Below, in pieces: positions 1 to 64,000 of a stretch of DNA of 64,000 nucleotides; positions within the stretch are counted from its first letter, which is position 1; every line of letters begins with the position of its first letter. This DNA comes from Candidatus Enterousia sp. (GTDB taxonomy: Bacteria; Pseudomonadota; Alphaproteobacteria; Rs-D84). The notes beneath the pieces are model-generated. The model was given only the letters and a program-made list of their open reading frames with translations, was not told the origin of the DNA and did no database searches. The position numbers were made by a program, and so were the translations under genes. The stretch lies in assembly GCA_045546075.1 (NCBI GenBank), contig JAZQCF010000017.1, positions 10,254 to 74,253 of the forward strand, in the 5' to 3' direction.

Positions 1-116
1 GCGTCGTGAAAGAGGTTACATACACAGACCCAAATGGCGGAAAAATGGTTCCGGTGGCAAATGTCGCGGTTGAAGAATTTGTGGAAGATTGTGACGGCGG
101 AACCTGTGGAATGTAG
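1..116 (+). CDS. 3' end of an ORF cut by the window edge (hypothetical, Cys-containing C-terminus)
   Basis: Frame 3 is open from position 3 to TAG at 114-116 (...VEEFVEDCDGGTCGM*). The CxGGTC tail loosely resembles the C-terminus (CSGGTCQC) of the secreted paralog at 23878-24381. Absent from the ORF track because it has no start in the window. Confidence 0.3.
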   Translation, partial: VVKEVTYTDPNGGKMVPVANVAVEEFVEDCDGGTCGM

Positions 117-141
117 TTTGTTTTGGTGAACGCAAAAAGAC

Positions 142-169
142 TTGACAAAAGATTTTATTCGTGTATAGT
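142..169 (+). promoter_or_regulatory. sigma70-like promoter (TTGACA-N16-TATAGT)
   Basis: TTGACA at 142-147 and TATAGT at 164-169, about 40 nt upstream of the ATG at 209. Confidence 0.5.
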
Positions 170-208
170 CACGTTCACCAGAGAGATACTTTGAAAAAGG
201 TGTTGAAT

Positions 209-349
209 ATGGCAGATATAAAAGATGTAAATAAGGCAAACAAAAAAATGGCGTTTCGTATGGGTGGGGAAAATGTTGTAAACCTTATGGCAGAGTTACA
301 GAAACGCGGTGTAAAATTACAAGAACCCCAGGATACAGTATTGCGATAA
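209..349 (+). CDS. small hypothetical protein (46 aa)
   Basis: ORF 161-349 trimmed to the ATG at 209 (MADIKDV...), which lies downstream of the -10 box and after AAAGGTG. A hairpin plus T-run follows. Confidence 0.4.
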   Translation: MADIKDVNKANKKMAFRMGGENVVNLMAELQKRGVKLQEPQDTVLR

Positions 350-380
350 ATTTTGGGGATGTCGCGTGGCGTTTTTTTGG

Positions 381-411
381 CGGTGGTGCGTATGCGCCAC
401 CGTGCTTTTTT
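381..411 (+). terminator. Rho-independent terminator
   Basis: Imperfect hairpin CGGTGGTGCG/CGCCACCG followed by TGCTTTTTT. Confidence 0.5.
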
Positions 412-455
412 ACCGATAAATAAGAAATTATAGTGAACAGTAAAAATACCTGGAA

Positions 456-480
456 CAAAAAAACGGGGCGAACGCCCCGC
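456..480 (-). terminator. Rho-independent terminator downstream of eno and the small membrane gene
   Basis: Hairpin CGGGGCGAACGCCCCG (464-479). The A-run 457-463 on the + strand reads as a 7-nt T-run after the hairpin on the minus strand. Confidence 0.7.
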
Positions 481-506
481 GTATATTCACTAACCGTTTA
501 CACTAA

Positions 507-716
507 TTACTTTTTCACCGCCCAAATCAGGGCCAACAACCAACCGATGCCGGTCCAACCAAATACCCATGATGCAACGCGGATGCGCATCGCGTCCGCT
601 TTGCCTTTCTTGGTTTGCGCGGCCAGGTATGCCGGTGCCAATATAATCGCAACCAGCAACCCCGCCGCCACAACATATTTAATGATTAAAATCGTGTCAT
701 TGTCGATTTGCATCAC
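507..716 (-). CDS. small membrane protein, superinfection-immunity (Imm_superinfect)-like
   Basis: 69-aa ORF with two hydrophobic segments and the C-terminal motif FGWTGIGWLLALIWA, as I recall it from that family. Lies 3 nt downstream of eno on the same strand. Confidence 0.5.
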   Translation of the reverse strand: MMQIDNDTILIIKYVVAAGLLVAIILAPAYLAAQTKKGKADAMRIRVASWVFGWTGIGWLLALIWAVKK

Positions 717-719
717 AAA

Positions 720-1997
<1,278 letters not shown>

Positions 1998-2073
1998 TTA
2001 CTTATGTTCTTTTTTTTCTTGTTCGAATGTGTTATAATATAACAACGAAACGGAAGAAAAAGAATAAAAAAAT

Positions 2074-5000
2074 ATGATAAAAAAACTGGCCCCCATTATA
2101 TATTGCTTGACACCGTTGTGTGCACTGGCAGACGTGATTACCGAGACCGGGACCCCCGGTGTTCCCACACCGTTTTCCGGTAATTTAACCGTTACAACCG
2201 ATTCGTATCGATTCGTATATGGGTCGGGGATAAACGTAACGGGGGGAATAAATACCGCCGGTGGATTCTATATTGGGCAAGATGCGGGTGCAAATCCAAA
2301 CGTTGGTGCGATTTATGCCGAAACGACAATCAATCCAAATTATGTGGTGACGGCGGCCGATGCGATTACGATTGGCGGGCCGTTACAGGTTAAATCTGGG
2401 TATAACCTGACCATTGGGGGGGCGGGTTCTGCGGTGGATTTGACCGTGGGTAAGGTTGATATTTATGGCGACTTGACGGTTTCAAATGTGGGGGCGGTGT
2501 CGTTTGCTGAATTTACTTCAACGAATGCGGATGCGACAATAAATGGAACATCGTTAACAATAGGAAACGGTAAATTTCAGGCATTGGGGGCCGGGGATAC
2601 AACCGTGAATATTGGAACGGGTGCGTTTAATGTTGCAAACGGCGCGATTGAAAACAAATCGTCGGGCGATATGACAATTACCGCCGGTGCGATTACCGCG
2701 CAAACCATCACGAACGAGGCAAATGAACCCAACAGTCCGGTTGGTGATTTGACGATAAATGCGGCATCTTTGACATTGACCGGCGGGGATGCAACGACAA
2801 ATGCGTCTTTTGTGAACAAGGGTAATTTTACCGGTGTCATTACCGGCGCGACAAATTTGGCGCACGGGTTTGATTTGGGTTCCATGGGCGCAACAAACAA
2901 ATTTAATTTAACAACGGGAACTTTGGTGTTGGGTGACCGTATCGCAGAATTCTATACAAATAATTTGAATTCGTTTGTGTTAAACGTAACCGGTGGCGGA
3001 ATTGATGCCGGGGCAAATGCGATTCGTAATGGAACAACAAATGACAATGCCGGTATGACATTGACCGCCCAGACTGTTGCGGCGGCGGGTATTGAAAATT
3101 TGGCGACGTTGAATATCACATCAAACGGTGCCGTTAATATGACGGGTGATGTGGTGAATTCGGGTGCGTTGGATGTTTCGGGAACTGTGTTTACGTTGGC
3201 AAACATAAATAATTCTGGGGCGGCGACGCTTTCGGGGTCGGGCGCGTTTGGTGCCAATGCAATCAGTAATTTGGCGGGCGCAGAATCTTTGACCGTTTCG
3301 GGAACCGGGGTTACCGCATCGGGTTTGATTTCAAACAATGCCGGAACAATGACGGTCCAGGCGACAAATGGTAATGTTGGCGCATTGGGATTGGTGGCAA
3401 ATGCCGGAACAATGAATGTTTCCGGTGAAACATTGAATATTGGCACATCCGGTATCGATGTCGGCGCAAATGGTTCTTTGAATACAACGGGTGATATTAT
3501 TTCAGGGGGCGAGATATCAGTTGCAAATAACCTGACGGCGGGAAGTGGTGCGGCCGCGGCGGGTGATATGGCCGTGTCTGGCGGTGTTGTCGATATAACC
3601 GTGAACAATAATGAAAAATTGTCCGTTGGTGGCAATGTTACCGCAACCGGGGGTGGCGTTGGAATGAACATAGACGCGCACACAATGGAAATTAACGGCG
3701 GTGTTTCGGCGACCGATTCGGGTAAATTGGCCTTTGGTGTGTCGGGCGGTTCAAATTATGCACTTTCGGTTGAAAATAATTTGTCGGCAACAAATGGCGG
3801 TGAAGTTTATTTATATACCAACAACGCGAGAGTATCCCAGGCAATTACAGAAAATTCCGGTTTGATTTATACAACCGATACAAATATAACCGCGGGTTCG
3901 GTTGTGGTTCAGGGTGGACTGTATTTTGATGGCGCATCGCATACAAACGGTTTTGTCGTCGATTCAGGTAATGCGTTCACGCTGAATGCGGCCCAGTTTA
4001 CATTTAACGGTGGTGGAAATGTTGCAGTCGACAATACATTAAACGTATTGCGTTTTGGCGATGCCCAGAGTTTTGTAAATATGTCGGGGACGTTTACAAA
4101 TGCCGGAACCGTTAACGTTGGCGCAAATGACAGAAGGTTTGGTTCGGTTGGACTTGGAACATTGACCAACAATGGGACGTTTAATGTTTGGACGAATCTG
4201 GTTACCGGTGGAGATATCACGAACAATACAGATGGAATTTTGACCTTGAATTCCACGGGTAATGTAACATTGGCCAATTTGACAAATGATGGTTCGGCGG
4301 ATGTTTCGGGTGCGGCGGTCGCCCTGGGGACGGTTGTGGCGAATTCTGGGAATGCAACGGGCGGGGGACTGCGCGTGAACGGAACCTCTGTGATGGCGAA
4401 TTCGTTAAGCGTTCAATCGGTGGTGGGTGCATTGGATATAAATGCGCCAAGCATCAAGATTACTGGGGCGGTAGATACGAACGGCGGTGTGTTGCACCAA
4501 GGTGCCGGTTCAACCAGTGCGATAAATTTATTGGCGGCCGAATTCACGTTTAATTCTGGTGCGTGGAATATGGATTCTTTCGTTGCGGACGGCGGAATTG
4601 GAACATATAACGTGACGGGCGCAATGAATTTTGGAACAGGTGTTATTGTTGAAAATGGTGCGCGCGTGAACTTTAAGCGCGATAATATTGATGCGCCGTT
4701 ATTTTCCGTCGCGGGCAATTTGGTCCAGAATATGTCTGGCACGGACCAAGATGGCACAGTTAATATGATATCGAACAATTTCACATTACGCGCGAATAAT
4801 GTCAACGTTGGTGGTGATATAAATGTGAATAAATTTACAATCGCGAATTTGAACGCGCCAAACGGTATGAAAATTGACGTTACCGGAAATGTTTCGGGGG
4901 GGCTGGGGATTATGGGCCTGGAATATATGACGGTTGGTGAAAATTATACGTTTGATGGTAACAGCAAACTGTTGGCAATCGCAAATTCATCGTCCACGCA

Positions 5001-6642
5001 CGATTATTGGACCGATGTAGATTTTTCGGGCGCAGAACCGTTGATAAATCCGTTGACCGGTGGCGAGACCGCGTTGATAAGCGTTAATGGTAAAATAATA
5101 AATAACGCAGCCGGATTAGATATGGGCAACACGCCGACAGATTTGGCGAATTCTCAGTTTGGTATCGTATTGACCCAGGCGGTAACGGAATCCAGTGCGT
5201 TATGGTTGGCGCACGCGGAGGCGGGGATTGAAGGGTTGCGTTTCAATCAATTAAGTGTCGGTTTCTGTAATGCCGATGGAACGCATTGTGTAAATTACTT
5301 GGATGCATTTAATACTAATAATGGTGCGGGTGAAAACCTGCCGGTGTATTTGGTAACGGTTGATAACGATTTGTATGTCGTGTTTGATACGCGCTTTGGT
5401 GAACCGATTGGTTTGTTCAAATTACAGCCGGTTGTTGGCGCAACGCCGGGACACACGTTGGGTGAATGGCAATCGGCCGGCGCGTTGGACGATGTGATTG
5501 AGGCCGCATTGGCGAATCTGGGGTACACTTACGAAACGGCGGTTTTGCCGGTGGTGGCAACTTTGTTTAACGGAACGCCATTGGAACGCGTGGACAGCGA
5601 ACTGTATGCGCGTATGTTTGATTATTCCCAGACCGGAAATGGAAAGGTGATTCGCGCCTTCAGCCGTCTGTTCCAGTTGCGCGAAGCGAACCAGATTGCG
5701 GACAGTTTGGCCCTGAACACACATACAAATTTCCGTGATATGGCCGATAGATTTATTGACGAGGCAATTTGGAATCGTAATCGTCGTTTGAATAAACTTT
5801 GGATTGATGGTTCGTATGGTATGTTCACGAACGATTTTGATGATATTCGTGGTGATGGTGACCGTTTCAGCCTTAGTTTCGGTTATGATTGGCAGGCGAA
5901 CAATACCCTGATTTTGGGTTGGATGGTGCATGGGTCATATACGGATGCGAACGTTGTTGATGATATAGATTTGGGTTATGGTAATACGGGACGTATTGCG
6001 GGCCGTATGGAATCGAATATGACAAATTTGTCGGTTGGCGGTGGACTTTATTTCTTGAACACACTGTCGAACAAGATGCGCCTGTATGGGGACGCGATGA
6101 TTGATGTGAATATGATTGATGTCGAACGCAACCAGACATGGGTTGATACGATTAAGGGTGATGCAACATCGTTCGGTGCCGTTGCCGAATTGGGGTTGAT
6201 ACACGATTGGCTGAATCAGTATATTATTGGTAATCTGTATGTGCGTGGTGGATATAACTTTGGTTTTGATATGACCGAAAAGGTTGGGGATGCGGATTAT
6301 ATGAAATTGGAATTTGATGGGTACCCAATTTTGACACCGGGTTATTCGTTGATGGTACAAAAACGTGTATATCCGTCTGCGTGGTTTGAATTCCGCCCGT
6401 ATGCAACGGTTGGTATAGAATATGATTTGTTGGGTTCGCCGGATACGATGCAATATAAATTCGCAATGGCGAATAAATGGACCGATTATAATATAGATGT
6501 TGATGCACTGTGGGCAAATGCGGGTGCGGGTGTGGAATTCCTGTGGGTGAACGGGTTACACATTGGTGCGGGTTATCGGTACCAATATAATGCCGATGTC
6601 CAGATGCACAAAATCCACGCGTCTGTGAAATACCGGTTTTAA
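2074..6642 (+). CDS. autotransporter outer-membrane protein (large beta-helical passenger plus C-terminal beta-barrel)
   Basis: 1522-aa ORF. It has a signal peptide (MIKKLAPIIYCLTPLCALA), a long Gly/Asn/Thr/Ala-rich repetitive passenger, and a C-terminal barrel-like region ending in the aromatic ...SVKYRF. Confidence 0.85.
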   Translation: MIKKLAPIIYCLTPLCALADVITETGTPGVPTPFSGNLTVTTDSYRFVYGSGINVTGGINTAGGFYIGQDAGANPNVGAIYAETTINPNYVVTAADAITIGGPLQVKSGYNLTIGGAGSAVDLTVGKVDIYGDLTVSNVGAVSFAEFTSTNADATINGTSLTIGNGKFQALGAGDTTVNIGTGAFNVANGAIENKSSGDMTITAGAITAQTITNEANEPNSPVGDLTINAASLTLTGGDATTNASFVNKGNFTGVITGATNLAHGFDLGSMGATNKFNLTTGTLVLGDRIAEFYTNNLNSFVLNVTGGGIDAGANAIRNGTTNDNAGMTLTAQTVAAAGIENLATLNITSNGAVNMTGDVVNSGALDVSGTVFTLANINNSGAATLSGSGAFGANAISNLAGAESLTVSGTGVTASGLISNNAGTMTVQATNGNVGALGLVANAGTMNVSGETLNIGTSGIDVGANGSLNTTGDIISGGEISVANNLTAGSGAAAAGDMAVSGGVVDITVNNNEKLSVGGNVTATGGGVGMNIDAHTMEINGGVSATDSGKLAFGVSGGSNYALSVENNLSATNGGEVYLYTNNARVSQAITENSGLIYTTDTNITAGSVVVQGGLYFDGASHTNGFVVDSGNAFTLNAAQFTFNGGGNVAVDNTLNVLRFGDAQSFVNMSGTFTNAGTVNVGANDRRFGSVGLGTLTNNGTFNVWTNLVTGGDITNNTDGILTLNSTGNVTLANLTNDGSADVSGAAVALGTVVANSGNATGGGLRVNGTSVMANSLSVQSVVGALDINAPSIKITGAVDTNGGVLHQGAGSTSAINLLAAEFTFNSGAWNMDSFVADGGIGTYNVTGAMNFGTGVIVENGARVNFKRDNIDAPLFSVAGNLVQNMSGTDQDGTVNMISNNFTLRANNVNVGGDINVNKFTIANLNAPNGMKIDVTGNVSGGLGIMGLEYMTVGENYTFDGNSKLLAIANSSSTHDYWTDVDFSGAEPLINPLTGGETALISVNGKIINNAAGLDMGNTPTDLANSQFGIVLTQAVTESSALWLAHAEAGIEGLRFNQLSVGFCNADGTHCVNYLDAFNTNNGAGENLPVYLVTVDNDLYVVFDTRFGEPIGLFKLQPVVGATPGHTLGEWQSAGALDDVIEAALANLGYTYETAVLPVVATLFNGTPLERVDSELYARMFDYSQTGNGKVIRAFSRLFQLREANQIADSLALNTHTNFRDMADRFIDEAIWNRNRRLNKLWIDGSYGMFTNDFDDIRGDGDRFSLSFGYDWQANNTLILGWMVHGSYTDANVVDDIDLGYGNTGRIAGRMESNMTNLSVGGGLYFLNTLSNKMRLYGDAMIDVNMIDVERNQTWVDTIKGDATSFGAVAELGLIHDWLNQYIIGNLYVRGGYNFGFDMTEKVGDADYMKLEFDGYPILTPGYSLMVQKRVYPSAWFEFRPYATVGIEYDLLGSPDTMQYKFAMANKWTDYNIDVDALWANAGAGVEFLWVNGLHIGAGYRYQYNADVQMHKIHASVKYRF

Positions 6643-6663
6643 TTAGTGATTAGTGATGAGTAA
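6643..6663 (+). repeat. TTAGTGR heptamer array (3 units) directly after the autotransporter stop codon
   Basis: TAA(6640-6642)|TTAGTGA TTAGTGA TGAGTAA. Confidence 0.85.
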
Positions 6664-6664
6664 A

Positions 6665-6690
6665 AACCCGCGGGAAACCGCGGTTTTTTA
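6665..6690 (+). terminator. Rho-independent terminator
   Basis: Hairpin CCCGCGG-GAAA-CCGCGG (6667-6683) flanked by an A-run and TTTTTT; potentially bidirectional. Confidence 0.75.
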
Positions 6691-6703
6691 TATGTTTGTG
6701 GGG

Positions 6704-6838
6704 TGGTCAAAAACGAACGTTTTTGTCCAGTACTTTTTTGATATTTTTCAAATTATAAGAAATGGCGGAAATCCGCCATTTTTAATTGACAAATACTCAT
6801 TTTAGACTGGTCACAAAAAACGTTCCTTTTTTGTTACC
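6704..6838 (+). promoter_or_regulatory. conserved 5' module of the secreted-paralog family, copy 1: two palindromes bracketing about 76 bp
   Basis: The outer palindromes are TGGTCAAAAACG-AA-CGTTTTTGTCCAG (6704-6730) and CTGGTCACAAAAAACG-TT-CCTTTTTTGTTACC (6807-6838). The inner segment carries TTGACA (6786-6791, facing the gene) and a perfect TATAAT on the bottom strand (6752-6757, facing away). Near-identical copies lie at 20096-20236 and 24412-24526. Confidence 0.7.
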
Positions 6839-6844
6839 ATTATA

Positions 6845-7005
6845 GGTGTAAAACAACGCCGTCATCCCGTTGTAAAACGGGATCTGGTGGTTCACGACGA
6901 GACTGACGAGATCCCGCGTTATACCACCCACAAAATTTTTCAAATTTTGCGGGGCCTGGTGTCGCGGGATGACGGAAGAAAGGCGGGATGACGGTGGAAA
7001 AAAAC
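6845..7005. repeat. GC-rich mosaic palindromic repeat (REP/RPE-like) inserted in the 5' leader
   Basis: Contains CGTCATCCCG...CGGGATC, GATCCCGCG...CGCGGGATGACG and GGCGGGATGACGG, plus a CCCACAAAATTTTT-CAAATTTTGCGGGG hairpin (6925-6958). GGGATGACG motifs recur at 9186-9196 and 21030-21040. This block is absent from the equivalent leaders of the paralogs. Confidence 0.6.
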
Positions 7006-7021
7006 AAAAAAGAGGGAAAAT

Positions 7022-7110
7022 ATGAGCAAAACATTATTCATTGGTGCGGTCGCATCAATTATCGCAATCAATTCAGTTTTGGCGGATACAACCGTTACAT
7101 CAAAAACGTT
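7022..7110 (+). pseudogene. 5' fragment (signal peptide only) of a secreted-paralog family gene
   Basis: The first 29 codons (MSKTLFIGAVASIIAINSVLADTTVTSKT) are near-identical in DNA to the 5' end of 23878-24381. Homology stops at the palindrome 7100-7122, and the rest of the 72-aa ORF runs through a terminator into the convergent gene. Confidence 0.6.
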
Positions 7111-7132
7111 CGTTTTTGACCACCCCGTACAT

Positions 7133-7163
7133 ACAAAAAACGCCCGGAAATCGGGCGATTTTT
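7133..7163. terminator. bidirectional Rho-independent terminator
   Basis: AAAAAA-CGCCCGG-AAA-TCGGGCG-ATTTTT, between the gene fragment (+) and the convergent 7197-8855 gene (-). Confidence 0.7.
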
Positions 7164-7196
7164 GTTGGGCAACAGAACAGGGAATCCGTTTTGTTT

Positions 7197-8855
7197 TTAT
7201 TCCAATGTGCCCAGGTGATATGCGGCCCCGCCGGACATAATGTTCATTGAATTCGCGCCGCCATCGCCCAATTCCATTGGCGTATAGCATACCGTTCCAT
7301 TGTGTTTAATATGCAATGCCGGCGTGGTTGGACTGGTGTCAAACAGCGGAAATTCCAACCCAGTGGATGTTTTGATTTTTGTAATCCCCGCACCACAGTC
7401 TTGATAACAAACATCGTTATATATGTGTTCGGTTGGATTTGCCTGGCATACGGCCCGATTATCAACCAGGCTTTCCCCCCAACCGGTTTCGGCGGACATG
7501 CTTCCGCACGGACATTCAGTATATAAATTTGTTTCTTCAAACATAAAGTCAGTGCCATATTCGCCGGGCGATGTTATATTTTCAAAAATGTTTTTTGGTA
7601 CATACCCCGATAGGTTTGAACAACCATAAAACGTCTCCGCGAACATCGCAAATGCACCTTCACCCGATAAATTACCAAATAAATTTTCAGGTATTGAACC
7701 AGTTATACCGCTTAATGCGAAAGTGCCGTTAAACATGTTTTCTGCCGGTGCACCGGAAATCCCACTGAATAAGTTTCCTGGGATTGAGCCGTTCAGTCCA
7801 CTGCAGCCTGAAAAAGTTTCGCTAAACATGTTTTCTGCCGGTGCACCGGAAATCCCGCCGAATAAGTTTCCTGGGATTGAGCCGGTTATACCGGTTGCTG
7901 CGAAAGTGCTTCTAAACATGCCTTTTGCCGGTGCACCGTAAATCCCACTGAATAAGTTTTCCGAAATTGAACCGGTTATACCGGTGTAGGTGAATGTCCT
8001 TGCAAACATAGATTCTGCCGGTGCGCCGGAAATTCCACTGAACAACCCCTCTGGAATTGAACCGGTTAATCCGCTACAATAGTCAAATGTACTTGCAAAC
8101 ATAGATTTTGCCGGTGCGCCGGAAATTCCACTGAACAACCCCTCTGGAATTGAACCGCTTAAGTAACGGCATCCTGAGAATGTACTTGCAAACATAGATT
8201 CTGCCGGTGCACCAGAAATTCCGCTGAACAATCCATCCGGAATTGAACCGTATAGCAGACTATCAGCGAATGTACGGTAAAACATGTTACTAACGGGGGC
8301 ACCAACTATACCAGTAAAAAGTTCCTCAGGAATTGTGAAATCTATGTTCCAATCCCCACAACCCTCAAAAGTAGATATAAAACGTGGTTGTGAAGTCCCT
8401 ATTGTTGGAAATATCGCGCCCAGCGAACCGGATATTGCCTCAATAACATTTGGATTTTCATTAAATCGTATGGTCGAAACATTGGTTGTATTGTATCCCG
8501 TTGCCATTCCGCCAAAGCGAATTTGATCATATACATCATACTGGTATGTGCATGTATATGTTGCTTCAGTTGTATCGGTACGGGTGATGGTTTTTCCGGA
8601 TACGCCGGTGCCGGACAGTGTGCCGCCATCGCCACAATCAACATAAAAAGTTCCCTGGGCGGATATATTGAAATTGAAAACAAATGGGTCGTAATAAAGC
8701 ATAAACCGAATCGCGAACTTCGCCGTTTCGCATTGGGTGCCGTCGCCCAAAACGTCTATTTCGTTTTCGGCACATGCCGCGCGTGCAACCGTTGGCATCA
8801 TATACATTATGCCCATGATAATTGTGATGATGATTGTTTTTAATGGCTTTAACAT
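7197..8855 (-). CDS. secreted protein with about eight 30-aa tandem repeats (LRR-like) and a Cys-rich C-terminal domain
   Basis: Signal peptide MLKPLKTIIITIIMGIMYMMPTVARA; repeats of the form GSIPxxLFSGISGAPAxxMFxxTF(SGC). Start set at the ATG 9 nt after GGGGGG; the ATG at 8864 and the ORF-track start at 8915 are alternatives. The LRR assignment is only pattern-based. Confidence 0.7.
   Translation of the reverse strand: MLKPLKTIIITIIMGIMYMMPTVARAACAENEIDVLGDGTQCETAKFAIRFMLYYDPFVFNFNISAQGTFYVDCGDGGTLSGTGVSGKTITRTDTTEATYTCTYQYDVYDQIRFGGMATGYNTTNVSTIRFNENPNVIEAISGSLGAIFPTIGTSQPRFISTFEGCGDWNIDFTIPEELFTGIVGAPVSNMFYRTFADSLLYGSIPDGLFSGISGAPAESMFASTFSGCRYLSGSIPEGLFSGISGAPAKSMFASTFDYCSGLTGSIPEGLFSGISGAPAESMFARTFTYTGITGSISENLFSGIYGAPAKGMFRSTFAATGITGSIPGNLFGGISGAPAENMFSETFSGCSGLNGSIPGNLFSGISGAPAENMFNGTFALSGITGSIPENLFGNLSGEGAFAMFAETFYGCSNLSGYVPKNIFENITSPGEYGTDFMFEETNLYTECPCGSMSAETGWGESLVDNRAVCQANPTEHIYNDVCYQDCGAGITKIKTSTGLEFPLFDTSPTTPALHIKHNGTVCYTPMELGDGGANSMNIMSGGAAYHLGTLE
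7650..8335 (-). repeat. about 90-bp tandem coding repeats (some units near-identical)
   Basis: The AAACATG/AAACATA landmark recurs at 7731, 7824, 7914, 8004, 8097, 8190 and 8280. Units 8003-8065, 8095-8160 and 8185-8250 are almost identical, as are 7732-7795 and 7822-7885. Confidence 0.85.
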
Positions 8856-9134
8856 TTGGCGCATCCCCCCGTTTGGTTCACGGTTTATGTGCGCACAAAA
8901 AAAATTGGACGGCACATCAACCGGTCCAATGGCGTTTTCCCCAAATAAAAAGCCTTGGAATTAAATTCTTGTGTTTGCTTGGTTCAAAATCTGGTTAGAT
9001 TATATCAAAAATGTGAATTTATGGCAAGGGGAAAATCTTGCCACAGACATCCACACCCCGTCGGGTTACACCCGCCACCCCTCTCTAGAGGGGAACTTTT
9101 TGTCTCGCGCAGGCGCGCGAACATAAAATTAACT

Positions 9135-9213
9135 GTCTGCGACGCAAGTTTACGGCGTTGCCGTAAACTGGGTCCCGCGCTTCCGCGGGATGACGAAAGA
9201 TGAAGGTCTGCGA
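9135..9213. repeat. 63-bp GC-rich hairpin element flanked by 8-bp direct repeats (MITE/REP-like)
   Basis: GTCTGCGA at 9135-9142 and 9206-9213 flanks TTTACGGC-GTT-GCCGTAAA and CCCGCG-CTTC-CGCGGG hairpins followed by ATGACG. More GC hairpins lie just upstream, such as CCCCTC-TCTA-GAGGGG. Confidence 0.5.
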
Positions 9214-9230
9214 GTGTGGGGCAGACAAAA

Positions 9231-9259
9231 ACGGTTGCGATTTGCAACCGTTTTTTTTA
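9231..9259. terminator. Rho-independent terminator downstream of ssb (bidirectional shape)
   Basis: ACGGTTGC-GATT-TGCAACCGT flanked by AAAAA and TTTTTTTT. Confidence 0.75.
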
Positions 9260-9276
9260 TTTATCATCAATGTTTA

Positions 9277-9729
9277 TTAAAACGGAATATCGTCGCCGAT
9301 TTCAGAGATTGACATTTCTTCGGCCGGTGCCGGTGCCGCCGGGGCGGACGCACCCGCGGTCATTGCATCCATTGACTTTGCGCCCGACAAAATTACCATC
9401 GTGCCGGCGAATTGATTCAAGACAACCTCGGTCGTGTAGGTGTCGATTCCTTGCTGGTTCTGCCATTTGCGGGTACGAAGGGAACCTTCTAAATAAAGTT
9501 TGGTGCCCTTTTGTAACATACGTTCAGCAACCTCTACCAAATTTGGGTTAAATATGACAACGCGGTGCCATTCGGTTTGTTCCTTTTGTTCGCCGGTCGC
9601 GCGGTCGCGCCAACGATCCGATGTTGCCAATGAAAAACTGACCACCTTTTGCCCACTTTGCATTGTGCGGACCTGGGGTTCTTGGCCGATATTACCAACC
9701 AATATTACTTTGTTTATGCTGCCTGCCAT
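9277..9729 (-). CDS. ssb: single-stranded DNA-binding protein
   Basis: ORF 9277-9873 trimmed to [18 protein letters not shown].... It has an OB-fold core, an Ala/Pro linker and the acidic tip DDIPF. Confidence 0.93.
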
Positions 9730-9814
9730 TTTCGCTTCCTTTGGTTTATATATACTTTCATTGAAGCAATATTTACAATCAAAATCAAGAAAAATGTCCA
9801 GACCCGTAATAGAC

Positions 9815-9843
9815 TTGACTTTTTTGGGAAAAAGGACTATAAT
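9815..9843 (+). promoter_or_regulatory. sigma70-like promoter of rho (TTGACT-N17-TATAAT)
   Basis: TTGACT at 9815-9820 and TATAAT at 9838-9843, about 60 nt upstream of the rho ATG. Confidence 0.6.
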
Positions 9844-9902
9844 AATGGCATCAATCGGGCGCGTTCGCGTCACGAAATATCCCAGATATCAAAGGAATTA
9901 TT

Positions 9903-11171
<1,269 letters not shown>

Positions 11172-11174
11172 AGC

Positions 11175-11200
11175 AAACGCACCAAATGGTGCGTTTTTTG
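11175..11200 (+). terminator. Rho-independent terminator of rho
   Basis: ACGCACC-AAAT-GGTGCGT followed by TTTTTT. Confidence 0.75.
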
Positions 11201-11212
11201 TTGGGGGCAAAT

Positions 11213-11437
11213 ATGAAAAAATATCTAATCGCTGCCATCGTGATAATCGTCGCGGGGGCATATTTTTTTGGTGCGCGTATTGGCCGAATGCAATGTGAAA
11301 CCAACGCGCTGAATAAACATTTTGGCGAAACGATAAATATTACAAGTATAAAAGGGTCAACAGATGAAAAAGTTTTTAATACCGGTATGCGCGATGTTCG
11401 GCGCATCCTGCACACAAAATATACCATCGCAGAATAG
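11213..11437 (+). CDS. small N-terminally membrane-anchored protein (i-spanin-like topology)
   Basis: ORF 11186-11437 trimmed to MKKYLIAAIVIIVAGAYFFGA..., because the upstream part overlaps the rho terminator. It has a single TM and a polar C-terminus. Confidence 0.45.
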   Translation: MKKYLIAAIVIIVAGAYFFGARIGRMQCETNALNKHFGETINITSIKGSTDEKVFNTGMRDVRRILHTKYTIAE

Positions 11438-11564
11438 GGCGATGTGTGCGGTTTCTTGCGACATTATTCGCGGTCGTGCAAATGATTGGGTCGTAATAAG
11501 TGATGATTTGGCACGAAATATTTATCGGCATAATTTAATGTGCGAAGAAATGCGGGTGCAATAA
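11364..11564 (+). CDS. small putative lipoprotein (o-spanin-like) overlapping the previous ORF out of frame
   Basis: MKKFLIPVCAMFGAS|C is a lipobox-like signal, although position -3 is atypical. The ORF overlaps 11213-11437 by 74 nt in another frame. Its stop codon directly abuts the stop of the convergent gene. Confidence 0.4.
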   Translation: MKKFLIPVCAMFGASCTQNIPSQNRAMCAVSCDIIRGRANDWVVISDDLARNIYRHNLMCEEMRVQ

Positions 11565-12503
11565 TTATTCACTGTAATATTCAATCAATGCCTCGGCCGC
11601 GGTTTGTATGCGTATCATTGATTGTTCATATGCGGCACAATCGCGTGAGATTTGCGAACGGTACGCATCACGCAGGTTTGATGACATATACGCGCACGCA
11701 CGCAAGTGTTGGACACAATATTGGTGGCCAATCAAAAATGCGTTTTGACCGCGCATACGTTCTTCGGGTTCCGGCCAATCTATGTTCAATGCATTGTCCA
11801 GATTCACCCAAGAATTTTCGCCCGCGTATTGCCCGACCAATTCCATCCAGTATTCGTTCATTTCATCCGTGCTCCATTGGCCACCCCCCATCAGGTTTAT
11901 GATTTGGGTAATCATATCACTGATTACAGGTTGATACGTGGAATCTATTTGTGCCAATTTCGCACTGCAATAACAACGGTTATAGGCCGTGTCTGCGCGT
12001 TCACAATATGCGTTCATACACGTCGTATAATCGGCCAGGCATCGTGAAGAAGACACCGGTGCGTTCGCAGTTGTTGTTTCGGTGGTGGTGGAATTATCAC
12101 GTGCACCACGTGTTGCCGTGGCGCGTGGGGCAATTCCGCTGCGTGCGATTGTTGGCGTATTTGTCGCGGCGCGTGGAACAACACGACGTGTTTCGGTGTT
12201 TGATATGGTGGCGGCCCGCGCAGTGTTTGCGTTGGATGCGGTTCGTGATGTGCGTGGAACAACACGGCGTGGTTCGGCCATAGGTTTCGTTTTGACAATA
12301 ATATCAATAGGATTATTCGTCTGGGAAATTGTTGTGCCGGGATTCATTTCTGTGCGCATTTTATTGTTCAAATATGGATACATATATGAATAAGACTGCG
12401 GGTCAACATAACGCGACACCCGGCCAGGGCTGGGCACCGTGGGCGCGGCAAACGCCGGTGCGCAACATAAAACCGCACACAAAAATCTAAGAATCCTTTC
12501 CAT
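11565..12503 (-). CDS. secreted protein: Arg/Thr-rich low-complexity region plus a conserved Cys-motif domain (paralog of the 36508-39186 N-terminal part)
   Basis: ORF trimmed to MERILRFLCAVLCCAPAFA (signal peptide). A T/R/A-rich tract is followed by CLADYTTCMNAYC...RCYCS, which parallels CKSAYFQCMDQFC...RCSCS in the 892-aa protein. Confidence 0.7.
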   Translation of the reverse strand: MERILRFLCAVLCCAPAFAAPTVPSPGRVSRYVDPQSYSYMYPYLNNKMRTEMNPGTTISQTNNPIDIIVKTKPMAEPRRVVPRTSRTASNANTARAATISNTETRRVVPRAATNTPTIARSGIAPRATATRGARDNSTTTETTTANAPVSSSRCLADYTTCMNAYCERADTAYNRCYCSAKLAQIDSTYQPVISDMITQIINLMGGGQWSTDEMNEYWMELVGQYAGENSWVNLDNALNIDWPEPEERMRGQNAFLIGHQYCVQHLRACAYMSSNLRDAYRSQISRDCAAYEQSMIRIQTAAEALIEYYSE

Positions 12504-12607
12504 ACATTTTATTTTAATAAAAATTTGATTGATAAAGCAATAAAAAAGATAAACACGATTGACAAAATATGAAACGTGTTGTATTTTGTCAAGCATAGAG
12601 GCGATAA

Positions 12608-13447
12608 ATGAATAAAATATTGGCATTAGAATTCAAAATAACCGATTGGTGCAATTTGGCATGTACGCATTGCCCGGAAGATTCTTGTACGAAAAATCCG
12701 CCGGTGTTTATGCCTTTGGAAAAAATTGAAAAATATATGGATGAATTCCAAGATTTGCCATTTAATACATCGAAAAATGTGGCCGTTGGTGGGGGCGAAG
12801 GGATGGCACCGTATCTGTTTGGATACGAAGATTATATTCCGTGTGTGACAGGCGTGCTGCATAAATTTGACAAGAATGTGACACTTAAAACGAATGCGTT
12901 ATGGGGAAATACATATAAATATCGTAATCCAATATTAAAATCGTTGGCAAAGTGTGCGTATTTTGATAACAGTTTGATAACTTTACAAATGCCGGTTGAT
13001 GAATTTCATAATAATATTTCGGGCGTATCGAATATAATCGCCGATATAGTGTTTTCTAATTATTTGTTGGCGGCGTTGCGCGTGGAAATTACGGGGTTTA
13101 ACACGATTGGTTCGGTGGTTGCGCGGGCACGTCTGCAATCGGATTTGGGTGATAAAGAAATAAAAACAATAGATTCAAAAAATGATGATTTGATTGCCTA
13201 TAATGAAAGCGGTGCCGGAATTCATATCAGGACAGATTATATGTCGGGCGTGCCGCGTTTGGGACGCGCAATAAAAAATCATGTTTATACAAGTGATGAA
13301 ATCGGTGGCGGATTTGTGAATAAATTAAAGATAGATAGTGCAGATAACGCAATTTTGAATAATGTGGTGCGCGCGAAAATAGGTGACCGGTCATTGACGG
13401 ATGTTGTGCAGAGCCTTGGCGAAAAAATGTATGGTCGCCAGAAATAA
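12608..13447 (+). CDS. radical SAM-like enzyme
   Basis: 279-aa ORF with the CxxxCxxC cluster motif near the N-terminus (WCNLACTHC) and a GGGEG motif where the SAM-binding GGE motif sits. Its specific function is unknown. Confidence 0.6.
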   Translation: MNKILALEFKITDWCNLACTHCPEDSCTKNPPVFMPLEKIEKYMDEFQDLPFNTSKNVAVGGGEGMAPYLFGYEDYIPCVTGVLHKFDKNVTLKTNALWGNTYKYRNPILKSLAKCAYFDNSLITLQMPVDEFHNNISGVSNIIADIVFSNYLLAALRVEITGFNTIGSVVARARLQSDLGDKEIKTIDSKNDDLIAYNESGAGIHIRTDYMSGVPRLGRAIKNHVYTSDEIGGGFVNKLKIDSADNAILNNVVRAKIGDRSLTDVVQSLGEKMYGRQK

Positions 13448-13496
13448 GCAAATATAACTTGCGTTTATTTTTTTTGTGGTTATAATTTACGGCATT

Positions 13497-13573
13497 CGGG
13501 GCGTAGCTCAGTCTGGTAGAGTGCTTGCTTTGGGAGCAAGATGTCGTAGGTTCGAATCCTGTCGCCCCGACCA
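13497..13573 (+). tRNA. tRNA-Pro (anticodon UGG)
   Basis: Hand-folded cloverleaf: acceptor CGGGGCG/CGCCCCG, anticodon stem CTTGC/GCAAG with loop TTTGGGA, T-loop TTCGAAT, and an encoded CCA. Confidence 0.9.
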
Positions 13574-13585
13574 TTATTTAATAAA

Positions 13586-13612
13586 AATACCACCACAACG
13601 GTGGTATTTTTA
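13586..13612 (+). terminator. Rho-independent terminator after tRNA-Pro
   Basis: TACCACC-ACAAC-GGTGGTA followed by TTTTTATT. Confidence 0.7.
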
Positions 13613-13759
13613 TTAAATGATAATGTTATGTGTGGGCGACAGGATCGGTGCGAACACGAAGTGTGCAGCACCAATACGAGAATACACAATTAGAAAAATC
13701 TTAAAAAATCGACTTTGGAAGATTTTTTTGATTTTTGTCATTGTGTATCGAGGGGGAAA

Positions 13760-13774
13760 GTCGCCCCGACCATT
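13760..13774 (+). repeat. 15-nt direct repeat of the tRNA-Pro(UGG) 3' end
   Basis: GTCGCCCCGACCATT at 13760-13774 is identical to 13561-13575, the last 13 nt of the tRNA plus 2 nt. Confidence 0.8.
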
Positions 13775-13830
13775 TTCGTTTGACACGCAATCTGGATGGG
13801 CGCATACTAAATGTATCAAAGGAATACATA

Positions 13831-14700
13831 ATGAAAATAGATTATACACTGCATACACATACGGTCGGGTTTGATGGACGCAACACGGTCGAAGAAATGA
13901 TTTGCGCCGCCCGTGCGCGCGGGTTCAAAGTAATTGGGTTTTCAAATCACTTTATTGTACACCCCGATATATCTAAATCGCCGATGTATAAATATGCGCT
14001 GCGGGCCGGGTATGCGAATATGTACAGTAATGATGCAGAATATTCTATTCATCGGTTTGGTGAACACTTTGCCGCCGTGCGCGCGTTGCGTGAAAAATAC
14101 CCGAATATGAAAATACTCTGTGGGATGGAAATGGATTGGTTCCAGTATCCCGAATGGGGGCAGATAATGGGAAATGCGGTCGCGCGCCTGCGCCCGGACT
14201 ATGTTATTGGGGCAATGCACTTTATTGACCGCGGAATGGACGGTGTGTTAAATGTGCACGATATTAAAAATGCGTCCCCGGTTGAATCGCGGCGATTATT
14301 AAGGGAATATTATCAAAACCTGATAAAATTGGCGGAATATGATTGGCGACCGATGGGTTTTCGTTTTAATTGGATTGCGCATTTTGATTTGCCACGCAAG
14401 GTTGGTTTGGCATGGCCCGATATGGAAGATGCCGGATTAAAGGCGCTGGCATTAAATGGTATGCCGATTGAGATAAATACCGCACTGATGGGAAATAAAA
14501 ATTATGCGCAAGTTGGTGGGCGTGCAGAAAAAATTCGGCAAATTGTTAATGCCGGGGTTCCAGTATTGGTTGGTGATGATGCACACGATATTGAGCGTAT
14601 TGGAACCGGTTTTGGTGTCGTAGAAAAATTGGCGAATTCGCAGAATTTCTGTACCACTTTCAATAAATTAAAGCAAAAAATCGGTGTGCGTTCGTATTAA
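13831..14700 (+). CDS. PHP-domain phosphoesterase (HisJ-family histidinol-phosphatase-like)
   Basis: ORF 13735-14700 trimmed to MKIDYTLHTHTVGFDG... (PHP HxH motif) after AAAGGAA. The upstream extension overlaps the tRNA-derived repeat. Confidence 0.7.
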   Translation: MKIDYTLHTHTVGFDGRNTVEEMICAARARGFKVIGFSNHFIVHPDISKSPMYKYALRAGYANMYSNDAEYSIHRFGEHFAAVRALREKYPNMKILCGMEMDWFQYPEWGQIMGNAVARLRPDYVIGAMHFIDRGMDGVLNVHDIKNASPVESRRLLREYYQNLIKLAEYDWRPMGFRFNWIAHFDLPRKVGLAWPDMEDAGLKALALNGMPIEINTALMGNKNYAQVGGRAEKIRQIVNAGVPVLVGDDAHDIERIGTGFGVVEKLANSQNFCTTFNKLKQKIGVRSY

Positions 14701-14701
14701 T

Positions 14702-15382
14702 TTAATGCGCGATTAGATATTTTATTGCATAATTTGCCGCGAACAAACCAAATGCACCGGTAACGGTTACAATAGACCCAAATTCTTTGGATGTGCTGTG
14801 ATGTGGGGCGGGGGCTTCGGTTGAAAAAACCACCGGAAAATCACCAATGTGTTCATCGCGAACAATCTTGCGAATGCGTGCCGCAAGGGGGCAGGCGAAC
14901 GTGCGCGAAATTTTATCTATCTTGATTTTTGTTGGGTCGGTTTTGCGTGCCGCGCCCATTGACGATATAAATGGAATTTTGTTCTGTTTGCACCAACGAT
15001 AAATTGCGATTTTTGAATCAACCGTATCAATGGCATCAATCACAAAATCTGGATGGATTGAAAGGCAACCGTTACCGTCAAAAAACATATCAAAAACGGT
15101 CACTTTTATATTCGGGTTTATATCGGCAATTCGTTCACGGGCAATATCTATTTTCTTGCGTCCCAATGTAGAATTCAATGCGAATAATTGTCGGTTTATA
15201 TTTGATTCTGTGATGCTATCAAAATCCAATAGAATTATATTTCCAACGCCCGCACGCGCCAAAGATTCAATCGCAAATGAACCAACCGCGCCGCATCCAA
15301 AAATCATAACAGTTGCGTTTTGTAATTTTTCGATTTTTTCGTTTCCCAAAAGTAATCGTGTTCTATGCAATCGGTCGAACAT
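14702..15382 (-). CDS. tcdA: ThiF/HesA-family protein, TcdA (tRNA t6A37 cyclodehydratase)-like
   Basis: Rossmann motif IFGCGAVGSFAIESLARAGVGNIILLDFD followed by ESNINRQ. Confidence 0.65.
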   Translation of the reverse strand: MFDRLHRTRLLLGNEKIEKLQNATVMIFGCGAVGSFAIESLARAGVGNIILLDFDSITESNINRQLFALNSTLGRKKIDIARERIADINPNIKVTVFDMFFDGNGCLSIHPDFVIDAIDTVDSKIAIYRWCKQNKIPFISSMGAARKTDPTKIKIDKISRTFACPLAARIRKIVRDEHIGDFPVVFSTEAPAPHHSTSKEFGSIVTVTGAFGLFAANYAIKYLIAH

Positions 15383-16076
15383 AACTTAAAACCTCGTTAA
15401 TGTTTTTGTGTAATTGGTTTGACATTTCTTCGTGCGTGCATTCGCGCAGGGCGGCAATATTATGAATCGCGGAATCCAATATAGATATTTCATCGTGCGA
15501 ATCAAACGTGTCGCTTTCCACCAAAATTCGGTTTTGCGGTGTTGCGATTATGCGTGCAGCATCTTTATCGTTTTTGGTGGTGGAATACGAAAAATACATA
15601 TTGTATTTATCCACCAAGGTTTGAATTTGGGCCGGGTCGCCCGAAAATGCGTGTGCCACAATCGCGGGTGGCATCGCGCCCTTGTGCGTTTTGAAAATGT
15701 GTAATATTTTATCCCATGCGCCGACACAGTGCAAATGCACCGGGCGACGAAATTGTGCCGAAATGTTTAGTTGTGCGGTAAAAATTTCAATTTGGCGTGT
15801 CATATTGGGGTGGAATTTGTCTAATCCAACCTCGCCAACCATAATGGTGGGGTGGGCAGACAATATTTCACACATCGTCGTTTCCCATGTGTAAATTGCA
15901 TCATTGACGTACCACGGATGGATACCGATAGATGCAAAATTTTTATCGTCTTCGGTTTCATCAATCTTGACGGCGGTTTCCCAATCGCCCGGGCGTGTGG
16001 CATTATAAATGCGGCATGCGATTTCCGGTGCGTTTGATAATTCGGTCAAATGACAATGTGCATCTGTGTATATCAT
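15363..16076 (-). CDS. TatD-family metal-dependent hydrolase
   Basis: MIYTDAHCHL... N-terminal HxH motif and TatD-like length. Overlaps the tcdA-like start by 20 nt, so an operon is likely. Confidence 0.75.
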   Translation of the reverse strand: MIYTDAHCHLTELSNAPEIACRIYNATRPGDWETAVKIDETEDDKNFASIGIHPWYVNDAIYTWETTMCEILSAHPTIMVGEVGLDKFHPNMTRQIEIFTAQLNISAQFRRPVHLHCVGAWDKILHIFKTHKGAMPPAIVAHAFSGDPAQIQTLVDKYNMYFSYSTTKNDKDAARIIATPQNRILVESDTFDSHDEISILDSAIHNIAALRECTHEEMSNQLHKNINEVLSYVRPIA

Positions 16077-16205
16077 AAGATAACTATATGCGTAAAAATC
16101 TGTGTCCGCAAGTAAGATTTTTGTCCGTGCGCTTTATAAATCTTGTGTCAAAGCTAAAAATATGATATTATATTCAGCAAGGTACAAAATTTTTTGGGGG
16201 ATTTT

Positions 16206-16805
16206 ATGAAAAAGGCTAGAGATAAAAAACAGAATTTAACCCGGTTGGCGAATCAGGTTTATCGCAATACCGCACCATTGTTGTTGGGGGAATCATTATT
16301 ATTTGTCGCCGTGGCGATACTGTTACTTATACGCCCGGTCGAGATGTTGTCCGCGATAACATTTGTCGTTGGGTTGGGGTTGGTCCTGTTCGGGCTGTAT
16401 CGCGTTAGTATGGTTTTCGTATCAAACCAAGGTTTTACCGCCGGCACATTTGATGTGTTCTTTGGGTTGGTAACATTTGTGTTGGGTGTTGTGTTCTGTG
16501 TATATCCGCATGGGGCGACGGTTGGGATGATATATATATTTGTGGTGCTGTTTATGTTGAATGCGTTGCGGATGTTGTTCTTTTCGATAAATATGGCGCG
16601 TGTTGGTTTTCGTCATTCACGGGCGGACATTGTTGTTTCGATTGTGTTCTTGATTTTATCTGCGTTGTTACTGTTTATGCCGAATTTGGCGATTGGGGTG
16701 TTGGTATGGTTCTTGGCGGCATATATGTTATTGTATGCGGCGGCGGATGTGTATATGTTTATAAAGTTGTTGCGCCTGCGCCGGACGGTGCGCGCGATAA
16801 AATAG
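16206..16805 (+). CDS. polytopic membrane protein (HdeD/DUF308-like)
   Basis: ORF trimmed to the ATG at 16206 after GGGGG. It has six hydrophobic segments with a repeated pattern; the family call is tentative. Confidence 0.55.
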   Translation: MKKARDKKQNLTRLANQVYRNTAPLLLGESLLFVAVAILLLIRPVEMLSAITFVVGLGLVLFGLYRVSMVFVSNQGFTAGTFDVFFGLVTFVLGVVFCVYPHGATVGMIYIFVVLFMLNALRMLFFSINMARVGFRHSRADIVVSIVFLILSALLLFMPNLAIGVLVWFLAAYMLLYAAADVYMFIKLLRLRRTVRAIK

Positions 16806-16835
16806 ACCGCACATATAAAATTATTGAAAATCGAA

Positions 16836-16886
16836 AGTGTTTTGTGTATAATTCGCGTATGTTGATGACACAGAACACTTTTTTTC
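16836..16886 (+). terminator. long-stem terminator
   Basis: AGTGTTTTGTGT (16836-16847) pairs with ACACAGAACACT (16868-16879) with one mismatch, followed by TTTTTTT. Confidence 0.55.
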
Positions 16887-17007
16887 ATACATTTCATCAC
16901 GCCCATGCGGGTGTGTGCTAGCAATGTTATATAAATAAACAATACAAATTCGGTGGGCGACGTGCCCGGGTTCAACAGAAATAAACAAAAAATACGGGGA
17001 AAATAAA

Positions 17008-18294
17008 ATGGATTTGAAACCAACAAAACCTTTATCGGGATTTATAGAATTATTACCGGCCCAGCAACGATGCTTTGATGAATGTGCGCGTCGTATGCAG
17101 AATGTTTTGAAAAATGCGGGCTATTCGCGCCTTGATTTGCCGGCGATAGAACGGGCCGAGGTTTTAACCGACAAAGACAACTGGGACGAAATTGAAACCC
17201 AGATATTCTTGTTCCAAAAGGGCGACACGAAGATGGGCCTGCGGTATGATGGAACGGTGGGGTTGTCGCGATTCGTTGCGGGCCACATGAATGATTTGAA
17301 CTTTCCATTCTATACATATCAATTTGCGCGCAATTATCGTGGCGAACGGCCGCAAAAGGGGCGGTACCGTGAATTTTGGCAATTGGACATTGATATATTG
17401 GGCGTGCAATCATTATCGTTAAATTATGATGCAGAAATCGTGTCCACGCTTATGCGGGTATATGAATCTGTGGCGGATATTGTTGGTTCTGTTCGGGTCA
17501 AAATTGGTAATCGTCGTTTTTGGAACGCGATGTTTGCGTATTTGAACCTTGATGATGCCCAGGCGCGTGATGCATTTGTCTTGATTGATAAACGCGATAA
17601 AATTTCTGATTTTATGGATGGCCTGGTTGAAATTATGGGGCAAAGTGCCGCAAATGAAATAAATGCGGTGTTCGCCAAAGGTTATCGTTCATTTGCCGGC
17701 AAAACGGCGGATCTGGATGCGGCCATTGATGAAATGGACCGGTTTATGAAATTGTTGGACGCGATGGGCGTGAAAAATGCCGAAATAGATGTTTCTATTA
17801 TGCGCGGACATTCGTATTATACCGGAATCGTGTTTGAATTCTTTTCTATTGATTATCCGGACTTACCGGCGGTCGGTGGGGGTGGTCGCTATGAAAATTT
17901 GGTGTCAAAGTTTTCAAAAACAAAAATTGTTGGGGTTGGCGCATCAATAGGTGTGTCGCGATTATTGGTTGCGTTGATGGAATCGGGCCGAATTGATTTG
18001 TCGCAATTTGAATCAAATGTGGATGTGGCGGTGTTGGTTATGGGGGATGAAAATTTGCCGTACGCGATGTCCGTTTTGAATGATTTGCGGGGTGCGGGGG
18101 TGCCGTCTGTGGCGTTCCTTGATACGGACAAGAAGTTCAAAAATCAAATTGAATACGCGGATAAAATTCGCGCTAAATTCAGTATGATAATTGGAACCGA
18201 TGAAGTAAAAAATAAACAAATTGCGTTGAAAAATATGACCACCGGAGACCAGGTTTCTGTGACAATTCCCGACGCGATAAAAATGATAAAATAA
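17008..18294 (+). CDS. hisS: histidine--tRNA ligase
   Basis: Class II motifs: YRGERPQKGRYREFWQLDIDILG (motif 2 region) and GGGGRYENL (motif 3). 428 aa. Confidence 0.9.
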   Translation: MDLKPTKPLSGFIELLPAQQRCFDECARRMQNVLKNAGYSRLDLPAIERAEVLTDKDNWDEIETQIFLFQKGDTKMGLRYDGTVGLSRFVAGHMNDLNFPFYTYQFARNYRGERPQKGRYREFWQLDIDILGVQSLSLNYDAEIVSTLMRVYESVADIVGSVRVKIGNRRFWNAMFAYLNLDDAQARDAFVLIDKRDKISDFMDGLVEIMGQSAANEINAVFAKGYRSFAGKTADLDAAIDEMDRFMKLLDAMGVKNAEIDVSIMRGHSYYTGIVFEFFSIDYPDLPAVGGGGRYENLVSKFSKTKIVGVGASIGVSRLLVALMESGRIDLSQFESNVDVAVLVMGDENLPYAMSVLNDLRGAGVPSVAFLDTDKKFKNQIEYADKIRAKFSMIIGTDEVKNKQIALKNMTTGDQVSVTIPDAIKMIK

Positions 18295-18304
18295 TGGGCA
18301 AAAA

Positions 18305-19369
18305 ATGGTAATAGAAGATAAACTTTTGGACATTAAAAAACGCGCAAGTGATATCCAGGCGGCCATGAATTCGGGCGATGTGTCGGGCGATGAATTGACG
18401 AAATTATCGCGCGAATATGCACGGTTGAATGATATTTTGCCCCTTGTGGACGAATATTTTCAAACAAAGCAGGGCATAGACGATGCGACCGAGATGCTGC
18501 ACGATGAAGAATTGCGCGAAATCGCCAATGAACAATTGGAAGATTTGAAACATCGTATGCCTGATATAGAAAAACGGTTACAGATTGCCTTGCTGCCGCG
18601 GGACGATGCGGACGACCACAGTGCGATTATGGAAATTCGCGCCGGGGTGGGGGGCGAAGAATCCGCGCTGTTTGCGGGGGATTTGTTCAATCAATATAAA
18701 TCCTATGCGTTGCGGCACGGGTGGAAAATTGAAATTGTGGAAGAAAACGCAACATCGCTGCATGGGTATAAAGAAATTATTTTCAAAATCGATGGCGATG
18801 GGGTGTTCGCGCGCATGAAATTTGAATCGGGCATTCATCGGGTGCAACGCGTCCCGGAAACCGAGGCCGGCGGTCGTATTCACACCAGTGCGGTTTCCGT
18901 TGCCGTCATGCCCGAGGCGCAAGATATCGATGTCAAAATCGAAGAAAAAGATATTCGTATCGATGTTTTTCGGGCGTCCGGTGCGGGTGGTCAACACGTC
19001 AATAAAACCGATAGTGCGGTGCGCATTACCCACTTTCCAACGGGCATCGTTGTTACGTGTCAGAACGAACGCAGCCAGATTCAAAACAAGGCGACCGCCA
19101 TGGCGGTATTGCGTTCAAAACTGTATGAAAAAGAGCGTATGGAACAAGATGCCGCGCGCACCAGTTCGCGCCGCAGTATGGTTGGTTCGGGCGACCGCAG
19201 TGAAAAGATTCGCACATATAATTTCCCGGAACAGCGCGTGACCGATCATCGTATTAAATTGACGCTTTATAAACTGGATGATATTTTGGCGGGCGGCGAA
19301 GGATTGGATGAAATGATAGACGCATTGATTTCTGCGGACCAGTTGGAACGCCTGGCCGCGATGGAATAG
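18305..19369 (+). CDS. prfA: peptide chain release factor 1
   Basis: GGQ motif (SGAGGQHVNKTDSAVRITH) and a PxT-type anticodon mimic (RVPETE). 354 aa. Confidence 0.93.
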   Translation: MVIEDKLLDIKKRASDIQAAMNSGDVSGDELTKLSREYARLNDILPLVDEYFQTKQGIDDATEMLHDEELREIANEQLEDLKHRMPDIEKRLQIALLPRDDADDHSAIMEIRAGVGGEESALFAGDLFNQYKSYALRHGWKIEIVEENATSLHGYKEIIFKIDGDGVFARMKFESGIHRVQRVPETEAGGRIHTSAVSVAVMPEAQDIDVKIEEKDIRIDVFRASGAGGQHVNKTDSAVRITHFPTGIVVTCQNERSQIQNKATAMAVLRSKLYEKERMEQDAARTSSRRSMVGSGDRSEKIRTYNFPEQRVTDHRIKLTLYKLDDILAGGEGLDEMIDALISADQLERLAAME

Positions 19370-19426
19370 GGGACGGTTAGTGATTGTTCCGTCTAGGCTT
19401 ACGCTCCGTCGCGACAAGGGTTTAGT

Positions 19427-19452
19427 AAAAAACGCCCAATCGGGCGTTTTTT
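19427..19452. terminator. bidirectional Rho-independent terminator
   Basis: AAAAAA-CGCCC-AATC-GGGCG-TTTTTT between prfA (+) and the convergent 19451-19963 gene (-). Confidence 0.75.
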
Positions 19453-19963
19453 AATCCGGCAAATTCCACAGCAGGCAATTTTCGCTGGTTTCTGCCGCGC
19501 CATCCAGGTATCGAACACAGATTTTGTTTTTTTGCTTTGCGCTTATGCGGCTGTTCGAAAGTTTAAATGCCCGGTCAAGAACTTCAGCCGATACGATACT
19601 GTTTTTTATATCACTTTCGCCAAGTCCATGGAACAGTTCTGCATCATCGGCCATTTGTTGGACCATATACCCATCGGCCAATTTGGTCCCCCAAGCCTCA
19701 CTGGTGGGTCCAGTCCAACCATTGGTGCCGCCTTGGATAATATAACGTTTTGCAATAACGCCGTCTGTGTCTGTATCTGTAATGACGGCGGTAGGCATTG
19801 ACAGGTTAAATTGTCCGCCTGTGCCTCTTGGTGATATTTTGTCTTGTTTTGTTTCAACCCGGGTATCAACATAGTTTTGTGTGGTGATGGTCTGTGTATC
19901 TGCCAAAACTGAATTGATTGTGATTATTGATGCGATTGCACCAAGTAATAATTTTTTGCTCAT
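19451..19963 (-). CDS. small secreted protein, paralog family member (170 aa)
   Basis: ORF trimmed to MSKKLLLGAIASIITINSVLADT after AGAGGGAAAATATG. It shares the signal peptide, NYVDT and ENCLLWNL motifs with 23878-24381. Confidence 0.75.
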   Translation of the reverse strand: MSKKLLLGAIASIITINSVLADTQTITTQNYVDTRVETKQDKISPRGTGGQFNLSMPTAVITDTDTDGVIAKRYIIQGGTNGWTGPTSEAWGTKLADGYMVQQMADDAELFHGLGESDIKNSIVSAEVLDRAFKLSNSRISAKQKNKICVRYLDGAAETSENCLLWNLPD

Positions 19964-20095
19964 ATTTTCCCTCTTTCTGTTTCGTGTTTCGCTCGGCATA
20001 AAATATGCCTGCGCGCAAATTTGTGTTTTTGTTCGAACTTCGCTAACGCTCGTTCTTACATACAAATTTTGCTTGTTTGATTTTATGTCTATAAT

Positions 20096-20236
20096 GATAA
20101 CAAAAAAGGAACGTTTTTTGTGACCAGTCTAAAATGAATTTTTGTCAACTTGGGGGGTCGCAAGAATCCGCCATTTCTTATAATTTGAAAAACATCAAAA
20201 AAGCACTGGACAAAAACGTTCGTTTTTTGTGACCAG
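20096..20236 (-). promoter_or_regulatory. conserved 5' module of the secreted-paralog family, copy 2 (same orientation relative to its gene as copy 1)
   Basis: The outer palindromes lie at 20096-20127 and 20206-20236. The inner segment is near-identical to copy 1; TTGACA (20143-20148, minus strand) faces the gene and TATAAT (20179-20184, + strand) faces away. Confidence 0.7.
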
Positions 20237-20604
20237 TTTCGTGTGATTTCTGGTCAAAAAATGCCAAAATCTTGCACTTTTAGGCAAAAATATCAATTTT
20301 TGAAAAATTAAAAAATGTCAGTGAAAACATAGTGTTGGTTTGATTTGTTGAAGGTTTGCTTGATTTTCTGTGGGGTGGGGCGGCTTATTATGTTATTTGG
20401 GATGTTTTTGTGTAATTAGTGCTCGTTATAAATACAAAATGCGGCATTATGTATCTGGTAAGTGTTGGTGTTATTGGTGCGCGCCGCCATTTATACGGGT
20501 TTTGAATAATTTGTGTTAGTTTTTTGTTCTAGTAATTTGTTTTTACAGTATAAACGCATAATAAAAATTGGGTGGGCTTCGTATGGCGGGGCGGCGATAT
20601 ATAA

Positions 20605-20632
20605 AAGGCGCATAATGTATATTATGTATAGT
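20605..20632 (+). other. dif: XerC/XerD chromosome dimer resolution site (dif)
   Basis: The site reads AAGGCGCATAA-TGTATA-TTATGTATAGT; E. coli dif is GGTGCGCATAA-TGTATA-TTATGTTAAAT. Twenty consecutive nt (GCGCATAATGTATATTATGT) are identical, including the whole central hexamer. It lies in a 1.2-kb gene-free tract. Confidence 0.75.
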
Positions 20633-20667
20633 TATGTCGTGTGGGACACGACATAACTATACATAAT
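20621..20667. repeat. perfect 22-bp inverted repeat with a 3-nt loop, overlapping the dif XerD arm
   Basis: ATTATGTATAGTTATGTCGTGT-GGG-ACACGACATAACTATACATAAT. Confidence 0.9.
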
Positions 20668-20737
20668 ATGAACCCTAATAATCCATTAAGTATTGATATA
20701 ATCCTTATAATTTTGTGTGTTCTGGAAATTTGATTGC

Positions 20738-20765
20738 GTGGCGCATAATCCCATTTGTGCGTGGT
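20738..20765 (+). repeat. degenerate dif-like site (good XerC arm, poor XerD arm)
   Basis: GTGGCGCATAA-TCCCAT-TTGTGCGTGGT. Further XerC-arm-like motifs: TAAACGCATAA at 20551-20561, inverted TAATGCGCC at 20805-20813, and GGGTGCATAAG at 21056-21066. Confidence 0.45.
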
Positions 20766-21238
20766 CTGTTTTCTGTTGCCTTGTCGTTGTTTGTTGTGTG
20801 GCCCTAATGCGCCGCAGACATATAAATATATGCCAAATAAAATTTTGCTCGCTATTAGACGCGTGGACATCTAATAAATATGTGTTCGATGAAAATTTGT
20901 GCGTATTAGACTTTATTGGTCATCCCGTTGAAAAAGTTGGTGTGCGGCCAAAGAAATTTCGGTTTGTGCCTTGGTGGCAATTAAATGCCGTGGACTGGTG
21001 GTGTGCCTGCGGATATTTCGTTTTACAACGGGATGACGACTTTGATATGCGGAATGGGTGCATAAGTCCCGAAAATTTGTAAAAACCGCCCTATTCTGGC
21101 CCCGGAATTTTGAAAAAATGGCGGATTTCTGCGGCTTTGCGGCGGTTTTTGTGTCGAAAAAAGAAGATTTTTTGCCCCAACCCGTCCAAAAATGATATTT
21201 TTGCGCGAATTTTTGTTTGGTTTCAATTTATTTTGCGC

Positions 21239-21268
21239 TTGCGCCGAATTGCGCATGCGTGGTATAAT
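21239..21268 (+). promoter_or_regulatory. sigma70-like promoter with extended -10 (TTGCGC-N18-TGgTATAAT)
   Basis: TATAAT at 21263-21268 is preceded by TGG, and TTGCGC lies at 21239-21244. The promoter is 25 nt upstream of the proposed GTG start. Confidence 0.55.
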
Positions 21269-21292
21269 TTTTTCAAGAAAGGAAGTTTGTTG

Positions 21293-22366
21293 GTGGGATT
21301 GAATATTTCGTCTTTTGTGCGGGTCTTTGTGGTCGCCGTGTTCGGGGTGGTGTGTGCGTCGGGCGGTGCGTTTGCCGCGAATTGTAATCCCGGACAATAT
21401 TATGAATGCGGTGAAGACCCGTATGATAATTCGTGTACCGAATGTGAGTGTGTGTCTTGTCCGGCGGGACAAACCAGTGATGGTTCGGGCGAATTGTATT
21501 ATTGCCCAAATATATATCCTACATCGCCATATGGGGATAGTGGGTGCAGTGATATTTTGTGTTCCGCTGATTATGTCGATTGTCCGGCGGGTGTTGGTGC
21601 ACCGGGCCAAAGGTGTAAAGAATTGACCGATGCGTGCCCCAGTGGCAGTGGTTGCCATGAATATGAACTGTGCAATCTGGCCAATGGCGCACTTACGTAC
21701 GCGGTTACCGGTTCGTGTCATATTGAAGAAGTTTCTATGTGTCAACCCAATACTGTGTCGTGCAACACTTTTCCAATAATGACAACTTATGTGTATTATG
21801 CTGTAACGCAAAACGACCAGACGGGCAATGCCACATGGAATGGTTATAATTCTGCGTGGGATACGATAAATTGTAAATTAAACTCGATGAATAAAAGTGT
21901 TTCTACATTTACTGTGGGTGGTCAAACCGTACCTGTTCATTGTGATGATTTGAATGTCGTTGGTGTGGTTTCGGCCGCATATCAATTTTTCCCACGGACG
22001 GTTTTTGAACCAGTATATTATAATTTAACACGGTTCTATTGTGAAAAATGTCAGGCGGGTTATTTGCCGAACATCCAGTCTTCACCGAACGCGGGTGCGA
22101 ATCTGTTCCCCGAAGGGTATGATGGGGCATATGGTGTGTTGATGTGTGACGAACAGGTTCGTGCGCCGTATTATGCGCCGGGGTGCATGATACCGTACCC
22201 GTTGAATTCGTCATCTATGCCGGACGTATGTCGGGTGTCGTGTCCGGATCGAATGGAAACGATTGTTAATGGTGCGACCGATGACAGTTACTGTCTGCCC
22301 AAGGGTGCCCCGGTGTACGAAGATGATTCTGGTTCTTTCCGTTTGGGAACTGAAATGTGTAATTAA
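21293..22366 (+). CDS. secreted Cys-rich protein (GCC2/GCC3- or furin-repeat-like CxxCPxG modules)
   Basis: ORF 21110-22366 trimmed to the GTG at 21293, 7 nt after AAGGAAG and downstream of the promoter. It has a signal peptide (...VVAVFGVVCASGGAFA) and many Cys, for example CTECECVSCPAGQTSDG. Confidence 0.65.
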   Translation: MGLNISSFVRVFVVAVFGVVCASGGAFAANCNPGQYYECGEDPYDNSCTECECVSCPAGQTSDGSGELYYCPNIYPTSPYGDSGCSDILCSADYVDCPAGVGAPGQRCKELTDACPSGSGCHEYELCNLANGALTYAVTGSCHIEEVSMCQPNTVSCNTFPIMTTYVYYAVTQNDQTGNATWNGYNSAWDTINCKLNSMNKSVSTFTVGGQTVPVHCDDLNVVGVVSAAYQFFPRTVFEPVYYNLTRFYCEKCQAGYLPNIQSSPNAGANLFPEGYDGAYGVLMCDEQVRAPYYAPGCMIPYPLNSSSMPDVCRVSCPDRMETIVNGATDDSYCLPKGAPVYEDDSGSFRLGTEMCN

Positions 22367-22384
22367 GGTTTATATGAAAATATA

Positions 22385-22412
22385 AAAACCGCCCTATTTC
22401 GGGCGGTTTTGG
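22385..22412. terminator. bidirectional Rho-independent terminator
   Basis: AAAAA-CCGCCC-TATTTC-GGGCGG-TTTT between convergent genes. Confidence 0.75.
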
Positions 22413-22428
22413 TTTGGCGGTTAAAATT

Positions 22429-23739
22429 TTATTTCGCCGTTGCCGGTTGGAATAATTCCGCCGGTTTTACCGCCTTTTCTTTTTGCTTAACGTGGGTCAG
22501 CATCGCATCCAAAGATTTGCGTTCAAAAATCATTCCGCGCAACATTGTTAATGCATTTTGATTCTTGTTATAGAATTCAAAAATCTGTTTCGGGTCTGGA
22601 TAGCGTGCGGCCTCGGCCCAGATGGCGTTTTGCAAATCGTCGCGCGTGACCTCGACCTTGTTGGCACTGCCCCACTCGGCCAAAATCAGGCCCAATTTTA
22701 CGCGACGTTCGGCCTCTTTGCGTTCTTTTTTCTCGTCAAATTTGCAATCGCCGTCGCATTTGCCATCACAGTGTGCGTGATGATGTTCGTGTTCGTTTTT
22801 CGCCATTTGTAATTCTTGGGCAACGACGACTTCGGGCAAATCTAATTTAACCTTGTCCGCCAAGATGTCCAATAATTCATTGCGCATTTCTTGCTGGGAC
22901 GCGGCGGCGTATTGTTCGTTCAATATATTGCGGACGTGTTCGCGTAATTTTTCGACCGTGTCAAAACCAATCGATTTTGCAAATTCATCATTCAATTCCG
23001 GCAAGATATGTTTGCGAACCTCGTGCAGGGTGATGGCAAAACGTGCCGCCCGGCCCGCCAGGTTTTCCGCATGATAATCTTTGGGGAACTTTACATTGAC
23101 ATCAAATTCATCGCCCGATTTGTGGCCGATAATTTGGTCTTCGAATCCCGGAATAAATGAACCAGAACCCAAAACCAAGTGATGCATTTTTGCCGCGCCA
23201 CCTTCGAATGCGTCTTTGCCAATGTATCCGGTAAAGTCAATGACCGCGGTATCGCCGTTTTCGGCCTTGTATTTCGCCGGTTGTTTTTCGGCGGTTGAAC
23301 GCGCACGGCGCAGGTTTTCGATTGCGGTGTCAACCTCGGCCTCGTCCAATTTGGTTGTCTTTTTTGTGACGGTGAATTTTTCCAAATCTATTTCCGGCAG
23401 TGTTGGCAAAATATCAAATTCCAACGTATATTCTGCATTCGACCCAATTTCCCATTTCCCCAGGTCTGCACGTGGTGCACCCGCAAGGCGAATTTTCTTT
23501 TCGGTTGCGTATTTTTCCAAATCGGCGTTCATCAATTTGTCGATTGCATCCGCCATGGCGTTTGCATTATATTTCTGGCGCAGGACGGACAGTGGCACGT
23601 GGCCCGCACGGAACCCCGGCATTTTGGCATCCGCCCCGTACTTAGTCAGTATTTCATCGGCGGCGGCCTGGATTTCATCGGCGGTCAAAACACCGGTTAC
23701 AGAATAATGTAAATCTTTGATTTTTTCTTTTTTAATCAT
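22429..23739 (-). CDS. tig: trigger factor
   Basis: ORF trimmed to MIKKEKIKDLHYSV.... It contains a PPIase (FKBP-type) middle domain (GDTAVIDFTGYIGKDAFEGG) and has typical length, apart from a His/Cys-rich insert in the C-terminal domain. Confidence 0.9.
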   Translation of the reverse strand: MIKKEKIKDLHYSVTGVLTADEIQAAADEILTKYGADAKMPGFRAGHVPLSVLRQKYNANAMADAIDKLMNADLEKYATEKKIRLAGAPRADLGKWEIGSNAEYTLEFDILPTLPEIDLEKFTVTKKTTKLDEAEVDTAIENLRRARSTAEKQPAKYKAENGDTAVIDFTGYIGKDAFEGGAAKMHHLVLGSGSFIPGFEDQIIGHKSGDEFDVNVKFPKDYHAENLAGRAARFAITLHEVRKHILPELNDEFAKSIGFDTVEKLREHVRNILNEQYAAASQQEMRNELLDILADKVKLDLPEVVVAQELQMAKNEHEHHHAHCDGKCDGDCKFDEKKERKEAERRVKLGLILAEWGSANKVEVTRDDLQNAIWAEAARYPDPKQIFEFYNKNQNALTMLRGMIFERKSLDAMLTHVKQKEKAVKPAELFQPATAK

Positions 23740-23877
23740 AATTTTCCCTTTATATAGACAGATTTGCCGGGCAATTATACACATATTTTTTTGTAAATGC
23801 AAGTGTTAGTGGCGCAATTAAAAACCCCACCGTTTGCGTTTTATGATGGGGAATTTGGTAAGTCGTTGATTTGTTGT

Positions 23878-24381
23878 TTAATAATTATAGCATTGGCACG
23901 TGCCACCACTGCAATGTGGAGTTTTACACTCTGCGCCAACAATCCCGACACAATCCGCATTTGTTGTGCACTGTTTTGCCGTAACATTAACATCAATCAG
24001 GTTCCATAACAGACAGTTTTCGTCCGTGCCTTGGCCCGGTTCGGCATCCCATTCTACGCACTGCTTATGTGTAACCGTTTTTTCTTGGGATGGTATCGCA
24101 GAAAATGCGGCGCGTGCGGTAATCAGTTTATCGCCGTCATCGTCATAATCAAAATCAACGATGCCCGCATTATAAATCCCGCGTTCACCGATTTGTCCCG
24201 CGGTATCAGTATATGTGACAACGGTTTCGCCGGGTGTATCTTCGTTTGTGCCCGCAACCGGGATTGTTGCCTGGCGCGTGGTATCAACGTACGTTTTTGA
24301 TGTAACGGTTGTATCCGCGAATACTGAATTAATTGCGATTATTGATGCAACCGCACCAATGAATAATGTTTTTTTGCTCAT
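23878..24381 (-). CDS. small secreted protein, paralog family member (167 aa)
   Basis: MSKKTLFIGAVASIIAINSVFADTTVTSKTYVDT..., ENCLLWNL, and a Cys-rich C-terminus. The RBS is AAAGGGGAACATATG. Confidence 0.75.
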   Translation of the reverse strand: MSKKTLFIGAVASIIAINSVFADTTVTSKTYVDTTRQATIPVAGTNEDTPGETVVTYTDTAGQIGERGIYNAGIVDFDYDDDGDKLITARAAFSAIPSQEKTVTHKQCVEWDAEPGQGTDENCLLWNLIDVNVTAKQCTTNADCVGIVGAECKTPHCSGGTCQCYNY

Positions 24382-24411
24382 ATGTTCCCCTTTATTCCTA
24401 TGATTAAAAGT

Positions 24412-24526
24412 GTAACAAAAACGAACGTTTTTGTCCAGTGCTTTTTTGGAAAAAATTATTCAGTAAAATCAACAACAGTAAAGTCCGCAAAATGGGGGGA
24501 CAAAAACGTTCGTTTTTTTTGACCAC
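24412..24526 (-). promoter_or_regulatory. conserved 5' module of the secreted-paralog family, copy 3, with the inner segment inverted relative to copies 1 and 2
   Basis: The outer arms match those of copies 1 and 2 in gene orientation. The junction CGTTTTTGTCCAGTGCTTTTTT is gene-distal in copies 1 and 2 but gene-proximal here (24422-24448). Confidence 0.65.
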
Positions 24527-24571
24527 TGTGGGGCGCGTGAAACCGTGTTTTTTTGGGGATTGTTATATGTT

Positions 24572-24606
24572 TTATAAAAATAAACCCCGTATTTGATACG
24601 GGGTTT
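24572..24606 (-). terminator. Rho-independent terminator of rplM-rpsI
   Basis: AACCCCGTA-TTTGA-TACGGGGTT; on the minus strand it is followed by TATTTTTAT. Confidence 0.7.
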
Positions 24607-24631
24607 GATACTTTCCAAACAAACGTGATGT

Positions 24632-25168
24632 TTAACGTTTGCTGAACTGGGTTGAACGACGTGCCTTGCGGAAACCATAGTGTTTACGTTCGACAACACG
24701 GCTGTCGCGGGTCAAGAACCCGGCCGCCTTTAATGCCGCGCGCAGTTCCGGTTCGTTCTTTTCCAATGCCTTGGAAATACCGTGTTTTACGGCACCCGCC
24801 TGGCCCGACAGGCCGCCACCCATAACCATTACGAATGCGTCATAGGCACCTTCGCGTTTTGTTACCGCAAATGGTTGATTCAAAATCATCTGCAACACCG
24901 GACGGCGGAAATATTCAACCATCGGTTTGTTGTTGATAACAATGTTGCCCTTGCCCGGCATCAAATATACGCGCGCGACAGAATCTTTACGTTTGCCGGT
25001 TGCGTAAATCGCGTTGTTCAATTTTGGGACGCTAACGCTTGCGGTTGTCTTTTTTGTCGCCGCGGTTTTTGTCGCGGTCTTGGCCGTTGTGGTCTTTTTT
25101 GCTGTCGGGGCCGCTTTCTTAGCGGTTGCCGTCGCTTTCTTGACGGTTGTTTTTTTTGCTTCTGTCAT
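24632..25168 (-). CDS. rpsI: 30S ribosomal protein S9 with a Lys/Ala/Thr-rich N-terminal extension
   Basis: The C-terminal 130 aa are canonical S9 (...[19 protein letters not shown]..., ending [11 protein letters not shown]). The first 50 or so aa are AKKTT-type low complexity. Confidence 0.93.
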
Positions 25169-25641
25169 TATTCGCCCCTTTTGTTTTTACGATTGAGTTT
25201 CGCAAAATCAATCACAACCGGATTTTGCGCGGCGTGTTTGTGTTCTGCGCCTGCATACACGTGCAGTTTGGTCAGGCGTTTGTCCGCCAATGCCACCGCC
25301 GTGCGGCGACCCATCATACGCTTAACCGCGTTTTTAACCAACATTGTCGGTTTTTCCGCGCGCATTTGGCCCAATGTGCGTTCTTTGATTCCGCCCGGGT
25401 ATGTTGTGTGCCAATAGAATTTTGTCTTGTCGGCCTTGGTGCCGGACAGTGCCACTTTATCGGCATTGATAATAATCACATGGTCGCCGCAATCCATATT
25501 CGGTGTCCATGTGGCCTTGTTCTTGCCGCGCAGGATGTTCGCGGTATATGCCGCCAAACGCCCTAACGTGCAATCGGTCGCGTCAATCAAATACCATTTG
25601 GCATCCAATTCACACTTTTTTAACGATTTTGTCGTTGCCAT
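25168..25641 (-). CDS. rplM: 50S ribosomal protein L13
   Basis: 157-aa ORF: [33 protein letters not shown].... Sits in the classic rplM-rpsI arrangement. Confidence 0.95.
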
Positions 25642-25809
25642 TTTTGTTTTACCTTTGTTTGTTATTAAAAGTTCGCCCTATTATGTCGCAACCGCGCAGA
25701 AAAGTCAAGAAAAATCGATATGGTATTATGATACCGTAAAAAACAAAAAACTTGATAATGGCGGTTATCTTTGATAACCTTTGGTTTGTTCGTATTATGG
25801 AGTATCAAA

Positions 25810-28212
25810 ATGGCAACGGATGATATAAAAAAGATTATTGCGCGTGAAGAAAAATGGCAGCGGCGTTGGCGCGATGCGCGTGCGTTTGTGCCGAAAAACG
25901 ATGGGTCAAAACCGCGTTTCTATAATTTGGTAGAATTTCCGTTCTTGTCCGGTGCCGGATTGCATGCGGGTCATATGATGAACTATACCGGGATGGATGT
26001 TTTGGCGCGCTATCGCCGGCATCGTGGTTATGACGTGTTGTTTCCAATGGGTTTTGATGCGATGGGGATTGCAGGTGAACATTATGCCAAGAAAATCGGT
26101 CGGCACCCGGCGGATGTTGCGCGCGATTTGGTAAAATCTTATTCAACAATGATAGACCGTGTCGGTTGGTCGGTTGACCCGGAAACACGCGTTGCGACAT
26201 CTGATCCAGAATATATCAAATGGACCCAGTGGATGTTTATTCAGTTTTTCAAGGCGGGTTTGGCATATAAATCTGAATTGCCGATGAATTGGTGTCCAGA
26301 ATGCCGAACAACATATACCAACGAAGAATTGGAAGACAACAAATGTCCACGTTGCCACAGTATCATAGAAAAAAAGACTAAAATGCAATGGAATCTGCGC
26401 CTGTCGCGGTATGCGGATAAATTGCTGGATGGGTTAAAGGATGTGGATTTTGATGAACGGATTAAAAAAGATGAAATAAACCTGATTGGAAAATCGCACG
26501 GCGCGGATGTAGATTTTCGTGTCGGCGACGATATTATGACGGTCTATACCACGCGCGTGGATACCATATTTGGTGTGACGTTTTGTGTTATTGCGCCGGA
26601 ACATAAACTGTTACAGAAATGGTTGGATACGGGCCGCATAAAAAATGCGGATGCTGTGCGGGCATACATTAAACAATCGGCGGCAAAAACAGAAATAGAA
26701 CGCACGGACGCAACCAAGGAAAAAACAGGAATAAAACTGGATGGCGTAATGGCGATAAATCCGTTCAACGGACGTGAAATTCCAATCTTTACGTCTGATT
26801 ATGTGTTGGTGGATTATGCGTATGGGACAATTATGGCGGTGCCGGCACACGATTCGCGCGATTGGGATTTTGCGAAAAAATTCGGTCTTGAAATAATTCC
26901 GGTTTTGGCCGGTGGCGAACCAGACGCGGTCTGGGAAGGTGATGGGCCGCATATAAATTCGCAATTTTTGGATGGGATGGATAAAGAAACCGCGATTGCA
27001 ACCGCAATAAAATACGGAACCGAACACGGTTTCGCACGCGGAACAACAAAATATAAATTAAAGGATTGGGGTTTCTCGCGCCAGATGTATTGGGGCGAAC
27101 CAATTCCAATGGTTTACTGTGAAAAATGCGGGTGGCAACCAATTCCCGAAGACGAATTGCCGCTGATGCAACCATATATGGAAGACTATAGCCCAACCGA
27201 TATGGGCGAAAGTCCATTGGCGCGTGCGACCGATTGGGTTAAAACGACCTGCCCTTGCTGTGGCGCGCCGGCACAACGTGAAACCGATACTATGCCGGGA
27301 TGGGCGGGTTCTTCGTGGTATTATTTGCGCTATTTGGACCCGAAAAACGACAAAGAGTTTTGTAGCAAAGAACAGATGAAAAATTGGATGCCGGTGACGC
27401 ACTATAACGGCGGACACGAACACAATACGCGGCATTTGATTTATTCCCGGTTTTGGCATCACGCACTGTATGATTTGGGTTTGGTAAATACCCCGGAACC
27501 ATATACCAAGCGGACCGCCCAAGGGTTGCTTATGGGGAATGATGGATATAAAATGTCTAAATCACGCGGAAATGGTTTTATGGTTGCCGATTTAATGGAT
27601 GCGGTTGGTGCCGATGTGGGGCGTGTTGCAGTGTTGTCGTTGGGACCGTGGGAAAACAATGTTGTTTGGACCGATGGTGCGATGGCGGGGGTTCAGCGTT
27701 TCCTGAAACGCGTAGAAAATTTGTCTGATAATTTAACCGATGATGCATTAACACCCGAACAAGATATTTTGGTAAATCGTTTAATTGCCGATGTGACAGA
27801 ACGTTTGGATGGTATGAAATTTAATACGGCGATTTCCGCGATGATGGAATTTATAAATGAATTTCCGGGTGGAAAAATGCCGCGCCGTGCGTACGAGGTT
27901 TTGATTCAAATGCTGAACCCGTTTGCGCCGCATTTGACCGAAGAAATGTGGGAAAAGTTGGGGCATGCGGATATGTTGGTGTTTGAACCGTGGCCGACAT
28001 TCGATGCGTCTAAATTGGTTGAAACAACCGCAACATTTGCGGTGACGGTCAATGGTAAGCGCGTTGCCGAATTTGTCGCGGATTTGAACGCGAACAATGA
28101 AGAATTGATTGCGTTGGCCCGTGCGGCGGCGGGTGCCCGGATTGCCGGCACAGAAATCATTAAAACCATTGTCGTGCCAAAGAAATTGGTGAATTTTGTT
28201 GTAAAGAAATAG
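25810..28212 (+). CDS. leuS: leucine--tRNA ligase
   Basis: ORF trimmed to MATDDIKK after GGAG. Class I motifs are HAGH (HIGH-type) and KMSKS (YKMSKSRGN), with a CP1 editing domain. About 800 aa. Confidence 0.93.
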   Translation: MATDDIKKIIAREEKWQRRWRDARAFVPKNDGSKPRFYNLVEFPFLSGAGLHAGHMMNYTGMDVLARYRRHRGYDVLFPMGFDAMGIAGEHYAKKIGRHPADVARDLVKSYSTMIDRVGWSVDPETRVATSDPEYIKWTQWMFIQFFKAGLAYKSELPMNWCPECRTTYTNEELEDNKCPRCHSIIEKKTKMQWNLRLSRYADKLLDGLKDVDFDERIKKDEINLIGKSHGADVDFRVGDDIMTVYTTRVDTIFGVTFCVIAPEHKLLQKWLDTGRIKNADAVRAYIKQSAAKTEIERTDATKEKTGIKLDGVMAINPFNGREIPIFTSDYVLVDYAYGTIMAVPAHDSRDWDFAKKFGLEIIPVLAGGEPDAVWEGDGPHINSQFLDGMDKETAIATAIKYGTEHGFARGTTKYKLKDWGFSRQMYWGEPIPMVYCEKCGWQPIPEDELPLMQPYMEDYSPTDMGESPLARATDWVKTTCPCCGAPAQRETDTMPGWAGSSWYYLRYLDPKNDKEFCSKEQMKNWMPVTHYNGGHEHNTRHLIYSRFWHHALYDLGLVNTPEPYTKRTAQGLLMGNDGYKMSKSRGNGFMVADLMDAVGADVGRVAVLSLGPWENNVVWTDGAMAGVQRFLKRVENLSDNLTDDALTPEQDILVNRLIADVTERLDGMKFNTAISAMMEFINEFPGGKMPRRAYEVLIQMLNPFAPHLTEEMWEKLGHADMLVFEPWPTFDASKLVETTATFAVTVNGKRVAEFVADLNANNEELIALARAAAGARIAGTEIIKTIVVPKKLVNFVVKK

Positions 28213-28237
28213 TGGTTAGTGATTAGTGGTTAGTAAA
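28210..28237 (+). repeat. TAGTGRT heptamer array (4 units) starting with the leuS stop codon
   Basis: TAGTGGT TAGTGAT TAGTGGT TAGTAAA; the first TAG is the leuS stop. Confidence 0.85.
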
Positions 28238-28240
28238 CAA

Positions 28241-28300
28241 CCGCCCGGATGTCACCCGCAAAATTTTTTGATTTTGTGGGACCAGACTTTGGGCGTTTTT
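28241..28300 (+). terminator. compound hairpin element plus T-run (member of a repeated hairpin family)
   Basis: CCGCCCGGATGTCACCCGCAAAATTTTTTGATTTTGTGGGACCAGACTTTGGGCG followed by TTTTT. Close copy at 29479-29532; the inner hairpin is also at 6925-6958. Confidence 0.6.
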
Positions 28301-28318
28301 ATTTTTTTGACAGCATTG

Positions 28319-28347
28319 TTGACAATATATATTTTTTGTGCTATATC
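28319..28347 (+). promoter_or_regulatory. sigma70-like promoter (TTGACA-N17-TATATC)
   Basis: TTGACA at 28319-28324 and TATATC at 28342-28347, upstream of the 28381 ATG. Confidence 0.5.
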
Positions 28348-28380
28348 GTATATATGGTCATAAACAAAAAGGAAATAAAA

Positions 28381-28674
28381 ATGACAGATCAAGAAAAGTA
28401 TTTGGATAATATTGATGAATCGACGAGTACGATAAAGTTTCAAAATCGAGTAAGGATTTTAGGGCTTGTGGCTTTTGGGTATTTGGTTTTGATGGGGTTG
28501 GCGAATAACAATAAAACCTTGCACGAAATCAATAAAAATCTTGCCAAGATTCAAAAAGAACTGGAAAGTCGGGGTTCGTTATCAAATGATACTATCGCGT
28601 ATGAAAAGGCCGCGGCTTTATACGATATGGTGCCACGGGTAAAACCTGTATGCAAGCAAGTTAAAGAGAAATAA
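28381..28674 (+). CDS. small single-pass membrane protein carried on the leuS insert (97 aa)
   Basis: ORF 28249-28674 trimmed to MTDQEKYL... after AAGGAAATAAAA. It has one TM (ILGLVAFGYLVLMGLA) and a coiled-coil-like tail. No family recognised. Confidence 0.5.
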   Translation: MTDQEKYLDNIDESTSTIKFQNRVRILGLVAFGYLVLMGLANNNKTLHEINKNLAKIQKELESRGSLSNDTIAYEKAAALYDMVPRVKPVCKQVKEK

Positions 28675-28676
28675 TC

Positions 28677-28727
28677 AAAACCATTGTCGTGCCGAAAAAA
28701 TTGGTGAATTTTGTTGTAAAGAAATAA
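28677..28727 (+). repeat. duplicated copy of the leuS 3' end (right direct repeat)
   Basis: AAAACCATTGTCGTGCCgAAaAAATTGGTGAATTTTGTTGTAAAGAAATAa compared with 28162-28212. Confidence 0.85.
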
Positions 28728-28755
28728 AAAAAACCGCCCAAATGGGCGGTTTTTT
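28726..28755. terminator. bidirectional Rho-independent terminator
   Basis: AAAAAAAA-CCGCCC-AAAT-GGGCGG-TTTTTT. Confidence 0.8.
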
Positions 28756-28767
28756 AATGTCGTTGTC

Positions 28768-29382
28768 TTATCGGGACATTTGGTTTTGCAGTTTGCGTAT
28801 AATCGTCGCTATTTCCGGGGTGACACGAACACCGGCATCCCATACTTTTTCTGCATCATATTGAACGCGCCGTGCTTCTAAATCTTGCACTTTCTGGCCA
28901 AGTAATTTTCTAAAAGTGTTTCGCGCCGTGGTGGACAATAAATCAACCGTATTCCACAACGGGGTGTCCGGGATGATTTCAATGCCGTTTTCGCATTTTT
29001 TCGCGCCTTCTTTTTCCATTCTGTACATTTCTTGTGCCATTATTTTGGCCTGTTGTTCTGGTTTTGTATCGGTATTCCACAATGGGGTATGCGATGCCAG
29101 TGTCAAAGGTTTTTCACGATAAGACAGGCCATATTTTGTGACAACAAAATTACCAGTGCCCTTGATCGGTGACACAGACATCCAATCCCACGGATCCCAT
29201 TCAAGGTGTGTTTTTAATTCTTTTGAAACTTCTGGTTGCCAACGCCAATCCAAGTTTTCGATTTGTATGCGACCAATTGTTATCACGTTCCAATCGGTGG
29301 CTGCGCGAATAACGCGGTTTGGATAATTCAAGACCAGATTTTGCATTTCTTGTTTGATGTTATATTCATGTGTTTGTGCCAT
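28768..29382 (-). CDS. hypothetical protein (204 aa)
   Basis: ORF trimmed to MAQTHEYNIK... after AAGAGGAAAAAAAC, with its own promoter. It contains an internal duplicated TPLWNT motif. No family recognised. Confidence 0.6.
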   Translation of the reverse strand: MAQTHEYNIKQEMQNLVLNYPNRVIRAATDWNVITIGRIQIENLDWRWQPEVSKELKTHLEWDPWDWMSVSPIKGTGNFVVTKYGLSYREKPLTLASHTPLWNTDTKPEQQAKIMAQEMYRMEKEGAKKCENGIEIIPDTPLWNTVDLLSTTARNTFRKLLGQKVQDLEARRVQYDAEKVWDAGVRVTPEIATIIRKLQNQMSR

Positions 29383-29426
29383 GTTTTTTTCCTCTTGGTT
29401 GACAAAATATATTCTAACACAGGCAA

Positions 29427-29454
29427 AATATAGCAAGAATGTTTTTTTTGTCAA
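29427..29454 (-). promoter_or_regulatory. sigma70-like promoter (TTGACA-N16-TATATT)
   Basis: On the minus strand, TTGACA is at 29449-29454 and TATATT at 29427-29432. Confidence 0.55.
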
Positions 29455-29478
29455 GGATATTGTTGCGAAAATAAAAAA

Positions 29479-29540
29479 CGCCCGAATGTCACCCACAAAA
29501 TTTTTAATTTTGTGGGACCCGACTTGGGGCGGTTATTTTT
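29479..29540 (-). terminator. compound hairpin element (second copy) acting as terminator of 29539-30504
   Basis: CGCCCGAATGTCACCCACAAAATTTTTAATTTTGTGGGACCCGACTTGGGGCGG is flanked by an A-run and a T-run, starting right after the stop codon of the upstream minus-strand gene. Confidence 0.6.
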
Positions 29541-30504
29541 AGATTGCAAGTGCAGGATTTTTATAGCTAAACCAATTTGACACCATTTGTTGCCGCAGTA
29601 TTTCTAATTTTTCTATTTGTTCCGGAATTGATTTAGAATCTTCGCCTATTTTTACCGCGGCAATCGGGTCAAGGCATGCCTGGCGCAACCAGTTTAATTG
29701 TTCTTTTGGGGGTTCTTCTTGGTGGTGTCGTTGGAAATTTTCAGCCGCCCATTTTGCACGTAACGTTTTATTTATATTTATTTGATGCCTTATTGCACAC
29801 ATAATTTTGTGATTTGGGTGCGGAATATGGTCTAAAAAATGTTTTAATTCTGTTGGACCATATGTGGCAGAAATAGCGGTCAGTAATACTTGCTCGCTGG
29901 GATTTTTCATTTTTGGGGATTTTAAAATCTGGATACCGTGTTCCTTGGCTGCGGCCAATTTTACCCTTTCGCACAGTGGGTTTGGTAAATAATTAATCCC
30001 ATCCAGACCATATTTTGTGGTGTGGATGATTTGTTCTTTAATTGTTGGTTTTTTGCGTTTTTTGATAAGTTCGGGACTTTCGGTAGAACAGCGCAACGCC
30101 AATTCCCACTGTTTATTGGTTGGATGCGCAAGGCCTTTTATGGCCTGGCCTGCGGTTGTAAGTGCCGCGGTAATAACTTCATTGGAGGGGTTGTGTAAAA
30201 GCCCCAAATATGACCCATAGGTATCTTGGCGTAATGCGGCTATTTTAACAAAATCTGGGATTTCGTTTTCGGCAAGAATATCAAGAAAGTAAGGAAATAC
30301 GGATGAACCGATATATTTAATGCAAAATAACATAAATTCGGGGGTGCATTCTTCCTTGGAAACCAATCCGTTCCAAAGACGGTAATCATGCCATTCACTC
30401 AATCTGTTAAGGCATAGTAGCCGTCCGCCCATTTTGTACCGCCAATATGCCAAATCATACTTTGGCTCAATCGATTTGCGAATTTCGTGTACAATATAAT
30501 CCAT
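29539..30504 (-). CDS. hypothetical protein (321 aa), alpha-helical repeat-like
   Basis: Long ORF with no signal peptide and no motif I can name with confidence. Confidence 0.6.
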   Translation of the reverse strand: MDYIVHEIRKSIEPKYDLAYWRYKMGGRLLCLNRLSEWHDYRLWNGLVSKEECTPEFMLFCIKYIGSSVFPYFLDILAENEIPDFVKIAALRQDTYGSYLGLLHNPSNEVITAALTTAGQAIKGLAHPTNKQWELALRCSTESPELIKKRKKPTIKEQIIHTTKYGLDGINYLPNPLCERVKLAAAKEHGIQILKSPKMKNPSEQVLLTAISATYGPTELKHFLDHIPHPNHKIMCAIRHQININKTLRAKWAAENFQRHHQEEPPKEQLNWLRQACLDPIAAVKIGEDSKSIPEQIEKLEILRQQMVSNWFSYKNPALAI

Positions 30505-30522
30505 ATCTTGGTTGCCCCAGAA

Positions 30523-30969
30523 TTACGAAATTTTTTCGATTCTGCGGCGGCGTTTTTCGCAATCGTCAAATGGGCTTTCAAGGAAAGCCTGTGCGCACAG
30601 GAACGCCATTTCAATATCTATGTCGTCCGCGCCCAATGCCAAAACATTTATGTCATCATGGAAACGGTCATCGCGTGCCTGGTCCGGTCTATCGCAACGC
30701 GAAGCGCGAATATGACGATAGCGGTTTGCGGCAATTTGGACCCCGGCACCCGTGCCACACACCAATATTCCACGCGTTTCTGGTTCGTCCAACATTGCGT
30801 CCGCCAATGTTTTTGCAACATCCGGGAAATCAACCGGTGTGTTCAAATCATCGGTCCCAAGGTTCACAATATTATACCCCAATGCACTTAACATTTCGGT
30901 TAAATAGAGTTTTAACCCTACCCCACGATGGTCGGCGGCAATAAAAACTTTTTCGATTGATTTATTCAT
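30523..30969 (-). CDS. rpiB: ribose-5-phosphate isomerase B
   Basis: ORF trimmed to MNKSIEKVFIAADHRGVGLK.... RpiB/LacAB family pattern (GILVCGTGAGVQIAANR). Confidence 0.85.
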   Translation of the reverse strand: MNKSIEKVFIAADHRGVGLKLYLTEMLSALGYNIVNLGTDDLNTPVDFPDVAKTLADAMLDEPETRGILVCGTGAGVQIAANRYRHIRASRCDRPDQARDDRFHDDINVLALGADDIDIEMAFLCAQAFLESPFDDCEKRRRRIEKIS

Positions 30970-31315
30970 GTTTTTTGTCCTTGCGTTTTGCCAATTTACA
31001 TTCAAGACCCGTATTGGCGGTTATGTTCAATGTTCGATATGACAATACCCCGGTCATTTGCGCGTGTGAAAACACATTTGCGATTTCAACCGTTGCCGGG
31101 CCGTCCAATGTTCCGTGCAGAAATAAATTGTCGGCAATAATTTTACCCTGGACCGTGCCCCCGCGGCCAATAACAACCGTTTCGGCGACAATATCGCCAA
31201 CAATATGTCCATGAATTTGGACACTGTGGTCGGTTTTTATGTCGCCGGTCAATTTACACCCCGCCCCGATAATTGTTGGGGATGTTTTTTCGTCTGCGTT
31301 TGTAAATGCCAACAT
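30962..31315 (-). CDS. bactofilin-family cytoskeletal protein
   Basis: 117 aa; repetitive beta-helix pattern (IIGAGCKLTGDIKTDHSVQIHGHIVGDI...VVIGRGGTVQGKIIADNLFLHGTLDG) typical of DUF583/bactofilin. Confidence 0.8.
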   Translation of the reverse strand: MLAFTNADEKTSPTIIGAGCKLTGDIKTDHSVQIHGHIVGDIVAETVVIGRGGTVQGKIIADNLFLHGTLDGPATVEIANVFSHAQMTGVLSYRTLNITANTGLECKLAKRKDKKHE

Positions 31316-31328
31316 TTTCCTTTCCTTT

Positions 31329-32606
31329 TTATTCTTTTACGAATTTTTCCGGGTCAAATGGATTTCCCTTGTACCGAATTTCATAGTGCAGGTGCGGACC
31401 CGTCGAACGGCCCGATGAACCACCAAGGCCCACAATCGTTCCCGGTCGCACCCAATCGCCACGCGACACCGTTATTTTAGACAAATGCGCGTACAATGTT
31501 GTAAATCCCAACCCGTGGTCAATTTCAACCGTTGTGCCGTATCCCACGCGTTCGCCCGCAGAAATAACCCGGCCTGGTGCAACTGCCAACAATTCTGTGC
31601 CAATTTTGCCGGCAAAGTCTATACCGCGATGTTGTTTCGGCGCGCCCGTGAACGGGTCGTTGCGTTTACCATACTTAGATGTGATACGAACATTTTTTAT
31701 TGGTGCGCCCATTGGTAGAACACGTCTTAACTTATTAAGGCCGTTCCAAAGCGTGATATCGTCCGCCAATTTTTGATATTTTTCATCCAATTCTTTGTCG
31801 ATTTCCAGCGGATTAAAAGCCGCCCCAACCAGTTGGTTTGAATATTTATTTGCGTTTTTGACCAATTCGGATTCGCCCAATCCCAATGTTGCCAAGGTTC
31901 CGTTTATGCGTTTTAATTCTGCGCGCAATTCGGCGGTTTGTTCGCCCGCCAACTTTGACACCGCGTCAACGATTTTCGTGTCGGTATCTAATATCTTGGA
32001 CACGGTTTCCAGTATTTCAATGTCACGCTTTTTAATTTCGGCGTTTTCGGCACGCGTCAATTCGTATTCTATGGCCAAATCCGATATTTTTGTGTATTCC
32101 GGCGCATAGTCTTCGTCGGTAAACATCTCGGTTATGCGGGTTTTCAAGAAATCCAATTCGCCCCATGTTTTAAGGCGTTCATTTATCAAATCTTCTTTTT
32201 GGGTATCGGTTAATTTTTTATCTTTTAACAGTTTATCATCTATAACATTTATATTCTTGGTCAATTCGTTATATTTCCCAAGGTAATTGCGCAGGTCTAT
32301 CATATGTGTGGCGTATTTTTCGCGCATTTGTTCCAACTGTTGTGTGCGATTTTGTAACATTGGGCGGTGATATACAAACACATATGTTGACCAAGATGCC
32401 CATATAAACAGTCCAACCTTGGCACAGAATTTTGTGAAACGCCAAAAACTGCTCTGGTTAAAAGTGTAAACATTACCGCGCGGTGTGTCCATAACCGTGA
32501 ATTCGCGTGGCGGGAAAATTCGCACAATTACGCGCCATATCGCCCGAAACGGCGATGTGACAAATGCCCACAGTGATGTAAAATATCGTGTTATAAAATT
32601 TATCAT
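31329..32606 (-). CDS. M23-family peptidoglycan metalloendopeptidase with N-terminal TM and coiled coil
   Basis: C-terminal LytM domain: HRGIDFAG...GYGTTVEIDHG...LYAHLS...GRSTGPHLHYEI. Confidence 0.88.
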   Translation of the reverse strand: MINFITRYFTSLWAFVTSPFRAIWRVIVRIFPPREFTVMDTPRGNVYTFNQSSFWRFTKFCAKVGLFIWASWSTYVFVYHRPMLQNRTQQLEQMREKYATHMIDLRNYLGKYNELTKNINVIDDKLLKDKKLTDTQKEDLINERLKTWGELDFLKTRITEMFTDEDYAPEYTKISDLAIEYELTRAENAEIKKRDIEILETVSKILDTDTKIVDAVSKLAGEQTAELRAELKRINGTLATLGLGESELVKNANKYSNQLVGAAFNPLEIDKELDEKYQKLADDITLWNGLNKLRRVLPMGAPIKNVRITSKYGKRNDPFTGAPKQHRGIDFAGKIGTELLAVAPGRVISAGERVGYGTTVEIDHGLGFTTLYAHLSKITVSRGDWVRPGTIVGLGGSSGRSTGPHLHYEIRYKGNPFDPEKFVKE

Positions 32607-32648
32607 AACGCAAACAGCATAATAAAATAATATTGATTAGTCAAGAAA

Positions 32649-33353
32649 TCACAACTTACCATCCTGCCCTAATACGTCTTGGACAGATTTTCCATATCGC
32701 AGGACCATTTCATTATTTATATTGATACCATTAAACAGATTGGTGTGCGGCGCACGTCCAACGCGGGCCGATAATAATACCCGTTCCGCCACATTTTTAT
32801 TACTAAATAATGGAATAATGCGAAAATCGCCACAATGTCGCGCCATTTCACTTATAACCGTTGTGACACGTGCTGAATCAATAATTGTGGCGAACATTCC
32901 GCCCGGCTTGACCCGCGCAATGCATTTTTTTGCCCATTGTGTTAAATCGGCATTATGGTGCGCGTTATGCGTGGCCGGCGTGCCATTAAAGTAAGGCGGG
33001 TTGGTGATTACCAAATCAAATGTGCGCCCTGTGCGCCAAGACATAATATCGGTATTTATAAATTCACCCGTTTGATTATTTAATGCAAAATTTTCCTGTG
33101 CGGCATTTAACATATCGGGTGATATATCGATGGCGGTCATTTCTATGCCCGGGATACGCGCCATTAAACACAGTGCAACCGCGCCAGAACCCGTCCCCAC
33201 GTCTAAAACGCTTTTGGGCTTGTCATCAATAAATGCCGCCAACCATACCGCGTCGCATGTAGGATTATAGATTCCACGGTGCATTTTTACGGCACCACCC
33301 ATGATAGTAAAAATGTCTTGTTTTTCGGTCACGCCTGTATAATAATCCATCAA
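32649..33353 (-). CDS. SAM-dependent N6-adenine methyltransferase, TrmN6/YfiC-like
   Basis: SAM motif VLDVGTGSGAVAL and catalytic NPPY (VITNPPYF). Confidence 0.75.
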   Translation of the reverse strand: MMDYYTGVTEKQDIFTIMGGAVKMHRGIYNPTCDAVWLAAFIDDKPKSVLDVGTGSGAVALCLMARIPGIEMTAIDISPDMLNAAQENFALNNQTGEFINTDIMSWRTGRTFDLVITNPPYFNGTPATHNAHHNADLTQWAKKCIARVKPGGMFATIIDSARVTTVISEMARHCGDFRIIPLFSNKNVAERVLLSARVGRAPHTNLFNGININNEMVLRYGKSVQDVLGQDGKL

Positions 33354-33371
33354 AAGTAAAAGGCAAGTTAT

Positions 33372-34391
33372 ATGTTTGACGAAAGTTTAATCGTGGCAAG
33401 TGCCGTTAGTGCGTTTAATAATGCCGCCGTTGCGGGGCCTGCGTTTTTATGGAATGCGGTTTTGGCATCGCCATTGTTTGTTGCAATATATGTGTTTGGT
33501 CGCAGATTTTTGGATTCAACCGGTGTGCGCCCGTATGTGACGGGACCGCGCATAATGTTCTGGACGGTTGTCTTTACGGCCCTGTGGGTTGTGTTGATGG
33601 GTGGAAATTACGGTGTGTTGCGTGATAGCGTGTCTTTGTTGCCATTTGTTACGGCCGCGGTTTTATTTGTTGCATCCATTTTTGTTGGTATAAACACACG
33701 CGCGATTAAATTGCCAATATGGTACGGGCGGCGCGATGTGTCAAATCGCCGGCGGTGGTGGATAAATATTGTGATATTTGCGATTGCGATGGCCCCTGTC
33801 GGTTTAAGTGACACATTAAATTGGTGGGGACCGATATTACAGATTGGTGTTGTTCTGTTGGGCGGAATAATTGGTCGTCGTTCAGGACGGCAAATGCGTG
33901 CCACGGGTTGTACTGTCGCGGTTATTTTGATGACCACCATTGGTATTTTGATGCAGCCTGAATTATGGCGTTTTGGCCAGTTGGGAAATTTGACACCGGC
34001 ACACCTTATATGGGTGTTGGGGGTTGGCGTGTTGTCGGCGGCGGCGTTTGCGTTGGATGTGGTAAATCCACGTGGTCGTATTCATCAAAGTGCCTATGTT
34101 AAATTAAAGTGGCTGATGCGCTTTGCAACTGCGTTGTGTATGATTTTGTTCTTGCTGACCGAAGCGGTGCCGATTTTCATTGCGGCGGTTGTTATGGCAT
34201 TTATATTGTTTGCGATGTCCGTGTGGCACAGTGAATCATTACCGAACGGATTGGCGAATCGCGCATTGGCGTTGAATATTATCGCATTTGGGGTTTTAAC
34301 CGGGTTGGTTGCGGTAACTGCGATGGGTGTGCTGTGGTATGCGACGCTGCGTGATGATGCAACGCGTGGTGCGTATGGATTCTTGTTATAA
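33372..34391 (+). CDS. polytopic inner-membrane protein (hypothetical)
   Basis: 339-aa ORF with about nine hydrophobic segments; no family recognised. Confidence 0.65.
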   Translation: MFDESLIVASAVSAFNNAAVAGPAFLWNAVLASPLFVAIYVFGRRFLDSTGVRPYVTGPRIMFWTVVFTALWVVLMGGNYGVLRDSVSLLPFVTAAVLFVASIFVGINTRAIKLPIWYGRRDVSNRRRWWINIVIFAIAMAPVGLSDTLNWWGPILQIGVVLLGGIIGRRSGRQMRATGCTVAVILMTTIGILMQPELWRFGQLGNLTPAHLIWVLGVGVLSAAAFALDVVNPRGRIHQSAYVKLKWLMRFATALCMILFLLTEAVPIFIAAVVMAFILFAMSVWHSESLPNGLANRALALNIIAFGVLTGLVAVTAMGVLWYATLRDDATRGAYGFLL

Positions 34392-34478
34392 TTCGTTATA
34401 TTTATTGAATATAAATGTGCGTGTGCGTAATGTAGTATTTAGATTAAGAAAATAACCAGAAATTCAGGTGATTGGCTT

Positions 34479-35279
34479 ATGACAAATATACATCCAACCG
34501 CAATTATTCGCGAAGGCGCCGTTATTGGTGCAGACTGTAAAATTGGTCCATATTGTATCGTGGGCCCTAATGTTGTTTTGGGGGAACGTGTAGAATTGGT
34601 GTCGCACGTTGTTATTGATGGCAAAACATCCATTGGCGATGATTCTATTGTGTATCCATTTGCCGTTCTGGGCGTGATGAGCCAGGATTTGAAATGGCAA
34701 GACGAATCCACTATGACCGGACTGCGCATTGGAAAACGTTGTCGTATTCGTGAATATGTAACAATTCATTCGGGAACACCCGCATCGGATGGAACGGTGA
34801 TTGGTGACGATTGCCAGATTATGGTGAACGCCCACGTGGGGCACGATTGCAAGATTGGAAACAGCGTGGTTATGTCTAACCTGGTCCAGGTTGCCGGTCA
34901 TGTAGAGATTGAAGACTTTGCGATTTTGTCGGGTGATGTTATGGTTTTACAATTTGCACGTATTGGACGTAATGCGTTTGTTGGTGGAATGTCGGGTGTG
35001 GGTAATGACATTTTACCGTACGCGATATATGATGGTGCACGTGCAACATATCGAACGATAAATCGTGTTGGTTTGATGCGACACGGTTTCACCAACGAAG
35101 ATATGCACGCGATTCATTCGGTATATAATGCGGTGTTTCGTGAAACGGGCGGAACGGTGGCGGAACGCCTGGCCCGCATCCGGCGCGAGGTTAAAAATAA
35201 TAAATATGCAATGGATGCGATAGACTTTATTGAAAACCGTTCAAAGCGCGGCATTGGGACATCGGGTAATGCGGAATAA
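34479..35279 (+). CDS. lpxA: acyl-ACP--UDP-N-acetylglucosamine O-acyltransferase
   Basis: Hexapeptide-repeat left-handed beta-helix (IHPTAIIREGAVIGADCKIGPYCIVGPNVVLG...) plus the LpxA C-terminal helical domain. Followed by lpxB. Confidence 0.92.
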   Translation: MTNIHPTAIIREGAVIGADCKIGPYCIVGPNVVLGERVELVSHVVIDGKTSIGDDSIVYPFAVLGVMSQDLKWQDESTMTGLRIGKRCRIREYVTIHSGTPASDGTVIGDDCQIMVNAHVGHDCKIGNSVVMSNLVQVAGHVEIEDFAILSGDVMVLQFARIGRNAFVGGMSGVGNDILPYAIYDGARATYRTINRVGLMRHGFTNEDMHAIHSVYNAVFRETGGTVAERLARIRREVKNNKYAMDAIDFIENRSKRGIGTSGNAE

Positions 35280-36405
35280 AAAAATCAAGATTTTCATTAT
35301 TGCAGGCGAGGTTTCCGGTGATGCGCTTGCGTCGCGCGTGATGCAGCGGATGCCGAACGCGGAATTTGTTGGCATTGGCGGGGCCGCCATGACGAAATGC
35401 GGATTAAAGTCTTTATTTCCAATGGCCGATTTGTCGGTTATGGGCATTACCGAGGTTTTATCCCATGCCCGCACACTGTCGCGGCGCATACGTCAAACGG
35501 TTAATGCGATTATTGATGCGCGCCCCGATTTGGTTTTGACGGTTGATTCGCCGGGCTTTGCGCGTTCGGTAATCAAGAAACTGCGTGCGTCAAATACGGG
35601 CAAAAAAATGATTGCGGCGGGATTGCGCTTTCATCACATTGTTGCGCCCCAGGTTTGGGCGTGGCGACCGGGTCGTGCCAAGAAATATGCGCGCACGTTT
35701 GATAAACTGTATGCGTTTTTTGATTTCGAAGTGCCCTATTTCACCAAATATGGTTTGGACACCATTGCCGTTGGACACCCGATTGCCGAAAATATTATGG
35801 ATTTACCACCGGCCCCCAAGCCGAAGGACAAGATTATAACCCTGGTCCCCGGCAGTCGTATAAGCGAAGTTAAAAAATTACTGCCCGTGTTTCGGCGTTT
35901 TGTTGGAACAATAAATTCGTGTGGATATATGGGGTATAAATTTGCGATACCAACCGTTGAAACAACCGATGAATATATCCGCCGGGAAATCCAGGATTGG
36001 GCGGTAAAACCGGAACTGGTTGCCGCGGATGCGCGATATGAATTATATCAAAAAACCTATGTTGCCGTGGTGGCAAGTGGCACCGTGTCGGCGGAATTGG
36101 CGATGATGCATATTCCGGCGATTGTTGCGTATAAGATGAATCGAATTACAACACTGATTGGACATTTATTAATAAATGTTAAATGGGTATCGTTGGTAAA
36201 TATTTTATTAAATCGCACGGTTTATCCCGAATTTTTGGGTGCGGATGCGACCGCCGAAAATATTATAAATGAATTTGATTCAATAATTTTGCCGGCAAAT
36301 CGTAACAAGATGATTGCGGAATTGCACGCGGCGGACAATATGTGGGTTCGCCCGACCGGTGTGGCCAGTCAAATTATCGCAGATGATATATTAAAAAGTG
36401 TTTAG
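35269..36405 (+). CDS. lpxB: lipid-A-disaccharide synthase
   Basis: ORF trimmed to MRNKKIKIFIIAGEVSGDALAS..., the canonical LpxB N-terminus. Its ATG overlaps the lpxA stop region (ATGCGGAATAA). Confidence 0.9.
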   Translation: MRNKKIKIFIIAGEVSGDALASRVMQRMPNAEFVGIGGAAMTKCGLKSLFPMADLSVMGITEVLSHARTLSRRIRQTVNAIIDARPDLVLTVDSPGFARSVIKKLRASNTGKKMIAAGLRFHHIVAPQVWAWRPGRAKKYARTFDKLYAFFDFEVPYFTKYGLDTIAVGHPIAENIMDLPPAPKPKDKIITLVPGSRISEVKKLLPVFRRFVGTINSCGYMGYKFAIPTVETTDEYIRREIQDWAVKPELVAADARYELYQKTYVAVVASGTVSAELAMMHIPAIVAYKMNRITTLIGHLLINVKWVSLVNILLNRTVYPEFLGADATAENIINEFDSIILPANRNKMIAELHAADNMWVRPTGVASQIIADDILKSV

Positions 36406-36483
36406 TGGTTAGTCCGTCACGACCGCGGCGCGGCGTGCCGCGACGGGTGTTAGTGGTAGTGGTTAGTGTTTAGTGGCTAGTAA
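36403..36483 (+). repeat. TAGTGRT heptamer arrays (2 + 5 units) starting with the lpxB stop codon, interrupted by a GC-rich hairpin
   Basis: TAGTGGT TAGTCCG - CCGTCACGACCGCGGCGCGGCGTGCCGCGACGG - TTAGTGG TAGTGG TTAGTGT TTAGTGG CTAGTAA. Confidence 0.85.
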
Positions 36484-36509
36484 AACGCGGGGCAACACCC
36501 CGTGTTTTT
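36482..36509. terminator. bidirectional Rho-independent terminator
   Basis: AAAA-CGCGGGG-CAACA-CCCCGTG-TTTTT between lpxB (+) and the convergent 892-aa gene (-). Confidence 0.7.
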
Positions 36510-39186
36510 AATTTAATATTCCTGTGGGAAGTTCATTTGGAATAACAGAGCAATCAACTGTATAGGAATTGTGACTGTTTATGGGGCACACCTGGTTAGT
36601 ATTGGGTTCCAGGTCGGAAGTACACCAATGATTTATGCTGGGGGCTTGGTTTCCTAAAATCATATAGAATCCACTTGATAGTGTACAACTTGCATCATTG
36701 GCGGTCGGCGCAGCCCAACTTCCATTTAATGCTACGGGGAGAACCGCCATGCATTTTTTGATTTGCCCCTGTTTGCTACGCCGGCCACCATTTTCCCAGC
36801 ACAAACAAGCACCCCATGCGTTTGTGTCAGTATTTAAAATATAATCCTTTGGACAGACATCTTCGCCCCCATCAATTATGCCATACAACGCAAAAAATGG
36901 GTTTGATGGATTTGGTGCCAACGGATTAAGATGGCATATATTCCCATTTGCGTCATCACTTGAACCATACCGGGTGTGATCGATGAATTGTGCTTCGACA
37001 AATTTGCCCTGGACGTTGGTGCATTGGGTAATAAGGCCGTCGATAATCTGGTTATAAACCTCGGTCGCGACACCGGTTGGGCGCAGGCGGCGGTTTTTGA
37101 ATTTATAATTGGAATCGGCCCAATCAATTAAACCTTCGGCATCACGCATTGCCCAACCGTACGCGAACATATTATCACTGTCGCCGGGTGTGGGCGCGGA
37201 ATATGTATATCGCCCGCCGGTTGATGATGACACATCTTCACGTTTCGCAATAACCATATCCAATCCGCCAAAGATTTCTTCGATTTGCGGGGCGCAACTT
37301 TCTATATCGGCGACCTGTTGTGCGCAGATTGATTTATAACCCGATTTCCGTATGCCGTCTTCGTCGTATTCATACAGTGTGAACCAATCCAATGCCGTTT
37401 TGGCAATATCGGTTGCGTTCAGTGTGTCAACAACGTTCGGCGTGAACAGACCACTGTTCGGGGCATAGAAGTTTTCATAATTTGTGCCGCCAAACCCATC
37501 AAAGCATTTTTGCGCCACCGCGCGGCACGCCGCCAAAGTATCTGTGTTGGTTTGGTTTTCGATATATTGCGCGATTATGTCTTCACCAAACATACCGTTA
37601 CAGGAATCTATGTAATCGCTGCACATCTGTTTGGTAAGGACGATTTTATTTGGTAATAAAGATGTTTCGTTTGTGCCGTCAATCAATGCCGCCATTGCCG
37701 CGGTTATTGCCGTTTCACGGTCTGCATAGCACGAAGATATTAAATCAAAACATCCGTTTTGTATGGTTTTAACCTTGGACTGTTGTGCATAGTATATGTC
37801 TAACAATGCCTTGTCCAGGTATTCCGCCCAAACCGTATCGGCGATTTCGGTACATTTGTTCAATGCGTCCGCCGCAAATTTTTTAGTTTTATTTTCAAAG
37901 TTTTTAAGGAACTTTTGATTGCTTGGGTTTTGTGCCAATTTTTGGTCAACCGCATCTTTGCCGAAATCAAACTTTAACAATTTTCCCAATTCGTTAAAGT
38001 TCACCACGCCTGCGATTGGTGCGCCCGTTGTTACGTCAATAAATTCCCCATTATCCAGGCATTTATGATAATTTGCGCCACACACCTGTTCACTAAGGAT
38101 TGCGGATTCAACCTCGTTTATACAGGTGGTCATATCGGATGAATTATGTTTCTTACGATTTTCAATCCGCGCCAGATCTAACATCGCATCGCCTTCACGT
38201 ATCGCGGTTTTCAATTCGCGTTTCTTGCCATCCAATGCGGTTTGAACCGTGTTACAATCTTGTTCAATCGCCATCAGGTATGCCGTTACCGCGCGTTGTA
38301 ATGATGCGTCGTTACAGTCCGCCGCAACCGCCGACCGGCACGATGGATAAACCGCATTATATAAATCGACACCGTTGTTTGATGCGATAACCTGGGCTGT
38401 GTCGTTCAGGCCGAACATATTTGCCGTATCGAATGACAGGTTTATACTGTTCAAATCCGACCATTTCCCACCAACGGTTGTATCGTCCCCACGGATAGAA
38501 TTCATAATCGCGGTAAGTAATGCCTTGGACGCGGATACATCGCGGGTCAGTGCGGATTCGCCATCGGACGCGGTGTGGATGGCGGTTGCCTGGGCCGCGG
38601 TCATACCAACCATATCCAGGTTTTCCGTGAATTCGGCCAATTTCGCGTTTGTATCGTCCAGGCTTTTCCGCGCGGCCATAATGTCCCCTATTCTGGTGCT
38701 GCATGAACAGCGGCGATATTCATCGTTCTTTAATGCACAGAATTGATCCATACATTGAAAATATGCGCTTTTACATTGATTGTATGCCGCGCCGGTACGG
38801 GTTTCCGCCATATTGTTTGCGGTTGTGTTTGTTGCGGCACGCACCGACATTGTCCCGGGTGTGATGCGCGACGCGGTGGATGTCGTTCGCGCATTTGTGG
38901 TGCCGTTGTGCGGGCGAATAACCGACGTACGTGTGCGCGTAACAGAATCTGTGCGTGGGGCGGAAATTGATAATGTGCCGGCGCGCGAAGCAACCGTTTT
39001 TTGGGCGCGTGTTTGCGCGGGTGTGCGCGTTGCGTCCACCGCAGAACGTGCGGCGGTTGGTGTGCGCGATTGTGTTGCCGTGCCCCGTCCCGGTTGGGTT
39101 GATGACACACCGTCACGCACCGCAGATAATGCGGGCGTGCAGGCCCAAAAGCCCAGAAATGCGCCAAAAATTAGAATTTTCTTCAT
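36508..39186 (-). CDS. large secreted Cys-rich protein (892 aa); its N-terminal part is paralogous to 11565-12503
   Basis: ORF trimmed to MKKILIFGAFLGFWACTPALSA (signal peptide). An Arg/Thr/Ala-rich tract is followed by CKSAYFQCMDQFC...RCSCS and a long Cys-containing domain. Confidence 0.75.
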   Translation of the reverse strand: MKKILIFGAFLGFWACTPALSAVRDGVSSTQPGRGTATQSRTPTAARSAVDATRTPAQTRAQKTVASRAGTLSISAPRTDSVTRTRTSVIRPHNGTTNARTTSTASRITPGTMSVRAATNTTANNMAETRTGAAYNQCKSAYFQCMDQFCALKNDEYRRCSCSTRIGDIMAARKSLDDTNAKLAEFTENLDMVGMTAAQATAIHTASDGESALTRDVSASKALLTAIMNSIRGDDTTVGGKWSDLNSINLSFDTANMFGLNDTAQVIASNNGVDLYNAVYPSCRSAVAADCNDASLQRAVTAYLMAIEQDCNTVQTALDGKKRELKTAIREGDAMLDLARIENRKKHNSSDMTTCINEVESAILSEQVCGANYHKCLDNGEFIDVTTGAPIAGVVNFNELGKLLKFDFGKDAVDQKLAQNPSNQKFLKNFENKTKKFAADALNKCTEIADTVWAEYLDKALLDIYYAQQSKVKTIQNGCFDLISSCYADRETAITAAMAALIDGTNETSLLPNKIVLTKQMCSDYIDSCNGMFGEDIIAQYIENQTNTDTLAACRAVAQKCFDGFGGTNYENFYAPNSGLFTPNVVDTLNATDIAKTALDWFTLYEYDEDGIRKSGYKSICAQQVADIESCAPQIEEIFGGLDMVIAKREDVSSSTGGRYTYSAPTPGDSDNMFAYGWAMRDAEGLIDWADSNYKFKNRRLRPTGVATEVYNQIIDGLITQCTNVQGKFVEAQFIDHTRYGSSDDANGNICHLNPLAPNPSNPFFALYGIIDGGEDVCPKDYILNTDTNAWGACLCWENGGRRSKQGQIKKCMAVLPVALNGSWAAPTANDASCTLSSGFYMILGNQAPSINHWCTSDLEPNTNQVCPINSHNSYTVDCSVIPNELPTGILN

Positions 39187-39251
39187 CTCTAAGCAAATGT
39201 TAGCAAAAATCATAAATTTTGGGCAAGGAAAAAATAAAATTTTTATAATAA

Positions 39252-39395
39252 AAGCCCGCACTTTTTTGTGCGGGCTTAAAAAATAAAAAAGGTCTGTCCG
39301 CCTTCGCCGCTAATCACGAATTTGTTCTTATTTTCTTGAACAATGCTACGGCGCGACACTCAAATTTTTTAAGCCCGCACTTTTTTGTGCGGGCT
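39252..39395. repeat. two identical 25-nt hairpins (AAGCCCGCAC-TTTTTT-GTGCGGGCT) 94 bp apart
   Basis: The copies lie at 39252-39277 and 39371-39395. The first has a T-run after it on the minus strand, so it is the likely terminator of the minus-strand tRNA pair. Confidence 0.75.
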
Positions 39396-39407
39396 AACAA
39401 AATTTGG

Positions 39408-39483
39408 TGGTGGAGCTGATGGGACTCAAACCCACGACCTCTACGATGCGAACGTAGCGCTCTATCAACTGAGCTACAACCCC
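39408..39483 (-). tRNA. tRNA-Ala (anticodon CGC)
   Basis: Reverse complement GGGGTTGTAGCTCAGTTGATAGAGCGCTACGTTCGCATCGTAGAGGTCGTGGGTTTGAGTCCCATCAGCTCCACCA. It has the G3:U70 identity pair and anticodon loop TTCGCAT. D-loop A19 and T-loop U56 replace the usual G19:C56. Confidence 0.88.
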
Positions 39484-39519
39484 AAAACTGCTATTGCGGC
39501 TTTGCCTTGCAAAGACGGA

Positions 39520-39604
39520 TGGTGGGCATAAGAAGACTCGAACTTCCAAGGGTCGCCCCACTAGTACCTGAAACTAGCGCGTCTACCAATTCCGCCATAT
39601 GCCC
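39520..39604 (-). tRNA. tRNA-Leu (anticodon CAG)
   Basis: The reverse complement starts GGGCATATGGCGGAATTGGTAGAC.... It has anticodon loop TTCAGGT, a long variable arm, and an encoded CCA. Confidence 0.88.
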
Positions 39605-39662
39605 AACAAAAGTTCTTTATCTTTTTGAAAAACACTTGTTCTCAAAAAGATATTTCAGACGC

Positions 39663-39754
39663 GCGCGTCTACCAGTTGTTCGCTTTGCTCACCACTCGTA
39701 TGCGCTCGGCTGCGCTTTGCTTGCCTTGCTAACTCGTACGCCGCCATATGCCCA
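39663..39754 (-). pseudogene. tRNA-Leu(CAG) 5' fragment interrupted by a 61-bp repeat insertion
   Basis: GCGCGTCTACCAgTT (39663-39677) and CGCCGCCATATGCCCA (39739-39754) match the two halves of tRNA-Leu positions 39577-39605. Between them lies a 61-nt insert with internal CGCTTTGCT...CTCGTA repeats. No anticodon or T arm follows. Confidence 0.65.
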
Positions 39755-39881
39755 CAAGGCGTTGCAAATAATAAACCAAATTTAATCATTTTGCAAGCAG
39801 AAAATGTATAGTTTTTGTTGTGTTGCGTATTTTTTTCTTGCACGGCGCGGAACATATTGATATTATAGTCTGCGTTCACAC

Positions 39882-39968
39882 GGGGATATGGCGGAATGGT
39901 AGACGCTGAGGACTTAAAATCCTTTGGTCATTGCGACCGTGTGGGTTCAAGTCCCACTATCCCCACCA
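39882..39968 (+). tRNA. tRNA-Leu (anticodon UAA)
   Basis: GGGGATATGGCGGAATGGTAGAC...; anticodon loop CTTAAAA; long variable arm; T-loop TTCAAGT; encoded CCA. Confidence 0.88.
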
Positions 39969-40027
39969 CACTTCGCCAAGGCTTCGTGCGGCAGGCAACA
40001 CTTCGCCAAGGCTTCGTGCGGCAGGCC
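39969..40027 (+). repeat. two tandem 30-nt units (CACTTCGCCAAGGCTTCGTGCGGCAGGCAA) abutting the CCA end of tRNA-Leu(UAA)
   Basis: Unit 1 spans 39969-39998 and unit 2 spans 39999-40027. The same unit follows tRNA-Val and the tRNA-Pro 3' fragment at 49808. Confidence 0.85.
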
Positions 40028-40049
40028 GTTAGGGGCGAATAAAATTTTT

Positions 40050-40126
40050 GGATGTGTAGCTCAGTTGGTTAGAGCGCTTCGTTCACATCGAAGAGGTCGT
40101 TGGTTCGAGTCCAATCACATCCACCA
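40050..40126 (+). tRNA. tRNA-Val (anticodon CAC)
   Basis: GGATGTGTAGCTCAGTTGGTTAGAGCGCTTCGTTCACATCGAAGAGGTCGTTGGTTCGAGTCCAATCACATCCACCA. Confidence 0.9.
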
Positions 40127-40185
40127 CACTTCGCCAAGGCTTCGTGTGGCAGGCAACACTTCGCCAAGGCTTCGTGTGGCAAGCC
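40127..40185 (+). repeat. two tandem 30-nt units abutting the CCA end of tRNA-Val
   Basis: CACTTCGCCAAGGCTTCGTGTGGCAGGCAA followed by CACTTCGCCAAGGCTTCGTGTGGCAAGCC. Confidence 0.85.
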
Positions 40186-40262
40186 ATTGGGTGACATAAA
40201 GTCGGGTATGGCCCGGATTTTTTTTATTCTTTGTTTTACCAAAGTGTGATATAATTGGTTGG

Positions 40263-41354
40263 ATGAGAATGTGGGGTGGTATTTTTTATGTTTGGTGTTT
40301 GGTCGTGCCGTGCGTAGTGTTGGCGCGCCCTTTGCCGGGCGTGGTGGTGCCGTTTCCAAATACACCGACAATAAATTATGAAAACGGATATTTGAATGCG
40401 ACCACATTTCCAAAAACGATTGCGGATATAAGTTTTACAGATCGAATGGCACTGGCATCCAGTGGGTACGAGCCTTTTAAGGATTTGCGGGCGTATCGTG
40501 ATTTGGTTGTCGAAGGCGAAGAGCATTTTATTGAACGCCAAATGGCATTGATGGAAATCGAACGCGTGGAAGATTATGAAAATATGGAAATTGATGAATA
40601 CTGTGACAATTATCCTTTGGATACAGAAAATTGCGATGTTTCGCCAGATATGTTGGACGGGATAATCGCGTACGCAGACGATTTTTCATATGGAACCGAA
40701 TATTCGGGGGCGACAATCGGTGGGGGCGCGGTTGTTGCGAATAATAAAACGCGTGGTGGTTCGTGCTATCCCGCGGCGCGCAGCAAAGATTTCAAAAATC
40801 AAATTTTAACAACCGGTCAATATGAACGTGTGTCCCCGGCATTTGAAAAGGCGATGATAACCGTGTTTCGTAAAGAAGGTAAATGTGGATATATTCCCGG
40901 AGACCCGTGTGGTTATACGTGTTATGGTATTGGACAAAATTGTACAGGCAAAACGTTGGGAATAAATGTCCGCAACCTGACCCGGGCGGATGCAGAAAAG
41001 ATATATTATGAACATTTCTGGAAAAAATATAATGTTGGTATGTTGCCAGATGTTATTGCGGGTGATGTTTTTTTGGCAATGATGGCCAGTGGCCCCAAGA
41101 CCGCAATAAGCCAATTTAGAGGATTTTTAGGTTTGCCGAAAAATTATAATTTGGATGAAAATGTTGTGGCCGCGGTTCAAGATTATAATGGTGATATTCA
41201 CAACAGGTGGTTGGATGTGCGCAAAAAATTCCTGGTCCAGGTTGCCGCAAGAAAATACAATAATCGTGTGTTAAAAGGTTGGATGCGCTCAATTCGTTTG
41301 AAACGTGAAAATGGGTGTCACGTTATTCCGGCGACACCCATATACAGACAATAA
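40263..41354 (+). CDS. secreted GH108-like muramidase with a C-terminal peptidoglycan-binding (PG_binding_3-like) domain and a novel N-terminal module
   Basis: The GH108 pattern FEKAMITVFRKEGKCGYIPGDPCGYTCYGIG...LTRADAEKIYYEHFW is present. The N-terminal 80 aa contain FPKTIADISFTDRMALASSGYEPFKDLRAY, which is shared with 43672-45225. Confidence 0.65.
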   Translation: MRMWGGIFYVWCLVVPCVVLARPLPGVVVPFPNTPTINYENGYLNATTFPKTIADISFTDRMALASSGYEPFKDLRAYRDLVVEGEEHFIERQMALMEIERVEDYENMEIDEYCDNYPLDTENCDVSPDMLDGIIAYADDFSYGTEYSGATIGGGAVVANNKTRGGSCYPAARSKDFKNQILTTGQYERVSPAFEKAMITVFRKEGKCGYIPGDPCGYTCYGIGQNCTGKTLGINVRNLTRADAEKIYYEHFWKKYNVGMLPDVIAGDVFLAMMASGPKTAISQFRGFLGLPKNYNLDENVVAAVQDYNGDIHNRWLDVRKKFLVQVAARKYNNRVLKGWMRSIRLKRENGCHVIPATPIYRQ

Positions 41355-41370
41355 GATACTTAAATAATTT

Positions 41371-41688
41371 TTATCGTAATCCCAATGCGCGACAGCACGC
41401 AGATGCCGCGGTTTTCCAATCGGAATATTGCTTTTCTGGGTTACGCAGGTCGCGCCAACCCTGCCATCCGGAACAATTTTTCTTGGTGCCGGTCCCGGTG
41501 CATTTTACATATCGGCGCAATGAACAAGTTTGATTTGATAACTTTCCCAAATCGGTTGTGCATTTCACAACAACGTTTTGATTCTTTGCATCTTCTTTAC
41601 CCAATTCTTTGGAAGACATAACCTGGTATGCGGATGCGGATGCGATTGTTGCAATAACTAATACAAATGCGGTAAAAAATTTTTTCAT
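41371..41688 (-). CDS. small secreted Cys-containing protein (105 aa)
   Basis: Signal peptide MKKFFTAFVLVIATIASASA; six Cys in the mature part. Last gene of the 45730-to-41371 minus-strand cluster. Confidence 0.6.
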   Translation of the reverse strand: MKKFFTAFVLVIATIASASAYQVMSSKELGKEDAKNQNVVVKCTTDLGKLSNQTCSLRRYVKCTGTGTKKNCSGWQGWRDLRNPEKQYSDWKTAASACCRALGLR

Positions 41689-41764
41689 TTTAACCCCCTG
41701 TTCTATTCATTTACATTTTATAAAATTTTTAACAAATACTCAACAGGTTTTTTGTCGGTTGTAT

Positions 41765-43669
41765 TTACTGTGCAGTGGACCAGGGTTCATCGTTCATTAC
41801 CAACCAATACAGTTCTTGGAAATCTGTACCGGGATTGCGAATAATTGGGCGCACGACGTATATATCAACATCGCACGCGTGGCGGCCGGTTTCGTCCTGA
41901 ATCTCGGTCAGGTCTTGCCAGAATTTTTGCGCAAAATCCATCGCTTGCAGGTATGCGGTATCATCATCGGCGACATTCGTCGAATCACCCGCCCACATTA
42001 ACCACATCCCATAATTTACGACATTGTCTTGACCTTCGATAGAATCAGCGGAGAGCAACAACAACGGTTTCATATCGATTCCATTTGTGAATTCGTCTGT
42101 TTCGGTGTCCGCCCAATCATAGAAACCGCCGATAATACCAATAACAAAATTCAATGCTGCCAAATCTTCGCCGACACGTGCAACGCGTCCAATGTTTCGG
42201 CGGGTGGAATGGAATAACCAATCGCGCACGCGTCCAGATGTGGATGCCTGGCGTGCGATTTTTTCTGCGCGGTCCAATGTTTTTGCCCCGCTGTGTGCAG
42301 CCTTGGCCGATTTACCCAGGTTTTTTGCCCCCGTCCATATACGCGTGATAACGTTTCCACTGCGCGCGTTTTTAAGAGTTTTTAATTCCTTGCTGTATTT
42401 AATAACGTCTTTTAACGCGTCGTATTCTTTGACATATTCGGCAACATTTTTATCGGCGCGCGCCATTTCCGCCATAGTTTTTTCGATTTCACCAATATTT
42501 TTACGATTTTGCGCGATGAATTTTTCTATTTTTTCAATATCTTCGACCTTGTCAATTCCTTGACCGGCGCGTCCAACCCGCCACATATTTTGGGACTTTA
42601 ATTTGCGTGCGTTTTCCAGTTGTTTTGCAATTTTTTCATATTTGGCCGAACCCTTGGATGCCTTGGCCAGGGCCTGTTCCAGTTTTTCTATATTGCGGAT
42701 TGATTTTGCCAAATCGTTCATATTATCAATTTCTTTGGTGTATTTTGCGACCTGTAAAGAATGGCGCAGGTATTTTTGAACCGATTCGAATTTAACCAAT
42801 GCCTTTAATGAACTGCGCAGCCTGGATGCGGTGTGTGCCGCGCGTGCGCCCTTAGATACGCCGGATAATACCGCAAAACCGCCATACGACACGACGGTCA
42901 ATGCGATATCAACAACCACCTCGACTGCGGAAATCCATTTCAGGTTTCGGTCGCCGGCAATATAGTAATTATTTTTATCGCCGTCGTGTTTTGCCGTGTG
43001 GTCGTGAATAACATTGTGAACCATAGAATTATTTGTTTTTGCGCCGATGCCGGTTTTTGTGGCGCACCAACCATCCATATTGCGCGGATATAATTTGTCT
43101 ATATTTTGTTCAACCCATTTCATTGAAACCGTATTGTTTTTGTTCGGGCCGACAAATTCGCGCAACGCGCCCGATTGGGTTACCATAACACCATACCACG
43201 CCGGTTCGGTGTTCACCCACGTGGCGTTGGCATCGGTTGATGCAACAGATGGATTTGGGTTGTTTGTGGGCAATTCGGTTTTGGTTGCCAACATAAAGCG
43301 TTGGTCCAATACACGTGGTTGGGTTTCATAATTTATTTCTATCGTGCGGCCATTTGGGAAAGTGTATTTAATTGGCATAAACAGTGTGGCGGTATCATCC
43401 GCATCCGCAATTTCCGGACAGGACAACACGGCACCCAAAGCCTCGGGCGATTGGATGACATCATAAATCCAATCGCGCACGGTTTCACGGTCGTCGTTTT
43501 TATTAACCATAAAAGAATTTTCGCGCAGCGCATTTTCAAATTCCGCCGTGGCACATTCTGTATTTACCGGTCGCGCCGCATTCAGCAATTCCGCCGTTGT
43601 GTTTATATCCCCCGCCGCAAACGCAGTAATTGGAAAGAGAAGAAAAAGCAGAACGGGCTTTAAGAGCAT
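41765..43669 (-). CDS. large secreted/membrane protein with a central coiled-coil region (634 aa, hypothetical)
   Basis: Start moved to the ATG at 43669 (MLLKPVLLFLLFPITAFA), because the ORF-track start at 43684 is a TTG. A hydrophobic segment at ISAVEVVVDIALTVVSYGGFAVL is followed by a Lys/Glu-rich coiled coil. Confidence 0.7.
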   Translation of the reverse strand: MLLKPVLLFLLFPITAFAAGDINTTAELLNAARPVNTECATAEFENALRENSFMVNKNDDRETVRDWIYDVIQSPEALGAVLSCPEIADADDTATLFMPIKYTFPNGRTIEINYETQPRVLDQRFMLATKTELPTNNPNPSVASTDANATWVNTEPAWYGVMVTQSGALREFVGPNKNNTVSMKWVEQNIDKLYPRNMDGWCATKTGIGAKTNNSMVHNVIHDHTAKHDGDKNNYYIAGDRNLKWISAVEVVVDIALTVVSYGGFAVLSGVSKGARAAHTASRLRSSLKALVKFESVQKYLRHSLQVAKYTKEIDNMNDLAKSIRNIEKLEQALAKASKGSAKYEKIAKQLENARKLKSQNMWRVGRAGQGIDKVEDIEKIEKFIAQNRKNIGEIEKTMAEMARADKNVAEYVKEYDALKDVIKYSKELKTLKNARSGNVITRIWTGAKNLGKSAKAAHSGAKTLDRAEKIARQASTSGRVRDWLFHSTRRNIGRVARVGEDLAALNFVIGIIGGFYDWADTETDEFTNGIDMKPLLLLSADSIEGQDNVVNYGMWLMWAGDSTNVADDDTAYLQAMDFAQKFWQDLTEIQDETGRHACDVDIYVVRPIIRNPGTDFQELYWLVMNDEPWSTAQ

Positions 43670-43671
43670 AC

Positions 43672-45225
43672 CTAGTTGTTCCAAGATTTGTCATATAATA
43701 TGAATGGCGGTTCGGTTGGTAGCCACTTGTTATCTGCGGTCTTTTTCATAAAGAACACCATCCAATAGCCTTTTGAATAACAGTATTTTTTTCTGTCCGC
43801 CTCGGTTAAATTATTCAATGCATTTTTGACAAGTTCTATTTGGTTTGCTGTTAATTTTTTTATCGGTCGACCAGCAGAATATTCTGTTAAAAAGCCGCCG
43901 TATGGATACACTTTTCCCGTAATGGGTTCAATCGCGTCTGTTACAAGCCCATGACCATCTTGATATTCATTCTTGAAACATTTTTTTATAGAATTTGGTT
44001 GGCTTTTATAACAACCAAAGGCCTCGCTTGGTATAGATGCCATACCAATGGACGAAACATCCGGGATTGTGTTGCCACGACATTCAAAAATCGCATATTC
44101 TTCTGTGCCGGTACTGATATTTTCCCCATCATCATCCCAACGGCCGCTGTGCCCGCTGTCTCCACTGGATTGGCCGCCGCCAAAACTGTCGCCGGTGTTG
44201 CCGATGGTACCGTCGCCGTCACCATTATCAATAATGCCCGGTTTTACACATCTATATCCGTCCATTTCATATCCGGTATTGCAAGTGCACTTGCCGTAAA
44301 ATATTTTATCATCGCGGTCGTTTGGCGAAATTGTATATGATGTTTGACAATTTGTTAATGCGGCATCTGTGCACCATGCCGAACATGTCCCGTGATTGAT
44401 GGTCGGTGTGCATGACACGGTTGCGCCCCGCCCCGTCATATATGTTTGCGGGCATCCCTTGGCACCGGCACCGACATAACTTATGTTGTGGGTCAATACC
44501 GATTTCATACGTTCATAGTATTCGTTTTCGGTTTCAAATTTGGGTGTTTTATATGCGCTTAAATCTTTATACGGTTCGTAACCCGCCGATGCGTTTGCCA
44601 TACGGTCGGTAAAAGACAAATCGTCAATCGTTTTTGGAAACGCCGCCGGTGTGACCGCCGCCGTGGCCGTTGTTTGACGTTGCAATCGTTCCAATTCCGC
44701 CGCGCGTTCATCAAATTCGGTTGTGGGGATTGTAAACGGATTTTCAATTTGGATTGATGGCGCGGTTGTTTTGGTTTGTGTTGGAACAATATTCACAATG
44801 CCCGCGGACGAATTGCCGTATGTTTTTTTATAATTTTCAAAGATTGTATCAATGTATCCACCGCACGATGTCGCAAAATTATGTCCCGGTAATTGCGACA
44901 GTTGCACCATCACATTTGGGCGCACGTCTGCGATACGCAGGTTTGAACAATTCTGTCTGTCCGCGCAATATGTTGATACCAGGTTTTGAACGATTCGGTT
45001 ACAATCGCCCGTATTCAAATCCGGCCCGGTTGCGTAAATCGGTGTTGGAAAACGTTGGTTGTACGGACTGTTTGGTGTCCAAAACGGATTTGAAGAATAT
45101 TTATTCACAGATTGAATTTCGCCGTATTTTGACATAATGTTTGGCACGTTCTGGGCCGCAAAAGCGGTCGCGCACACGCAAAGTGCCACGAACGATACCG
45201 CGAAAAATCCGTGTGTTTTATTCAA
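43672..45225 (-). CDS. secreted Cys-rich protein with an EGF-like module (517 aa, hypothetical)
   Basis: The N-terminus is MNKTHGFFAVSFVALCVCATAFAA. It contains CTCNTGYEMDGYRCV (EGF-like) and a Gly/Asp/Ser-rich linker. It shares the FPKTIxDxSFTDRMAxASxGYEPxKDLxAY module with the GH108-like protein. Confidence 0.75.
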   Translation of the reverse strand: MNKTHGFFAVSFVALCVCATAFAAQNVPNIMSKYGEIQSVNKYSSNPFWTPNSPYNQRFPTPIYATGPDLNTGDCNRIVQNLVSTYCADRQNCSNLRIADVRPNVMVQLSQLPGHNFATSCGGYIDTIFENYKKTYGNSSAGIVNIVPTQTKTTAPSIQIENPFTIPTTEFDERAAELERLQRQTTATAAVTPAAFPKTIDDLSFTDRMANASAGYEPYKDLSAYKTPKFETENEYYERMKSVLTHNISYVGAGAKGCPQTYMTGRGATVSCTPTINHGTCSAWCTDAALTNCQTSYTISPNDRDDKIFYGKCTCNTGYEMDGYRCVKPGIIDNGDGDGTIGNTGDSFGGGQSSGDSGHSGRWDDDGENISTGTEEYAIFECRGNTIPDVSSIGMASIPSEAFGCYKSQPNSIKKCFKNEYQDGHGLVTDAIEPITGKVYPYGGFLTEYSAGRPIKKLTANQIELVKNALNNLTEADRKKYCYSKGYWMVFFMKKTADNKWLPTEPPFILYDKSWNN

Positions 45226-45250
45226 TTCCCCCTATCCTTTATACGCCATA

Positions 45251-45730
45251 TTATAACAAAAATGCGGTTATAATCAAAGACAAAATTCCACCAATTATGA
45301 AAAAGGGTGCAAAAGGAATAAATTTCTGTTTCTTGCGATAGGCCCAGGCCGCACCAAATATACACGCAAAAACCAGTGTGATTGCCAAACCTGTTGGGCC
45401 GCACCACAGGCCGCCCGCCGCAATCAACTTTATGTCGCCCATACCAATCGGCGTGTCGGCACCCGGGGTGCGTCGCGTGATAATGCGGTCAAATATTAAC
45501 CCGATTGTTGCCGCCATAATATATCCAAACGTCATACCGACAACGCCCGATGCAATATCATGTGGCCACGGGAAAAAAGTCACCAAAATTGCCCCAATAA
45601 TTATTAACGGAAATAAATATGCATCTGGTATTATTCGCCGCCGCATATCCGCCATCGCGATTTTATAGCACAATACCAAAGCCATTAAAATCAACAATGC
45701 GAACATCGCATAAAATATGTATAAAAACAT
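45251..45730 (-). CDS. A24-family prepilin peptidase (CpaA-like, 160 aa)
   Basis: ORF trimmed to MFLYIFYAMF... after AAGGGGGAAATA. Polytopic, with Asp motifs RRIIPDAY and GMGDIKLIAAGG. Confidence 0.75.
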   Translation of the reverse strand: MFLYIFYAMFALLILMALVLCYKIAMADMRRRIIPDAYLFPLIIIGAILVTFFPWPHDIASGVVGMTFGYIMAATIGLIFDRIITRRTPGADTPIGMGDIKLIAAGGLWCGPTGLAITLVFACIFGAAWAYRKKQKFIPFAPFFIIGGILSLIITAFLL

Positions 45731-45806
45731 TATTTCCCCCTTGCGTTTCGAATCGGTTTTATGATACACTTATCATATCATATAAAGCGATTAAGGTTTA
45801 GGAAAA

Positions 45807-46385
45807 ATGAGTAAATCTTGGGACAGTAATATTTTGAAGAAACTAAAGGGCCTTATGGGCAAGGGTTTGTCGACCGCGGAAATTGGGAAAAAATTGGGAA
45901 TTTCCAAGAATGCGGTCGTTGGAAAACTGCACCGTATGGGGTGGAATTCGGGCGCAAACGAATCGGCTGGTGCCGATACGAAAAAGGTTGCGACAAAAAA
46001 GACCGCTGCAAAAAAGGTTGTTGCGAACAAGGGCGCGCCGGTGAAAAAAACGTCTGGTGCCGCGGCCAAGGTTGCCCGTCCTGCACCCAAGCCCAAGGAT
46101 GTTAAAAAGACGGCACCGGCAAAAACACAAATCAAGGTTGCCGATGGTGGTGCAAAAAAAACGGCCGGTCGGCCCATGCTGTCGCGCGGAACAAACGTTC
46201 ATCAACGCATTGTTCAGCACGCATTGGAAATGGCGAATTTGAAACCGAATCAGTGTCGGTGGCCGATTGGTGACCCGGATTCTAATGATTTTCATTTCTG
46301 TGGGCAAACTGTGTTCGTGGGCAAACCATATTGTTATGAACACTGTAAACAGGCGTATCAGTTCACGCCGCCAAAGAAAAAATAA
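45807..46385 (+). CDS. gcrA: GcrA cell-cycle regulator
   Basis: The N-terminus W..N.L.KLK.L...GLSTAEIGKKLG.SKNAVVGKLHRMG and the C-terminus CRWPIGDP....FHFCG....GKPYC.EH are characteristic of GcrA. Confidence 0.88.
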   Translation: MSKSWDSNILKKLKGLMGKGLSTAEIGKKLGISKNAVVGKLHRMGWNSGANESAGADTKKVATKKTAAKKVVANKGAPVKKTSGAAAKVARPAPKPKDVKKTAPAKTQIKVADGGAKKTAGRPMLSRGTNVHQRIVQHALEMANLKPNQCRWPIGDPDSNDFHFCGQTVFVGKPYCYEHCKQAYQFTPPKKK

Positions 46386-46406
46386 CAGCCTGGGGGCCAA
46401 TAAAAA

Positions 46407-48536
46407 ATGCCGAGAGAGAAAAAAGATTTTGAAACATTGCATCCTGTGGATTACGATATCGCCGGAAATGCCTTTCGTGCGTGGAAAAATGACGCAGATG
46501 AATTAATATTCGTCTTGGATGAAACAATCGATGATTTTAAGCCGAATGTTCTGTTGGTGTTGGCGGGGCGCGATGATCGCAAATGGGACGATATTTTGGC
46601 AAATGATTATGGAATAAACCTGGAAGATGTCCGTCCCAAGGTTGATAATAAATATCAAAAATTGGATATTGAATACACTGGGCTGGATGTGTATGCCCAG
46701 TTGATTGATGATTATGAACGTGGCGCAGATTTGGATGCGATTATCGCCGATTTGATTGATTTTCGTGATACGGCGGCGCGACGGTCGGCGATGGCGCGCC
46801 TTGCGGTGGCAAATGATATTATTGCGGCGGCCGAAGATACAATTCTGCGGACGGAACGCACGAAAAATGGTCTGCGCGAACGGCGACAGAATTTGCGGGC
46901 ACGATTGGCCAAACAACGGGAATATATCGGTCGTGAACCAACGAAACAATCGGCGGCGCGTATCCTTAGGACCGAGGCGCAAATTGACACGATTGCCGAA
47001 AAGTTGGCACGTGCAGAAAAACGTATAGAAAATGCAAAACATCGTATAGAGATTGCAACCGAAGATGCAAATGCCGCACGTGATTTACTGGCGCGGCGAC
47101 GGACGGTCTTACCGGGACGTACAGATGCGGTAACAGAACAAGTTGAGCCAGTTGTTTTGCCGGCGCGTAAGAAATCGGCTGTTGCAAAAACCCGTGCGAT
47201 AGAAGATACAGAAATCGCTGATGCGGAACCGGCGATTTTAATTGATGCAAATAACAATAAATCGACCGAACCGGATGATAAAGATGATGAGCCTGTTTTC
47301 TTTCCGGTGCCGGATTACGAATATCAATCACAACCCAGGGATGAAGAAATGGCAGATCAGGAAGAAGTAAAACCTTTGTTGGACCAAGACCCCGAAATAC
47401 TGGACGAAGAAATCGCGTTCAAACCGGTGGAATTTGATGATATTAAACCGCGGGTGGATGATGTGCCGGTAAAACGCGAATATGCGGAACCTGAAAGTAT
47501 GTCCGGCGACAGAACGGGCGCGGTTGCGCGGCCATTGGCATTTTCGGGCGCGGATGTTGATACTGATGATGTATCGCCGGATGATACGAACGTTGAAGAT
47601 GCGGAAGCCGTTTCACCGGACGAGGCACCTGTGTTGGATACAATAAAAACCGTGGCGGAACCAAATGTGGCGGATACCGACACGACCGGGCATACAACCA
47701 ACACTCAATACGATAATGCGGAACCTGTGCGTCCGGCCGCGCCGACACGTGCAACACCGGTTACGCCCGGATATACACGCCCTATTTCGCCGATTACCGG
47801 TAATGCACCCGTACGTCCGGTTGGGGAAAATCGCGGCCGTTCGGGTTTTGCGTATTATTTATTACTGATATTATTGATTGCGCTGTCCGTGTTTACTTTG
47901 TGGCTGTACCAGAAAAAGAACGGCAACAGTGTTCCATTTTTGAATGCGCCAACCGATGGAATGATTGAACAGCCGGCAAAAGACCCAACAAATGATGTAC
48001 AGGTTGGATTTGATGAACCGCAACCCATTATAGAACCTGTGATGGTCGAACCAGAACCGATTGTTGAACCCGAACCGGATATCCCGGTTGTTATTGAAAA
48101 CGAACCGATTAAAATCGAATATCCAAACAATAATGTCTTGCGTGCGGCAGAACCCGATGTCCCCGTGGTCGAGGCCGAAGAAGATGTCTTGGCACGCAAA
48201 GACGCGTATGATGTTGCGCGCGAAGATAAACCGATATATGTTCCAATGCCGGAACCGCGTGTAACCAATGTGGTTGCACCGGATGTGATATTTGATGACG
48301 ATATTATATCTGTGCCGGCGGAACCTGCGAACTATGTAGATGAAGGTGTGTATGTTGACGACGAATCCGTTTATTATCCGGACCAATATTATGATGCAAA
48401 TGCAGAATATTATGATGAATATGTTGATAATGCGGGCGGTTTTGTTGAAGAGCCGCGTGAACCCAAAACCACACGTCATTTGGATGTATATGATGGTGGG
48501 CAATACAGTATTGGATATACCGAAACAACATATTAA
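46407..48536 (+). CDS. hypothetical bitopic protein (709 aa): coiled-coil N-terminus, single TM, acidic Pro/Glu/Val/Tyr-rich C-terminus
   Basis: Long ORF 21 nt after gcrA. TM segment FAYYLLLILLIALSVFTLWLY; no family recognised. Confidence 0.7.
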   Translation: MPREKKDFETLHPVDYDIAGNAFRAWKNDADELIFVLDETIDDFKPNVLLVLAGRDDRKWDDILANDYGINLEDVRPKVDNKYQKLDIEYTGLDVYAQLIDDYERGADLDAIIADLIDFRDTAARRSAMARLAVANDIIAAAEDTILRTERTKNGLRERRQNLRARLAKQREYIGREPTKQSAARILRTEAQIDTIAEKLARAEKRIENAKHRIEIATEDANAARDLLARRRTVLPGRTDAVTEQVEPVVLPARKKSAVAKTRAIEDTEIADAEPAILIDANNNKSTEPDDKDDEPVFFPVPDYEYQSQPRDEEMADQEEVKPLLDQDPEILDEEIAFKPVEFDDIKPRVDDVPVKREYAEPESMSGDRTGAVARPLAFSGADVDTDDVSPDDTNVEDAEAVSPDEAPVLDTIKTVAEPNVADTDTTGHTTNTQYDNAEPVRPAAPTRATPVTPGYTRPISPITGNAPVRPVGENRGRSGFAYYLLLILLIALSVFTLWLYQKKNGNSVPFLNAPTDGMIEQPAKDPTNDVQVGFDEPQPIIEPVMVEPEPIVEPEPDIPVVIENEPIKIEYPNNNVLRAAEPDVPVVEAEEDVLARKDAYDVAREDKPIYVPMPEPRVTNVVAPDVIFDDDIISVPAEPANYVDEGVYVDDESVYYPDQYYDANAEYYDEYVDNAGGFVEEPREPKTTRHLDVYDGGQYSIGYTETTY

Positions 48537-48551
48537 AAATTAAAACAAAAA

Positions 48552-48581
48552 ATATCACACCGTTTGGTGTGATATTTTTTT
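48552..48581. terminator. bidirectional Rho-independent terminator
   Basis: AAAAAA-TATCACACC-GTTT-GGTGTGATA-TTTTTTT between convergent genes. Confidence 0.8.
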
Positions 48582-48599
48582 CGCCTTTCATTAAAAAAC

Positions 48600-48977
48600 T
48601 TATTCTTTTTCAATGACAACCATTGCCGCCGAAAAATTGTCTTGGTCGGTAATCGACAGGTGGACACGCGCGGTTATGCCGGCCAATTCTTTTAATGCGG
48701 CCCGTGCACCACCGGCAATCATAATTTCGGGACGGCCCGCATCATCGTGGATGACAGAAATGTCAGAAAATGCGATGTCTTCGCCGAAACCGGTGCCCAG
48801 TGCTTTCAGGCATGCCTCGCGCGCGGCCCAGAAATTTGCCAGATGTTTTTCGGCATTTGCATTATCGCCGTCGGCATATTCCAGTTCTTTTTTTGTAAAG
48901 ATGCGTTGTTTCTTAAATGCGGACCAATCCAAAAAACGTCCAGATTCAACCAAATCTAAGCCAATTCCAACAATCAT
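48600..48977 (-). CDS. acpS: holo-[acyl-carrier-protein] synthase
   Basis: MIVGIGLDLVE..., FAAREACLKALGTG, and SITD near the C-terminus. 125 aa. Confidence 0.9.
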   Translation of the reverse strand: MIVGIGLDLVESGRFLDWSAFKKQRIFTKKELEYADGDNANAEKHLANFWAAREACLKALGTGFGEDIAFSDISVIHDDAGRPEIMIAGGARAALKELAGITARVHLSITDQDNFSAAMVVIEKE

Positions 48978-49097
48978 ATGATTCCTCCCTTTTGGATATA
49001 TGAAACACTGTTTGAACCGATACGGGAATATAGAAACTTTTTACCGATTCGTGCAAGCATAAAATATAGATAAATATAAATTTATTAAAAAATATTA

Positions 49098-49127
49098 TTG
49101 ACTTTTATAATCATTATAATTTATAAT
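49098..49127 (+). promoter_or_regulatory. sigma70-like promoter (TTGACT-N18-TATAAT)
   Basis: TTGACT at 49098-49103 and TATAAT at 49122-49127, about 25 nt upstream of the 49153 ATG. Confidence 0.55.
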
Positions 49128-49152
49128 AATTTTGTATCAAAAGGAGTCATAT

Positions 49153-49428
49153 ATGAAAAAATCACGTCTTTTATTGGTTGCTGGCGCGGTTGCAGTGTTT
49201 TTATCGGCGGGTTCTGCATTTGCGGCACCGGTGCATGGTGGACATCATTCTGTGCCCCATCACACGGTAACCTATGTCCAAAGTTCGGCGCATCATCATC
49301 CGCGACCGGGGCATCATCATGGCGGTGGGCATCATAATGTTGCGCATCACCACCATCATCATCACCATAACAATACCGCGGGCAATATTATTTTGGCCAC
49401 GGCATTATTGGTGTCTGCATTTATGTAA
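49153..49428 (+). CDS. secreted His-rich protein with a C-terminal hydrophobic tail (91 aa)
   Basis: ORF trimmed to MKKSRLLLVAGAVAVFLSAGSAFA after AAGGAG. The mature part is about 40% His, including HHHHHHHH, and ends with GNIILATALLVSAFM. Confidence 0.7.
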   Translation: MKKSRLLLVAGAVAVFLSAGSAFAAPVHGGHHSVPHHTVTYVQSSAHHHPRPGHHHGGGHHNVAHHHHHHHHNNTAGNIILATALLVSAFM

Positions 49429-49430
49429 GA

Positions 49431-49457
49431 GAGTGGTTAGTATTAGTGATTAGTTGG
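49431..49457 (+). repeat. TAGTGRT heptamer array (about 4 units) 2 nt after the stop codon
   Basis: GAGTGGT TAGTAT TAGTGAT TAGTTGG, followed by the hairpin GGGCGCATCC...GGATGCGCCC and a T-run. Confidence 0.8.
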
Positions 49458-49566
49458 TGCGGGCGCATCCGTCTTCGCTATCGCTTCGTCGCGATTGGAT
49501 GCGCCCGTGTTTTATAAAAAAACATTTGTGTTTTTTGTATTGTTGGGTTAGTATAATGTTCGTTGT

Positions 49567-49643
49567 CGGGGCGTAGCTCAGCCTGGTAGAGTACTTGCAT
49601 GGGGTGCAAGGGGTCGCAGGTTCGATTCCTGTCGCCCCGACCA
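49567..49643 (+). tRNA. tRNA-Pro (anticodon GGG)
   Basis: CGGGGCGTAGCTCAGCCTGGTAGAGTACTTGCATGGGGTGCAAGGGGTCGCAGGTTCGATTCCTGTCGCCCCGACCA; anticodon loop ATGGGGT. Confidence 0.9.
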
Positions 49644-49652
49644 TAAAATTCA

Positions 49653-49680
49653 AATCGGCCTTGCGCCGATTTTAATTTTA
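49653..49680 (+). terminator. Rho-independent terminator after tRNA-Pro(GGG)
   Basis: ATCGGC-CTTGC-GCCGAT followed by TTTAATTTT. Confidence 0.6.
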
Positions 49681-49788
49681 TCGTGGGTATAACGGTTCGA
49701 TACATCGCAACGCAGTTGCCAGGTTCGGAACAAGCACGCACCGCGTGCGCAGTGAAAGGGGCCCACGAACGCAGTGAGTGGGAATTAC

Positions 49789-49838
49789 ATTCCTGTCGCC
49801 CCGACCATACTTCGCCAAGGCTTCGTGTGGGGAAGCAA
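49789..49838 (+). repeat. 21-nt direct repeat of the tRNA-Pro(GGG) 3' end followed by one copy of the 30-nt tRNA-flank unit
   Basis: ATTCCTGTCGCCCCGACCATA at 49789-49809 is identical to 49625-49645. It is followed by (TA)CTTCGCCAAGGCTTCGTGTGGGGAAGCAA. Confidence 0.85.
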
Positions 49839-49904
49839 TAAAATTATCAATGTTCAGTTAAACTCCGGATGTTTCGCGTATTGTGGGAACGTGTCTAATG
49901 CTAT

Positions 49905-52361
49905 TTAATTATTTGTTGGGCTAATATCTTCAATGGTCACCACAACCTTGCGGCACAATTCGCAATCTTTCTTGGCACCACAAGTGTTTTCCGCACATTC
50001 GTTTGAACCTTTGCCGTCTGGGGGGCTGTATTTAATTTTTGATGCATATGCACCCAAACGATTTTTGTCTTCCAGATAAGTTTTTACAGATTCTGCGCGT
50101 CGCTTTGATAATGGGATGTTGATTTTATCGTTTCCTGTTCTGTCTGTGTGTCCCACTATATTTATTTGGATTTTTTGGTCAGCGGACATATTATCGAGAA
50201 TAGGTTTAAGTTCGTTGACAAATTTATCAATTTTTTGTGTTCCATCGGGTTTTATTTGATCACTGTTTCTGGCAAACGTTGTGTCGCCGTTCAGTGTAAG
50301 TTCTTTTGTTCTTGGGACCAAGTCTGTTAATTCTGGCATCTGCGCAAGACCATTATTTTCGCCAGTATAAAGCGTCGGTTTGGGTTCTGGATTATTGATA
50401 ACAACGGCTTTCGGTGTATATATAAATGCCGGCATTTTTTCATCTATATCTTCTATTGTTTCATCCAATGTTTGTTGTAATTTGGTCTTTCCGTTTATAA
50501 TGCGGTTGCCGATGATGCCGGTGGCGATACCGGCGGCGGCAACGATTGCCCCGGTCTTTAATCGTTTGGCGGTGGATTCTTTTTGTTCGGCCCAACGCGC
50601 GGCATCCGCGCCTTCGGTATCCGTCAATGCGCGATATAACGATATCTCGCCACCGGCACCACGTTCCGCCGTTGCGTATTGATACAATCCTGATTGTGCG
50701 CGGTCGTATAAAACCTCGCTCTCTATCCCACTGCGCAATCCCAATGCCGATTTAGTCGTTTTCAAATTGTCCGCCAATTGTTTATATTCGGTATAGTAAT
50801 CCAATAATTCATTTCCGCCGGGCAAGGTTACGTCTGTATTTCCAAGGTTGATAATTTTGCCGTCCCCGTATTCACATTGCATTGTTGTAATATATTGTTG
50901 CATATCGCGTTCGGCATTGCGGTCGGCCCGTTGTTCTGCGATTGCAGATGCGGCCTGCATCGCACCGATTCCGGTTGCCGCGGTTGATGCCCCGGTCAGT
51001 AATTTATTTGCAAGGCTGTTTTCCTTGTCCCGCGCCGCATCAAGTGCACTTTGCGCATCCTGTAATTTTTTAATCACATCGGCATCGGTGTTTGATTGCG
51101 GTGTGTTTTCGCTTTCGGCATAGACCCCCGCGGCATTGATGTCATTGTTTATACCGCTATCGGTTGCATCCGGTTCTTTTGCCACACAATATTCTGTTTG
51201 TTCGTCATCTCTATGTGGTGCGAATCCGTCCGGACAGGTGCAATTTTTCCCATCATCGTTTGTGCTTCCACCGGTTTCTGTGCATTGATTAGGTGTTTTT
51301 GGGGTGTCGGTATTGTTGTCAGGGTTGGCCGTTTGTAAAACTATTGTTTGATTATTGTTAGATAAGTAGTCCACCATAATAGTTTTTGTTTCATAGCCTT
51401 GCAACGAAAAACTTATTTGTGCGGTATTTGGAATATCGTTTAGTGTGTAATTACCGTTACCATCGGTGAATGCCCGTAGTTCAGTATTATCTGCAACATA
51501 AACATTAACATCTTTTAACGGATTTCTTGCTGTGTCTGTTACATTTCCAGAAATTGATATTGTATCGTTTATTGAAACGCAACCTTGTGATTTTCGTAAA
51601 GGGTTTTTATACTGATAATTCGATTTGCAGTTGCAAAAATATCCACTGCTGTCCAGAACCATATTTAAATTTTCTTTGCAACTACAGGTATTTTTGTCTG
51701 GGCCACTCCATTCGCCGCCACTTGGGGCACAACTGTTCACCTTGTCTATTGTGCCCAGGTCATACTTACCAAATCCGGTTATTATTGTTTTTCCATTGGC
51801 CGCGGTGACACCATTTTTCAGTGTGTTACATCCAGAATACAGTTTGCCAAAGTATTTTTGTTGTTTATTATTTTGACATAAACATTCGTTATCAGTCGAT
51901 TGGGTGCCATTTAACTTACTACAATCGCAAGAATTATTTGTCCATGTTCCACCACTGCCAACACACTTCTTTTGATTGTATGACCAACGTGTTGTTTCAT
52001 CATCTGTGTATTCCAACACAACGTCTTTGTTTGTAATACAAAAAGCGATGATATCATAATTATTATGATATGGACTAGATATTTTTGCTTTCACATATGC
52101 GTGGGCGACATAGGGACAAGTTTTATTCTTATATTCATCGTTTTCCCGGTCTTTGCATTGTTCTAACATTTCATATGGATATCGCAAGATGGTTGAATCA
52201 TCGATTCCCTTAATATCCGCACAACTCTTGATTGTAGTCACCTTATCCATTTCAGAAATTTTACAATCTGTATCACCTGTGTACGTGCAAGTAATTGCCA
52301 ATGCCCATAGGCTTGTGATTGTGCAAAAATACGATAAAATTGTGAATAAAAACTTTTTCAT
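49905..52361 (-). CDS. OmpA-family protein (818 aa) with Cys-rich EGF-like N-terminal modules and a CarboxypepD_reg-like domain
   Basis: C-terminal OmpA_C pattern (IVGHTDRTGNDKINIPLSKRRAESVKTYL); a mid-protein ISGNVTD...DVNVYV...TDGNGNYTL beta-sandwich; N-terminal CxC modules. Confidence 0.85.
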   Translation of the reverse strand: MKKFLFTILSYFCTITSLWALAITCTYTGDTDCKISEMDKVTTIKSCADIKGIDDSTILRYPYEMLEQCKDRENDEYKNKTCPYVAHAYVKAKISSPYHNNYDIIAFCITNKDVVLEYTDDETTRWSYNQKKCVGSGGTWTNNSCDCSKLNGTQSTDNECLCQNNKQQKYFGKLYSGCNTLKNGVTAANGKTIITGFGKYDLGTIDKVNSCAPSGGEWSGPDKNTCSCKENLNMVLDSSGYFCNCKSNYQYKNPLRKSQGCVSINDTISISGNVTDTARNPLKDVNVYVADNTELRAFTDGNGNYTLNDIPNTAQISFSLQGYETKTIMVDYLSNNNQTIVLQTANPDNNTDTPKTPNQCTETGGSTNDDGKNCTCPDGFAPHRDDEQTEYCVAKEPDATDSGINNDINAAGVYAESENTPQSNTDADVIKKLQDAQSALDAARDKENSLANKLLTGASTAATGIGAMQAASAIAEQRADRNAERDMQQYITTMQCEYGDGKIINLGNTDVTLPGGNELLDYYTEYKQLADNLKTTKSALGLRSGIESEVLYDRAQSGLYQYATAERGAGGEISLYRALTDTEGADAARWAEQKESTAKRLKTGAIVAAAGIATGIIGNRIINGKTKLQQTLDETIEDIDEKMPAFIYTPKAVVINNPEPKPTLYTGENNGLAQMPELTDLVPRTKELTLNGDTTFARNSDQIKPDGTQKIDKFVNELKPILDNMSADQKIQINIVGHTDRTGNDKINIPLSKRRAESVKTYLEDKNRLGAYASKIKYSPPDGKGSNECAENTCGAKKDCELCRKVVVTIEDISPTNN

Positions 52362-52420
52362 CCCCTCGCCCTGGAATCCCTGTTATGCCCTATTCTATCA
52401 AATTTTGAATTTTGGTGCAA

Positions 52421-52538
52421 GTGGATAGTTGCTAGTGGTTAGTGGGTAGTATTAGTGATTAGTAGATACTGGAACTGGTTCGTAATTATGAATTTATTCC
52501 AGAGCCTACTAACCACTATCCACTAACACTAACCACTA
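52421..52538 (-). repeat. about 118-bp palindromic 3' element: inverted TAGTGRT heptamer arrays around a conserved 36-nt core
   Basis: The left arm spans 52421-52465 (…TAGTGGT TAGTGGG TAGTAT TAGTGAT TAGTAG). The core CTGGAACTGGTTCGTAATTATGAATTTATTCCAG spans 52470-52503. The right arm spans 52506-52538 (CTACTA ACCACTA TCCACTA ACACTA ACCACTA). The element begins 2 nt after the argS stop, in the sense orientation for argS. Confidence 0.8.
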
Positions 52539-52540
52539 TT

Positions 52541-54253
52541 TTACATTTCTTTTGGAATTTTTAATCCCATTAAATCCACCGTCCGGGTTAAAACACGTGT
52601 GGCAATTTGGACCAGGTTTATACGCATTGCACGTATATCCGTCGGCACATCTTCGCGCAGAATTGGACAGTTATGATAGAATGTATTTATCAACTGGCAC
52701 AAATCATAGGCATAGTTCGCAACCAAATCTGTGGCGCGCGATTCAAATGCCGATTGCACCGTGCGGTCAAAGTCTAACAATTCCATAATTAAATTGCGTT
52801 CGTCGGGATTCATTTCAACCGCGTTTTGTGATTTACCAAACTCGCCCGCGCGCCGCAAAACAGAATTTAATCGAACCGCCGTGTACAAGACATATGGTCC
52901 GGTGCGCCCTTCGAACGAAGTGATTTGCGCCGGGTCAAAAATATAATCTGCACGGACATCGTGTAATAAATCATTAAACTTTACCGCCGCCAATGCAATC
53001 ATTTGGATTGTGTCTGTATCCAATTTTTTGCCGGTTTCCGCAATACGCGCCATAACCGCATCGTTTGCAGAATCCAATATGTCGTCCAATCCCGCCGCGT
53101 TACCATCGCGGGTCTTGAACGGTTTACCATCTTCCCCGTTGATTGTTCCGTAACCAATATGTTCAAATTTATCGTATGGATATATGCCGGACATATCGGC
53201 AACACGGAACAGTTGTTCAAAGTGCAGGCTCTGGCGCAGGTCTGTTATATAAATAATCCTGTCGGGGTTATCTGTTTGTTTGCGACAATAAACGGCCGCC
53301 AAATCCGTAGAATCGTATGTGTCGGCACCACGGGAATCACGCCACATATATGGTGGCATCGGTTTGTTGTCGTCTTCGCGTTTAACGTTTATGATTTCTG
53401 CGCCGTCATTTTTATAAATCATATTTTTTTCGCGCAATATTTTTTCAACAGGTTCCAAATACTGCGCGGCGTTTCTTTCGCCCAAATCATAATCAAACGG
53501 CAAAATATTCAAACGTTGCACGGTGTTGTTCATTGTGCGCAACGATATTGCCAAAAACTTTTCATACAGCGCAAAATACCCCGGATGCCCCGATTGGAAT
53601 TTTGCCTTGATTTCCTGGGCATGCAGTTGGAATTCAGGGTCTGTTTTGGCCAATGCCGATGCCGCCGGATAATATGTATTTAATTCGTTGGCATCAATTT
53701 CATAATCAACGGGCGCATCGGGGTTAAAATCGTCCCGGAAATATGGCAATTCTGGGTGAAGGCGTTCAATCCACGCAATTACCAATCCCATCGGTTTGCC
53801 CCAATCGCCAATATGATTCCAAGAAAAAGTCTTGTGGCCCACGGACCGCGCAACACGGTTAAATGTGTCGCCGACAATAGATGTCCGTAAATGCCCGATA
53901 TGTAAAGATTTGGCAACATTGTATGCACCATAGTCCATATCTATAACCAACGGATTTGTGGTTTGGGTTATTTCATCGGCACTTTGAACGGCGTGCCATA
54001 AAAAATCGTCTTTGATTTTCAAATTGATAAATCCTGGCCCCGCCACCGATGCGGATTCAACAAAATCTAATTCCGTGATTTTTGGTAAAATCTCGTTCGC
54101 CAATTCACGTGGATTTTTACCGGCACTGCGTGCCATAACCATTGCGGCGTTGGTTGAAAAATCGCCAAATTCACGGTTGCGCGGGGTTTCCAATTTTGCA
54201 TCAAAACCCAATTTTTCATTTAATTTTGCAGATACATATTTGTAAAGGTTCAT
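52541..54253 (-). CDS. argS: arginine--tRNA ligase
   Basis: 570 aa; HIGH-type motif (SLHIGHLR), an ArgRS N-terminal Add-1 domain and a DALR anticodon-binding C-terminus ending ...PKEM. Confidence 0.93.
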   Translation of the reverse strand: MNLYKYVSAKLNEKLGFDAKLETPRNREFGDFSTNAAMVMARSAGKNPRELANEILPKITELDFVESASVAGPGFINLKIKDDFLWHAVQSADEITQTTNPLVIDMDYGAYNVAKSLHIGHLRTSIVGDTFNRVARSVGHKTFSWNHIGDWGKPMGLVIAWIERLHPELPYFRDDFNPDAPVDYEIDANELNTYYPAASALAKTDPEFQLHAQEIKAKFQSGHPGYFALYEKFLAISLRTMNNTVQRLNILPFDYDLGERNAAQYLEPVEKILREKNMIYKNDGAEIINVKREDDNKPMPPYMWRDSRGADTYDSTDLAAVYCRKQTDNPDRIIYITDLRQSLHFEQLFRVADMSGIYPYDKFEHIGYGTINGEDGKPFKTRDGNAAGLDDILDSANDAVMARIAETGKKLDTDTIQMIALAAVKFNDLLHDVRADYIFDPAQITSFEGRTGPYVLYTAVRLNSVLRRAGEFGKSQNAVEMNPDERNLIMELLDFDRTVQSAFESRATDLVANYAYDLCQLINTFYHNCPILREDVPTDIRAMRINLVQIATRVLTRTVDLMGLKIPKEM

Positions 54254-54274
54254 CTTTTTACCCCGTATTGTTTG

Positions 54275-55555
54275 TTAAATTGGTAATACAACCCGAACAC
54301 GCAGACCGCCCAATTCGCTGTCTTCCAGAAAGATTTGTCCACCGTGATTTTCAATCGCCGTTTTCGCAATAGATAGCCCCAATCCCGTTCCACCGGTGTC
54401 TGCCGCGCGCGCATCGTCCAGGCGCACAAACGGCCGCATTGCATCCGCCTTTTGGTTGTCGGGAATGCCCGGCCCGTCATCTTCGATTATAATGGTTGTA
54501 TCGTTTGGACCATCGATTTCGGTTATTTTTATAATCTTGCTTGCGTAACGTGCCGCATTTTCAATTATGTTGCCAAACGCGCGCGCCAGTGCCATTGGGC
54601 GTGCGTAAAACTGAACCGGGGTATCCGGAAATTCGGTTAAAATGCGCTTGTCCGGGGCGGCATCGCGTGCGATTCGCAACAGCATCGGTGGCAATTCGGT
54701 GGATTGTTCAATTTCCGGCACTTCGCCCCGTGCAAATGCCAGATATCCATTTATCATCGTGCCCATACGGTCAATGTCGGCCAACAGCATATCTTTGTCC
54801 GCACTGTCTGTTTCAATGGCAAGTCGCATCCGCGCCAGTGGCGATTTCAAATCGTGACTGACCGCGTTCAGCATATCGGTCCGGGTGCGATTATATCGGT
54901 CTAATCGTTCCTTCATTGTTATCATCGCGGTTGCGGCCTCGCGTATTTCGCGGGAACCTGTCGGTTGAAAGCCCGGCGCATCCAAACCACGCCCGAAACG
55001 ATTTGCCGCATGCGCAATGCGACGGATACTGCGATTGTGCAATATAATAAAAGGAGAAACCAAGATTGATACAATCAAAATTGCCCCAATTAACCAGATT
55101 ATAAATACTTCGGTACTGGTGGAATAAATGCGATAAAGACTTGTCCCGAACGTGGCAATTTTGCCGTTGCGCGTGGGTATGTCAATATAGATAAGGCGCG
55201 AAGCCCTGTCGATATATATATCGGCGTGACGCTTTATGCGGTTGGACAATTCGTGCGCAAGTAATCCAGCCTCACGCGAGTGATTATCATTATGCTTTGG
55301 GCGATTCAATTTGTCGTGAATTGAAAAATTTATTCCAACATCGCCGGCCGTTTTTTGTGCCGCCACAATATCGCCTGAATCCATAAAATTCATCATCGTT
55401 GTAACCTCGCCGGCCAGGGTGCGCGCCAATGTCGCGTGCACGCGCGCCCAATGGTTGCCAAAAAATACGTTGGCAATAATAACCTGGGCCACAACCAACG
55501 GGACCAATATCAATAAAATTGTGCGTCCAAAAAAACTGCGTGGAATCAATCTCAT
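54275..55555 (-). CDS. sensor histidine kinase (EnvZ-type architecture)
   Basis: ORF trimmed to MRLIPRSFFGRTILLIL...; two TM segments; H-box SHDLKSPLARM; ATP-lid DDGPGIP and GTGLGLSIA. Starts 4 nt after the regulator stop. Confidence 0.88.
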   Translation of the reverse strand: MRLIPRSFFGRTILLILVPLVVAQVIIANVFFGNHWARVHATLARTLAGEVTTMMNFMDSGDIVAAQKTAGDVGINFSIHDKLNRPKHNDNHSREAGLLAHELSNRIKRHADIYIDRASRLIYIDIPTRNGKIATFGTSLYRIYSTSTEVFIIWLIGAILIVSILVSPFIILHNRSIRRIAHAANRFGRGLDAPGFQPTGSREIREAATAMITMKERLDRYNRTRTDMLNAVSHDLKSPLARMRLAIETDSADKDMLLADIDRMGTMINGYLAFARGEVPEIEQSTELPPMLLRIARDAAPDKRILTEFPDTPVQFYARPMALARAFGNIIENAARYASKIIKITEIDGPNDTTIIIEDDGPGIPDNQKADAMRPFVRLDDARAADTGGTGLGLSIAKTAIENHGGQIFLEDSELGGLRVRVVLPI

Positions 55556-55559
55556 ATGT

Positions 55560-56213
55560 TTATTCTGCCTTTGTTTCACAGTCCATTGTTGAACATACCA
55601 ATTTGTAACCACGGCTGCGTATGGTTACAATGTCCAGATTTGATAATACACCATTTAATTTATTCCGCAAGCGTTTTGCGACCATCGGTGGTGCCGCAAC
55701 AATATTTCCAATCGGGCACGTCAAATTCGCCAATAATTTTTTTTCTTCGCCGGACAGTGCCAAAATGCGCATATCTCCATCGGGCGACCGGACAAAAAAT
55801 TCGTCCCCATTTAGAACCAATCCATCCGGCATTTTTGGTGTTGTGGTGATGCCGTGTCGTGTGACGTTATTTATGCGCAGTATCAATTCACGTAACTGAA
55901 ACGGCTTTGCCATATAATCGTCCGCCCCACCGACCAGACCGTCAATGGCATTTTCCGCCCCACCCATCGCGGTCAGCATTATTGTTGGTGTGTTGTTACC
56001 GGTTGCACGCAATTCTTTTAGAAATGTTAATCCGTCTGTGCCGACCATCATACGGTCCAAAACAATCGCATCAACCGATATGCGTTGCAATATTTCGCGC
56101 GCAAATGCGGCCGATTCTGCGGTTAAAACGTTAAAGCCCGCCGTACGCAATCCGCGTGCAAGCGTTGCGCGTAACATATTATCATCGTCAACAACAAGAA
56201 TAGTCTTATTCAT
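55560..56213 (-). CDS. OmpR-family response regulator
   Basis: ORF trimmed to MNKTILVVDDDNMLR...; receiver domain plus a winged-helix C-terminus (...IVTIRSRGYKL). Confidence 0.9.
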   Translation of the reverse strand: MNKTILVVDDDNMLRATLARGLRTAGFNVLTAESAAFAREILQRISVDAIVLDRMMVGTDGLTFLKELRATGNNTPTIMLTAMGGAENAIDGLVGGADDYMAKPFQLRELILRINNVTRHGITTTPKMPDGLVLNGDEFFVRSPDGDMRILALSGEEKKLLANLTCPIGNIVAAPPMVAKRLRNKLNGVLSNLDIVTIRSRGYKLVCSTMDCETKAE

Positions 56214-56277
56214 ATGTGTCGGGCCCTTTGATATTATCTTAGGCATTTTTTGTGCCGATTTCAAGCCCGACCGCAAG

Positions 56278-57183
56278 TTATTTACGCAGTGGTTCAACCG
56301 CATACTCGCCAGGCTGAATTGTTTGAATCAAGTTTTCATTTTCATCAACCGCCGCACGGAATTGCATACCGCCCGTTGTAAATTCTGTTTTGAACAGTGC
56401 ATATCCCGTTCCACCACCGGTGGTTGGGCCCTGGGTCCCCAATGAATAGTATCCACCCAAAATACCATAATCTAAATCGATATAATCCAGATTCACCAAC
56501 AACGATACATTGCTGAAACCGTCACTGGTCATATTACACGTGAATTCCCGATTCGATAATGTTGCCGATGAATTGTTCGGTATAACGATATCCATAATTG
56601 TTGGTTCACAAACGCGATTTATACCGTTTACCAACAATTCATAGGTCATATTTACGGTTGCACGCGACAGGCCTGTTGAAACATTAACCTGGGATATTGT
56701 GGCCTTGGGTATCTTGATAAGGGCGTTTGCGATGCCCGAACGAACCGGGAAAGAAATACCCGATTGCAGGCAATCACGCGAAAACGGGTCTGCTTCGCAG
56801 ATGTAAAGCCGCGAATGGGCGTTCATCATAAATGTATTAACCAGGCTGTTAAATAAAAATGTGCGTGTAATTTTATCGTTCAGGCGTGTGCATCCAAAAT
56901 TACGACACACAACCATCGGGCGTTCTGCGAACATAACGCCCGGGTGCGCAAAAGATTCTGCCTCGCGCGCATCCAATATATTTTGGTCATAATTCAAACT
57001 GTCCGCGCGTTGCATAAATTCACTTTCGGGGACAAAGTTCGGGTCATCCGGGTATGCATAGTATGATTGAACCGGTGTTTCGGTATAGATTGTTTGAAAG
57101 TTTTCTTCAATATACTGGGTTGCACCAAATGCGCCCGATGTAACAACTATGCCCAAAACCGCCATTAAAACTGAATTTTTCAT
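56278..57183 (-). CDS. secreted hypothetical protein (301 aa)
   Basis: Signal peptide MKNSVLMAVLGIVVTSGAFGA. Lies upstream of, and on the same strand as, the two-component pair. No family recognised. Confidence 0.7.
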   Translation of the reverse strand: MKNSVLMAVLGIVVTSGAFGATQYIEENFQTIYTETPVQSYYAYPDDPNFVPESEFMQRADSLNYDQNILDAREAESFAHPGVMFAERPMVVCRNFGCTRLNDKITRTFLFNSLVNTFMMNAHSRLYICEADPFSRDCLQSGISFPVRSGIANALIKIPKATISQVNVSTGLSRATVNMTYELLVNGINRVCEPTIMDIVIPNNSSATLSNREFTCNMTSDGFSNVSLLVNLDYIDLDYGILGGYYSLGTQGPTTGGGTGYALFKTEFTTGGMQFRAAVDENENLIQTIQPGEYAVEPLRK

Positions 57184-57333
57184 TTTGTTTGCCCTTCCCT
57201 TGGTACATTCATAGCATTATTCTAAAACATTATGGCCGTTCGTGTCAAAGCAAAAATTTTTATTGAAAATTGGTTATTGTTTGTTCTATAAGACATATTA
57301 TAATAACAGAACAAAAATGGAAAGGTGTTATTT

Positions 57334-57993
57334 ATGGTTGACATTATTATATCGGGCGATGCGGGCAAATTACACGCAGTATATCATAAATCTGTGACGG
57401 CGGCTGCGCCTTTGGCGGTTGTGCTGTCGGGGAATCCGCGGCAAAAGCATCATATGAATGACCGGATATCATATGCGATGTTTCGGGCGTTTATGGACAT
57501 TGGTTTTTCGGTTGTGCGATTTAACTATCGTGGTGTTGGTGATTCCGAAGGTGCACTTGGAACCACGGCGGATAATATGTTGGATATCGCGACCGTTATT
57601 GATTGGATACAGAATCATAACGAAGACAGTGATAAGATATGGTTGGCGGGGCACCAGTTGGGGGCTTGGTACGTGTTACAAACATTGATGCGCCGGCCTG
57701 AGGTTTCGGGTTTTGCGTTGGTGTCGCCAGATGCATCTGTGTCTGATTTTGCATTTTTATCACCGCGACCAAATCGTGGATTATTACTGCAAGGTGCCGA
57801 AGAGACCGAAGATGCACGTGCATTTTCAACACATTTGACCCAGGTTTTGAAAAAACAGGCACAAATTGATTTGGAAACTATACGGATTAAAGGCGCAAAT
57901 GAAACATACGGTGCGCCGGCCGATTTGCGTCAATTATATAATGATCTTAAGGCATACGTTGGTCGTGAAAATGCCGATACTAAATTATTGTAA
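57334..57993 (+). CDS. alpha/beta-fold hydrolase
   Basis: ORF trimmed to the ATG at 57334 (MVDIIISGDAGKLHAVYH...). Nucleophile-elbow-like AGHQLG; length about 220 aa. Confidence 0.7.
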   Translation: MVDIIISGDAGKLHAVYHKSVTAAAPLAVVLSGNPRQKHHMNDRISYAMFRAFMDIGFSVVRFNYRGVGDSEGALGTTADNMLDIATVIDWIQNHNEDSDKIWLAGHQLGAWYVLQTLMRRPEVSGFALVSPDASVSDFAFLSPRPNRGLLLQGAEETEDARAFSTHLTQVLKKQAQIDLETIRIKGANETYGAPADLRQLYNDLKAYVGRENADTKLL

Positions 57994-58007
57994 TATATGG
58001 TTGAAAA

Positions 58008-58997
58008 ATGGAAAACAAAAACAGATTCTTGGATCCAAATATACCCGATGAAATGGCGGCAACTATACGCCCCAAGACCTTGGCGGATTTTATTGGGCAC
58101 GATTCGTTAAAGCAGAATTTGTCTGTGTTCATATCTGGCGCACGTGCGCGCGGGGAACCGATGGACCACGTGTTGCTCTATGGGCCACCGGGGTTGGGAA
58201 AAACAACGTTGGCGCATATCGTGGCGAACGAATTGGGGGCAAATTTTCGGGCAACATCTGCGCCAATGCTTACCAAACAGGGGGATTTGGCGGCAATATT
58301 GACGGCATTGGAACCGATGGATGTTCTGTTTATCGATGAAATTCATCGACTGCCCACCGCGATAGAAGAAGTTTTGTATTCTGCAATGGAAGATTTCAAA
58401 TTAGATATTATGTTGGGCGAAGGTCCGTCGGCAAAAAGTGTTCGAATCGATTTACCGCCATTTACATTGGTGGGTGCAACGACACGGACGGGTTTGTTGT
58501 CGAATCCTTTGCGGGACCGGTTTGGAATTGATTTGCGATTAAGTTTTTACCCGCCCGAAGATTTGGCCAAAATTATTCGGCGCAGTGCCGGAATTTTGGG
58601 AACTGAAATTGATGCGGCGGGCGCGTTGGTTTTGGCACAAAGTTCACGTGGGACACCGCGTATCGCGAACCGGTTGTTAAAGCGCGCACGTGATTTTGCC
58701 GCGGCAATGGGAACTGGGATAATCACGGCGGACGTGATAAAAACAACACTTAATCAACTGAATATTGATAAAAATGGTTTGGACCAAATTGACCGTGAAT
58801 ATTTAAGTGCGATTATAATGCATTATGCGGGCGGCCCGGTTGGAATTGATAATTTGGCGGCGGCCTTGGCCGAGCCTGCCGATACAATCGAAGATGTGAT
58901 TGAACCATATTTGATGCAGTTGGGATTAATTCAGCGAACGCCCCGTGGACGTATTGTAACCGATGCGGGCTATCGCCATATGGGATTGGAGAAATAA
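58008..58997 (+). CDS. ruvB: Holliday junction branch migration helicase RuvB
   Basis: Walker [12 protein letters not shown], Walker [10 protein letters not shown] and the RuvB winged-helix C-terminus. 329 aa. No ruvA is adjacent. Confidence 0.95.
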
Positions 58998-58999
58998 TA

Positions 59000-59380
59000 A
59001 TGAATATACATAAATTTAATTTTTCGGTTGCCTATGCCGACACCGATGCGGGTGGAATAATGTATCATGGGCGTTATATTGAAATTGCCGAACGTGCGCG
59101 TATGAATTGGTTGGGCAAAAATGCGCGGCCGAATCCGGCGGATTTTGGTTTGGTGATAAGAAATTTAACAATTCAATATAAAAGGCCACTGTTTTTGGCG
59201 GATGAATTTGTGGTGGAAACCGTTGTAACGGGCGTTGGCGCGGCATCTGTGTCGGTTGAACAAAAATTCGTGAAAAATGGTGAAATTTGTGCTATACTTA
59301 CCGGGACGGCGGCATATCTGGATGCAACAGGTCGACCGACACGGTTGCCGGATGTATTGGCGCGCGCATTGGGAAATTAA
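59000..59380 (+). CDS. ybgC: YbgC-type acyl-CoA thioesterase (4HBT fold)
   Basis: 126 aa; V.YADTDAGGIMYHGRYIEIAERAR pattern. Located immediately upstream of tolQ. Confidence 0.8.
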   Translation: MNIHKFNFSVAYADTDAGGIMYHGRYIEIAERARMNWLGKNARPNPADFGLVIRNLTIQYKRPLFLADEFVVETVVTGVGAASVSVEQKFVKNGEICAILTGTAAYLDATGRPTRLPDVLARALGN

Positions 59381-59398
59381 AGAAAAAAAGGAATAAAA

Positions 59399-59839
59399 AT
59401 GAATGCGTTTTCTTTGTGGAGATTATTTACAGGCGATATTGTAACGGCGCTGGCATCCATTGTTTTGGTGGTGTTCAGTATTATGTCGTGGGCGGTTATT
59501 GTGGAAAAAATCCGCCTGTTTCACGGTGTTAAACATAAAAAGATAACGGGCAATCCGGACGAAGCGATTCGTCCGTTTGATAAAAACCTGTGGTTTTTGG
59601 CCATGTGCGCATATGTATCACCCTTTATTGGATTGTTTGGAACGGTTTGGGGTGTTATGGATTCTTTTGCGTCCATTGGGGCGAATCAATCGGTCAGTAT
59701 TGGTGTTATTGCCCCCGGTTTGGCAATCGCACTGGGGACGACCGCGCTGGGGTTGATTGTTGCGATACCTGCGGCAATCGCGCACCAGGTTTTTTCCAAA
59801 CGCACCGATGATTTGTATGAAAAAATTGGGGGAAAATAA
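59399..59839 (+). CDS. tolQ: MotA/TolQ/ExbB-family proton channel (short TolQ, 146 aa)
   Basis: Three TM segments; conserved ...GLFGTVWGVM..F and ...ALGTTALGLIVAIPA. Located between ybgC and tolR. Confidence 0.8.
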   Translation: MNAFSLWRLFTGDIVTALASIVLVVFSIMSWAVIVEKIRLFHGVKHKKITGNPDEAIRPFDKNLWFLAMCAYVSPFIGLFGTVWGVMDSFASIGANQSVSIGVIAPGLAIALGTTALGLIVAIPAAIAHQVFSKRTDDLYEKIGGK

Positions 59840-59840
59840 A

Positions 59841-60242
59841 ATGGCACGGCGCAGACACAGAATTACGGATGCGACGCTGTCTTTAACGCCGATGATTGAC
59901 GTGATGACGGTGTTGTTGGCGGTGTTTATGGTGACAACCCCGATGATGACAAATGGCATAGATTTGGATTTGCCAAATGCCGGAACAACGGTTTTGACCG
60001 GGACAGACCACGCGATGCAAATCAGTGTGGATTCGGCGGGGCGGTATTATATTGGCACAAATCAGTTACCTTTGGAAGACGTGATTAAACGTGCGGTTGC
60101 AATGCGTGGGGAAAATTCAAACCTGGCGATTGTGATAAATGGTGACCGGCGTGCCGATTATGGTGCGGTTATGGCGGTTATGGGAAAATTAAAAACCGCA
60201 GGTTTTGAGCGTGTGGGGTTGCGGACAAAGTTGGATAAATAA
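59841..60242 (+). CDS. tolR: ExbD/TolR-family protein
   Basis: ORF trimmed to MARRRHRITDATLSLTPMIDVMTVLLAVFMV.... Confidence 0.85.
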   Translation: MARRRHRITDATLSLTPMIDVMTVLLAVFMVTTPMMTNGIDLDLPNAGTTVLTGTDHAMQISVDSAGRYYIGTNQLPLEDVIKRAVAMRGENSNLAIVINGDRRADYGAVMAVMGKLKTAGFERVGLRTKLDK

Positions 60243-60244
60243 AA

Positions 60245-61003
60245 ATGGGACGCTTTAACCATTTTATGACGGAAAATTTGGGGTTTTCGGTGTTGGGGCA
60301 CCTGGTGGTGTTGGGTGTCGTTGTGCTTATGGCGGATGTTATGATTGGTGGATATGAACGGTTTATTGCGCCCGACCGGATTCAAATAACGATGATAGAT
60401 TTAGACAATGTGCGTGTTATGGGTGATGAAACAATACTCTATAATACAAATGTTGATGATTCCAAGAAAGACACGGTGAAAGAACCAGAAAAGAAAGAAA
60501 CACCGGAACAAAATGCCGCACAAAATCAAACCGAAGAAATGAAATCTACAACCTTGGTTCCGGACGAAAAACAGCAAAAGGTAGAGCCGGATAAAAACAA
60601 AACGGATGAAAAAAATCCAGATGAAACATCGGCCCCAAAAACCAAGACGGTTGTGCGTGTAAATCGTAATGTTGTGTCGTTGGACCGGACGTTGACGGTG
60701 TCGGTTGTTGATGCGCTGCGTGTGGCGATGACACGGTGTTGGACAATTAATACGGCGTATCCTGGAATTGACGGAATTCGTGCGGTTGCGCATTTAACAA
60801 TGCGGCAAAATGGAACCGTGGCGGATGTTTGGTTCGAATCGGCGGCGCGCGCGGAAACGGATCCGGCGTTTGCGTATGTTTTGGAAACGATTCGTTCTGC
60901 AATCAATGTGTGCCAGCCTTTACGTATGTTGCCGGCAAATGAATATAATAAATGGCAAAAAATTCAATTAACGTTCTATCCCACCACCGGTGCAGTGATG
61001 TAG
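60245..61003 (+). CDS. TolA/TonB-family protein (TM anchor, charged linker, C-terminal domain)
   Basis: An N-terminal TM segment (FSVLGHLVVLGVVVLMADV) is followed by a Lys/Glu/Pro-rich linker. Its position after tolQR suggests TolA. Confidence 0.65.
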   Translation: MGRFNHFMTENLGFSVLGHLVVLGVVVLMADVMIGGYERFIAPDRIQITMIDLDNVRVMGDETILYNTNVDDSKKDTVKEPEKKETPEQNAAQNQTEEMKSTTLVPDEKQQKVEPDKNKTDEKNPDETSAPKTKTVVRVNRNVVSLDRTLTVSVVDALRVAMTRCWTINTAYPGIDGIRAVAHLTMRQNGTVADVWFESAARAETDPAFAYVLETIRSAINVCQPLRMLPANEYNKWQKIQLTFYPTTGAVM

Positions 61004-61119
61004 GGTATTAGTGATTAGTGGATAGTGTTAGTGGTTAGTAGAATCTGGCATAATTTCATAATAACGAACTTATTCCAGGAACCATTAATTAGCCACTGTC
61101 CACTTGCAATAATCACTAA
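61001..61119 (+). repeat. about 119-bp palindromic 3' element (second copy), starting with the stop codon of the TolA-like gene
   Basis: The left arm is TAGGGTAT TAGTGAT TAGTGGA TAGTGT TAGTGGT TAGTAG (61001-61041). The core CTGGCATAATTTCATAATAACGAACTTATTCCAG follows. The degenerate inverted arm spans 61082-61119. The core has the same orientation relative to the upstream gene as at argS. Confidence 0.8.
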
Positions 61120-61140
61120 AAACGCCCCCTTGCGGGGGCG
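61116..61140 (-). terminator. Rho-independent terminator of rnpB
   Basis: CGCCCCC-GCAA-GGGGGCG on the minus strand, followed by TTTTT. Confidence 0.8.
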
Positions 61141-61486
61141 AATTGCCGTACAGTTGGACGATAAGCCGGATTCTGTCCCGCCCAGGCCCCGTGTCGTTCC
61201 GGCGCGTTCGACACCAAACATTGGGTGGTGGACATAATTAATCTGCACATTGTGTTACCACCATGTGTCAAGCCCTCTACCCGCCTCCGATTCGGGACAA
61301 ATCATAGAGGCCTATTTGAAGTTGCTGCACACAGAGATTGCCCGTTTCACTCAGGTCGAACCTGCTTCGTCACTGTTGCTCTAATCGTCGGGTTGCCCCG
61401 CCCGGCCGTTAACCGGTGTGCTGTCCCGCGCAGTCCGGACTTTCCTCCGCCACAAATGTAACGGCTATGTCCTGTCCAACTGTTGC
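61141..61486 (-). ncRNA. rnpB: RNase P RNA (bacterial type A)
   Basis: The minus strand carries the universally conserved GGCGGAGGAAAGTCCGGAC (reverse complement of about 61431-61450) and ACAGAATCCGGCTTATCG (reverse complement of 61159-61176). P1 pairs ACAGTTGG at the 5' end with CCAACTGT at the 3' end. It has its own promoter and terminator. Ends are uncertain by about 5 nt. Confidence 0.9.
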
Positions 61487-61490
61487 GGGC

Positions 61491-61518
61491 ATTATAATTT
61501 ATTGGTTTTGAAAAGCAA
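61491..61518 (-). promoter_or_regulatory. sigma70-like promoter of rnpB (TTGCTT-N16-TATAAT)
   Basis: On the minus strand, TATAAT is at 61491-61496 and TTGCTT at 61513-61518, which places the transcription start about 7 nt downstream at the start of P1. Confidence 0.6.
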
Positions 61519-61562
61519 ATTTTTTGTTTTAATAAAATTTATAAAAAATATGTTTTTATTGG

Positions 61563-61592
61563 TTGACGCGTCCTGATGATTTTTTCTAAGAT
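61563..61592 (+). promoter_or_regulatory. sigma70-like promoter (TTGACG-N18-TAAGAT)
   Basis: Upstream of the 61625 ATG; RBS AGGAAGG at about 61609-61615. Confidence 0.45.
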
Positions 61593-61624
61593 ACTATTAC
61601 AAGCACAGGAAGGATTGGGAATTT

Positions 61625-64000
61625 ATGTCTGGTTTTTTGAGGAGACTTTCCGTAGTTTTATTGGTGATTGCGGCGTGTTTCGCGGGTGTGCGCATTTATG
61701 CCGCGGGCAGTTCATCCAGCAGTTATTATTACACCCTGAACGACGACGGGGCCAAGGTTGCCGCGGTTCCGCATTCGTGGGCCATTGGAACGGTGGCACA
61801 ATTATCATCTTTGCCGTATAAACCGGGATATGGTTTTGCCGGATATTATACGGGCAGTGGTTGTACCGGAAACCAGATTATTGATTATCAGGGTAATGTG
61901 TTAATTTCGCTGGATGCGTCAACGACATTGTATGCCTGTTGGCGGGCGTTAAACCCGATGTGGGATAATACACCGTTGGTTGTGTTGTCCGATAATGGTG
62001 GCAGTGGGGGTGCATTCGCATCATCTTGTGGGACAGATTTTTGGACAAATAGTTTGCATAATGAATATGTGTCATACGGCCATCGTGGTGATTGGGCATA
62101 TATAGATATGCCACGTGGTTATTATTGGTGGGCTTCGCCGTGTACTATGACGTATTCCACGGTCACAACAATGGCATCGTTACCGACACGTTCGGGGTAT
62201 ACTTTCAATGGGTATTATACCGGACAAAACGGGACCGGGACCCAGGTTGTTTATGCAAATGGTAATTTGGTTGATGCGGATACATTGCGCAATGTATTAA
62301 GCAGCAGTGTACCCACAACAATATATGCATATTGGACGGTGGATTATTCCGGGCACTATCGTATCACGCTAAATGATGCCGGCGGCAGTGGCAGTCAGGT
62401 ATCATCCATGGGGACGGACTACAATTTGTATGAAGCTTATGGTGAATGTTACGAATCGGGAACAGGTATAAATCTGTCTACTGGTGCGCCCTTGAATGCT
62501 GTGTGCATTGCCAATATATATGCCACACCAACAAAAACAGGATATAATTTTGGTGGGTATTATACCGGCCAAAATGGAAGTGGGGTTCCAATTATCAATT
62601 CATCGGGGACGATTGTTGGTTCGAATACACAATTTACCGCGCCGGCAACAATATACGCCAAATGGACACCAAAGGTTTTAACCGTCACATTGAATCATAA
62701 CAGTCCGTCAAATTCGCCCGCCCCGTCAACGGTGTATTTGAAATACGCAACCGGTTGGTATTCAAATGCGGCGGCGACATCATCTATAACGAGTATGACA
62801 CGGGTTCCAACCAAAACGAATTACACGTTTGCCGGTTATTGGACCACAAACGCATCCAGCGGGGGTGTTCGCATAATTGATGCGGACGGTAATTTTGAAA
62901 CCACAAGTGCCGCATTACAGGCCTTTTCGGCAAACGGGACGGCCTATGCACGTTGGGTGGCAAATTCGTCAAATCCAACGCCGGTATGGGTGACGGTCAC
63001 GATAAACGACCAATCGGCAACAACAAATTCGTCACCAACGGTTTTATATCGCAATACCAATACGGCCGTTTCGGGGTGTTCGGGTTACAAGGCGACGCAA
63101 TCGTGCAGTGCCACAACGGTGACCAGTATAACCCCGCCAACCAAAACAAACTATACATACGGCGGACATTATACCAGTACGGGTGGTTCGGGGTCCCAGT
63201 GGACAAACGCCAATGGAACCATTTTATATAATGTGACGGCGGATACGACAGTTTACGCAAAATGGACGGCCGATACCGGAACCGTAAGAACCATAACGTT
63301 GAATAAAAACGGTGGTAGTGCTGATTTAGTGATATACGAGAAATATAATGTTGGTTGGTTCCGTGATTCCAACGGTTCGTACCAAATTACGTCGTCTATA
63401 TTTAATCCGACATCGTCTGGTGGTGCGGGTTTAACAAAACCGACATATAGTGGATATGGTTTTGCCGGTTATTTTACGGCGACCAGTGGCGGCAACCAAA
63501 TAATTGATGGCGACGGAAATATTGTTGGCCAACCAGAATATAATGCCAATACCACCTTGTATGCCCAGTGGTACAAGAATACTAAAGTTATCCTAGATCC
63601 AAATGGTGGGACCCAGTGTTCTGTGCGAACCGTGACGGCAACATATGGTGCGTCTATGCCAGAGTTGACATGTGCACCAACATACGACGGGTATATATTT
63701 GTCGGATATTTTGATGACCCGTCTGGTGGAAACCAATACTATACCGACGAATTGCAATCGGCACGTAATTGGGACAAAACTGGATCAAGCGCAACACTTT
63801 ATGCACATTGGGAGGCCGTTCCGACATACAATATCGTATATTATTGTGATAAAGAAGATGTTGAAAATGGAACACCGAATTATACGGACACGGGTATATA
63901 CACCGGCCAAGATTATATGTTCAAGACTCGTGCGGCGGTTGGTTGTTCACCAAAACCCGGTGCAAAGTTTATGGGGTGGGCCGATGATGGTATGGGAACA
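61625..64000 (+). CDS. large secreted InlB B-repeat (Listeria-Bacteroides repeat, Flg_new) protein, 3'-truncated by the window edge
   Basis: Absent from the ORF track because no stop is reached; I translated it by hand from the ATG at 61625 (MSGFLRRLSVVLLVIAACFAGVRIYAAG...). At least eight repeats of the form P.K.GY.F.GYYT...G.G......G........T.YA.W occur. The frame (start mod 3 = 2) has no listed competing ORF. Confidence 0.75.
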   Translation, partial: MSGFLRRLSVVLLVIAACFAGVRIYAAGSSSSSYYYTLNDDGAKVAAVPHSWAIGTVAQLSSLPYKPGYGFAGYYTGSGCTGNQIIDYQGNVLISLDASTTLYACWRALNPMWDNTPLVVLSDNGGSGGAFASSCGTDFWTNSLHNEYVSYGHRGDWAYIDMPRGYYWWASPCTMTYSTVTTMASLPTRSGYTFNGYYTGQNGTGTQVVYANGNLVDADTLRNVLSSSVPTTIYAYWTVDYSGHYRITLNDAGGSGSQVSSMGTDYNLYEAYGECYESGTGINLSTGAPLNAVCIANIYATPTKTGYNFGGYYTGQNGSGVPIINSSGTIVGSNTQFTAPATIYAKWTPKVLTVTLNHNSPSNSPAPSTVYLKYATGWYSNAAATSSITSMTRVPTKTNYTFAGYWTTNASSGGVRIIDADGNFETTSAALQAFSANGTAYARWVANSSNPTPVWVTVTINDQSATTNSSPTVLYRNTNTAVSGCSGYKATQSCSATTVTSITPPTKTNYTYGGHYTSTGGSGSQWTNANGTILYNVTADTTVYAKWTADTGTVRTITLNKNGGSADLVIYEKYNVGWFRDSNGSYQITSSIFNPTSSGGAGLTKPTYSGYGFAGYFTATSGGNQIIDGDGNIVGQPEYNANTTLYAQWYKNTKVILDPNGGTQCSVRTVTATYGASMPELTCAPTYDGYIFVGYFDDPSGGNQYYTDELQSARNWDKTGSSATLYAHWEAVPTYNIVYYCDKEDVENGTPNYTDTGIYTGQDYMFKTRAAVGCSPKPGAKFMGWADDGMGT

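Follow-up and report, generated by a model that had tools for sequence, protein, structure and literature searches.

The window analysed here, i.e., the whole 64-kb stretch of DNA, contains two intact members of a family of small secreted proteins (copy B, 19963-19451, and copy C, 24381-23878, both on the minus strand) and, at 7022, an orphaned beginning of a third (copy A). As the initial annotation had recognized, this third ORF is a family stump: it shares 29 codons (MSKTLFIGAVASIIAINSVLADTTVTSKT) with the paralogs at 93% (C) and 90% (B) nucleotide identity. Identity to paralog C stops at 7109, within a palindrome (ACGT|T vs ACGT|A), and the ORF runs on in frame to 72 aa across a terminator hairpin; as this out-of-family part reads through a terminator, it is probably not a real protein tail. 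What survives of this small secreted-protein gene was severed and reoriented at palindromes that resemble the target sites of a Hin-type DNA-flipping enzyme. The features of the locus, together with the palindromes of the two paralogs, are given below.

6665-6690, plus strand: terminator (A-run, GC hairpin, T-run; stem 6668-6683) of the gene for a 1522-aa autotransporter-like protein (2074-6642)
6700-6733, unstranded: site A1, distal palindrome and left arm, GGGG + TGGTCAAAAACG (6704-6715) + core AA (6716-6717) + CGTTTTTGTCCA (6718-6729) + GTAC
6734-6807, plus strand: distal-to-proximal segment of copy A (palindrome centres 107 bp apart), with a hairpin AAATGGCGGAAATCCGCCATTT and a TTGACA
6808-6838, unstranded: site A2, proximal palindrome, TGGTCACAAAAAACG + core TT (6823-6824) + CCTTTTTTGTTACC, inner part AAACGTTCCTTT
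6839-7021, plus strand: long 5' leader with the repeat element CGTCATCCCG...CGGGATGACG (6860-6993) and a Shine-Dalgarno-like GAGGG (7012-7016)
7022-7108, plus strand: the 29 retained codons, a signal peptide and TTVTSKT
7097-7126, unstranded: site A3, hybrid palindrome and right arm, ACATCAAAAACG (coding) + core TT (7109-7110) + CGTTTTTGACCA + CCCC
7109-7240, plus strand: out-of-family tail of the 72-aa ORF, whose reading frame crosses the terminator hairpin
7133-7163, minus strand: bidirectional terminator (stem 7141-7157) of a repeat-protein gene (8915-7197, minus strand)
20102-20119, unstranded: proximal palindrome of paralog B (minus-strand gene), core TT in gene orientation
20211-20228, unstranded: distal palindrome of paralog B, core AA in gene orientation
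24282-24305, minus strand: look-alike site in the coding sequence of paralog C, ACATCAAAAACG-TA-CGTTGATACC, 3 mismatches
24416-24433, unstranded: proximal palindrome of paralog C (minus-strand gene), core TT in gene orientation
24501-24518, unstranded: distal palindrome of paralog C, core AA in gene orientation

The perfect 16-bp inverted repeat described earlier for this locus is exact in the sequence, its left arm (6700-6715, GGGGTGGTCAAAAACG) being the reverse complement of its right arm (7111-7126, CGTTTTTGACCACCCC) at a spacing of 395 bp, and these are the only two exact copies of the 16-nt sequence in the 64-kb window. Each arm belongs to a palindrome of its own with a 12-2-12 layout, TGGTCAAAAACG-AA-CGTTTTTGTCCA on the left (6704-6729) and ACATCAAAAACG-TT-CGTTTTTGACCA on the right (7097-7122), so that the perfect inverted repeat is really 26 nt long (6700-6725 vs 7101-7126); the full palindrome that had been proposed at the truncation breakpoint is accordingly present as site A3. 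The 26-nt repeat encloses the promoter region, the leader and the 29 codons of the small secreted-protein gene, and complementarity extends weakly beyond it into the flanking terminators (73% over 63 nt). The terminator-like hairpins previously noticed outside each arm are likewise there (6668-6683 and 7141-7157), and both score on both strands. Beyond the arms lie the 3' ends of unrelated convergent genes, and flipping the cassette yields the same dead-end ORF in both orientations. The palindromes themselves are weak as hairpins, with folding energies of -3.3 to -7.2 kcal/mol and z-scores of -0.4 to -3.8, which argues against a structural-hairpin role; a REP or other structural hairpin element was rejected on this folding and on the position of the sites upstream of genes. 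LexA boxes, attC sites and RAYT/REP elements were ruled out on their layouts, and Xer/dif by its 11-6-11 layout.

Palindromes of the same form (TGGTCAAAAACG, AA or TT, CGTTTTTGWCCA; 26-30 bp, 12+2+12) are found in the window as pairs, two upstream of every family gene, with a further look-alike inside the coding sequence of copy C. Their core CAAAAACGWWCGTTTTTG has nine matches in the window at ≤3 mismatches (0.56 expected), and eight of the nine fall in the three family modules, one within the coding sequence of copy C. Within each module type the palindromes keep a constant distance from the gene start, the distal and proximal centres are 85-109 bp apart, and, read in gene orientation, copies A, B and C as well as L031, a locus from a related strain, all have AA as the distal and TT as the proximal core. 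In the related species the palindromes are spelled in other letters (AAAGGTACCTTT) and are still confined to family modules, both half-sites having shifted together (from CG-WW-CG to GG-TA-CC), and three of the four distal sites there have one degenerate half. The proximal site appears to overlap the predicted promoter: the best promoter-like match spans it and does not lie wholly inside the segment. A scan for consensus sigma-70 promoters returned none in modules A or B and only chance-level matches in copy C, one inside the segment and one spanning the proximal site.

The multi-copy family itself consists of small secreted cysteine-rich proteins of uncultured rumen Alphaproteobacteria, in which the N-terminal part is conserved and the cysteine-rich C-terminal part varies. 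The intact paralogs are scattered singly among housekeeping genes, and the family genes of relatives are likewise single and complete. Pfam gave no matches for the family, the stump, the 572-aa repeat protein or the autotransporter-like protein, a tblastn search of phages with paralog C gave none either, and a search of genome contigs with the same paralog returned solely RUG585, from a different species, at 74% identity. The predicted structure is confident only over the C-terminal 70 residues, and a fold search of the PDB with it found no significant match; Rfam recovered only tRNAs and RNase P from the window.

A comparison with related strains, suggested at the outset as a check, bore out the idea that the palindromes are recombination breakpoints, one of them within coding sequence. 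At the same locus L031 (~98% identical) carries an intact 187-aa gene and the cassette in the opposite orientation, and the window and L031 part company inside the palindrome. The flanks of L031, L032 and L033 are 97.5-98.7% identical to the window, and the three follow it through the terminator and GGGGTGGTCAAAAACGAACGTTTTTG and then continue into a promoter module and the intact 187-aa gene, whereas the window instead enters the antisense of the signal-peptide codons. Put differently, the right half of A3 together with CCCC is the outer half of an opposite-strand distal site: this half and all sequence rightward are identical in L031, L032 and L033, where they form the distal outer half of the intact gene. 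The right-hand terminator (7133-7163) is 100% identical in L031-L033 and L035; the left-hand one (6665-6690) is homologous to the L031 terminator, the alignment stopping at window position 6689. What had been proposed as loss of the C-terminal part behind a constant expression and secretion cassette did occur at the orphan locus. The cassette is 86-94% identical to that of L031 and the flanks 98-100%, so the two cassettes may not be orthologous.

The orphan is also carried by L035 (GCA_018396375.1), with both junctions and with its own SNPs and indels, and the presence of both junctions in an independent assembly indicates that the structure is not an assembly artefact. The window and L035 are near-identical from exactly 6700 onwards, the left context being different, and both sites of the orphan are intact in the two strains; A2 differs from its counterpart in L035 by one G-to-C change, and the length of the 5' leader varies among the window, L035 and L031. 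Within the stump there are four differences from L035, three of them amino-acid changing and one at an otherwise invariant Asn. Constraint on the stump is relaxed and the stump is decaying. Relative to other relatives the orphan region is an indel.

Rearrangement at these sites extends beyond the orphan. The 85-nt segment of copy C (24425-24509, centre to centre) is inverted relative to its ortholog: compared with L001, L007, L010 and L013 it scores 33-37 when reversed and 11-20.5 forward, and a 15-nt exact match, read by eye, exists in reverse only. Opposite orientations occur between strains (window and L035 vs L031-L033) and between species (copy C), with none seen inside a single population. 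The distal-to-proximal segment of copy A has the same orientation as those of copy B, L031 and L035, and no orientation variants were seen among the segments of L031, L032, L033, L035 and copies A and B, nor among 16 contigs from four loci of the related species, which suggests that flipping is rare, biased or extinct.

The layout of the sites is that of crossover sites of small serine recombinases. Those of the Din family (Hin/hix, Gin/gix, Cin/cix, Pin/pix, Min/mix) are 26-bp, 12-2-12 imperfect palindromes cut at an AA core, with an inner AAAC(C/G)-type A-tract, and are used as inverted pairs; in the published table of these sites hixL reads TTCTTGAAAACC AA GGTTTTTGATAA and the mix sites ...AA CGTTTTTATGCC (PMC3241671). 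Site A1 (TGGTCAAAAACG AA CGTTTTTGTCCA) has the same architecture, and A3, B1, C1 and C2 are alike. The half-site TGGTCAAAAACG agrees at 9 of 12 positions with TTATCAAAAACC, the reverse complement of the right half shared by hixL and hixR, and the right halves in the window resemble those of the mix sites (PMC3241671). Partners are in inverted orientation, distal AA facing proximal TT and A1 (AA) facing A3 (TT). An inner core AAASSWWSSTTT is important for Gin activity and required by the Gin catalytic domain (PMC5175349). It has eight matches in the window (0.5 expected), seven of which are the family sites; all seven window sites obey this rule (the inner 12 bp of A1, for example, are AAACGAACGTTT), as do the differently spelled palindromes of the related species. 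The outer triplets are TGG...CCA in the window as against the TTC...GAA consensus of Din sites; palindromes linked to recombinases elsewhere also vary at these outer positions. The repeat consensus of the Bacteroides invertase Mpi, in the form ARACGTTCGTN quoted in PMC8375218, is contained exactly in the palindrome: AAACGTTCGT, found on one strand of A1, A3, B1, C1 and C2, matches its ARACGTTCGT. A literature search for the string ARACGTWCGT returned no match.

An association with recombinase genes was tested in a metagenome scan in which loci were chosen only for an exact match to the palindrome, giving 21 unrelated contigs, none among the returns from Candidatus Enterousia sp. In nine of these 21 loci a gene with Resolvase and HTH_7 domains lies 70-700 bp from the palindrome, and six of the nine have a second site 130-164 bp off with the opposite core. 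The exact window palindrome stands upstream of small serine recombinase genes in L038, L040, L042, L043, L046, L047 and L050. Among control palindromes 1 of 11 adjoined a recombinase gene, which indicates that A-tract palindromes are prone to lie near recombinases and weakens the specificity of the association; a hix-like palindrome used as a positive control had two viral matches only, neither beside a recombinase (0/2).

Based on these observations, we consider, with a probability of roughly 55%, that the palindromes are serine-recombinase sites flanking short invertible segments and that the orphan is a decaying by-product generated through a look-alike site. The crossover enzyme would be a Hin/Gin/Mpi-type small serine recombinase with its gene elsewhere in the genome. 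It would sit as a dimer on each palindrome and cleave the central dinucleotide, and between sites of opposite core the outcome would be inversion. The short invertible segments in front of the family genes would be the primary units. At the orphan locus a distal site may have recombined with a look-alike at codons 26-33 of some paralogs (ACATCAAAAACG-TA-CGTTGATACC). Such an event would have fused the signal-peptide codons with a distal site's outer half, the gene body being lost; left over would be a stump of promoter and signal peptide with an inversion-competent site on either side, which at least two strains have inherited. One inversion is enough for the right junction and leaves the left arm unaccounted for, which calls for a further event or an ancestor with two genes. 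We infer that a recombinase of the organism acts on the palindromes and that flipping regulates expression, and likewise the order of the events at the left arm. As for the coding-sequence site, the half-site that the initial annotation saw in the intact paralog at the junction was borne out by the look-alike in copy C. The half-site is not conserved at the DNA level: A and C have TCAAAAACG, L031 has TCACGTAAC, B has ACACAAAAC and L007 has TCGCGGCAA, and the site is missing at the DNA level from most paralogs. Its resemblance to a crossover site seems accidental.

Paired, symmetric palindromes that overlap a promoter would also suit a dimeric transcription factor, and it is possible, if on balance rather unlikely, that those of the window are operators of one that controls the whole gene family, placed two per promoter and ~8 or 10 helical turns apart for looping, with the orphan and the flip in copy C being recombinase-independent accidents at short inverted repeats (a deletion mediated by microhomology in the 9-nt match CAAAAACGT, or a template switch at quasi-palindromes). 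Such a role agrees with the restriction of the sites to the upstream regions of family genes, the proximal one overlapping the predicted promoter region, and with the joint change of the half-sites between species, as expected for a co-evolving dimeric binding protein. It also agrees with the rarity of rearrangements at the palindromes, there being no orientation variants in the 16 contigs, and with the searches for the enzyme: tblastn (with Hin, gamma-delta resolvase and XerD sequences) and Pfam scans turned up no serine or tyrosine recombinase gene, either in the 64-kb window or across the relatives' loci (518 kb, with much redundancy). However, operators would leave unexplained why 9 of the 21 unrelated loci have a serine recombinase gene beside the exact palindrome, why the AAASSWWSSTTT rule is obeyed in both species despite differing letters, why distal and proximal cores are always opposite, and why three independent breaks (window/L031, window/L035 and copy C/ortholog) all fall at the 26-30 bp sites; moreover, genes for transcription factors lack consistent linkage to the family.

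Two further accounts concern the orphan cassette as a unit, and we regard both as very improbable. One would see in it a programmed swap, with recombination at the in-frame palindrome placing different promoterless C-terminal cassettes behind an unchanging promoter and signal-peptide cassette, as in the Gin/Cin/Min tail-fibre switches, a shufflon or an integron, with the orphan as the empty expression site. The crossover sites of Din systems can lie within coding sequence (Mu G, P1 C, p15B Min), the family has conserved heads and variable cysteine-rich tails, and the orphan has been kept in two strains with both sites intact. However, the swapping of C-terminal parts put forward from the sequence found no counterpart: tblastn with eight family proteins recovered only the three known copies and no promoterless 3' cassette in the window, and none stands beside the family genes in the relatives' loci examined. 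Further, the orphan is bordered on both sides by 3' ends of unrelated genes, most paralogs lack the coding-sequence site at the DNA level, the intact paralogs are scattered singly among housekeeping genes, and the stump is substituted at an invariant residue. That the promoter, leader and signal-peptide codons of the orphan lead into a live recombination site, at which a serine recombinase could insert or exchange promoterless gene bodies, is very doubtful, neither silent cassettes nor alternative junctions having been seen; such bodies would, e.g., be circles excised between coding-sequence and distal sites at other family loci. To the other account, that the 427-bp unit is a small MITE-like non-autonomous element which picked up a promoter with the beginning of a gene and landed between the genes for the autotransporter-like and the repeat protein, we give hardly any credence. 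Its perfect 26-bp terminal inverted repeats, the indel relative to other relatives and the differing left context in the window and L035 would suit an insertion, but the right arm, with its flank, has its ortholog in the distal site of the intact L031 gene and so was not brought in by one. The flanks (ATATGTTTGT and GTACATACAA, themselves weakly inverted) show no target-site duplication, no second whole copy exists in the window, where the arms recur only in family upstream modules, and no transposase was found.

If the palindromes are recombinase sites, their arrangement resembles several known systems without coinciding with any of them. Unlike in Din systems, the window has no invertase gene within or beside the segment and no alternative C-terminal cassettes, the targets are many scattered chromosomal genes as opposed to one locus, and the segments measure 85-109 bp (393 bp in the orphan) as against ~1-4 kb, too short for a Hin-like enhancer of 60-70 bp plus a promoter. 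Closer in logic is Mpi of Bacteroides fragilis and relatives, a remote "master" serine invertase acting on many scattered promoters that drive genes for surface or secreted products (PMC5903667). Both have short invertible promoter segments, putative ones in the case of the window; at 85-109 bp the latter are about half the length of the 183-186 bp invertible promoters of B. intestinalis (PMC8375218) and shorter than the other known invertible promoters that we found, such as the ~200-bp hixC one (PMC2427008). The phylum and the target gene family are different (the window is alphaproteobacterial), each window site is a full palindrome unlike those of Mpi, the best promoter-like match spans the proximal site, and neither the window nor the relatives' loci yielded an Mpi-like gene. 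Resolvases of the Tn3 family and of plasmids bind palindromic sites just upstream of their own gene; unlike such res sites, those of the window are dispersed before cargo genes and not placed beside a recombinase, and the outcomes observed are inversions. For the origin of the orphan the nearest parallel is the use of secondary "quasi" crossover sites by Cin and Gin, reportedly described by Iida and Hiestand-Nauer in the 1980s. Events at quasi sites, in which an invertase occasionally pairs a true site with a look-alike, are inversions or deletions that leave a hybrid-site junction, with the central dinucleotide converted to that of one partner. The coding-sequence core TA likewise became TT in the window; quasi-site events were experimental, with a known enzyme, and the event here is deduced from strain comparison.

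Should the palindromes be only operators, and the recombination accidental, the orphan would be an ordinary pseudogene; should it be an empty expression site, rumen Alphaproteobacteria would possess an integron-like or shufflon-like system for secreted proteins. If the recombinase reading is true, it would explain the near-identical upstream modules at scattered loci and provide a natural case of a recombinase damaging a gene via a look-alike site in its coding sequence. Uncultured rumen Alphaproteobacteria would then control a family of secreted cysteine-rich proteins via short DNA switches served by one serine recombinase, i.e., the logic of the Bacteroides Mpi system in another phylum and with much shorter segments, and the ~30-bp sites could be used to reveal phase variation in rumen metagenomes.

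The cassette at 6700-7126 comprises a promoter region, a leader and a 29-codon stump of a family gene (copy A), two intact paralogs of which (B and C) lie in the window; each copy is preceded by a module with a distal and a proximal palindrome. The initial annotation had bracketed copy A by a perfect 16-bp inverted repeat and placed its truncation in a palindrome within coding sequence, and both claims hold. Positions 6700-6715 (GGGGTGGTCAAAAACG) are the exact reverse complement of 7111-7126, with no further exact copies in the window, and since each arm forms one half of a separate palindrome, the perfect inverted repeat reaches 26 nt, weaker complementarity extending into the terminators on either side. 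The ORF at 7022 has 29 initial codons in common with B and C and diverges at 7109, inside the palindrome.

Family genes and orphan sites in the window
19963-19451, minus strand: paralog B, intact, 170 aa
24381-23878, minus strand: paralog C, intact, 167 aa
6704-6729: left site of the orphan, TGGTCAAAAACG-AA-CGTTTTTGTCCA
7097-7122: right site of the orphan, ACATCAAAAACG-TT-CGTTTTTGACCA

The 5' leader of copy A holds a repeat element (6860-6993) delimited by CGTCATCCCG...CGGGATGACG, which recurs in two more intergenic regions (9186-9195 and 20918-21038); its length varies among the window, L035 (an independent assembly) and L031 (a close strain), and parts of it match sequence between genes in a related species.

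The family proteins are small, with a signal peptide, a conserved head (TVTSKxYVDTTRQATIPAAGTN...) and variable, cysteine-rich tails. No Pfam domain was found in the paralogs, and the structure model, confident only for the C-terminal domain, had no significant match among solved folds. The family has at least 159 relatives, several on one contig; both source-named relatives are labelled uncultured Alphaproteobacteria, sample and assembly names indicate rumen and gut, and no phage match was found. In that related species the genes are single, flanked by housekeeping genes, and each carries a near-identical upstream module of ~170 bp. At the related-species position equivalent to copy B (L001, 13180-13260) the gene is absent, and a 1.2-kb non-coding stretch holds a degraded piece of the module (GTTTTTGACCAC..., and AAATGGCGGATTTC in reverse).

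With up to three mismatches allowed, the palindrome core CAAAAACGWWCGTTTTTG is found nine times in the window (0.56 expected), and eight of these matches fall in the three family modules. Two sites precede every family gene, their centres separated by 85-109 bp, with the central dinucleotide in gene orientation being AA at the distal and TT at the proximal site, and the latter appears to overlap the predicted promoter. The related species has an equal two-site arrangement in other letters (GG-TA-CC vs CG-WW-CG), both halves having changed jointly, and the palindromes are weak as hairpins. Their 12-2-12 layout and AA core are those of Din-family invertase sites, e.g., hixL (TTCTTGAAAACC AA GGTTTTTGATAA) and the mix sites (...AA CGTTTTTATGCC) (PMC3241671), and at their inner 12 bp they match AAASSWWSSTTT, the stretch of the gix core that is reported as important for Gin activity (PMC5175349). 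This pattern occurs eight times in the window against 0.5 expected, seven of these being the palindrome sites, and in the relatives' loci checked it is confined to family modules, except for one conserved coding-sequence match (L031). A hix-like core, AAACCAAGGTTT, inside a DUF308 gene (window 16424-16435, L031 2222-2233) and conserved in both strains, is probably a chance coding-sequence match. The window palindrome also contains AAACGTTCGT, which PMC8375218 quotes as the repeat consensus of promoters under the control of Mpi, the master invertase of Bacteroides that inverts them.

Loci were also drawn from public collections with an exact palindrome match as the sole selection criterion (n = 21). 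A small serine recombinase gene lay 70-700 bp from the palindrome in nine of them (tblastn, gene coordinates), compared with 1 of 11 for control palindromes of like make-up and altered cores; therefore, such a sequence is very often a serine-recombinase site. All six recombinase genes searched against Pfam had a Resolvase domain, three with HTH_7 in addition, and six of the nine linked loci had a second site with the opposite core 130-164 bp away. A perfect 28-bp palindrome, CGGGTCAAAAACGAACGTTTTTGACCCG, occurs on plasmid-like metagenome contigs (L036, L041-L043, L046, L047), which we take from their JGI record names to be termite-gut samples; most have a second site ~164 bp off, both upstream of a resolvase-type gene, and ORFs near the palindrome in L036 and L047 look ParA-like in sequence.

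The comparison of strains is the decisive part for the orphan. In a strain ~98% identical to the window (L031, flanking genes 97.5-98.7% identical), the locus runs from the repeat-protein gene through a terminator, GTATGTAC, a complete distal palindrome, the promoter module, the proximal palindrome, the leader and an intact 187-aa family gene to a terminator and the end of the autotransporter gene; L032 and L033 agree over their extent. The window is identical to these contigs through the terminator and GGGGTGGTCAAAAACGAACGTTTTTG, and then reads the antisense of signal-peptide codons. Compared with L031, the window has the 5' cassette in the opposite orientation, one breakpoint inside the palindrome and ~500 bp less of gene body, which backs the earlier proposal of recombination at palindromes, one of them in coding sequence, as well as the proposed deletion of the C-terminal part. 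The same orphan, both junctions included, is present in the independent assembly GCA_018396375.1 (L035), which differs in a few SNPs and in two indels of the leader; this assembly is near-identical to the window from exactly 6700 rightwards, with only a terminator-like resemblance to the left and then unrelated DNA. The cassette is absent from L034, and both it and the repeat-protein gene from L016-L029.

That neighbouring gene (7197-8915, minus strand) encodes a 572-aa secreted protein of ~31-aa tandem repeats (GSIPEGLFSGISGAPAESMF...) with no Pfam match and homologs of 412-586 aa in L031-L033 and L035; this gene and the family gene make up the 2.6-kb stretch missing from L016-L029. Synteny with these relatives also breaks at ~13450-13750 (L016 13579 onward), after a radical-SAM gene and a tRNA, where they continue with a ketosynthase/ACP cluster and the window and L031 with PHP-ThiF-TatD-hisS-prfA. 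Copies of ACACTTCGCCAAGGCTTCGTG[CT]GG at 39952-40179 and 49791-49830 begin within tRNA gene 3' ends and extend downstream, as tandem pairs at two of three tRNA genes. The region 40263-46442, beside a tRNA gene, may be an island; it holds a GH108 lysozyme-like protein, a type IV prepilin peptidase-like gene, several ORFs without Pfam matches and a 90-nt inverted repeat (40407-40496 vs 44551-44640, 72%).

How the orphan arose can be inferred in part. Codons 26-33 of paralog C read ACATCAAAAACG-TA-CGTTGATACC, a good left and a poor right half-site, and in the orphan's right junction a C-type left half meets, at its central dinucleotide, an outer half taken from an opposite-strand distal site. A recombinase pairing a true distal site with this coding-sequence look-alike would be expected to yield just such a hybrid. 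A single event of this kind leaves the left arm unexplained. Either, in an ancestor, the autotransporter gene and the repeat-protein gene were each followed by a family gene, and a single deletion would have fused this convergent pair, or an inversion would have been followed by a second recombination. The orphan cassette is only 86-94% identical to that of L031, whereas the flanks are 98-100% identical, which favours the two-gene ancestor without proving it.

A second, independent flip is seen at copy C. Against its ortholog (L001) and three related-species paralogs, the 85-nt stretch between its palindromes scores 33-37 in reverse and 11-20.5 forward, and a 15-nt exact match, found by eye, exists in reverse only. 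Exchanging the inner halves of the two sites restores the canonical GTCCAGTRC beside the distal core, matching the prediction for inversion between two cores.

We consider it somewhat probable (roughly 55%) that the window palindromes are serine-recombinase sites. The weaknesses of this reading are that searches of the 64-kb window and of 518 kb of loci from relatives turned up no recombinase gene, that no within-species orientation variants were seen at the short segments, and that paired sites enclose unusually short segments. The same palindromes could also be bound by a dimeric regulator, and operators with accidental recombination are a tentative, less probable alternative. The swapping of tails that the initial annotation had envisaged, i.e., programmed cassette exchange at the in-frame palindrome, is very improbable: nothing was found in its favour, the window holds no promoterless family fragment, and the orphan's neighbours on both sides are 3' ends of unrelated genes. 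Moreover, inverting the orphan's distal site against its hybrid site gives the same dead-end ORF, the stump's frame runs through the terminator hairpin, the coding-sequence half-site is missing at the DNA level in most paralogs, and the L035 stump is altered at an Asn invariant across 50 family members. The orphan is best seen as the fossil of an off-target recombination event, and the system underlying it appears to be a novel form of serine-invertase switch acting at multiple loci.

Follow-up and report, generated by a model that had tools for sequence, protein, structure and literature searches.

The candidate dif site and its surroundings

The window, by which we mean the whole stretch of 64,000 nucleotides that was analysed, corresponds to positions 10254-74253 of contig C17. 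This contig is 94 kb long and belongs to an assembly of 25 contigs and 969,781 bases (0.97 Mb) with a completeness of 94%. At 20605-20632 the window contains a 28-mer that was originally predicted to be a near-canonical dif site. Around the 28-mer, about 1.2 kb of sequence has no long ORFs, in keeping with the gene-free tract described in that prediction, and this tract is flanked by divergent genes at 19451-20065 (minus strand) and 21110/21293-22366 (plus strand). The neighbours are hisS and prfA on the left, and tig and leuS on the right. Pfam agrees with the earlier placement of hisS and prfA on the plus strand and of tig on the minus strand. The left part of the intergenic tract (20081-20227) is occupied by a 147-nt multi-copy element, of which at least 15 copies with 85-90% identity are distributed over many contigs. 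The site and the palindrome overlapping it comprise the following features.

20605-20632, plus strand: candidate dif, the 28-mer AAGGCGCATAATGTATATTATGTATAGT, composed of AAGGCGCATAA-TGTATA-TTATGTATAGT
20605-20615, plus strand: predicted XerC-binding arm AAGGCGCATAA, identical to the E. coli XerC arm at 8 of 11 positions
20616-20621, plus strand: central region TGTATA, predicted place of strand exchange, the same hexamer as in E. coli dif
20622-20632, plus strand: predicted XerD-binding arm TTATGTATAGT, identical to the E. coli XerD arm at 8 of 11 positions
20619-20669, no strand assigned: perfect palindrome with 24-bp arms (20619-20642 and 20646-20669) and a GGG loop, 100% complementary in a repeat search
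20656-20669, minus strand: inverted copy of ATA plus the XerD arm, reading ATATTATGTATAGT, 23 nt downstream and without an XerC arm

Aligned with E. coli dif (GGTGCGCATAATGTATATTATGTTAAAT), the 28-mer matches at 22 of 28 positions, including 8 of 11 in each arm and all 6 central bases. The unbroken identity extends over 20 bases (GCGCATAATGTATATTATGT), exactly as had been noted. The inner arm positions, CATAA/TTATG, are palindromic. Given the base composition of the genome itself, sites with at least 22 of 28 matches are expected by chance 0.02 times per genome (969,781 bases, both strands), and the exact 20-mer 4e-6 times in the whole genome. The 28-mer at 20605-20632 is the best match to E. 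coli dif in its genome, with 6 mismatches, followed by a runner-up with 8. No second copy of the 28-mer with 6 or fewer mismatches was found in the genome, nor was there the better dif match elsewhere that had been named as possible counter-evidence.

The site is conserved well beyond this genome. A 24-nt core was present in exactly one copy in all 24 genomes of the genus examined in a first sample, and it recurs with 2-3 changes in other families of the order. When up to 2 mismatches were allowed, a 22-nt core was detected in 268 of 301 genomes of the order, including 212 of the 223 high-quality ones, and nearly always as a single copy; a reversed-pattern control of the 22-nt core gave 0 matches in the same genomes. 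The closed relative (G321) also carries one copy. Within the genus, the XerD arm 11-mer is invariant and GCGCATAA of the XerC arm is invariant or nearly so, and the central hexamer reads TGTATA or TATATA in relatives. In the genome of the window, the XerD arm occurs in 2 exact copies, one in the candidate dif and one in the inverted copy. Alignment of the flanks stops about 4 nt to the left and about 3 nt to the right of the core. The gene order hisS-prfA-dif-leuS is kept in the relative G003, and prfA is also found to the left of the homologous site in another family. Many members of the genus share a G-rich stretch of the GGCGGGG or GGGGCG type, 10-30 nt left of the XerC arm (window 20571-20596; left flanks of L010, L014, L019, L020, L021, and L024), within flanks that are otherwise unalignable.

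The palindrome includes the XerD arm and the final 3 nt of the central region, and its predicted DNA fold has an energy of -22.7 kcal/mol. One might regard the locus as a chance AT-rich palindrome, or as a regulatory or structural element without Xer function, such as a bidirectional terminator or a member of a repeat family. The region is indeed AT-rich and repeat-rich, with the 147-nt element 380 nt to the left, and the perfect 24-bp palindrome shares sequence with the site. Such an origin is countered by the chance expectation of 0.02 per genome and by the occurrence of the site as a single copy in 268 of 301 genomes, between flanks that defy alignment. Membership in a repeat family is contradicted by the interior of the palindrome, which is unique in the genome. 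We also rejected the terminator reading, as no T-run follows the stem, and promoter and terminator scans gave no excess over shuffled sequences. An Rfam search of 19900-21500 returned sub-threshold matches to microRNA precursors only, which are caused by the palindrome. Conservation and chance statistics have thus already refuted the explanation without Xer function, and we assign it a negligible probability.

Xer machinery, polar octamers, and phage attachment

The original prediction called for a search for xerC, xerD, and ftsK elsewhere in the genome, and counterparts of all three were identified. The XerD-like protein (288 aa) scores 287 bits with TIGR02225 and 298 bits with NF001399, passing the cut-off of 279 of the latter, and the XerC-like protein (303 aa) scores 285 bits with TIGR02224. 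Both score under the NCBIfam equivalog cut-offs, so that which Xer protein is XerC and which is XerD is assigned by relative scores only. Close relatives of the XerD-like protein are encoded in MAGs from the guts of ruminants and other animals, which carry the label Candidatus Enterousia sp. or uncultured Alphaproteobacteria. FtsK (739 aa) contains alpha, motor, and gamma domains (PF01580, PF17854, and FtsK_gamma PF09397, the last with 72.8 bits). Besides the Xer pair, the genome encodes one phage-type integrase.

In the E. coli system, dif works at the point where the polarity that orients FtsK converges. KOPS-like octamers were sought in the relative G003, where 46,802 eligible octamers (one N allowed) were ranked on a 515-kb contig by their strand switch at the site. 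The first rank was taken by GGGCNGGG, with a strand ratio of 72:14 to the left of the site, 5:18 in the next 86 kb, and 0:4 beyond (p = 4e-8), and the second by GGGNGGGG. These two G-rich octamers, which we refer to as KOPS-like, are related to GGGCAGGG. Similar motifs are KOPS of E. coli (GGGNAGGG) and GGGCAGGG, which has been reported for Azospirillum. In G003, the cumulative maximum of the two octamers falls 239 nt from the site, whether it is computed for the contig or for the whole 945-kb genome. Since the octamers were picked in G003 with the site as breakpoint, their choice is circular for that genome; they were therefore tested in other genomes, and it is these replications that provide the support.

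In the window, the octamers switch strand at the candidate dif, with plus:minus counts of 11:0 on the left and 0:6 on the right (Fisher p = 8e-5), which is the polarity switch that the original prediction had proposed to look for. Their positions are as follows.

262, 2588, 4359, 4900, 10419, 12427, 14003, 14806, 15629, 18645, and 20373, plus strand: 11 KOPS-like octamers to the left of dif
20373-20380, plus strand: last plus-strand KOPS-like octamer before dif, GGGTGGGG
23049, 31259, 44426, 54468, 55958, and 61396, minus strand: 6 KOPS-like octamers to the right of dif
23049-23056, minus strand: first minus-strand KOPS-like octamer after dif

Over the whole of C17, the counts are 12:0 on the left and 2:9 on the right, and this is the sole contig of the assembly with such a switch. 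The octamers switch strand at the site in four relatives as well (G003, G013, G077, and G321). Among them, G077, which belongs to another genus and has a GC content of 37%, shows 15:0 on the left and 1:7 on the right, and in the closed genome G321 the cumulative peak of the octamers is 6 kb from the site. When G321 and G077 were scanned independently and without bias, GGGCAGGG-type octamers again came out at or near the top.

A second copy of the site is present in a few genomes. In G275 and G144, the two form direct repeats, separated by 4.37-4.39 kb, that enclose a Microviridae prophage. It encodes a major capsid protein (phrog_514, E = 4e-105), a replication initiator, and a DNA pilot protein, and no integrase gene was found inside either prophage.

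L078 2036-6438 (G275:C32) and L079 (G144:C12): Microviridae prophage of about 4.4 kb between direct dif copies

The XerC arm is the chromosomal one in the left copy and a variant, AGGACGCATAC, in the right copy, which is followed by chromosomal sequence. The variant XerC arm of one copy is phage-contributed. Experiments on gokushovirus lysogeny at E. coli dif, which depends on XerC and XerD, have demonstrated the same layout (PMC7062461). The dif core had no matches in IMG/VR, and a free phage with a matching attP was not found there. The hairpin pattern gave 12 matches in IMG/VR, all without an upstream dif core, and these were taken as chance. An element without an integrase between two direct dif-like sites, which is the arrangement of an IMEX, occurs in G275 and G144 only; the window contains no IMEX because its genome has no second dif-like site.

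These prophages raise another explanation, namely that the site is an attachment site or scar of an IMEX or of a CTX-phi-type ssDNA phage, with the hairpin as a leftover folded attP and the working dif near the skew switch. In CTX-phi integration, one junction consists of a dif-like site, a spacer, and an inverted XerD arm, which the present arrangement resembles. The absence of a GC-skew switch at the site, the variable, non-coding flanks, and the integration of microviruses at the site in relatives would also fit a scar. Against it, the lack of a second dif-like site in the genome and the one copy in the closed relative leave no other candidate dif, and no bracketed element in the window. 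Moreover, the position beside prfA is kept across families, and the KOPS-like polarity converges on the site genome-wide. The inverted copy lacks an XerC arm, so there is no complete folded attP, and a tblastn search detected no microvirus genes in the genome of the window. The attachment site of an IMEX is in any case the host dif by definition. Single-copy status and motif convergence therefore largely refute the attachment-site explanation, and we consider it very unlikely.

We conclude that window 20605-20632 is, with a probability of about 0.92, the chromosomal dif site of an Enterousia-type genome, as predicted from the sequence. The assignment is very secure, being based on the uniqueness of the site, its single-copy conservation in the order, the presence of XerC, XerD, and FtsK gamma, the convergence of KOPS-like octamers, and the attachment of microviruses in relatives. 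By analogy with E. coli and other bacteria, the left arm would be bound by XerC and the right arm by XerD. Once replication is complete, FtsK at the septum would read the oriented octamers GGGCNGGG and GGGNGGGG and pump DNA from both sides towards XerCD at dif. FtsK would then activate XerD, leading to a crossover in TGTATA that would resolve a dimer into two monomers. As an annotation the finding is routine, yet it locates the segregation terminus in a large group of uncultured gut Alphaproteobacteria with small genomes and shows where the integrase-less microviruses of the group attach. Less ordinary are the distance of about 10% between dif and the skew terminus and the arrays of inverted XerD half-sites, which occur on one side only.

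Offset between dif and the GC-skew terminus

The window holds the convergence point of dif and KOPS-like octamers, and it does not hold a GC-skew switch. GC skew in the window is +0.129 to the left of dif and +0.060 to the right, and it stays positive along all 94 kb of C17, so the skew extremum expected near 20.6 kb was not observed. Gene orientation is likewise mixed on both sides of dif without a switch, and the strand bias of core genes, earlier taken as a sign of converging replichores, does not bear out that reading. Across the contigs of the assembly, GC content is 0.428 in C1, C4, and C10, 0.380 in C21, and about 0.45 in the others, the low-GC contigs having a weaker skew; these differences may reflect regional composition or some strain mixing within the bin.

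The location of the skew switch was determined in relatives. In G003, whose two contigs were rebuilt into a genome of 945,057 bases, cumulative skew peaks at 478,283 and reaches its minimum close to the contig junction; dif, at 388,644, precedes the peak by 89.6 kb (9.5% of the genome). The closed circular relative G321 (OZ007020.1, 958,618 bases), sampled as 40 blocks of 20 kb, has positive skew from about 170-190 kb and negative skew from about 691-695 kb. Its dif is at 571,010, which leaves a gap of about 120 kb (about 12.7%). The replichores of G321 are divided about 53:47 when defined by skew and 41:59 when defined by dif. The skew also stays positive past dif for at least 100 kb in G013 and at least 70 kb in G077. 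In G035 and G051 of the sister family f3, the skew changes sign exactly at the homologous site. Kono et al. 2011 (PMC3025954) reported distances between dif and the skew shift point of 0-1.39% of the genome, outliers staying below 3%. A dif at or near the shift point, which is a usual correlate rather than a mechanistic requirement, was not observed here. Thus, the proposal that the window spans the replication terminus stands with respect to the convergence of dif and KOPS-like octamers; the GC-skew switch lies outside the window, 90-120 kb beyond dif in relatives. A distant skew switch had been named as grounds for abandoning the dif assignment. Because the other evidence supports dif, the distance found shows that the skew criterion fails for the Enterousia family and that the site is still dif.

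To separate the replication component of the skew from the coding component in G003, we used the mean of plus- and minus-strand genes together with third codon positions. The replication component is +0.137 to the left of dif, +0.105 from dif to the skew maximum, and -0.106 beyond the maximum. Between dif and the maximum, genes are biased towards the plus strand (41 plus, 23 minus), so that gene strand tracks the skew and not dif. These values bear on a further explanation, in which dif marks the true replication terminus and the positive skew to its right is the leftover of a recent inversion or translocation, or a product of transcription and gene orientation. In line with this, the skew in the window is weaker to the right of dif (+0.06 versus +0.13), stretches of near-zero skew occur there, and the switch at dif in f3 makes coincidence of the two the ancestral state. 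However, the mean-of-strands and third-position skew stay positive up to the maximum and change sign only there, and gene strands follow the skew. A simple inversion as the cause of the offset is excluded, as the KOPS-like motifs would have flipped together with the skew and they are unflipped. The pattern is common to two genera about 10 GC points apart (the second represented by G077) and hence old, and it is the skew-defined replichores of the closed genome that are near balance. We therefore judge a coincidence of dif with the true replication terminus to be unlikely.

We favour the interpretation that dif and the meeting point of the forks are separate. The leading-strand composition signal runs 90-120 kb past dif; therefore, the segregation terminus and the replication terminus appear to be uncoupled in the Enterousia family, by about 10% of the chromosome. 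In the family ancestor, the replichores on the two sides of dif may have come to differ in length, a large deletion in the course of genome reduction being one possible cause. The forks would now meet opposite the origin, and skew and gene orientation would have re-equilibrated accordingly, with dif and its converging motifs held in place by selection. As to the origin, dnaA of G003 (C1:180,856) is deep in the positive-skew replichore, about 180 kb from the skew minimum; dnaA of the genome of the window is at C15:4114-4560. Because dnaA is well inside the positive-skew replichore, the origin was set by the skew minimum, and in this group it does not appear to lie beside dnaA.

Several independent assemblies from two genera, including a closed one, show the offset between dif and the skew maximum. 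If the uncoupling is true, the family offers a natural experiment that separates the two polarities. Should the forks meet at the skew maximum, KOPS polarity and the position of dif would be selected independently of the direction of replication, and skew-based calls of the "terminus" could be off by a tenth of the genome.

Inverted XerD half-sites and relation to known systems

The inverted copy of the XerD arm next to dif is not peculiar to this genome. The pattern of an XerD arm followed, after 12-42 nt, by its inverted copy was found in 87 of 241 genomes of the genus. The interiors of the 87 patterns are unrelated in sequence and mostly self-complementary. In the one alignable subfamily (six sequences), 95.5% of cells pair, and 4 of 23 pairs are changed on both sides. 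Some relatives carry arrays of 2-7 inverted half-sites, TATACATAATAT, with a period of 50-70 nt; these are always inverted and occur on the XerD side only, never on the XerC side. The arrays are located as follows.

L078 6433-6863 (G275): half-site array of 7 copies (Tandem Repeats Finder: period 67, 6.7 copies)
L012: half-site array of 6 copies
L009 and L010: half-site arrays of 4 copies each
L013 and L016: further loci with half-site arrays

The inverted copy lacks an XerC arm throughout, and in 11 genomes inspected no complement of the XerC arm was present 3' of it. Other families of the order do not have the inverted copy, and some genus members have decayed ones. A lone XerC-arm-like motif, GTGGCGCATAA, followed by TCCCAT and without an XerD arm, is located at window 20739-20749, about 70 nt to the right of the palindrome.

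Since the inverted copy has no XerC arm, it is neither a second dif nor a complete folded attP of the CTX type; the latter was rejected because pairing covers only ATA, the XerD arm, and the interior. XerD-specific sites (XDS) that unload SMC have been described in the terminus of Bacillus subtilis, as cited in PMC11840125. We searched for an SMC homologue with TIGR02168 (cut-off 567) and detected none in the genome of the window (G000), G003, G035, or G321, the best score being 32.5 bits in G321 and that of the window's own genome 19.5 bits. As no SMC was found even in the closed 958-kb genome, the order seems, as far as TIGR02168 can show, to be without canonical condensin. A role of the inverted half-sites in XDS-type unloading of SMC is unlikely, because no SMC is detectable.

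The inverted half-site beside dif is most likely an accessory element that binds XerD or forms a hairpin. With low confidence, we favour an XerD-binding accessory element that would act on FtsK arrest, on the supply of XerD, or on phage integration. Taking the two less ordinary features together, we tentatively propose a joint reading, which we hold to be possible and somewhat less probable than its converse. In its first part, the FtsK/KOPS/dif terminus would be stably uncoupled from fork meeting by about 10% of the chromosome, with the motifs selected on the lagging strand over 90-120 kb, that is, against the replication-driven composition bias and gene orientation. In its second part, the hairpin or array on the XerD side would be a selected new accessory element, for example a stop or loading pad for FtsK or XerD, or a device affecting phage integration at dif.

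Several known systems invite comparison. The prophages of G275 and G144 are like the gokushovirus and Microviridae prophages that integrate at dif via host XerCD (Kirchberger and Ochman 2020, PMC7062461; Krupovic and Forterre 2011, PMC3091885), in that an integrase-less genome of 4.4 kb lies between direct copies of the site. Here, however, the host is a gut alphaproteobacterium with a reduced genome rather than a member of the Enterobacteriaceae or Bacteroidetes, and the genome of the window itself is without such a prophage. The palindrome shares inverted XerD arms, a short spacer, and foldability with the folded single-stranded attP of CTX-phi, a forked hairpin with two inverted dif-like sites. 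In contrast to that attP, only the XerD arm and 3 central nt are duplicated, so the hairpin cannot present a complete Xer site, and the structure is part of the chromosome, where many species keep it at one locus.

With the XDS of the B. subtilis terminus, as far as they are described in the account of Karaboja et al. 2021 cited in PMC11840125, the half-sites have in common that lone XerD halves without an XerC arm occur in the dif region, forming arrays in relatives. According to the same account, XDS are dispersed over the terminus domain, whereas here the half-sites form a cluster no more than a few hundred bases from dif, in inverted orientation throughout and on one side. A further difference from the XDS so described is that TIGR02168 detected no SMC homologue in the genome of the window, the closed relative, or the sister family. 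One-sided half-site arrays in a lineage without detectable SMC are thus left unexplained by the only known role of orphan XerD sites.

The closest counterpart of the site as a whole is XerC/XerD-dif with FtsK/KOPS, as known from E. coli and from the dif sites of Proteobacteria (Kono et al. 2011, PMC3025954; reviewed in PMC5357621), with which it shares the 11-6-11 organisation, the central hexamer, and 22 of 28 positions. Also in common with the E. coli type are the one intergenic copy, the two Xer paralogues, the FtsK gamma domain, and converging octamers related to GGGCAGGG. It departs from the known XerCD/dif systems in two respects: dif is located 9.5-12.7% of the chromosome away from the skew shift point, compared with less than 3% for the published outliers, and about a third of the genus carries an inverted XerD-arm copy or array beside dif.

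Follow-up and report, generated by a model that had tools for sequence, protein, structure and literature searches.

The dif site of the 'Candidatus Enterousia' genome analysed here is fused, at its XerD-binding arm, to an inverted half-site that retains a XerD arm and part of the central region. The palindrome seen at this locus is not a separate element but is built from three parts: the dif XerD arm itself, a short inner palindrome and a XerD-only half-site in inverted orientation, the latter being made up of 3 nt of the central region, the 11-nt arm and GTTT. Comparative searches revealed that one family of reduced-genome gut bacteria has such extra XerD half-sites, often as arrays, fused to the XerD arm of dif.

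Results

In the window, by which we mean the whole stretch of 64,000 nucleotides analysed, dif lies on the + strand as the 28-mer AAGGCGCATAA-TGTATA-TTATGTATAGT (20605–20632) in an 11-6-11 organisation, with the XerC-binding arm at 20605–20615, the central region at 20616–20621 and the XerD-binding arm at 20622–20632. The arms were assigned by alignment to the Escherichia coli dif, with which 20 consecutive bases (20608–20627) are identical. The identification of the site as dif in the first-pass annotation was confirmed by its closeness to the consensus, its uniqueness in the genome and its conservation among genus relatives: the XerC arm is unique in the genome and invariant in 24 of 24 relatives, the dif core is kept in the same number, and dif occurs as a single copy in the 0.97-Mb assembly (25 contigs, 94% complete).

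A repeat search across the whole window identified the dif palindrome as the longest perfect hairpin of the 64 kb. Its arms, ATATTATGTATAGTTATGTCGTGT (20619–20642) and ACACGACATAACTATACATAATAT (20646–20669), neither of them assigned to a strand, are 24 nt long, 100% complementary and separated by the 3-nt loop GGG (20643–20645). A perfect palindrome of 22 bp had been claimed before; the palindrome proved to be real and flawless, but its arms are 2 bp longer each. Folding as single-stranded DNA gave −26.9 kcal/mol compared with −8.05 ± 2.09 kcal/mol in shuffles (z = −9.0), none of the 200 shuffles folding as well.

The left arm begins at A20619, the fourth base of the dif central hexamer, and contains the complete XerD arm; the right arm is the reverse complement of ATA, the XerD arm and 10 further bases. 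Because the left arm starts at this base, the right arm holds the reverse complement of the XerD arm (20656–20666) followed by TAT (20667–20669). Together these form the inverted half-site on the − strand (20656–20669), which bears out the earlier proposal that the XerD half-site is duplicated in inverted orientation. Between both XerD arms lies the species-specific inner palindrome TATGTCGTGT-GGG-ACACGACATA (20633–20655, likewise without assigned strand). The general layout is dif, a short self-palindromic spacer and a second copy of ATA and the XerD arm, in inverted orientation. This genome has one inverted unit with no tandem repeat, and a genome-wide motif search found no further exact XerD half-sites elsewhere in it.

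Several other features were observed around dif. In about 10 species (loci L040, L045, L056, L087, L089, L111, L123, L124 and L127), a collapsed pseudo-dif, GCGG-ATTATGTATAGTT, which lacks the central region so that the end of the XerC arm joins the XerD arm directly, occurs 250–460 nt from dif on its XerC side and in direct orientation; the copy in our genome is decayed (GCGGCATTATGTAT, 20441–20454). Approximately 110 nt past the XerD arm of dif, a pseudo-site with a XerC arm only, GGCGCATAAT-CCCATT-TGTGCG (20740–20762), appeared as a weak hairpin in the terminator scan. Further downstream, the motif ACATATAAATATATGCC...TTTTGCTCGCTATTAGACGCG (approximately 20820–20870) recurs right of dif at loci L112, L080 and L108 and overlaps a promoter-like call at 20815–20843. 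A tlyA-like gene (S4 and FtsJ domains) and leuS follow 0.5–2.7 kb after dif in most genus relatives; in this genome, about 4 kb of extra sequence (21110–25770), comprising a 418-aa ORF without family match, trigger factor and a 167-aa ORF, precedes them. No array-linked factor was found encoded next door, the conserved neighbours being the tlyA-like gene and leuS.

'Candidatus Enterousia' sits in Rs-D84, an order of reduced-genome gut Alphaproteobacteria (PMC12306168). The organisms considered here are uncultured. Searching 185,579 species genomes with the layout pattern ATATTATGTATAG-N12-42-ATACATAATAT yielded 93 matching stretches, located on contigs of 'Candidatus Enterousia' and of gut Alphaproteobacteria of ruminants, horses and chickens. 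In 89 of these 93 stretches the XerC arm is one-sided, with 11–14 of 14 bases matching on the left and 1–7 of 14 on the right. Within the order, the palindrome was present in 94 of 328 genomes, all belonging to one family. Besides the window's own genome, 93 of 298 other members of this family carry it, as do 88 of 256 genomes of the genus, and 0 of 29 genomes from five other Rs-D84 families match. A reversed-pattern control gave 0 matches in the order-wide scan. The comparison of related dif regions, for which the first-pass annotation had called, shows that the layout is not strain-specific, as it recurs in about 90 independently assembled species genomes. An assembly artefact was considered and ruled out, since these are about 90 independent metagenome-assembled genomes from different studies and assemblers, with species-specific compensatory differences.

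The non-coding DNA around dif is unalignable between species whose LeuRS is 66–84% identical to that of this genome. Of 25 genus genomes sampled regardless of the palindrome, 12 carry one or more inverted half-sites, in 11 of these 12 as the palindrome beside dif. Presence and absence of the palindrome are interleaved on a LeuRS tree of members with the same range of identity to this genome's LeuRS, for which the simplest history is an ancestral element followed by many losses. Repeated loss within the genus suggests that the element, and with it the inverted half-site, is dispensable and not essential.

All 86 distinct species sequences fold as one hairpin, with 17–26 Watson-Crick pairs (median 22). 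The inner 12–38 nt differ in every one of the 86 sequences and are still self-complementary. As a control, the left half of one species was joined to the right half of another: real hairpins reached a mean energy of −14.5 kcal/mol versus −10.4 kcal/mol for these two-species arm chimeras, and only 6.5% of the chimeras attained the median of the real hairpins. This control was used instead of an alignment with MAFFT and RNAalifold, which recovers only 11 invariant pairs because indels and bulges misalign the inner stems. Perfect hairpins are restricted to 2 of 86 sequences, that of this genome among them, and the outer end of the right arm often has a 1-nt bulge (AAACGTATAC or AAACATATAC). The mismatches comprise 24 G·T and 14 A·C, an excess that is not significant. 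Total palindrome length is trimodal (39–42, 49–53 and 58–64 nt). The palindrome always ends in ATAT, the middle of the central region, which places its boundary at TGT/ATA at every locus.

In 57 of 86 species sequences, the inverted half-site heads a tandem array that lies directly on the XerD side of dif. Two units were counted in 27 sequences, three in 10, four in 14, five in 4 and seven in 2, all of which are lower bounds, as the arrays often reach contig ends. Each unit terminates in AAAC(N)ATACATAATAT, all units share one orientation, and forward half-site copies are essentially missing right of dif. The spacing between units is mostly 43–76 nt, with modes near 45, 55, 68 and 74 nt; an analysis of helical phasing revealed no clean 10.5-bp period in it. 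A small hairpin adjoins the half-site in each unit (median z = −2.1; z < −2 in 28 of 54 units). In later units the forward XerD arm is decayed, e.g. to TTCATAATAGT at locus L125. The inverted half-site (AAC.ATACATAATAT), conserved across species in first and later units, is exact in later units even where the remaining unit is only 38–70% identical, a conservation that is partly circular, since the motif itself was used to find the units. Some arrays consist of near-identical repeats, such as that of locus L058 with 98% identity between units. Arrays were often seen to meet contig ends (L058, L004 in G012 and other loci), and half-site arrays probably break short-read assemblies at dif.

ParB, FtsK, XerC, XerD, GyrA and ParC are all present in this genome. 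Profile comparison assigned the C1 protein as XerD-like (286 bits to the XerD model versus 243 to XerC) and the C8 protein as XerC-like (284 bits to the XerC model versus 223 to XerD), and the encoded FtsK (744 aa) includes a gamma domain (FtsK-gamma 78 bits, FtsK motor domain 206 bits). The KOPS-like motif GGGNAGGG changes strand at dif: on a 515-kb contig of a congener (G003), 12 forward motifs and 1 reverse motif lie on the left and 1 forward and 5 reverse motifs on the right, and our own contig has 0 forward and 6 reverse motifs right of dif. No match to the SMC model was obtained in 41 Rs-D84 genomes, i.e. our own (94% complete) and 40 relatives, and ScpB was not found in our own genome. 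Compensation for a missing topoisomerase IV was also considered as an explanation and ruled out, as two GyrA/ParC paralogues are present.

On the G003 contig (C1), GC and GC3 skew switch about 90 kb beyond dif on the XerD side, and dnaA (G003:C1:180556) was seen inside a positively skewed stretch. The own contig shows no GC or GC3 skew switch within 63 kb beyond dif, which places the switch at least 63 kb away. As the skew does not switch at dif, replication forks seem to enter dif at its XerC side and to leave it at its XerD side. A role of the palindrome in fork fusion, which had been offered as an option in the first-pass annotation, is unlikely because the skew switch of the G003 contig lies about 90 kb past dif. 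Judged by GC skew, the + strand at the palindrome is the lagging-strand template.

Discussion

Of the functions raised earlier for the palindrome, a modulation of dif activity remains the best reading, as something that we infer. The inverted half-site may well serve as an accessory site for XerD, dispensable but able to modulate Xer recombination at dif; both the binding of XerD and an effect on recombination are presumed. Extra XerD protomers would bind the inverted half-sites beside dif and a nucleoprotein complex would form, possibly helped when the first unit extrudes as a hairpin or cruciform; at dif, this accessory complex could modulate how synapsis proceeds, in which order strands are exchanged or how FtsK activates the reaction. 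More tentatively, the tandem XerD-only half-sites with their small hairpins might represent a new class of cis-acting dif accessory element, which would recruit XerD, possibly extrude a Holliday-junction-like cruciform centred on the central region, and set the timing and direction of XerCD recombination. A point against an accessory role is that FtsK and KOPS-like motifs are present, so that no extra directionality device is obviously needed.

Even if they had no function, the copies could stay alike through quasi-palindrome template-switch correction and unequal exchange. The whole arrangement would then be a by-product of 'molecular drive': an ancestral fold-back or template switch duplicated the XerD arm as an inverted copy, the arms are kept alike by quasi-palindrome correction, slippage or unequal exchange resizes the arrays, and no protein user is needed. 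In line with such an origin, roughly half of the genus members sampled have lost or lack the element and are interspersed with the others on the tree, its copy number is highly variable (1 to 7), units in some arrays are nearly identical (98% at L058) and perfect hairpins are scarce (2 of 86). However, the 11–14-nt half-site is identical in about 90 species with otherwise unalignable intergenic DNA, it is exact in units diverged to 38–70% elsewhere as well as in units that have no complementary forward arm as a copy source, and the ATAT junction is the same everywhere; we consider a functionless origin unlikely. Alternatively, the DNA structure itself could be functional, with the first unit extruding as a hairpin of the lagging-strand template or as a cruciform and the binding of XerD to the extra copy being secondary. 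The four-way junction of a cruciform, located in the middle of the central region, might act as a Holliday-junction mimic or as a lock that responds to supercoiling and separates the XerC arm from the XerD arm. This would agree with the species-specific compensatory complementarity of the inner spacer, with a palindrome boundary fixed at the centre of the central region at all loci, with the persistence of inner hairpins in later units (z < −2 in 28 of 54, median z = −2.1) and with the + strand being the lagging-strand template by GC skew. Yet later array units retain the half-site and not the long stem, most hairpins are bulged or mismatched, and G·T mismatches are not in significant excess over A·C (24 versus 14), and a structural role of this kind appears distinctly improbable to us.

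An analogy with CTX-phi and other IMEX had been drawn in the first-pass annotation. As a rival explanation of this kind, the locus would be a scar or attachment junction of an integrative element exploiting Xer with a CTX-phi-type hairpin attP, its left junction consisting of dif arm, loop and inverted XerD arm. A CTX-type junction derived on paper indeed predicts the order of dif, loop and inverted XerD arm, and partial XerC-arm-like motifs and collapsed pseudo-dif copies occur nearby. The analogy nevertheless broke down: the palindrome reaches no further than halfway into the central region, the inverted XerD arm is not followed by an inverted XerC arm (1–7 of 14 bases on the right versus 11–14 of 14 on the left), a second dif is absent from the genome, and no element genes were found, the tlyA-like gene and leuS lying within 0.5–2.7 kb in most relatives. 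The junction is moreover identical in about 90 species, and all 27 matches on viral contigs were without a XerC arm and, at 25–44% G+C of their contigs, resemble chance AT-rich palindromes, leaving no matching viral contig. The IMEX reading is largely refuted, and we give it very little weight. If dif just happened to be overlapped by a terminator, promoter or structured RNA, this would account for a long stable hairpin and for the CATAAT in the half-site, which is like a −10 box, but no T-tract follows the palindrome and no terminator or promoter was called at it, Rfam gave sub-threshold miRNA look-alikes only, and flanking genes vary in orientation and lie at median distances of about 220 nt (left) and 590 nt (right), which makes this explanation highly improbable. 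The occurrence near dif of half-sites that have a XerD arm but lack a XerC arm also recalls XDS, reportedly described by Karaboja et al. in 2021 as XerD-only binding sites of Bacillus subtilis, where XerD is said to unload SMC. XDS of B. subtilis are cited in passages of PMC11840125 and PMC11894783, and the passage in the former, citing Karaboja 2021, describes an artificial XDS array as a block to SMC translocation. An equivalent unloading of SMC condensin at the terminus by XerD on XerD-only sites is contradicted here by the absence of SMC from our own genome and the 40 order relatives searched, and of ScpB from our own genome; the sites are also clustered at dif and not dispersed, with no other exact half-sites in the genome. 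Because SMC was not found in the genomes of the lineage that were searched, a B. subtilis-type SMC-unloading site is extremely improbable.

Returning to the accessory XerD-binding site as the favoured reading, several consequences would follow if XerD binds the half-sites. A chromosomal dif could then bear recombinase-only accessory sites, and XerD-only sites would gain a role that is independent of SMC, a second use in a lineage that lost SMC. The species themselves, which range from 0 to 7 copies, would furthermore provide a natural series for testing the tuning of Xer recombination.

Comparison with known systems

Chromosomal dif is usually described as a bare 28-bp core with control from FtsK. 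Plasmid sites (cer, psi) and transposon resolution sites are known to have accessory sequences. The remark of the first-pass annotation that it knew of no described dif with such an architecture agrees with a literature search on dif, XerD, hairpins and half-sites, which found none; in the full-text literature searched, there was no description of a dif with an inverted XerD half-site or array. Judged by this search, a dif with recombinase-only accessory half-sites would appear to be a new variant on known dif sites.

With the dif/XerCD-FtsK system of the E. coli type, the present locus has in common the 11-6-11 site, 20 consecutive identical bases, the single copy, encoded XerC, XerD and FtsK-gamma proteins and the converging polarity of GGGNAGGG. 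In contrast to that system, an inverted XerD half-site or array abuts the XerD arm, and between the site and the GC-skew switch there are about 90 kb in the one relative that has a long contig and no less than 63 kb in our own genome. Inverted Xer-binding arms within a dif-associated hairpin are likewise found in the forked hairpin attP(+) of CTX-phi. The attP stem of CTX-phi-type IMEX contains the arms for both XerD and XerC, flanking a central region that is left unpaired, whereas the stem described here is composed of the XerD arm and 3 nt of the central region with no XerC arm, and is chromosomal, vertically conserved and without an attached element.

XDS and the Enterousia sites are both dif-like, retaining the XerD arm along with some of the central region while lacking a XerC arm, and XDS are placed in the terminus region. 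The Enterousia sites differ in being tandem, adjoining dif, inverted relative to its XerD arm and each preceded by a small hairpin, and they occur in a lineage without detectable SMC-ScpAB to unload. A precedent is the internal resolution site of Tn4430, where the dispensable TnpI motifs DR1-DR2 form a tandem flanking the core on one side and determine both selectivity and strand-exchange order (PMC2847244). That system involves another recombinase and another replicon, while at dif there are two recombinases, the XerD motif alone is repeated, the copy number is variable and the function is putative; both have extra motifs of the recombinase-binding type that are dispensable and arranged in tandem on one side of the core. 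The half-sites at dif, read as accessory sites, would act in the manner of these extra motifs beside the TnpI core site of Tn4430.

Follow-up and report, generated by a model that had tools for sequence, protein, structure and literature searches.

The 85-bp segment upstream of one of three related secreted-protein genes in the window (the whole stretch of 64,000 nucleotides of Candidatus Enterousia sp. that was analysed) is flipped relative to its relatives, as confirmed by sequence comparison with genomes from outside the window, which settled the matter. This inner segment, belonging to copy 3 of the family (24425..24509, no strand assigned), is bounded by the centres of two near-palindromic sites and occupies the minority orientation, denoted R, as opposed to the majority orientation, denoted F. 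Indeed, copy 3 aligned with locus L015 of the MAG RGIG3338 as the reverse complement over approximately 105 bp with 92% identity and a score of 170, whereas the direct alignment had a score of 56 and covered the distal site only. The outer arms of both modules aligned directly and the inner segment was inverted, with the breakpoints inside the palindromic sites. Similarly, the RUG585 orthologue of the copy 3 locus (gene order S9, family gene, trigger factor) displayed the opposite orientation.

Three window loci possessed a pair of near-palindromic sites of approximately 28 bp, with the core CAAAAACG-AA/TT-CGTTTTTG (in general form CAAAAACG-NN-CGTTTTTG), located where they had been described previously. 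In copy 3, the distal site (24497..24526, core 24501-24518) reads GGTCAAAAAAAACG-AA-CGTTTTTGTCC and the proximal site (24412..24439, core 24416-24433) reads TGGACAAAAACG-TT-CGTTTTTGTTAC, both in gene orientation. The sites of copy 1 were found at 6703..6733 (distal; core 6708-6725, centre AA) and 6808..6841 (proximal; core 6815-6832, centre TT, then a TG-extended TACCAT), and those of copy 2 at 20204..20236 (distal; core 20211-20228) and 20095..20127 (proximal; core 20102-20119), none of the sites being assigned to a strand. The centre-to-centre distance amounted to 107 bp, 109 bp, and 85 bp for copies 1, 2, and 3, respectively. When up to three mismatches were allowed, the pattern CAAAAACGNNCGTTTTTG matched the window 10 times versus 2.0 times expected, a number that was reached by none of 100 shuffled sequences. 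In gene orientation, each of the three window copies had AA as the central dinucleotide of its distal site and TT as that of its proximal site, indicating that the paired sites of each window module are in inverted orientation. A third site in the copy 1 region, with a perfect 18-bp core (7101-7118, within 7096..7125; no strand assigned), lies inside the copy 1 reading frame and had not been mentioned before.

The internal comparison of the window yielded part of the argument. Copies 1 and 2 have the block CGTTTTTGTCCAGTRCTTTTTTG at their distal site, whereas copy 3 has it at its proximal site, in agreement with the swap of the arm block that had been claimed. The inner segment of copy 3 resembled the reverse complement of copies 1 and 2 significantly (P ≤ 0.001), because this 22-nt block had changed site. 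Once the block was removed, the similarity fell to chance level in either orientation (P ~0.3), so that the weaker reverse-complement similarity attributed to the remainder of the copy 3 segment did not hold. From their sequence, copies 1 and 2 are assigned to an inner-segment type other than that of copy 3. By the yardstick of the original prediction itself, namely a reverse-complement similarity exceeding chance beyond the palindrome arms, the window alone would have left the flip open.

A scan of species-representative genomes retrieved 50 family loci in eight MAGs, with at least 14 family copies in RUG585 (genome of ~0.9 Mb), and nearly every copy was preceded by the same module, consisting of a distal site, a conserved inner segment, a proximal site, a −10-like element, a Shine-Dalgarno sequence, and the ATG start codon. 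Modules were located solely upstream of family genes, a divergent member included, and nowhere else in the ~0.9 Mb. An inner core was recognisable in 37 modules, 30 of which were in the F and seven in the R orientation, the latter comprising window copy 3, L025:7294, L025:259, L021:6041, L016:5282, and L017:16184 with its orthologue L072. Every R inner segment was 88-100% identical to that of one or more F modules (100% in the case of L025:7294 and the F module L050), indicating that the flips are young compared with the divergence of the sequences. Read from these sequences, the modules represent at least six independent flips in the clade. In the comparison of loci across related genomes that had been proposed as a check, orientation differed in four of the eight orthologous module pairs between species, at a flank identity of 85-93%. 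The two orientations relative to fixed flanks were seen between loci and species only.

The modules fell into two spacing classes of 85-86 and 107-109 bp, which are approximately two helical turns apart. The central 4 bp matched between partner sites and were lineage-specific (GAAC/GTTC, CAAG/CTTG, or GTAC), the sole exception being the decayed module L016:5282 (GGTGCC), which lies upstream of a truncated gene and may be locked. Where the centres were asymmetric, AA was distal and TT proximal. Many or most relatives had the symmetric centre GTAC, which makes their sites devoid of polarity. Site symmetry was retained through the lineage-specific changes CGAACG, GGTACC, and CCAAGG, and the arm length varied from 11 to 14 nt. 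The inner segment was conserved far better than the downstream coding sequence, being up to 100% identical between species, and the distal and proximal sites paired over approximately 20 bp in single-strand folds (z −3.5 to −7.2). The strict IHF-type motif AATCAATGACTTA was located mid-segment in the common module type (background of 0.125 per kb); it was missing from window copies 1-3. A precise deletion between the sites had occurred in L011, and deletions ending in a site were found in L012, L032, L053, and at 7101-7118 in the window. A scan of JGI metagenomes with the conserved inner core returned two chance matches only. As all modules share one ancestor, their common design amounts to few independent observations. 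Intrinsic terminators were considered as an alternative function of the palindromes and rejected, as their A/T-rich stems are separated from the T-run by 7 nt and a terminator scan called none. RNA hairpins were dismissed too, since a hairpin loop would not need symmetry that extends as far as the central 2 bp, as it does here.

The flip is predicted to act on a split promoter, in which inversion leaves the −10 element in place and substitutes only the −35 hexamer and the length of the spacer. Variants of the −10 element in the proximal outer arm were TACACT, TACCAT, CATAAT, and TATCAT, each preceded by TG. A promoter scan of R modules called TGGACA-17-TACACT/TACCAT, a sigma-70-type promoter with TG before the −10 element that spans the proximal site; the same scan called no promoter when applied to an F module. 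In copy 3, this corresponds with a predicted −35 hexamer TGGACA (24432..24437, minus strand) in the arrangement TGGACA-17-TACACT, and with a predicted TG-extended −10 element TGtTACACT (24409..24417, minus strand) in the proximal outer arm, which stays fixed upon flipping. As the hexamer sits in the inner arm, it moves with the segment. In the R state, TGGACA is found 17-18 nt upstream of the fixed −10 element. In the F state, a poor hexamer takes the −35 position and, in most module types, TGGTCA lies 19-21 nt away, i.e. two to four bases further from the −10 element, because the A-run of that arm is longer. The copy 1 module, for example, had no −35-like hexamer at the 16-18 nt position, the nearest one (TGGTCA) being approximately 21 nt away.

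When flipped in silico, every F module acquired, 17-18 nt from the −10 element, a hexamer that is nearer to TTGACA, namely TGGACA in most cases and TTGATT in most of the divergent RUG14636 modules; in that group, the summed score increased in four modules and stayed the same in three. Conversely, every R module lost TGGACA upon in-silico flipping. As R gives a near-consensus −35 element and spacer and F does not, copy 3 is predicted to be ON and copies 1 and 2 to be OFF; similarly, most family members are predicted to be OFF in the consensus of each genome. The promoter activity that we infer for either state may differ modestly, as type B modules and copy 3 display states that differ by one −35 base only (TGGACA versus TGGTCA or GGGACA) and a TG-extended −10 element may tolerate a weak −35 element or the lack of a good one; the ON/OFF contrast could therefore be small. 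The TATAAT, TGAATAAT, and TTGACA elements noticed earlier in the inner segments were present as described, although they were not conserved across the family, so that their role as promoter elements was not sustained.

The gene downstream of the copy 3 module (23878..24381, minus strand) is intact and encodes a protein of 167 amino acids in which a signal peptide and a conserved N-terminal region (ADTTVTSKTYVDTTRQATIP...) are followed by a C-terminus that is variable and Cys-rich. It had 159 relatives, all in uncultured rumen Alphaproteobacteria, and the family as a whole shares this architecture, its N-terminal region being highly conserved. Copy 2 (19451..19963, minus strand) is intact as well, encoding 170 amino acids from the ATG at 19963, and its module is in the orientation predicted to be OFF. 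Pfam found no domains in the family proteins or in two large neighbouring proteins, an AlphaFold model reached low confidence only (pLDDT 62), and a fold search against the PDB gave no match at E ≤ 0.001. Family relatives were absent from a scan of viral contigs. Copy 1 is a gene remnant (7022..7240, plus strand) of 72 codons, of which only the first 32 or so are homologous to the family. This homology to the copy 3 gene and the family stops exactly at the perfect site 7101-7118, whose right flank consists of GACCACCCC and a terminator-like hairpin with a T-run and, by its sequence features, resembles the outer flank on the distal side of a minus-strand module that has been lost. Most simply, the copy 1 remnant would stem from an ancient deletion joining a real site to a pseudo-site within the coding sequence (TCAAAAACGTACG, codons S-K-T-Y-V).

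Assemblies of the same strain from different samples were identical in orientation in all 46 locus-by-assembly observations, covering eight loci. These cross-sample comparisons took in related strains, as an exact-protein look-up of the copy 3 product returned no other contig by which the window's own strain could have been included. The absence of orientation polymorphism among the 46 observations indicates that flipping proceeds slowly or with a strong bias, or that it is not programmed. Minority states are concealed in consensus assemblies and a biased switch would look the same, unlike a fast switch without bias on which sample-specific selection acts. It is scarcely credible that the R orientation is an artefact of assembly at the short inverted repeats. 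Contigs did often break in or at modules, in some cases exactly at the palindrome centre (L076 and L085), as such an artefact would have it, but a read or the final k-mer of the assemblers (k141 according to the record names) is longer than the entire module (~130 bp). Moreover, the R orientation was reproduced across independent assemblies (7/7, 4/4, 3/3 in two cases, and 2/2), and the flips are therefore not assembly noise. The contig breaks were also considered as a sign of heterogeneity; this was rejected, as multi-copy repeats and palindrome centres explain them equally.

A search for the enzyme was performed by tblastn with Hin, gamma-delta resolvase, XerD, and FimB as queries, and by Pfam on the approximately 50 ORFs of the window. 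Neither method retrieved a recombinase gene in the window, be it of the serine type or a catalytically complete tyrosine type, in accordance with the earlier statement that no invertase gene is present there. An 85-109 bp segment cannot hold a gene. The recommendation to search for serine or tyrosine invertases beyond the window was followed in 0.93 Mb of related loci, estimated to cover about a quarter of each genome: XerD-like genes in L011 and L027 were the only recombinase-type tblastn matches, and the serine-type queries Hin and gamma-delta resolvase gave nothing at E ≤ 0.01 in the window or these loci. A conserved integrase-like protein of 334 amino acids, 89-93% identical between species, is encoded 2.4 kb from one family gene; it comprises arm-binding and core-binding domains only and was rejected as the invertase because it has no recognisable catalytic domain.

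The favoured interpretation, for which belief and doubt are about evenly balanced, is a DNA-inversion switch that exchanges the −35 element and is catalysed by an unlinked site-specific recombinase. Each family gene would be preceded by a mini-inversion module, consisting of 85-109 bp between two mutually inverted near-palindromes of approximately 28 bp. Recombination between the two site centres would flip the segment, and the −35 position would then fall in whichever inner arm adjoins the fixed outer −10 element. In the R orientation, TGGACA at a distance of 17-18 nt, near the sigma-70 consensus, would turn the gene ON, and in the F orientation the poor hexamer would keep it OFF or low. Most family members being OFF and a few ON would be the pattern expected if a family of surface or secreted antigens is variably expressed. 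The catalyst would most likely be a site-specific recombinase encoded elsewhere in the genome, and a bend mid-segment, at the IHF-like site in the common module type, would allow sites that are only 85 bp apart to meet. Programmed switching in populations is plausible, with a chance of about one half; catalysis by a dedicated enzyme, switching within populations, and an involvement of IHF are inferred. A more far-reaching proposal, put forward tentatively as the less probable case, is that the modules form an undescribed class of mini-invertons, with 85 bp between hix-like palindromes, an unlinked and possibly housekeeping or non-canonical recombinase, and exchange of the −35 element and spacer only with a fixed −10 element, in front of each of at least 14 hypervariable secreted-protein genes, serving mycoplasma-style antigenic variation in rumen Alphaproteobacteria with genomes of ~0.9 Mb.

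The strongest competing explanation, though a doubtful one, is that a dimeric or tetrameric regulator uses the palindromes as its operators and draws the intervening 85-109 bp into a loop that has a bending protein at its apex, thereby repressing a promoter over the proximal site, the inversions being incidental and near-neutral. The modules do contain two palindromes in helical phase, one of which lies over the promoter. Such an operator loop would account for sites that are palindromic up to the centre and keep their symmetry through lineage-specific changes, for a proximal site covering the −35 to −10 spacer, for a spacing of approximately eight or 10 helical turns, and for the IHF-like motif mid-loop; it also agrees with the invariant orientation in the 46 same-strain observations and with the negative recombinase search in the window and, XerD-like genes aside, in the 0.93 Mb of related loci. 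However, it leaves unexplained why the distal inner arm carries a −35-like hexamer at the right distance from the centre in diverged lineages and why asymmetric centres are constantly in inverted orientation. In addition, the 30:7 ratio of orientations is uneven although the flips would be neutral, and no candidate regulator gene adjoins the loci according to Pfam analysis of the window ORFs. A recombination complex and a looping repressor fit the matched centres, spacing, conservation, IHF motif, and site layout equally well.

An exchange of the same −35 element might also proceed without a dedicated enzyme, through rare spontaneous flips (RecA-dependent or by replication template switching at the inverted repeats of approximately 20-28 bp) that are occasionally fixed, leading to a slow re-wiring of the expressed family members. 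This is rather unlikely, although the long stem formed by the distal and proximal sites in single-strand folds, the precise deletion in L011 and the other site-ended deletions in the clade, the lack of same-strain polymorphism combined with four differing pairs out of eight between species, and a recombinase search that found none in the window and XerD-like genes only in the 0.93 Mb of related loci are all in line with it. Short and imperfect inverted repeats are known to recombine very inefficiently by homology, and spontaneous flipping explains neither an inner segment that is 100% identical between species with approximately 90% identical flanks, nor the conserved helical phasing and the recombinase-site-like layout. 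Still far less probable is a relic of a Correia-type miniature transposable element that landed before an ancestral gene and was copied with it, leaving palindromes that are functionless now. The size of ~130 bp, the inverted repeats at the termini, and the IHF-like motif in the centre would suit such an element, as would TATAGTGTAACAAAAAGGTACC, the reverse complement of the proximal outer end, which presumably resembles the Correia terminal repeat. Yet the module occupies one fixed position upstream of family genes and occurs nowhere else in the ~0.9 Mb; dispersed copies with target-site duplications, as expected of Correia-like elements, were not retrieved, no such duplication being visible at the module ends; and the downstream coding sequence is far less conserved than the sites and the inner segment.

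If the recombinase-driven switch is considered against known systems, the closest analogue in logic would be the mpl (P35) family of Mycoplasma penetrans, in which 38 lipoprotein genes are believed to have an individual invertible promoter each and for which Xer-like tyrosine recombinases, encoded near mpl loci, have been proposed to act in trans (PMC2268961, citing Horino et al. 2003). Both cases, as far as this account of mpl extends, concern a multi-copy surface or secreted family in a small genome, spread over several loci and with a short invertible element per gene. According to the same account, the whole promoter is thought to be inside the mpl element, whereas only the −35 element and spacer change in the present module. 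Furthermore, the present sites are themselves near-palindromic and the recombinase would be unlinked, in contrast with the nearby Xer-like genes described for mpl, and the mpl switching summarised there was shown experimentally, whereas the present module is known from sequence. In Bacteroides fragilis, dispersed promoters of surface structures with related inverted repeats are flipped by one global serine recombinase, Mpi (PMC2268961). As in the Mpi system outlined there, the present case has many dispersed, putatively invertible promoters and an enzyme presumed to be encoded elsewhere. It differs in phylum, in segment length (85-109 bp), and in that no polymorphism was seen. The B. fragilis invertible regions are approximately 170-230 bp long, have the full promoter inside, and vary readily in orientation between samples. 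The window sites (AAACGTTCGT) would match what we take to be the inverted-repeat core of Bacteroides, ARACGTWCGT.

The sites themselves resemble the hix/gix sites of the Hin/Gin/Cin/Pin family, with a 12 + 2 + 12 bp layout and, on each side, an A-tract followed by two G/C bases. The gix site read from the Mu genome is TTATCCAAAACC-TC-GGTTTACAGGAA, with TTCCTGTAAACC-GA-GGTTTTGGATAA as its partner. As at hix/gix, the central dinucleotide is oppositely oriented at partner sites in the window (AAAAACG-AA/TT-CGTTT) and in RUG14636 (AAAAACC-AA/TT-GGTTT). Unlike hix/gix, the present arms measure 11-14 nt, many relatives have a symmetric TA centre, and no invertase gene accompanies the sites in the window or the 0.93 Mb of related loci. 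Moreover, the known invertible segments of the Hin family are far longer than 85-109 bp and need an enhancer and Fis. The Escherichia coli fimS element, a segment of 314 bp with 9-bp inverted repeats that contains the whole promoter and depends on IHF and Lrp, also is a short invertible element that controls a surface structure; its recombinase genes (FimB/FimE) are adjacent, whereas none are linked here. Internal bending proteins are needed for synapsis of fimS, of which one orientation usually dominates genome assemblies; a role for IHF in the present module would follow from the motif. The GalR/HU repressosome offers a parallel for looping, as it has two operators, a loop of ~113 bp, and an architectural protein at the apex, comparable with two helically phased palindromes at a distance of approximately 85-109 bp that enclose a bend site and of which one overlaps a promoter. 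No inversion occurs at gal, whereas the present segment is seen in both orientations between loci and species, and a regulator gene was not found beside the loci. Taken as an inverton, the module has a segment bounded by inverted repeats, and a recombinase acting on these repeats was not encountered in the window and the 0.93 Mb of related loci. Invertible promoters as such are already known; the module represents a new variant with respect to its size (85-109 bp), palindromic sites, split promoter, and lack of a linked recombinase, and is as yet an unproven member of that group.

If the palindromes prove to be operators, palindromic operators would cause recurrent local inversions, which would call for caution when invertons are predicted from sequence only. 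If the inversion switch works, uncultured rumen Alphaproteobacteria with very small genomes would use DNA inversion to vary a large secreted or surface protein family, a mode of variation that, to our knowledge, has so far been documented for such families mainly in mycoplasmas and Bacteroides. The design would be unusually economical, as a piece of approximately 85 bp would be inverted between recombination sites that double as promoter elements. In that case, the interaction of these organisms with the host or with phages could be tested by read mapping in existing rumen metagenomes.

Besides inversion, the palindromic sites bracketing the inner segment of the module may undergo deletion. 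Indeed, a third, perfect palindromic site (window 7096-7125, core 7101-7118) was found within the reading frame of copy 1 of the secreted-protein family, and homology of this copy to the family stops exactly at that site. The sequence to its right resembles a distal outer flank, as would be left over from a minus-strand module that has since been lost. At the equivalent codons, the intact gene of copy 3 contained a pseudo-site (24282-24299), which, together with the third site at the end of homology of copy 1, suggests that such sites are hot spots for deletion. Copy 1 is flanked by the genes for two large proteins, neither of which gave a Pfam match, namely a 1522-aa protein (2074-6642, +), ending C-terminally in YRF as in an outer-membrane protein, and a 572-aa protein (7197-8915, -), containing repeats of about 20 residues (GSIPEGLFSGISGAPAESMF).

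Decayed or altered modules were retrieved from related uncultured rumen Alphaproteobacteria as well. Locus L011 (about 9940-9975) retained one hybrid site, composed of the distal and the proximal outer arm, and the inner segment is precisely deleted. The proximal site was lost in loci L012 (about 9925-9975) and L032 (about 9870-9985), and the distal site of locus L053 (about 9840-9870) carried an internal 9-bp deletion. In the clpB-groES locus of the MAG RUG585 (L016, 5090-5282), a module upstream of a truncated family member of 116 aa occurred in the minority orientation (R, predicted ON) in all seven assemblies. Its proximal centre was mutated (GGTGCC versus CGTACC at the distal site), and this module may represent a locked switch.

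For many MAG and metagenome contigs, the terminus lay in or at a module or within the conserved 5' end of a family gene, in some cases exactly on a palindrome centre. This was the case for contig starts (L076, L085, L031, and L080-L082) and contig ends (L013, L047, L048, L051, L053, and L054). Heterogeneity is not needed to explain these breaks, as multi-copy repeats and palindromes suffice. Short palindromic repeat elements, made up of the units GTCATCCCG and CGGGATGAC, were present in the window at 6858-6995, near 9186, and at 20919-21037. Those at 6858-6995 form an insertion that separates the start codon of copy 1 from its proximal site. The elements recurred in intergenic regions of related genomes (L011, L015, L025, L036, and L042) and resemble small repetitive elements of the REP or MITE kind.

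A gene coding for a 334-aa integrase-like protein was found in four loci (L025, 3900-4904; L017, 6651-7643; L020, 5371-6330; L070, 4607-5611), in the order lepA, small ORF(s), integrase-like gene, acpP, fabF, small ORF, and family gene. This protein, 89-93% identical among three species, possessed arm-binding and core-binding domains without a recognisable catalytic domain and may be a domesticated integrase. The window contained no homologue.

Finally, two close strains harboured different family genes at one orthologous locus (L072, 3001-3516; L017, 16184-16582; gene order PGK, family gene, AMP-binding enzyme). The flanks were 92-98% identical and the family gene between them was replaced, indicating that coding cassettes, too, move between loci. 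Furthermore, the family member P0004 of RUG14636 lacked an upstream module and was preceded by what looks like an ordinary TTGACA-type promoter (L009, about 9760-10000). Inversion control would thus not cover all family members.
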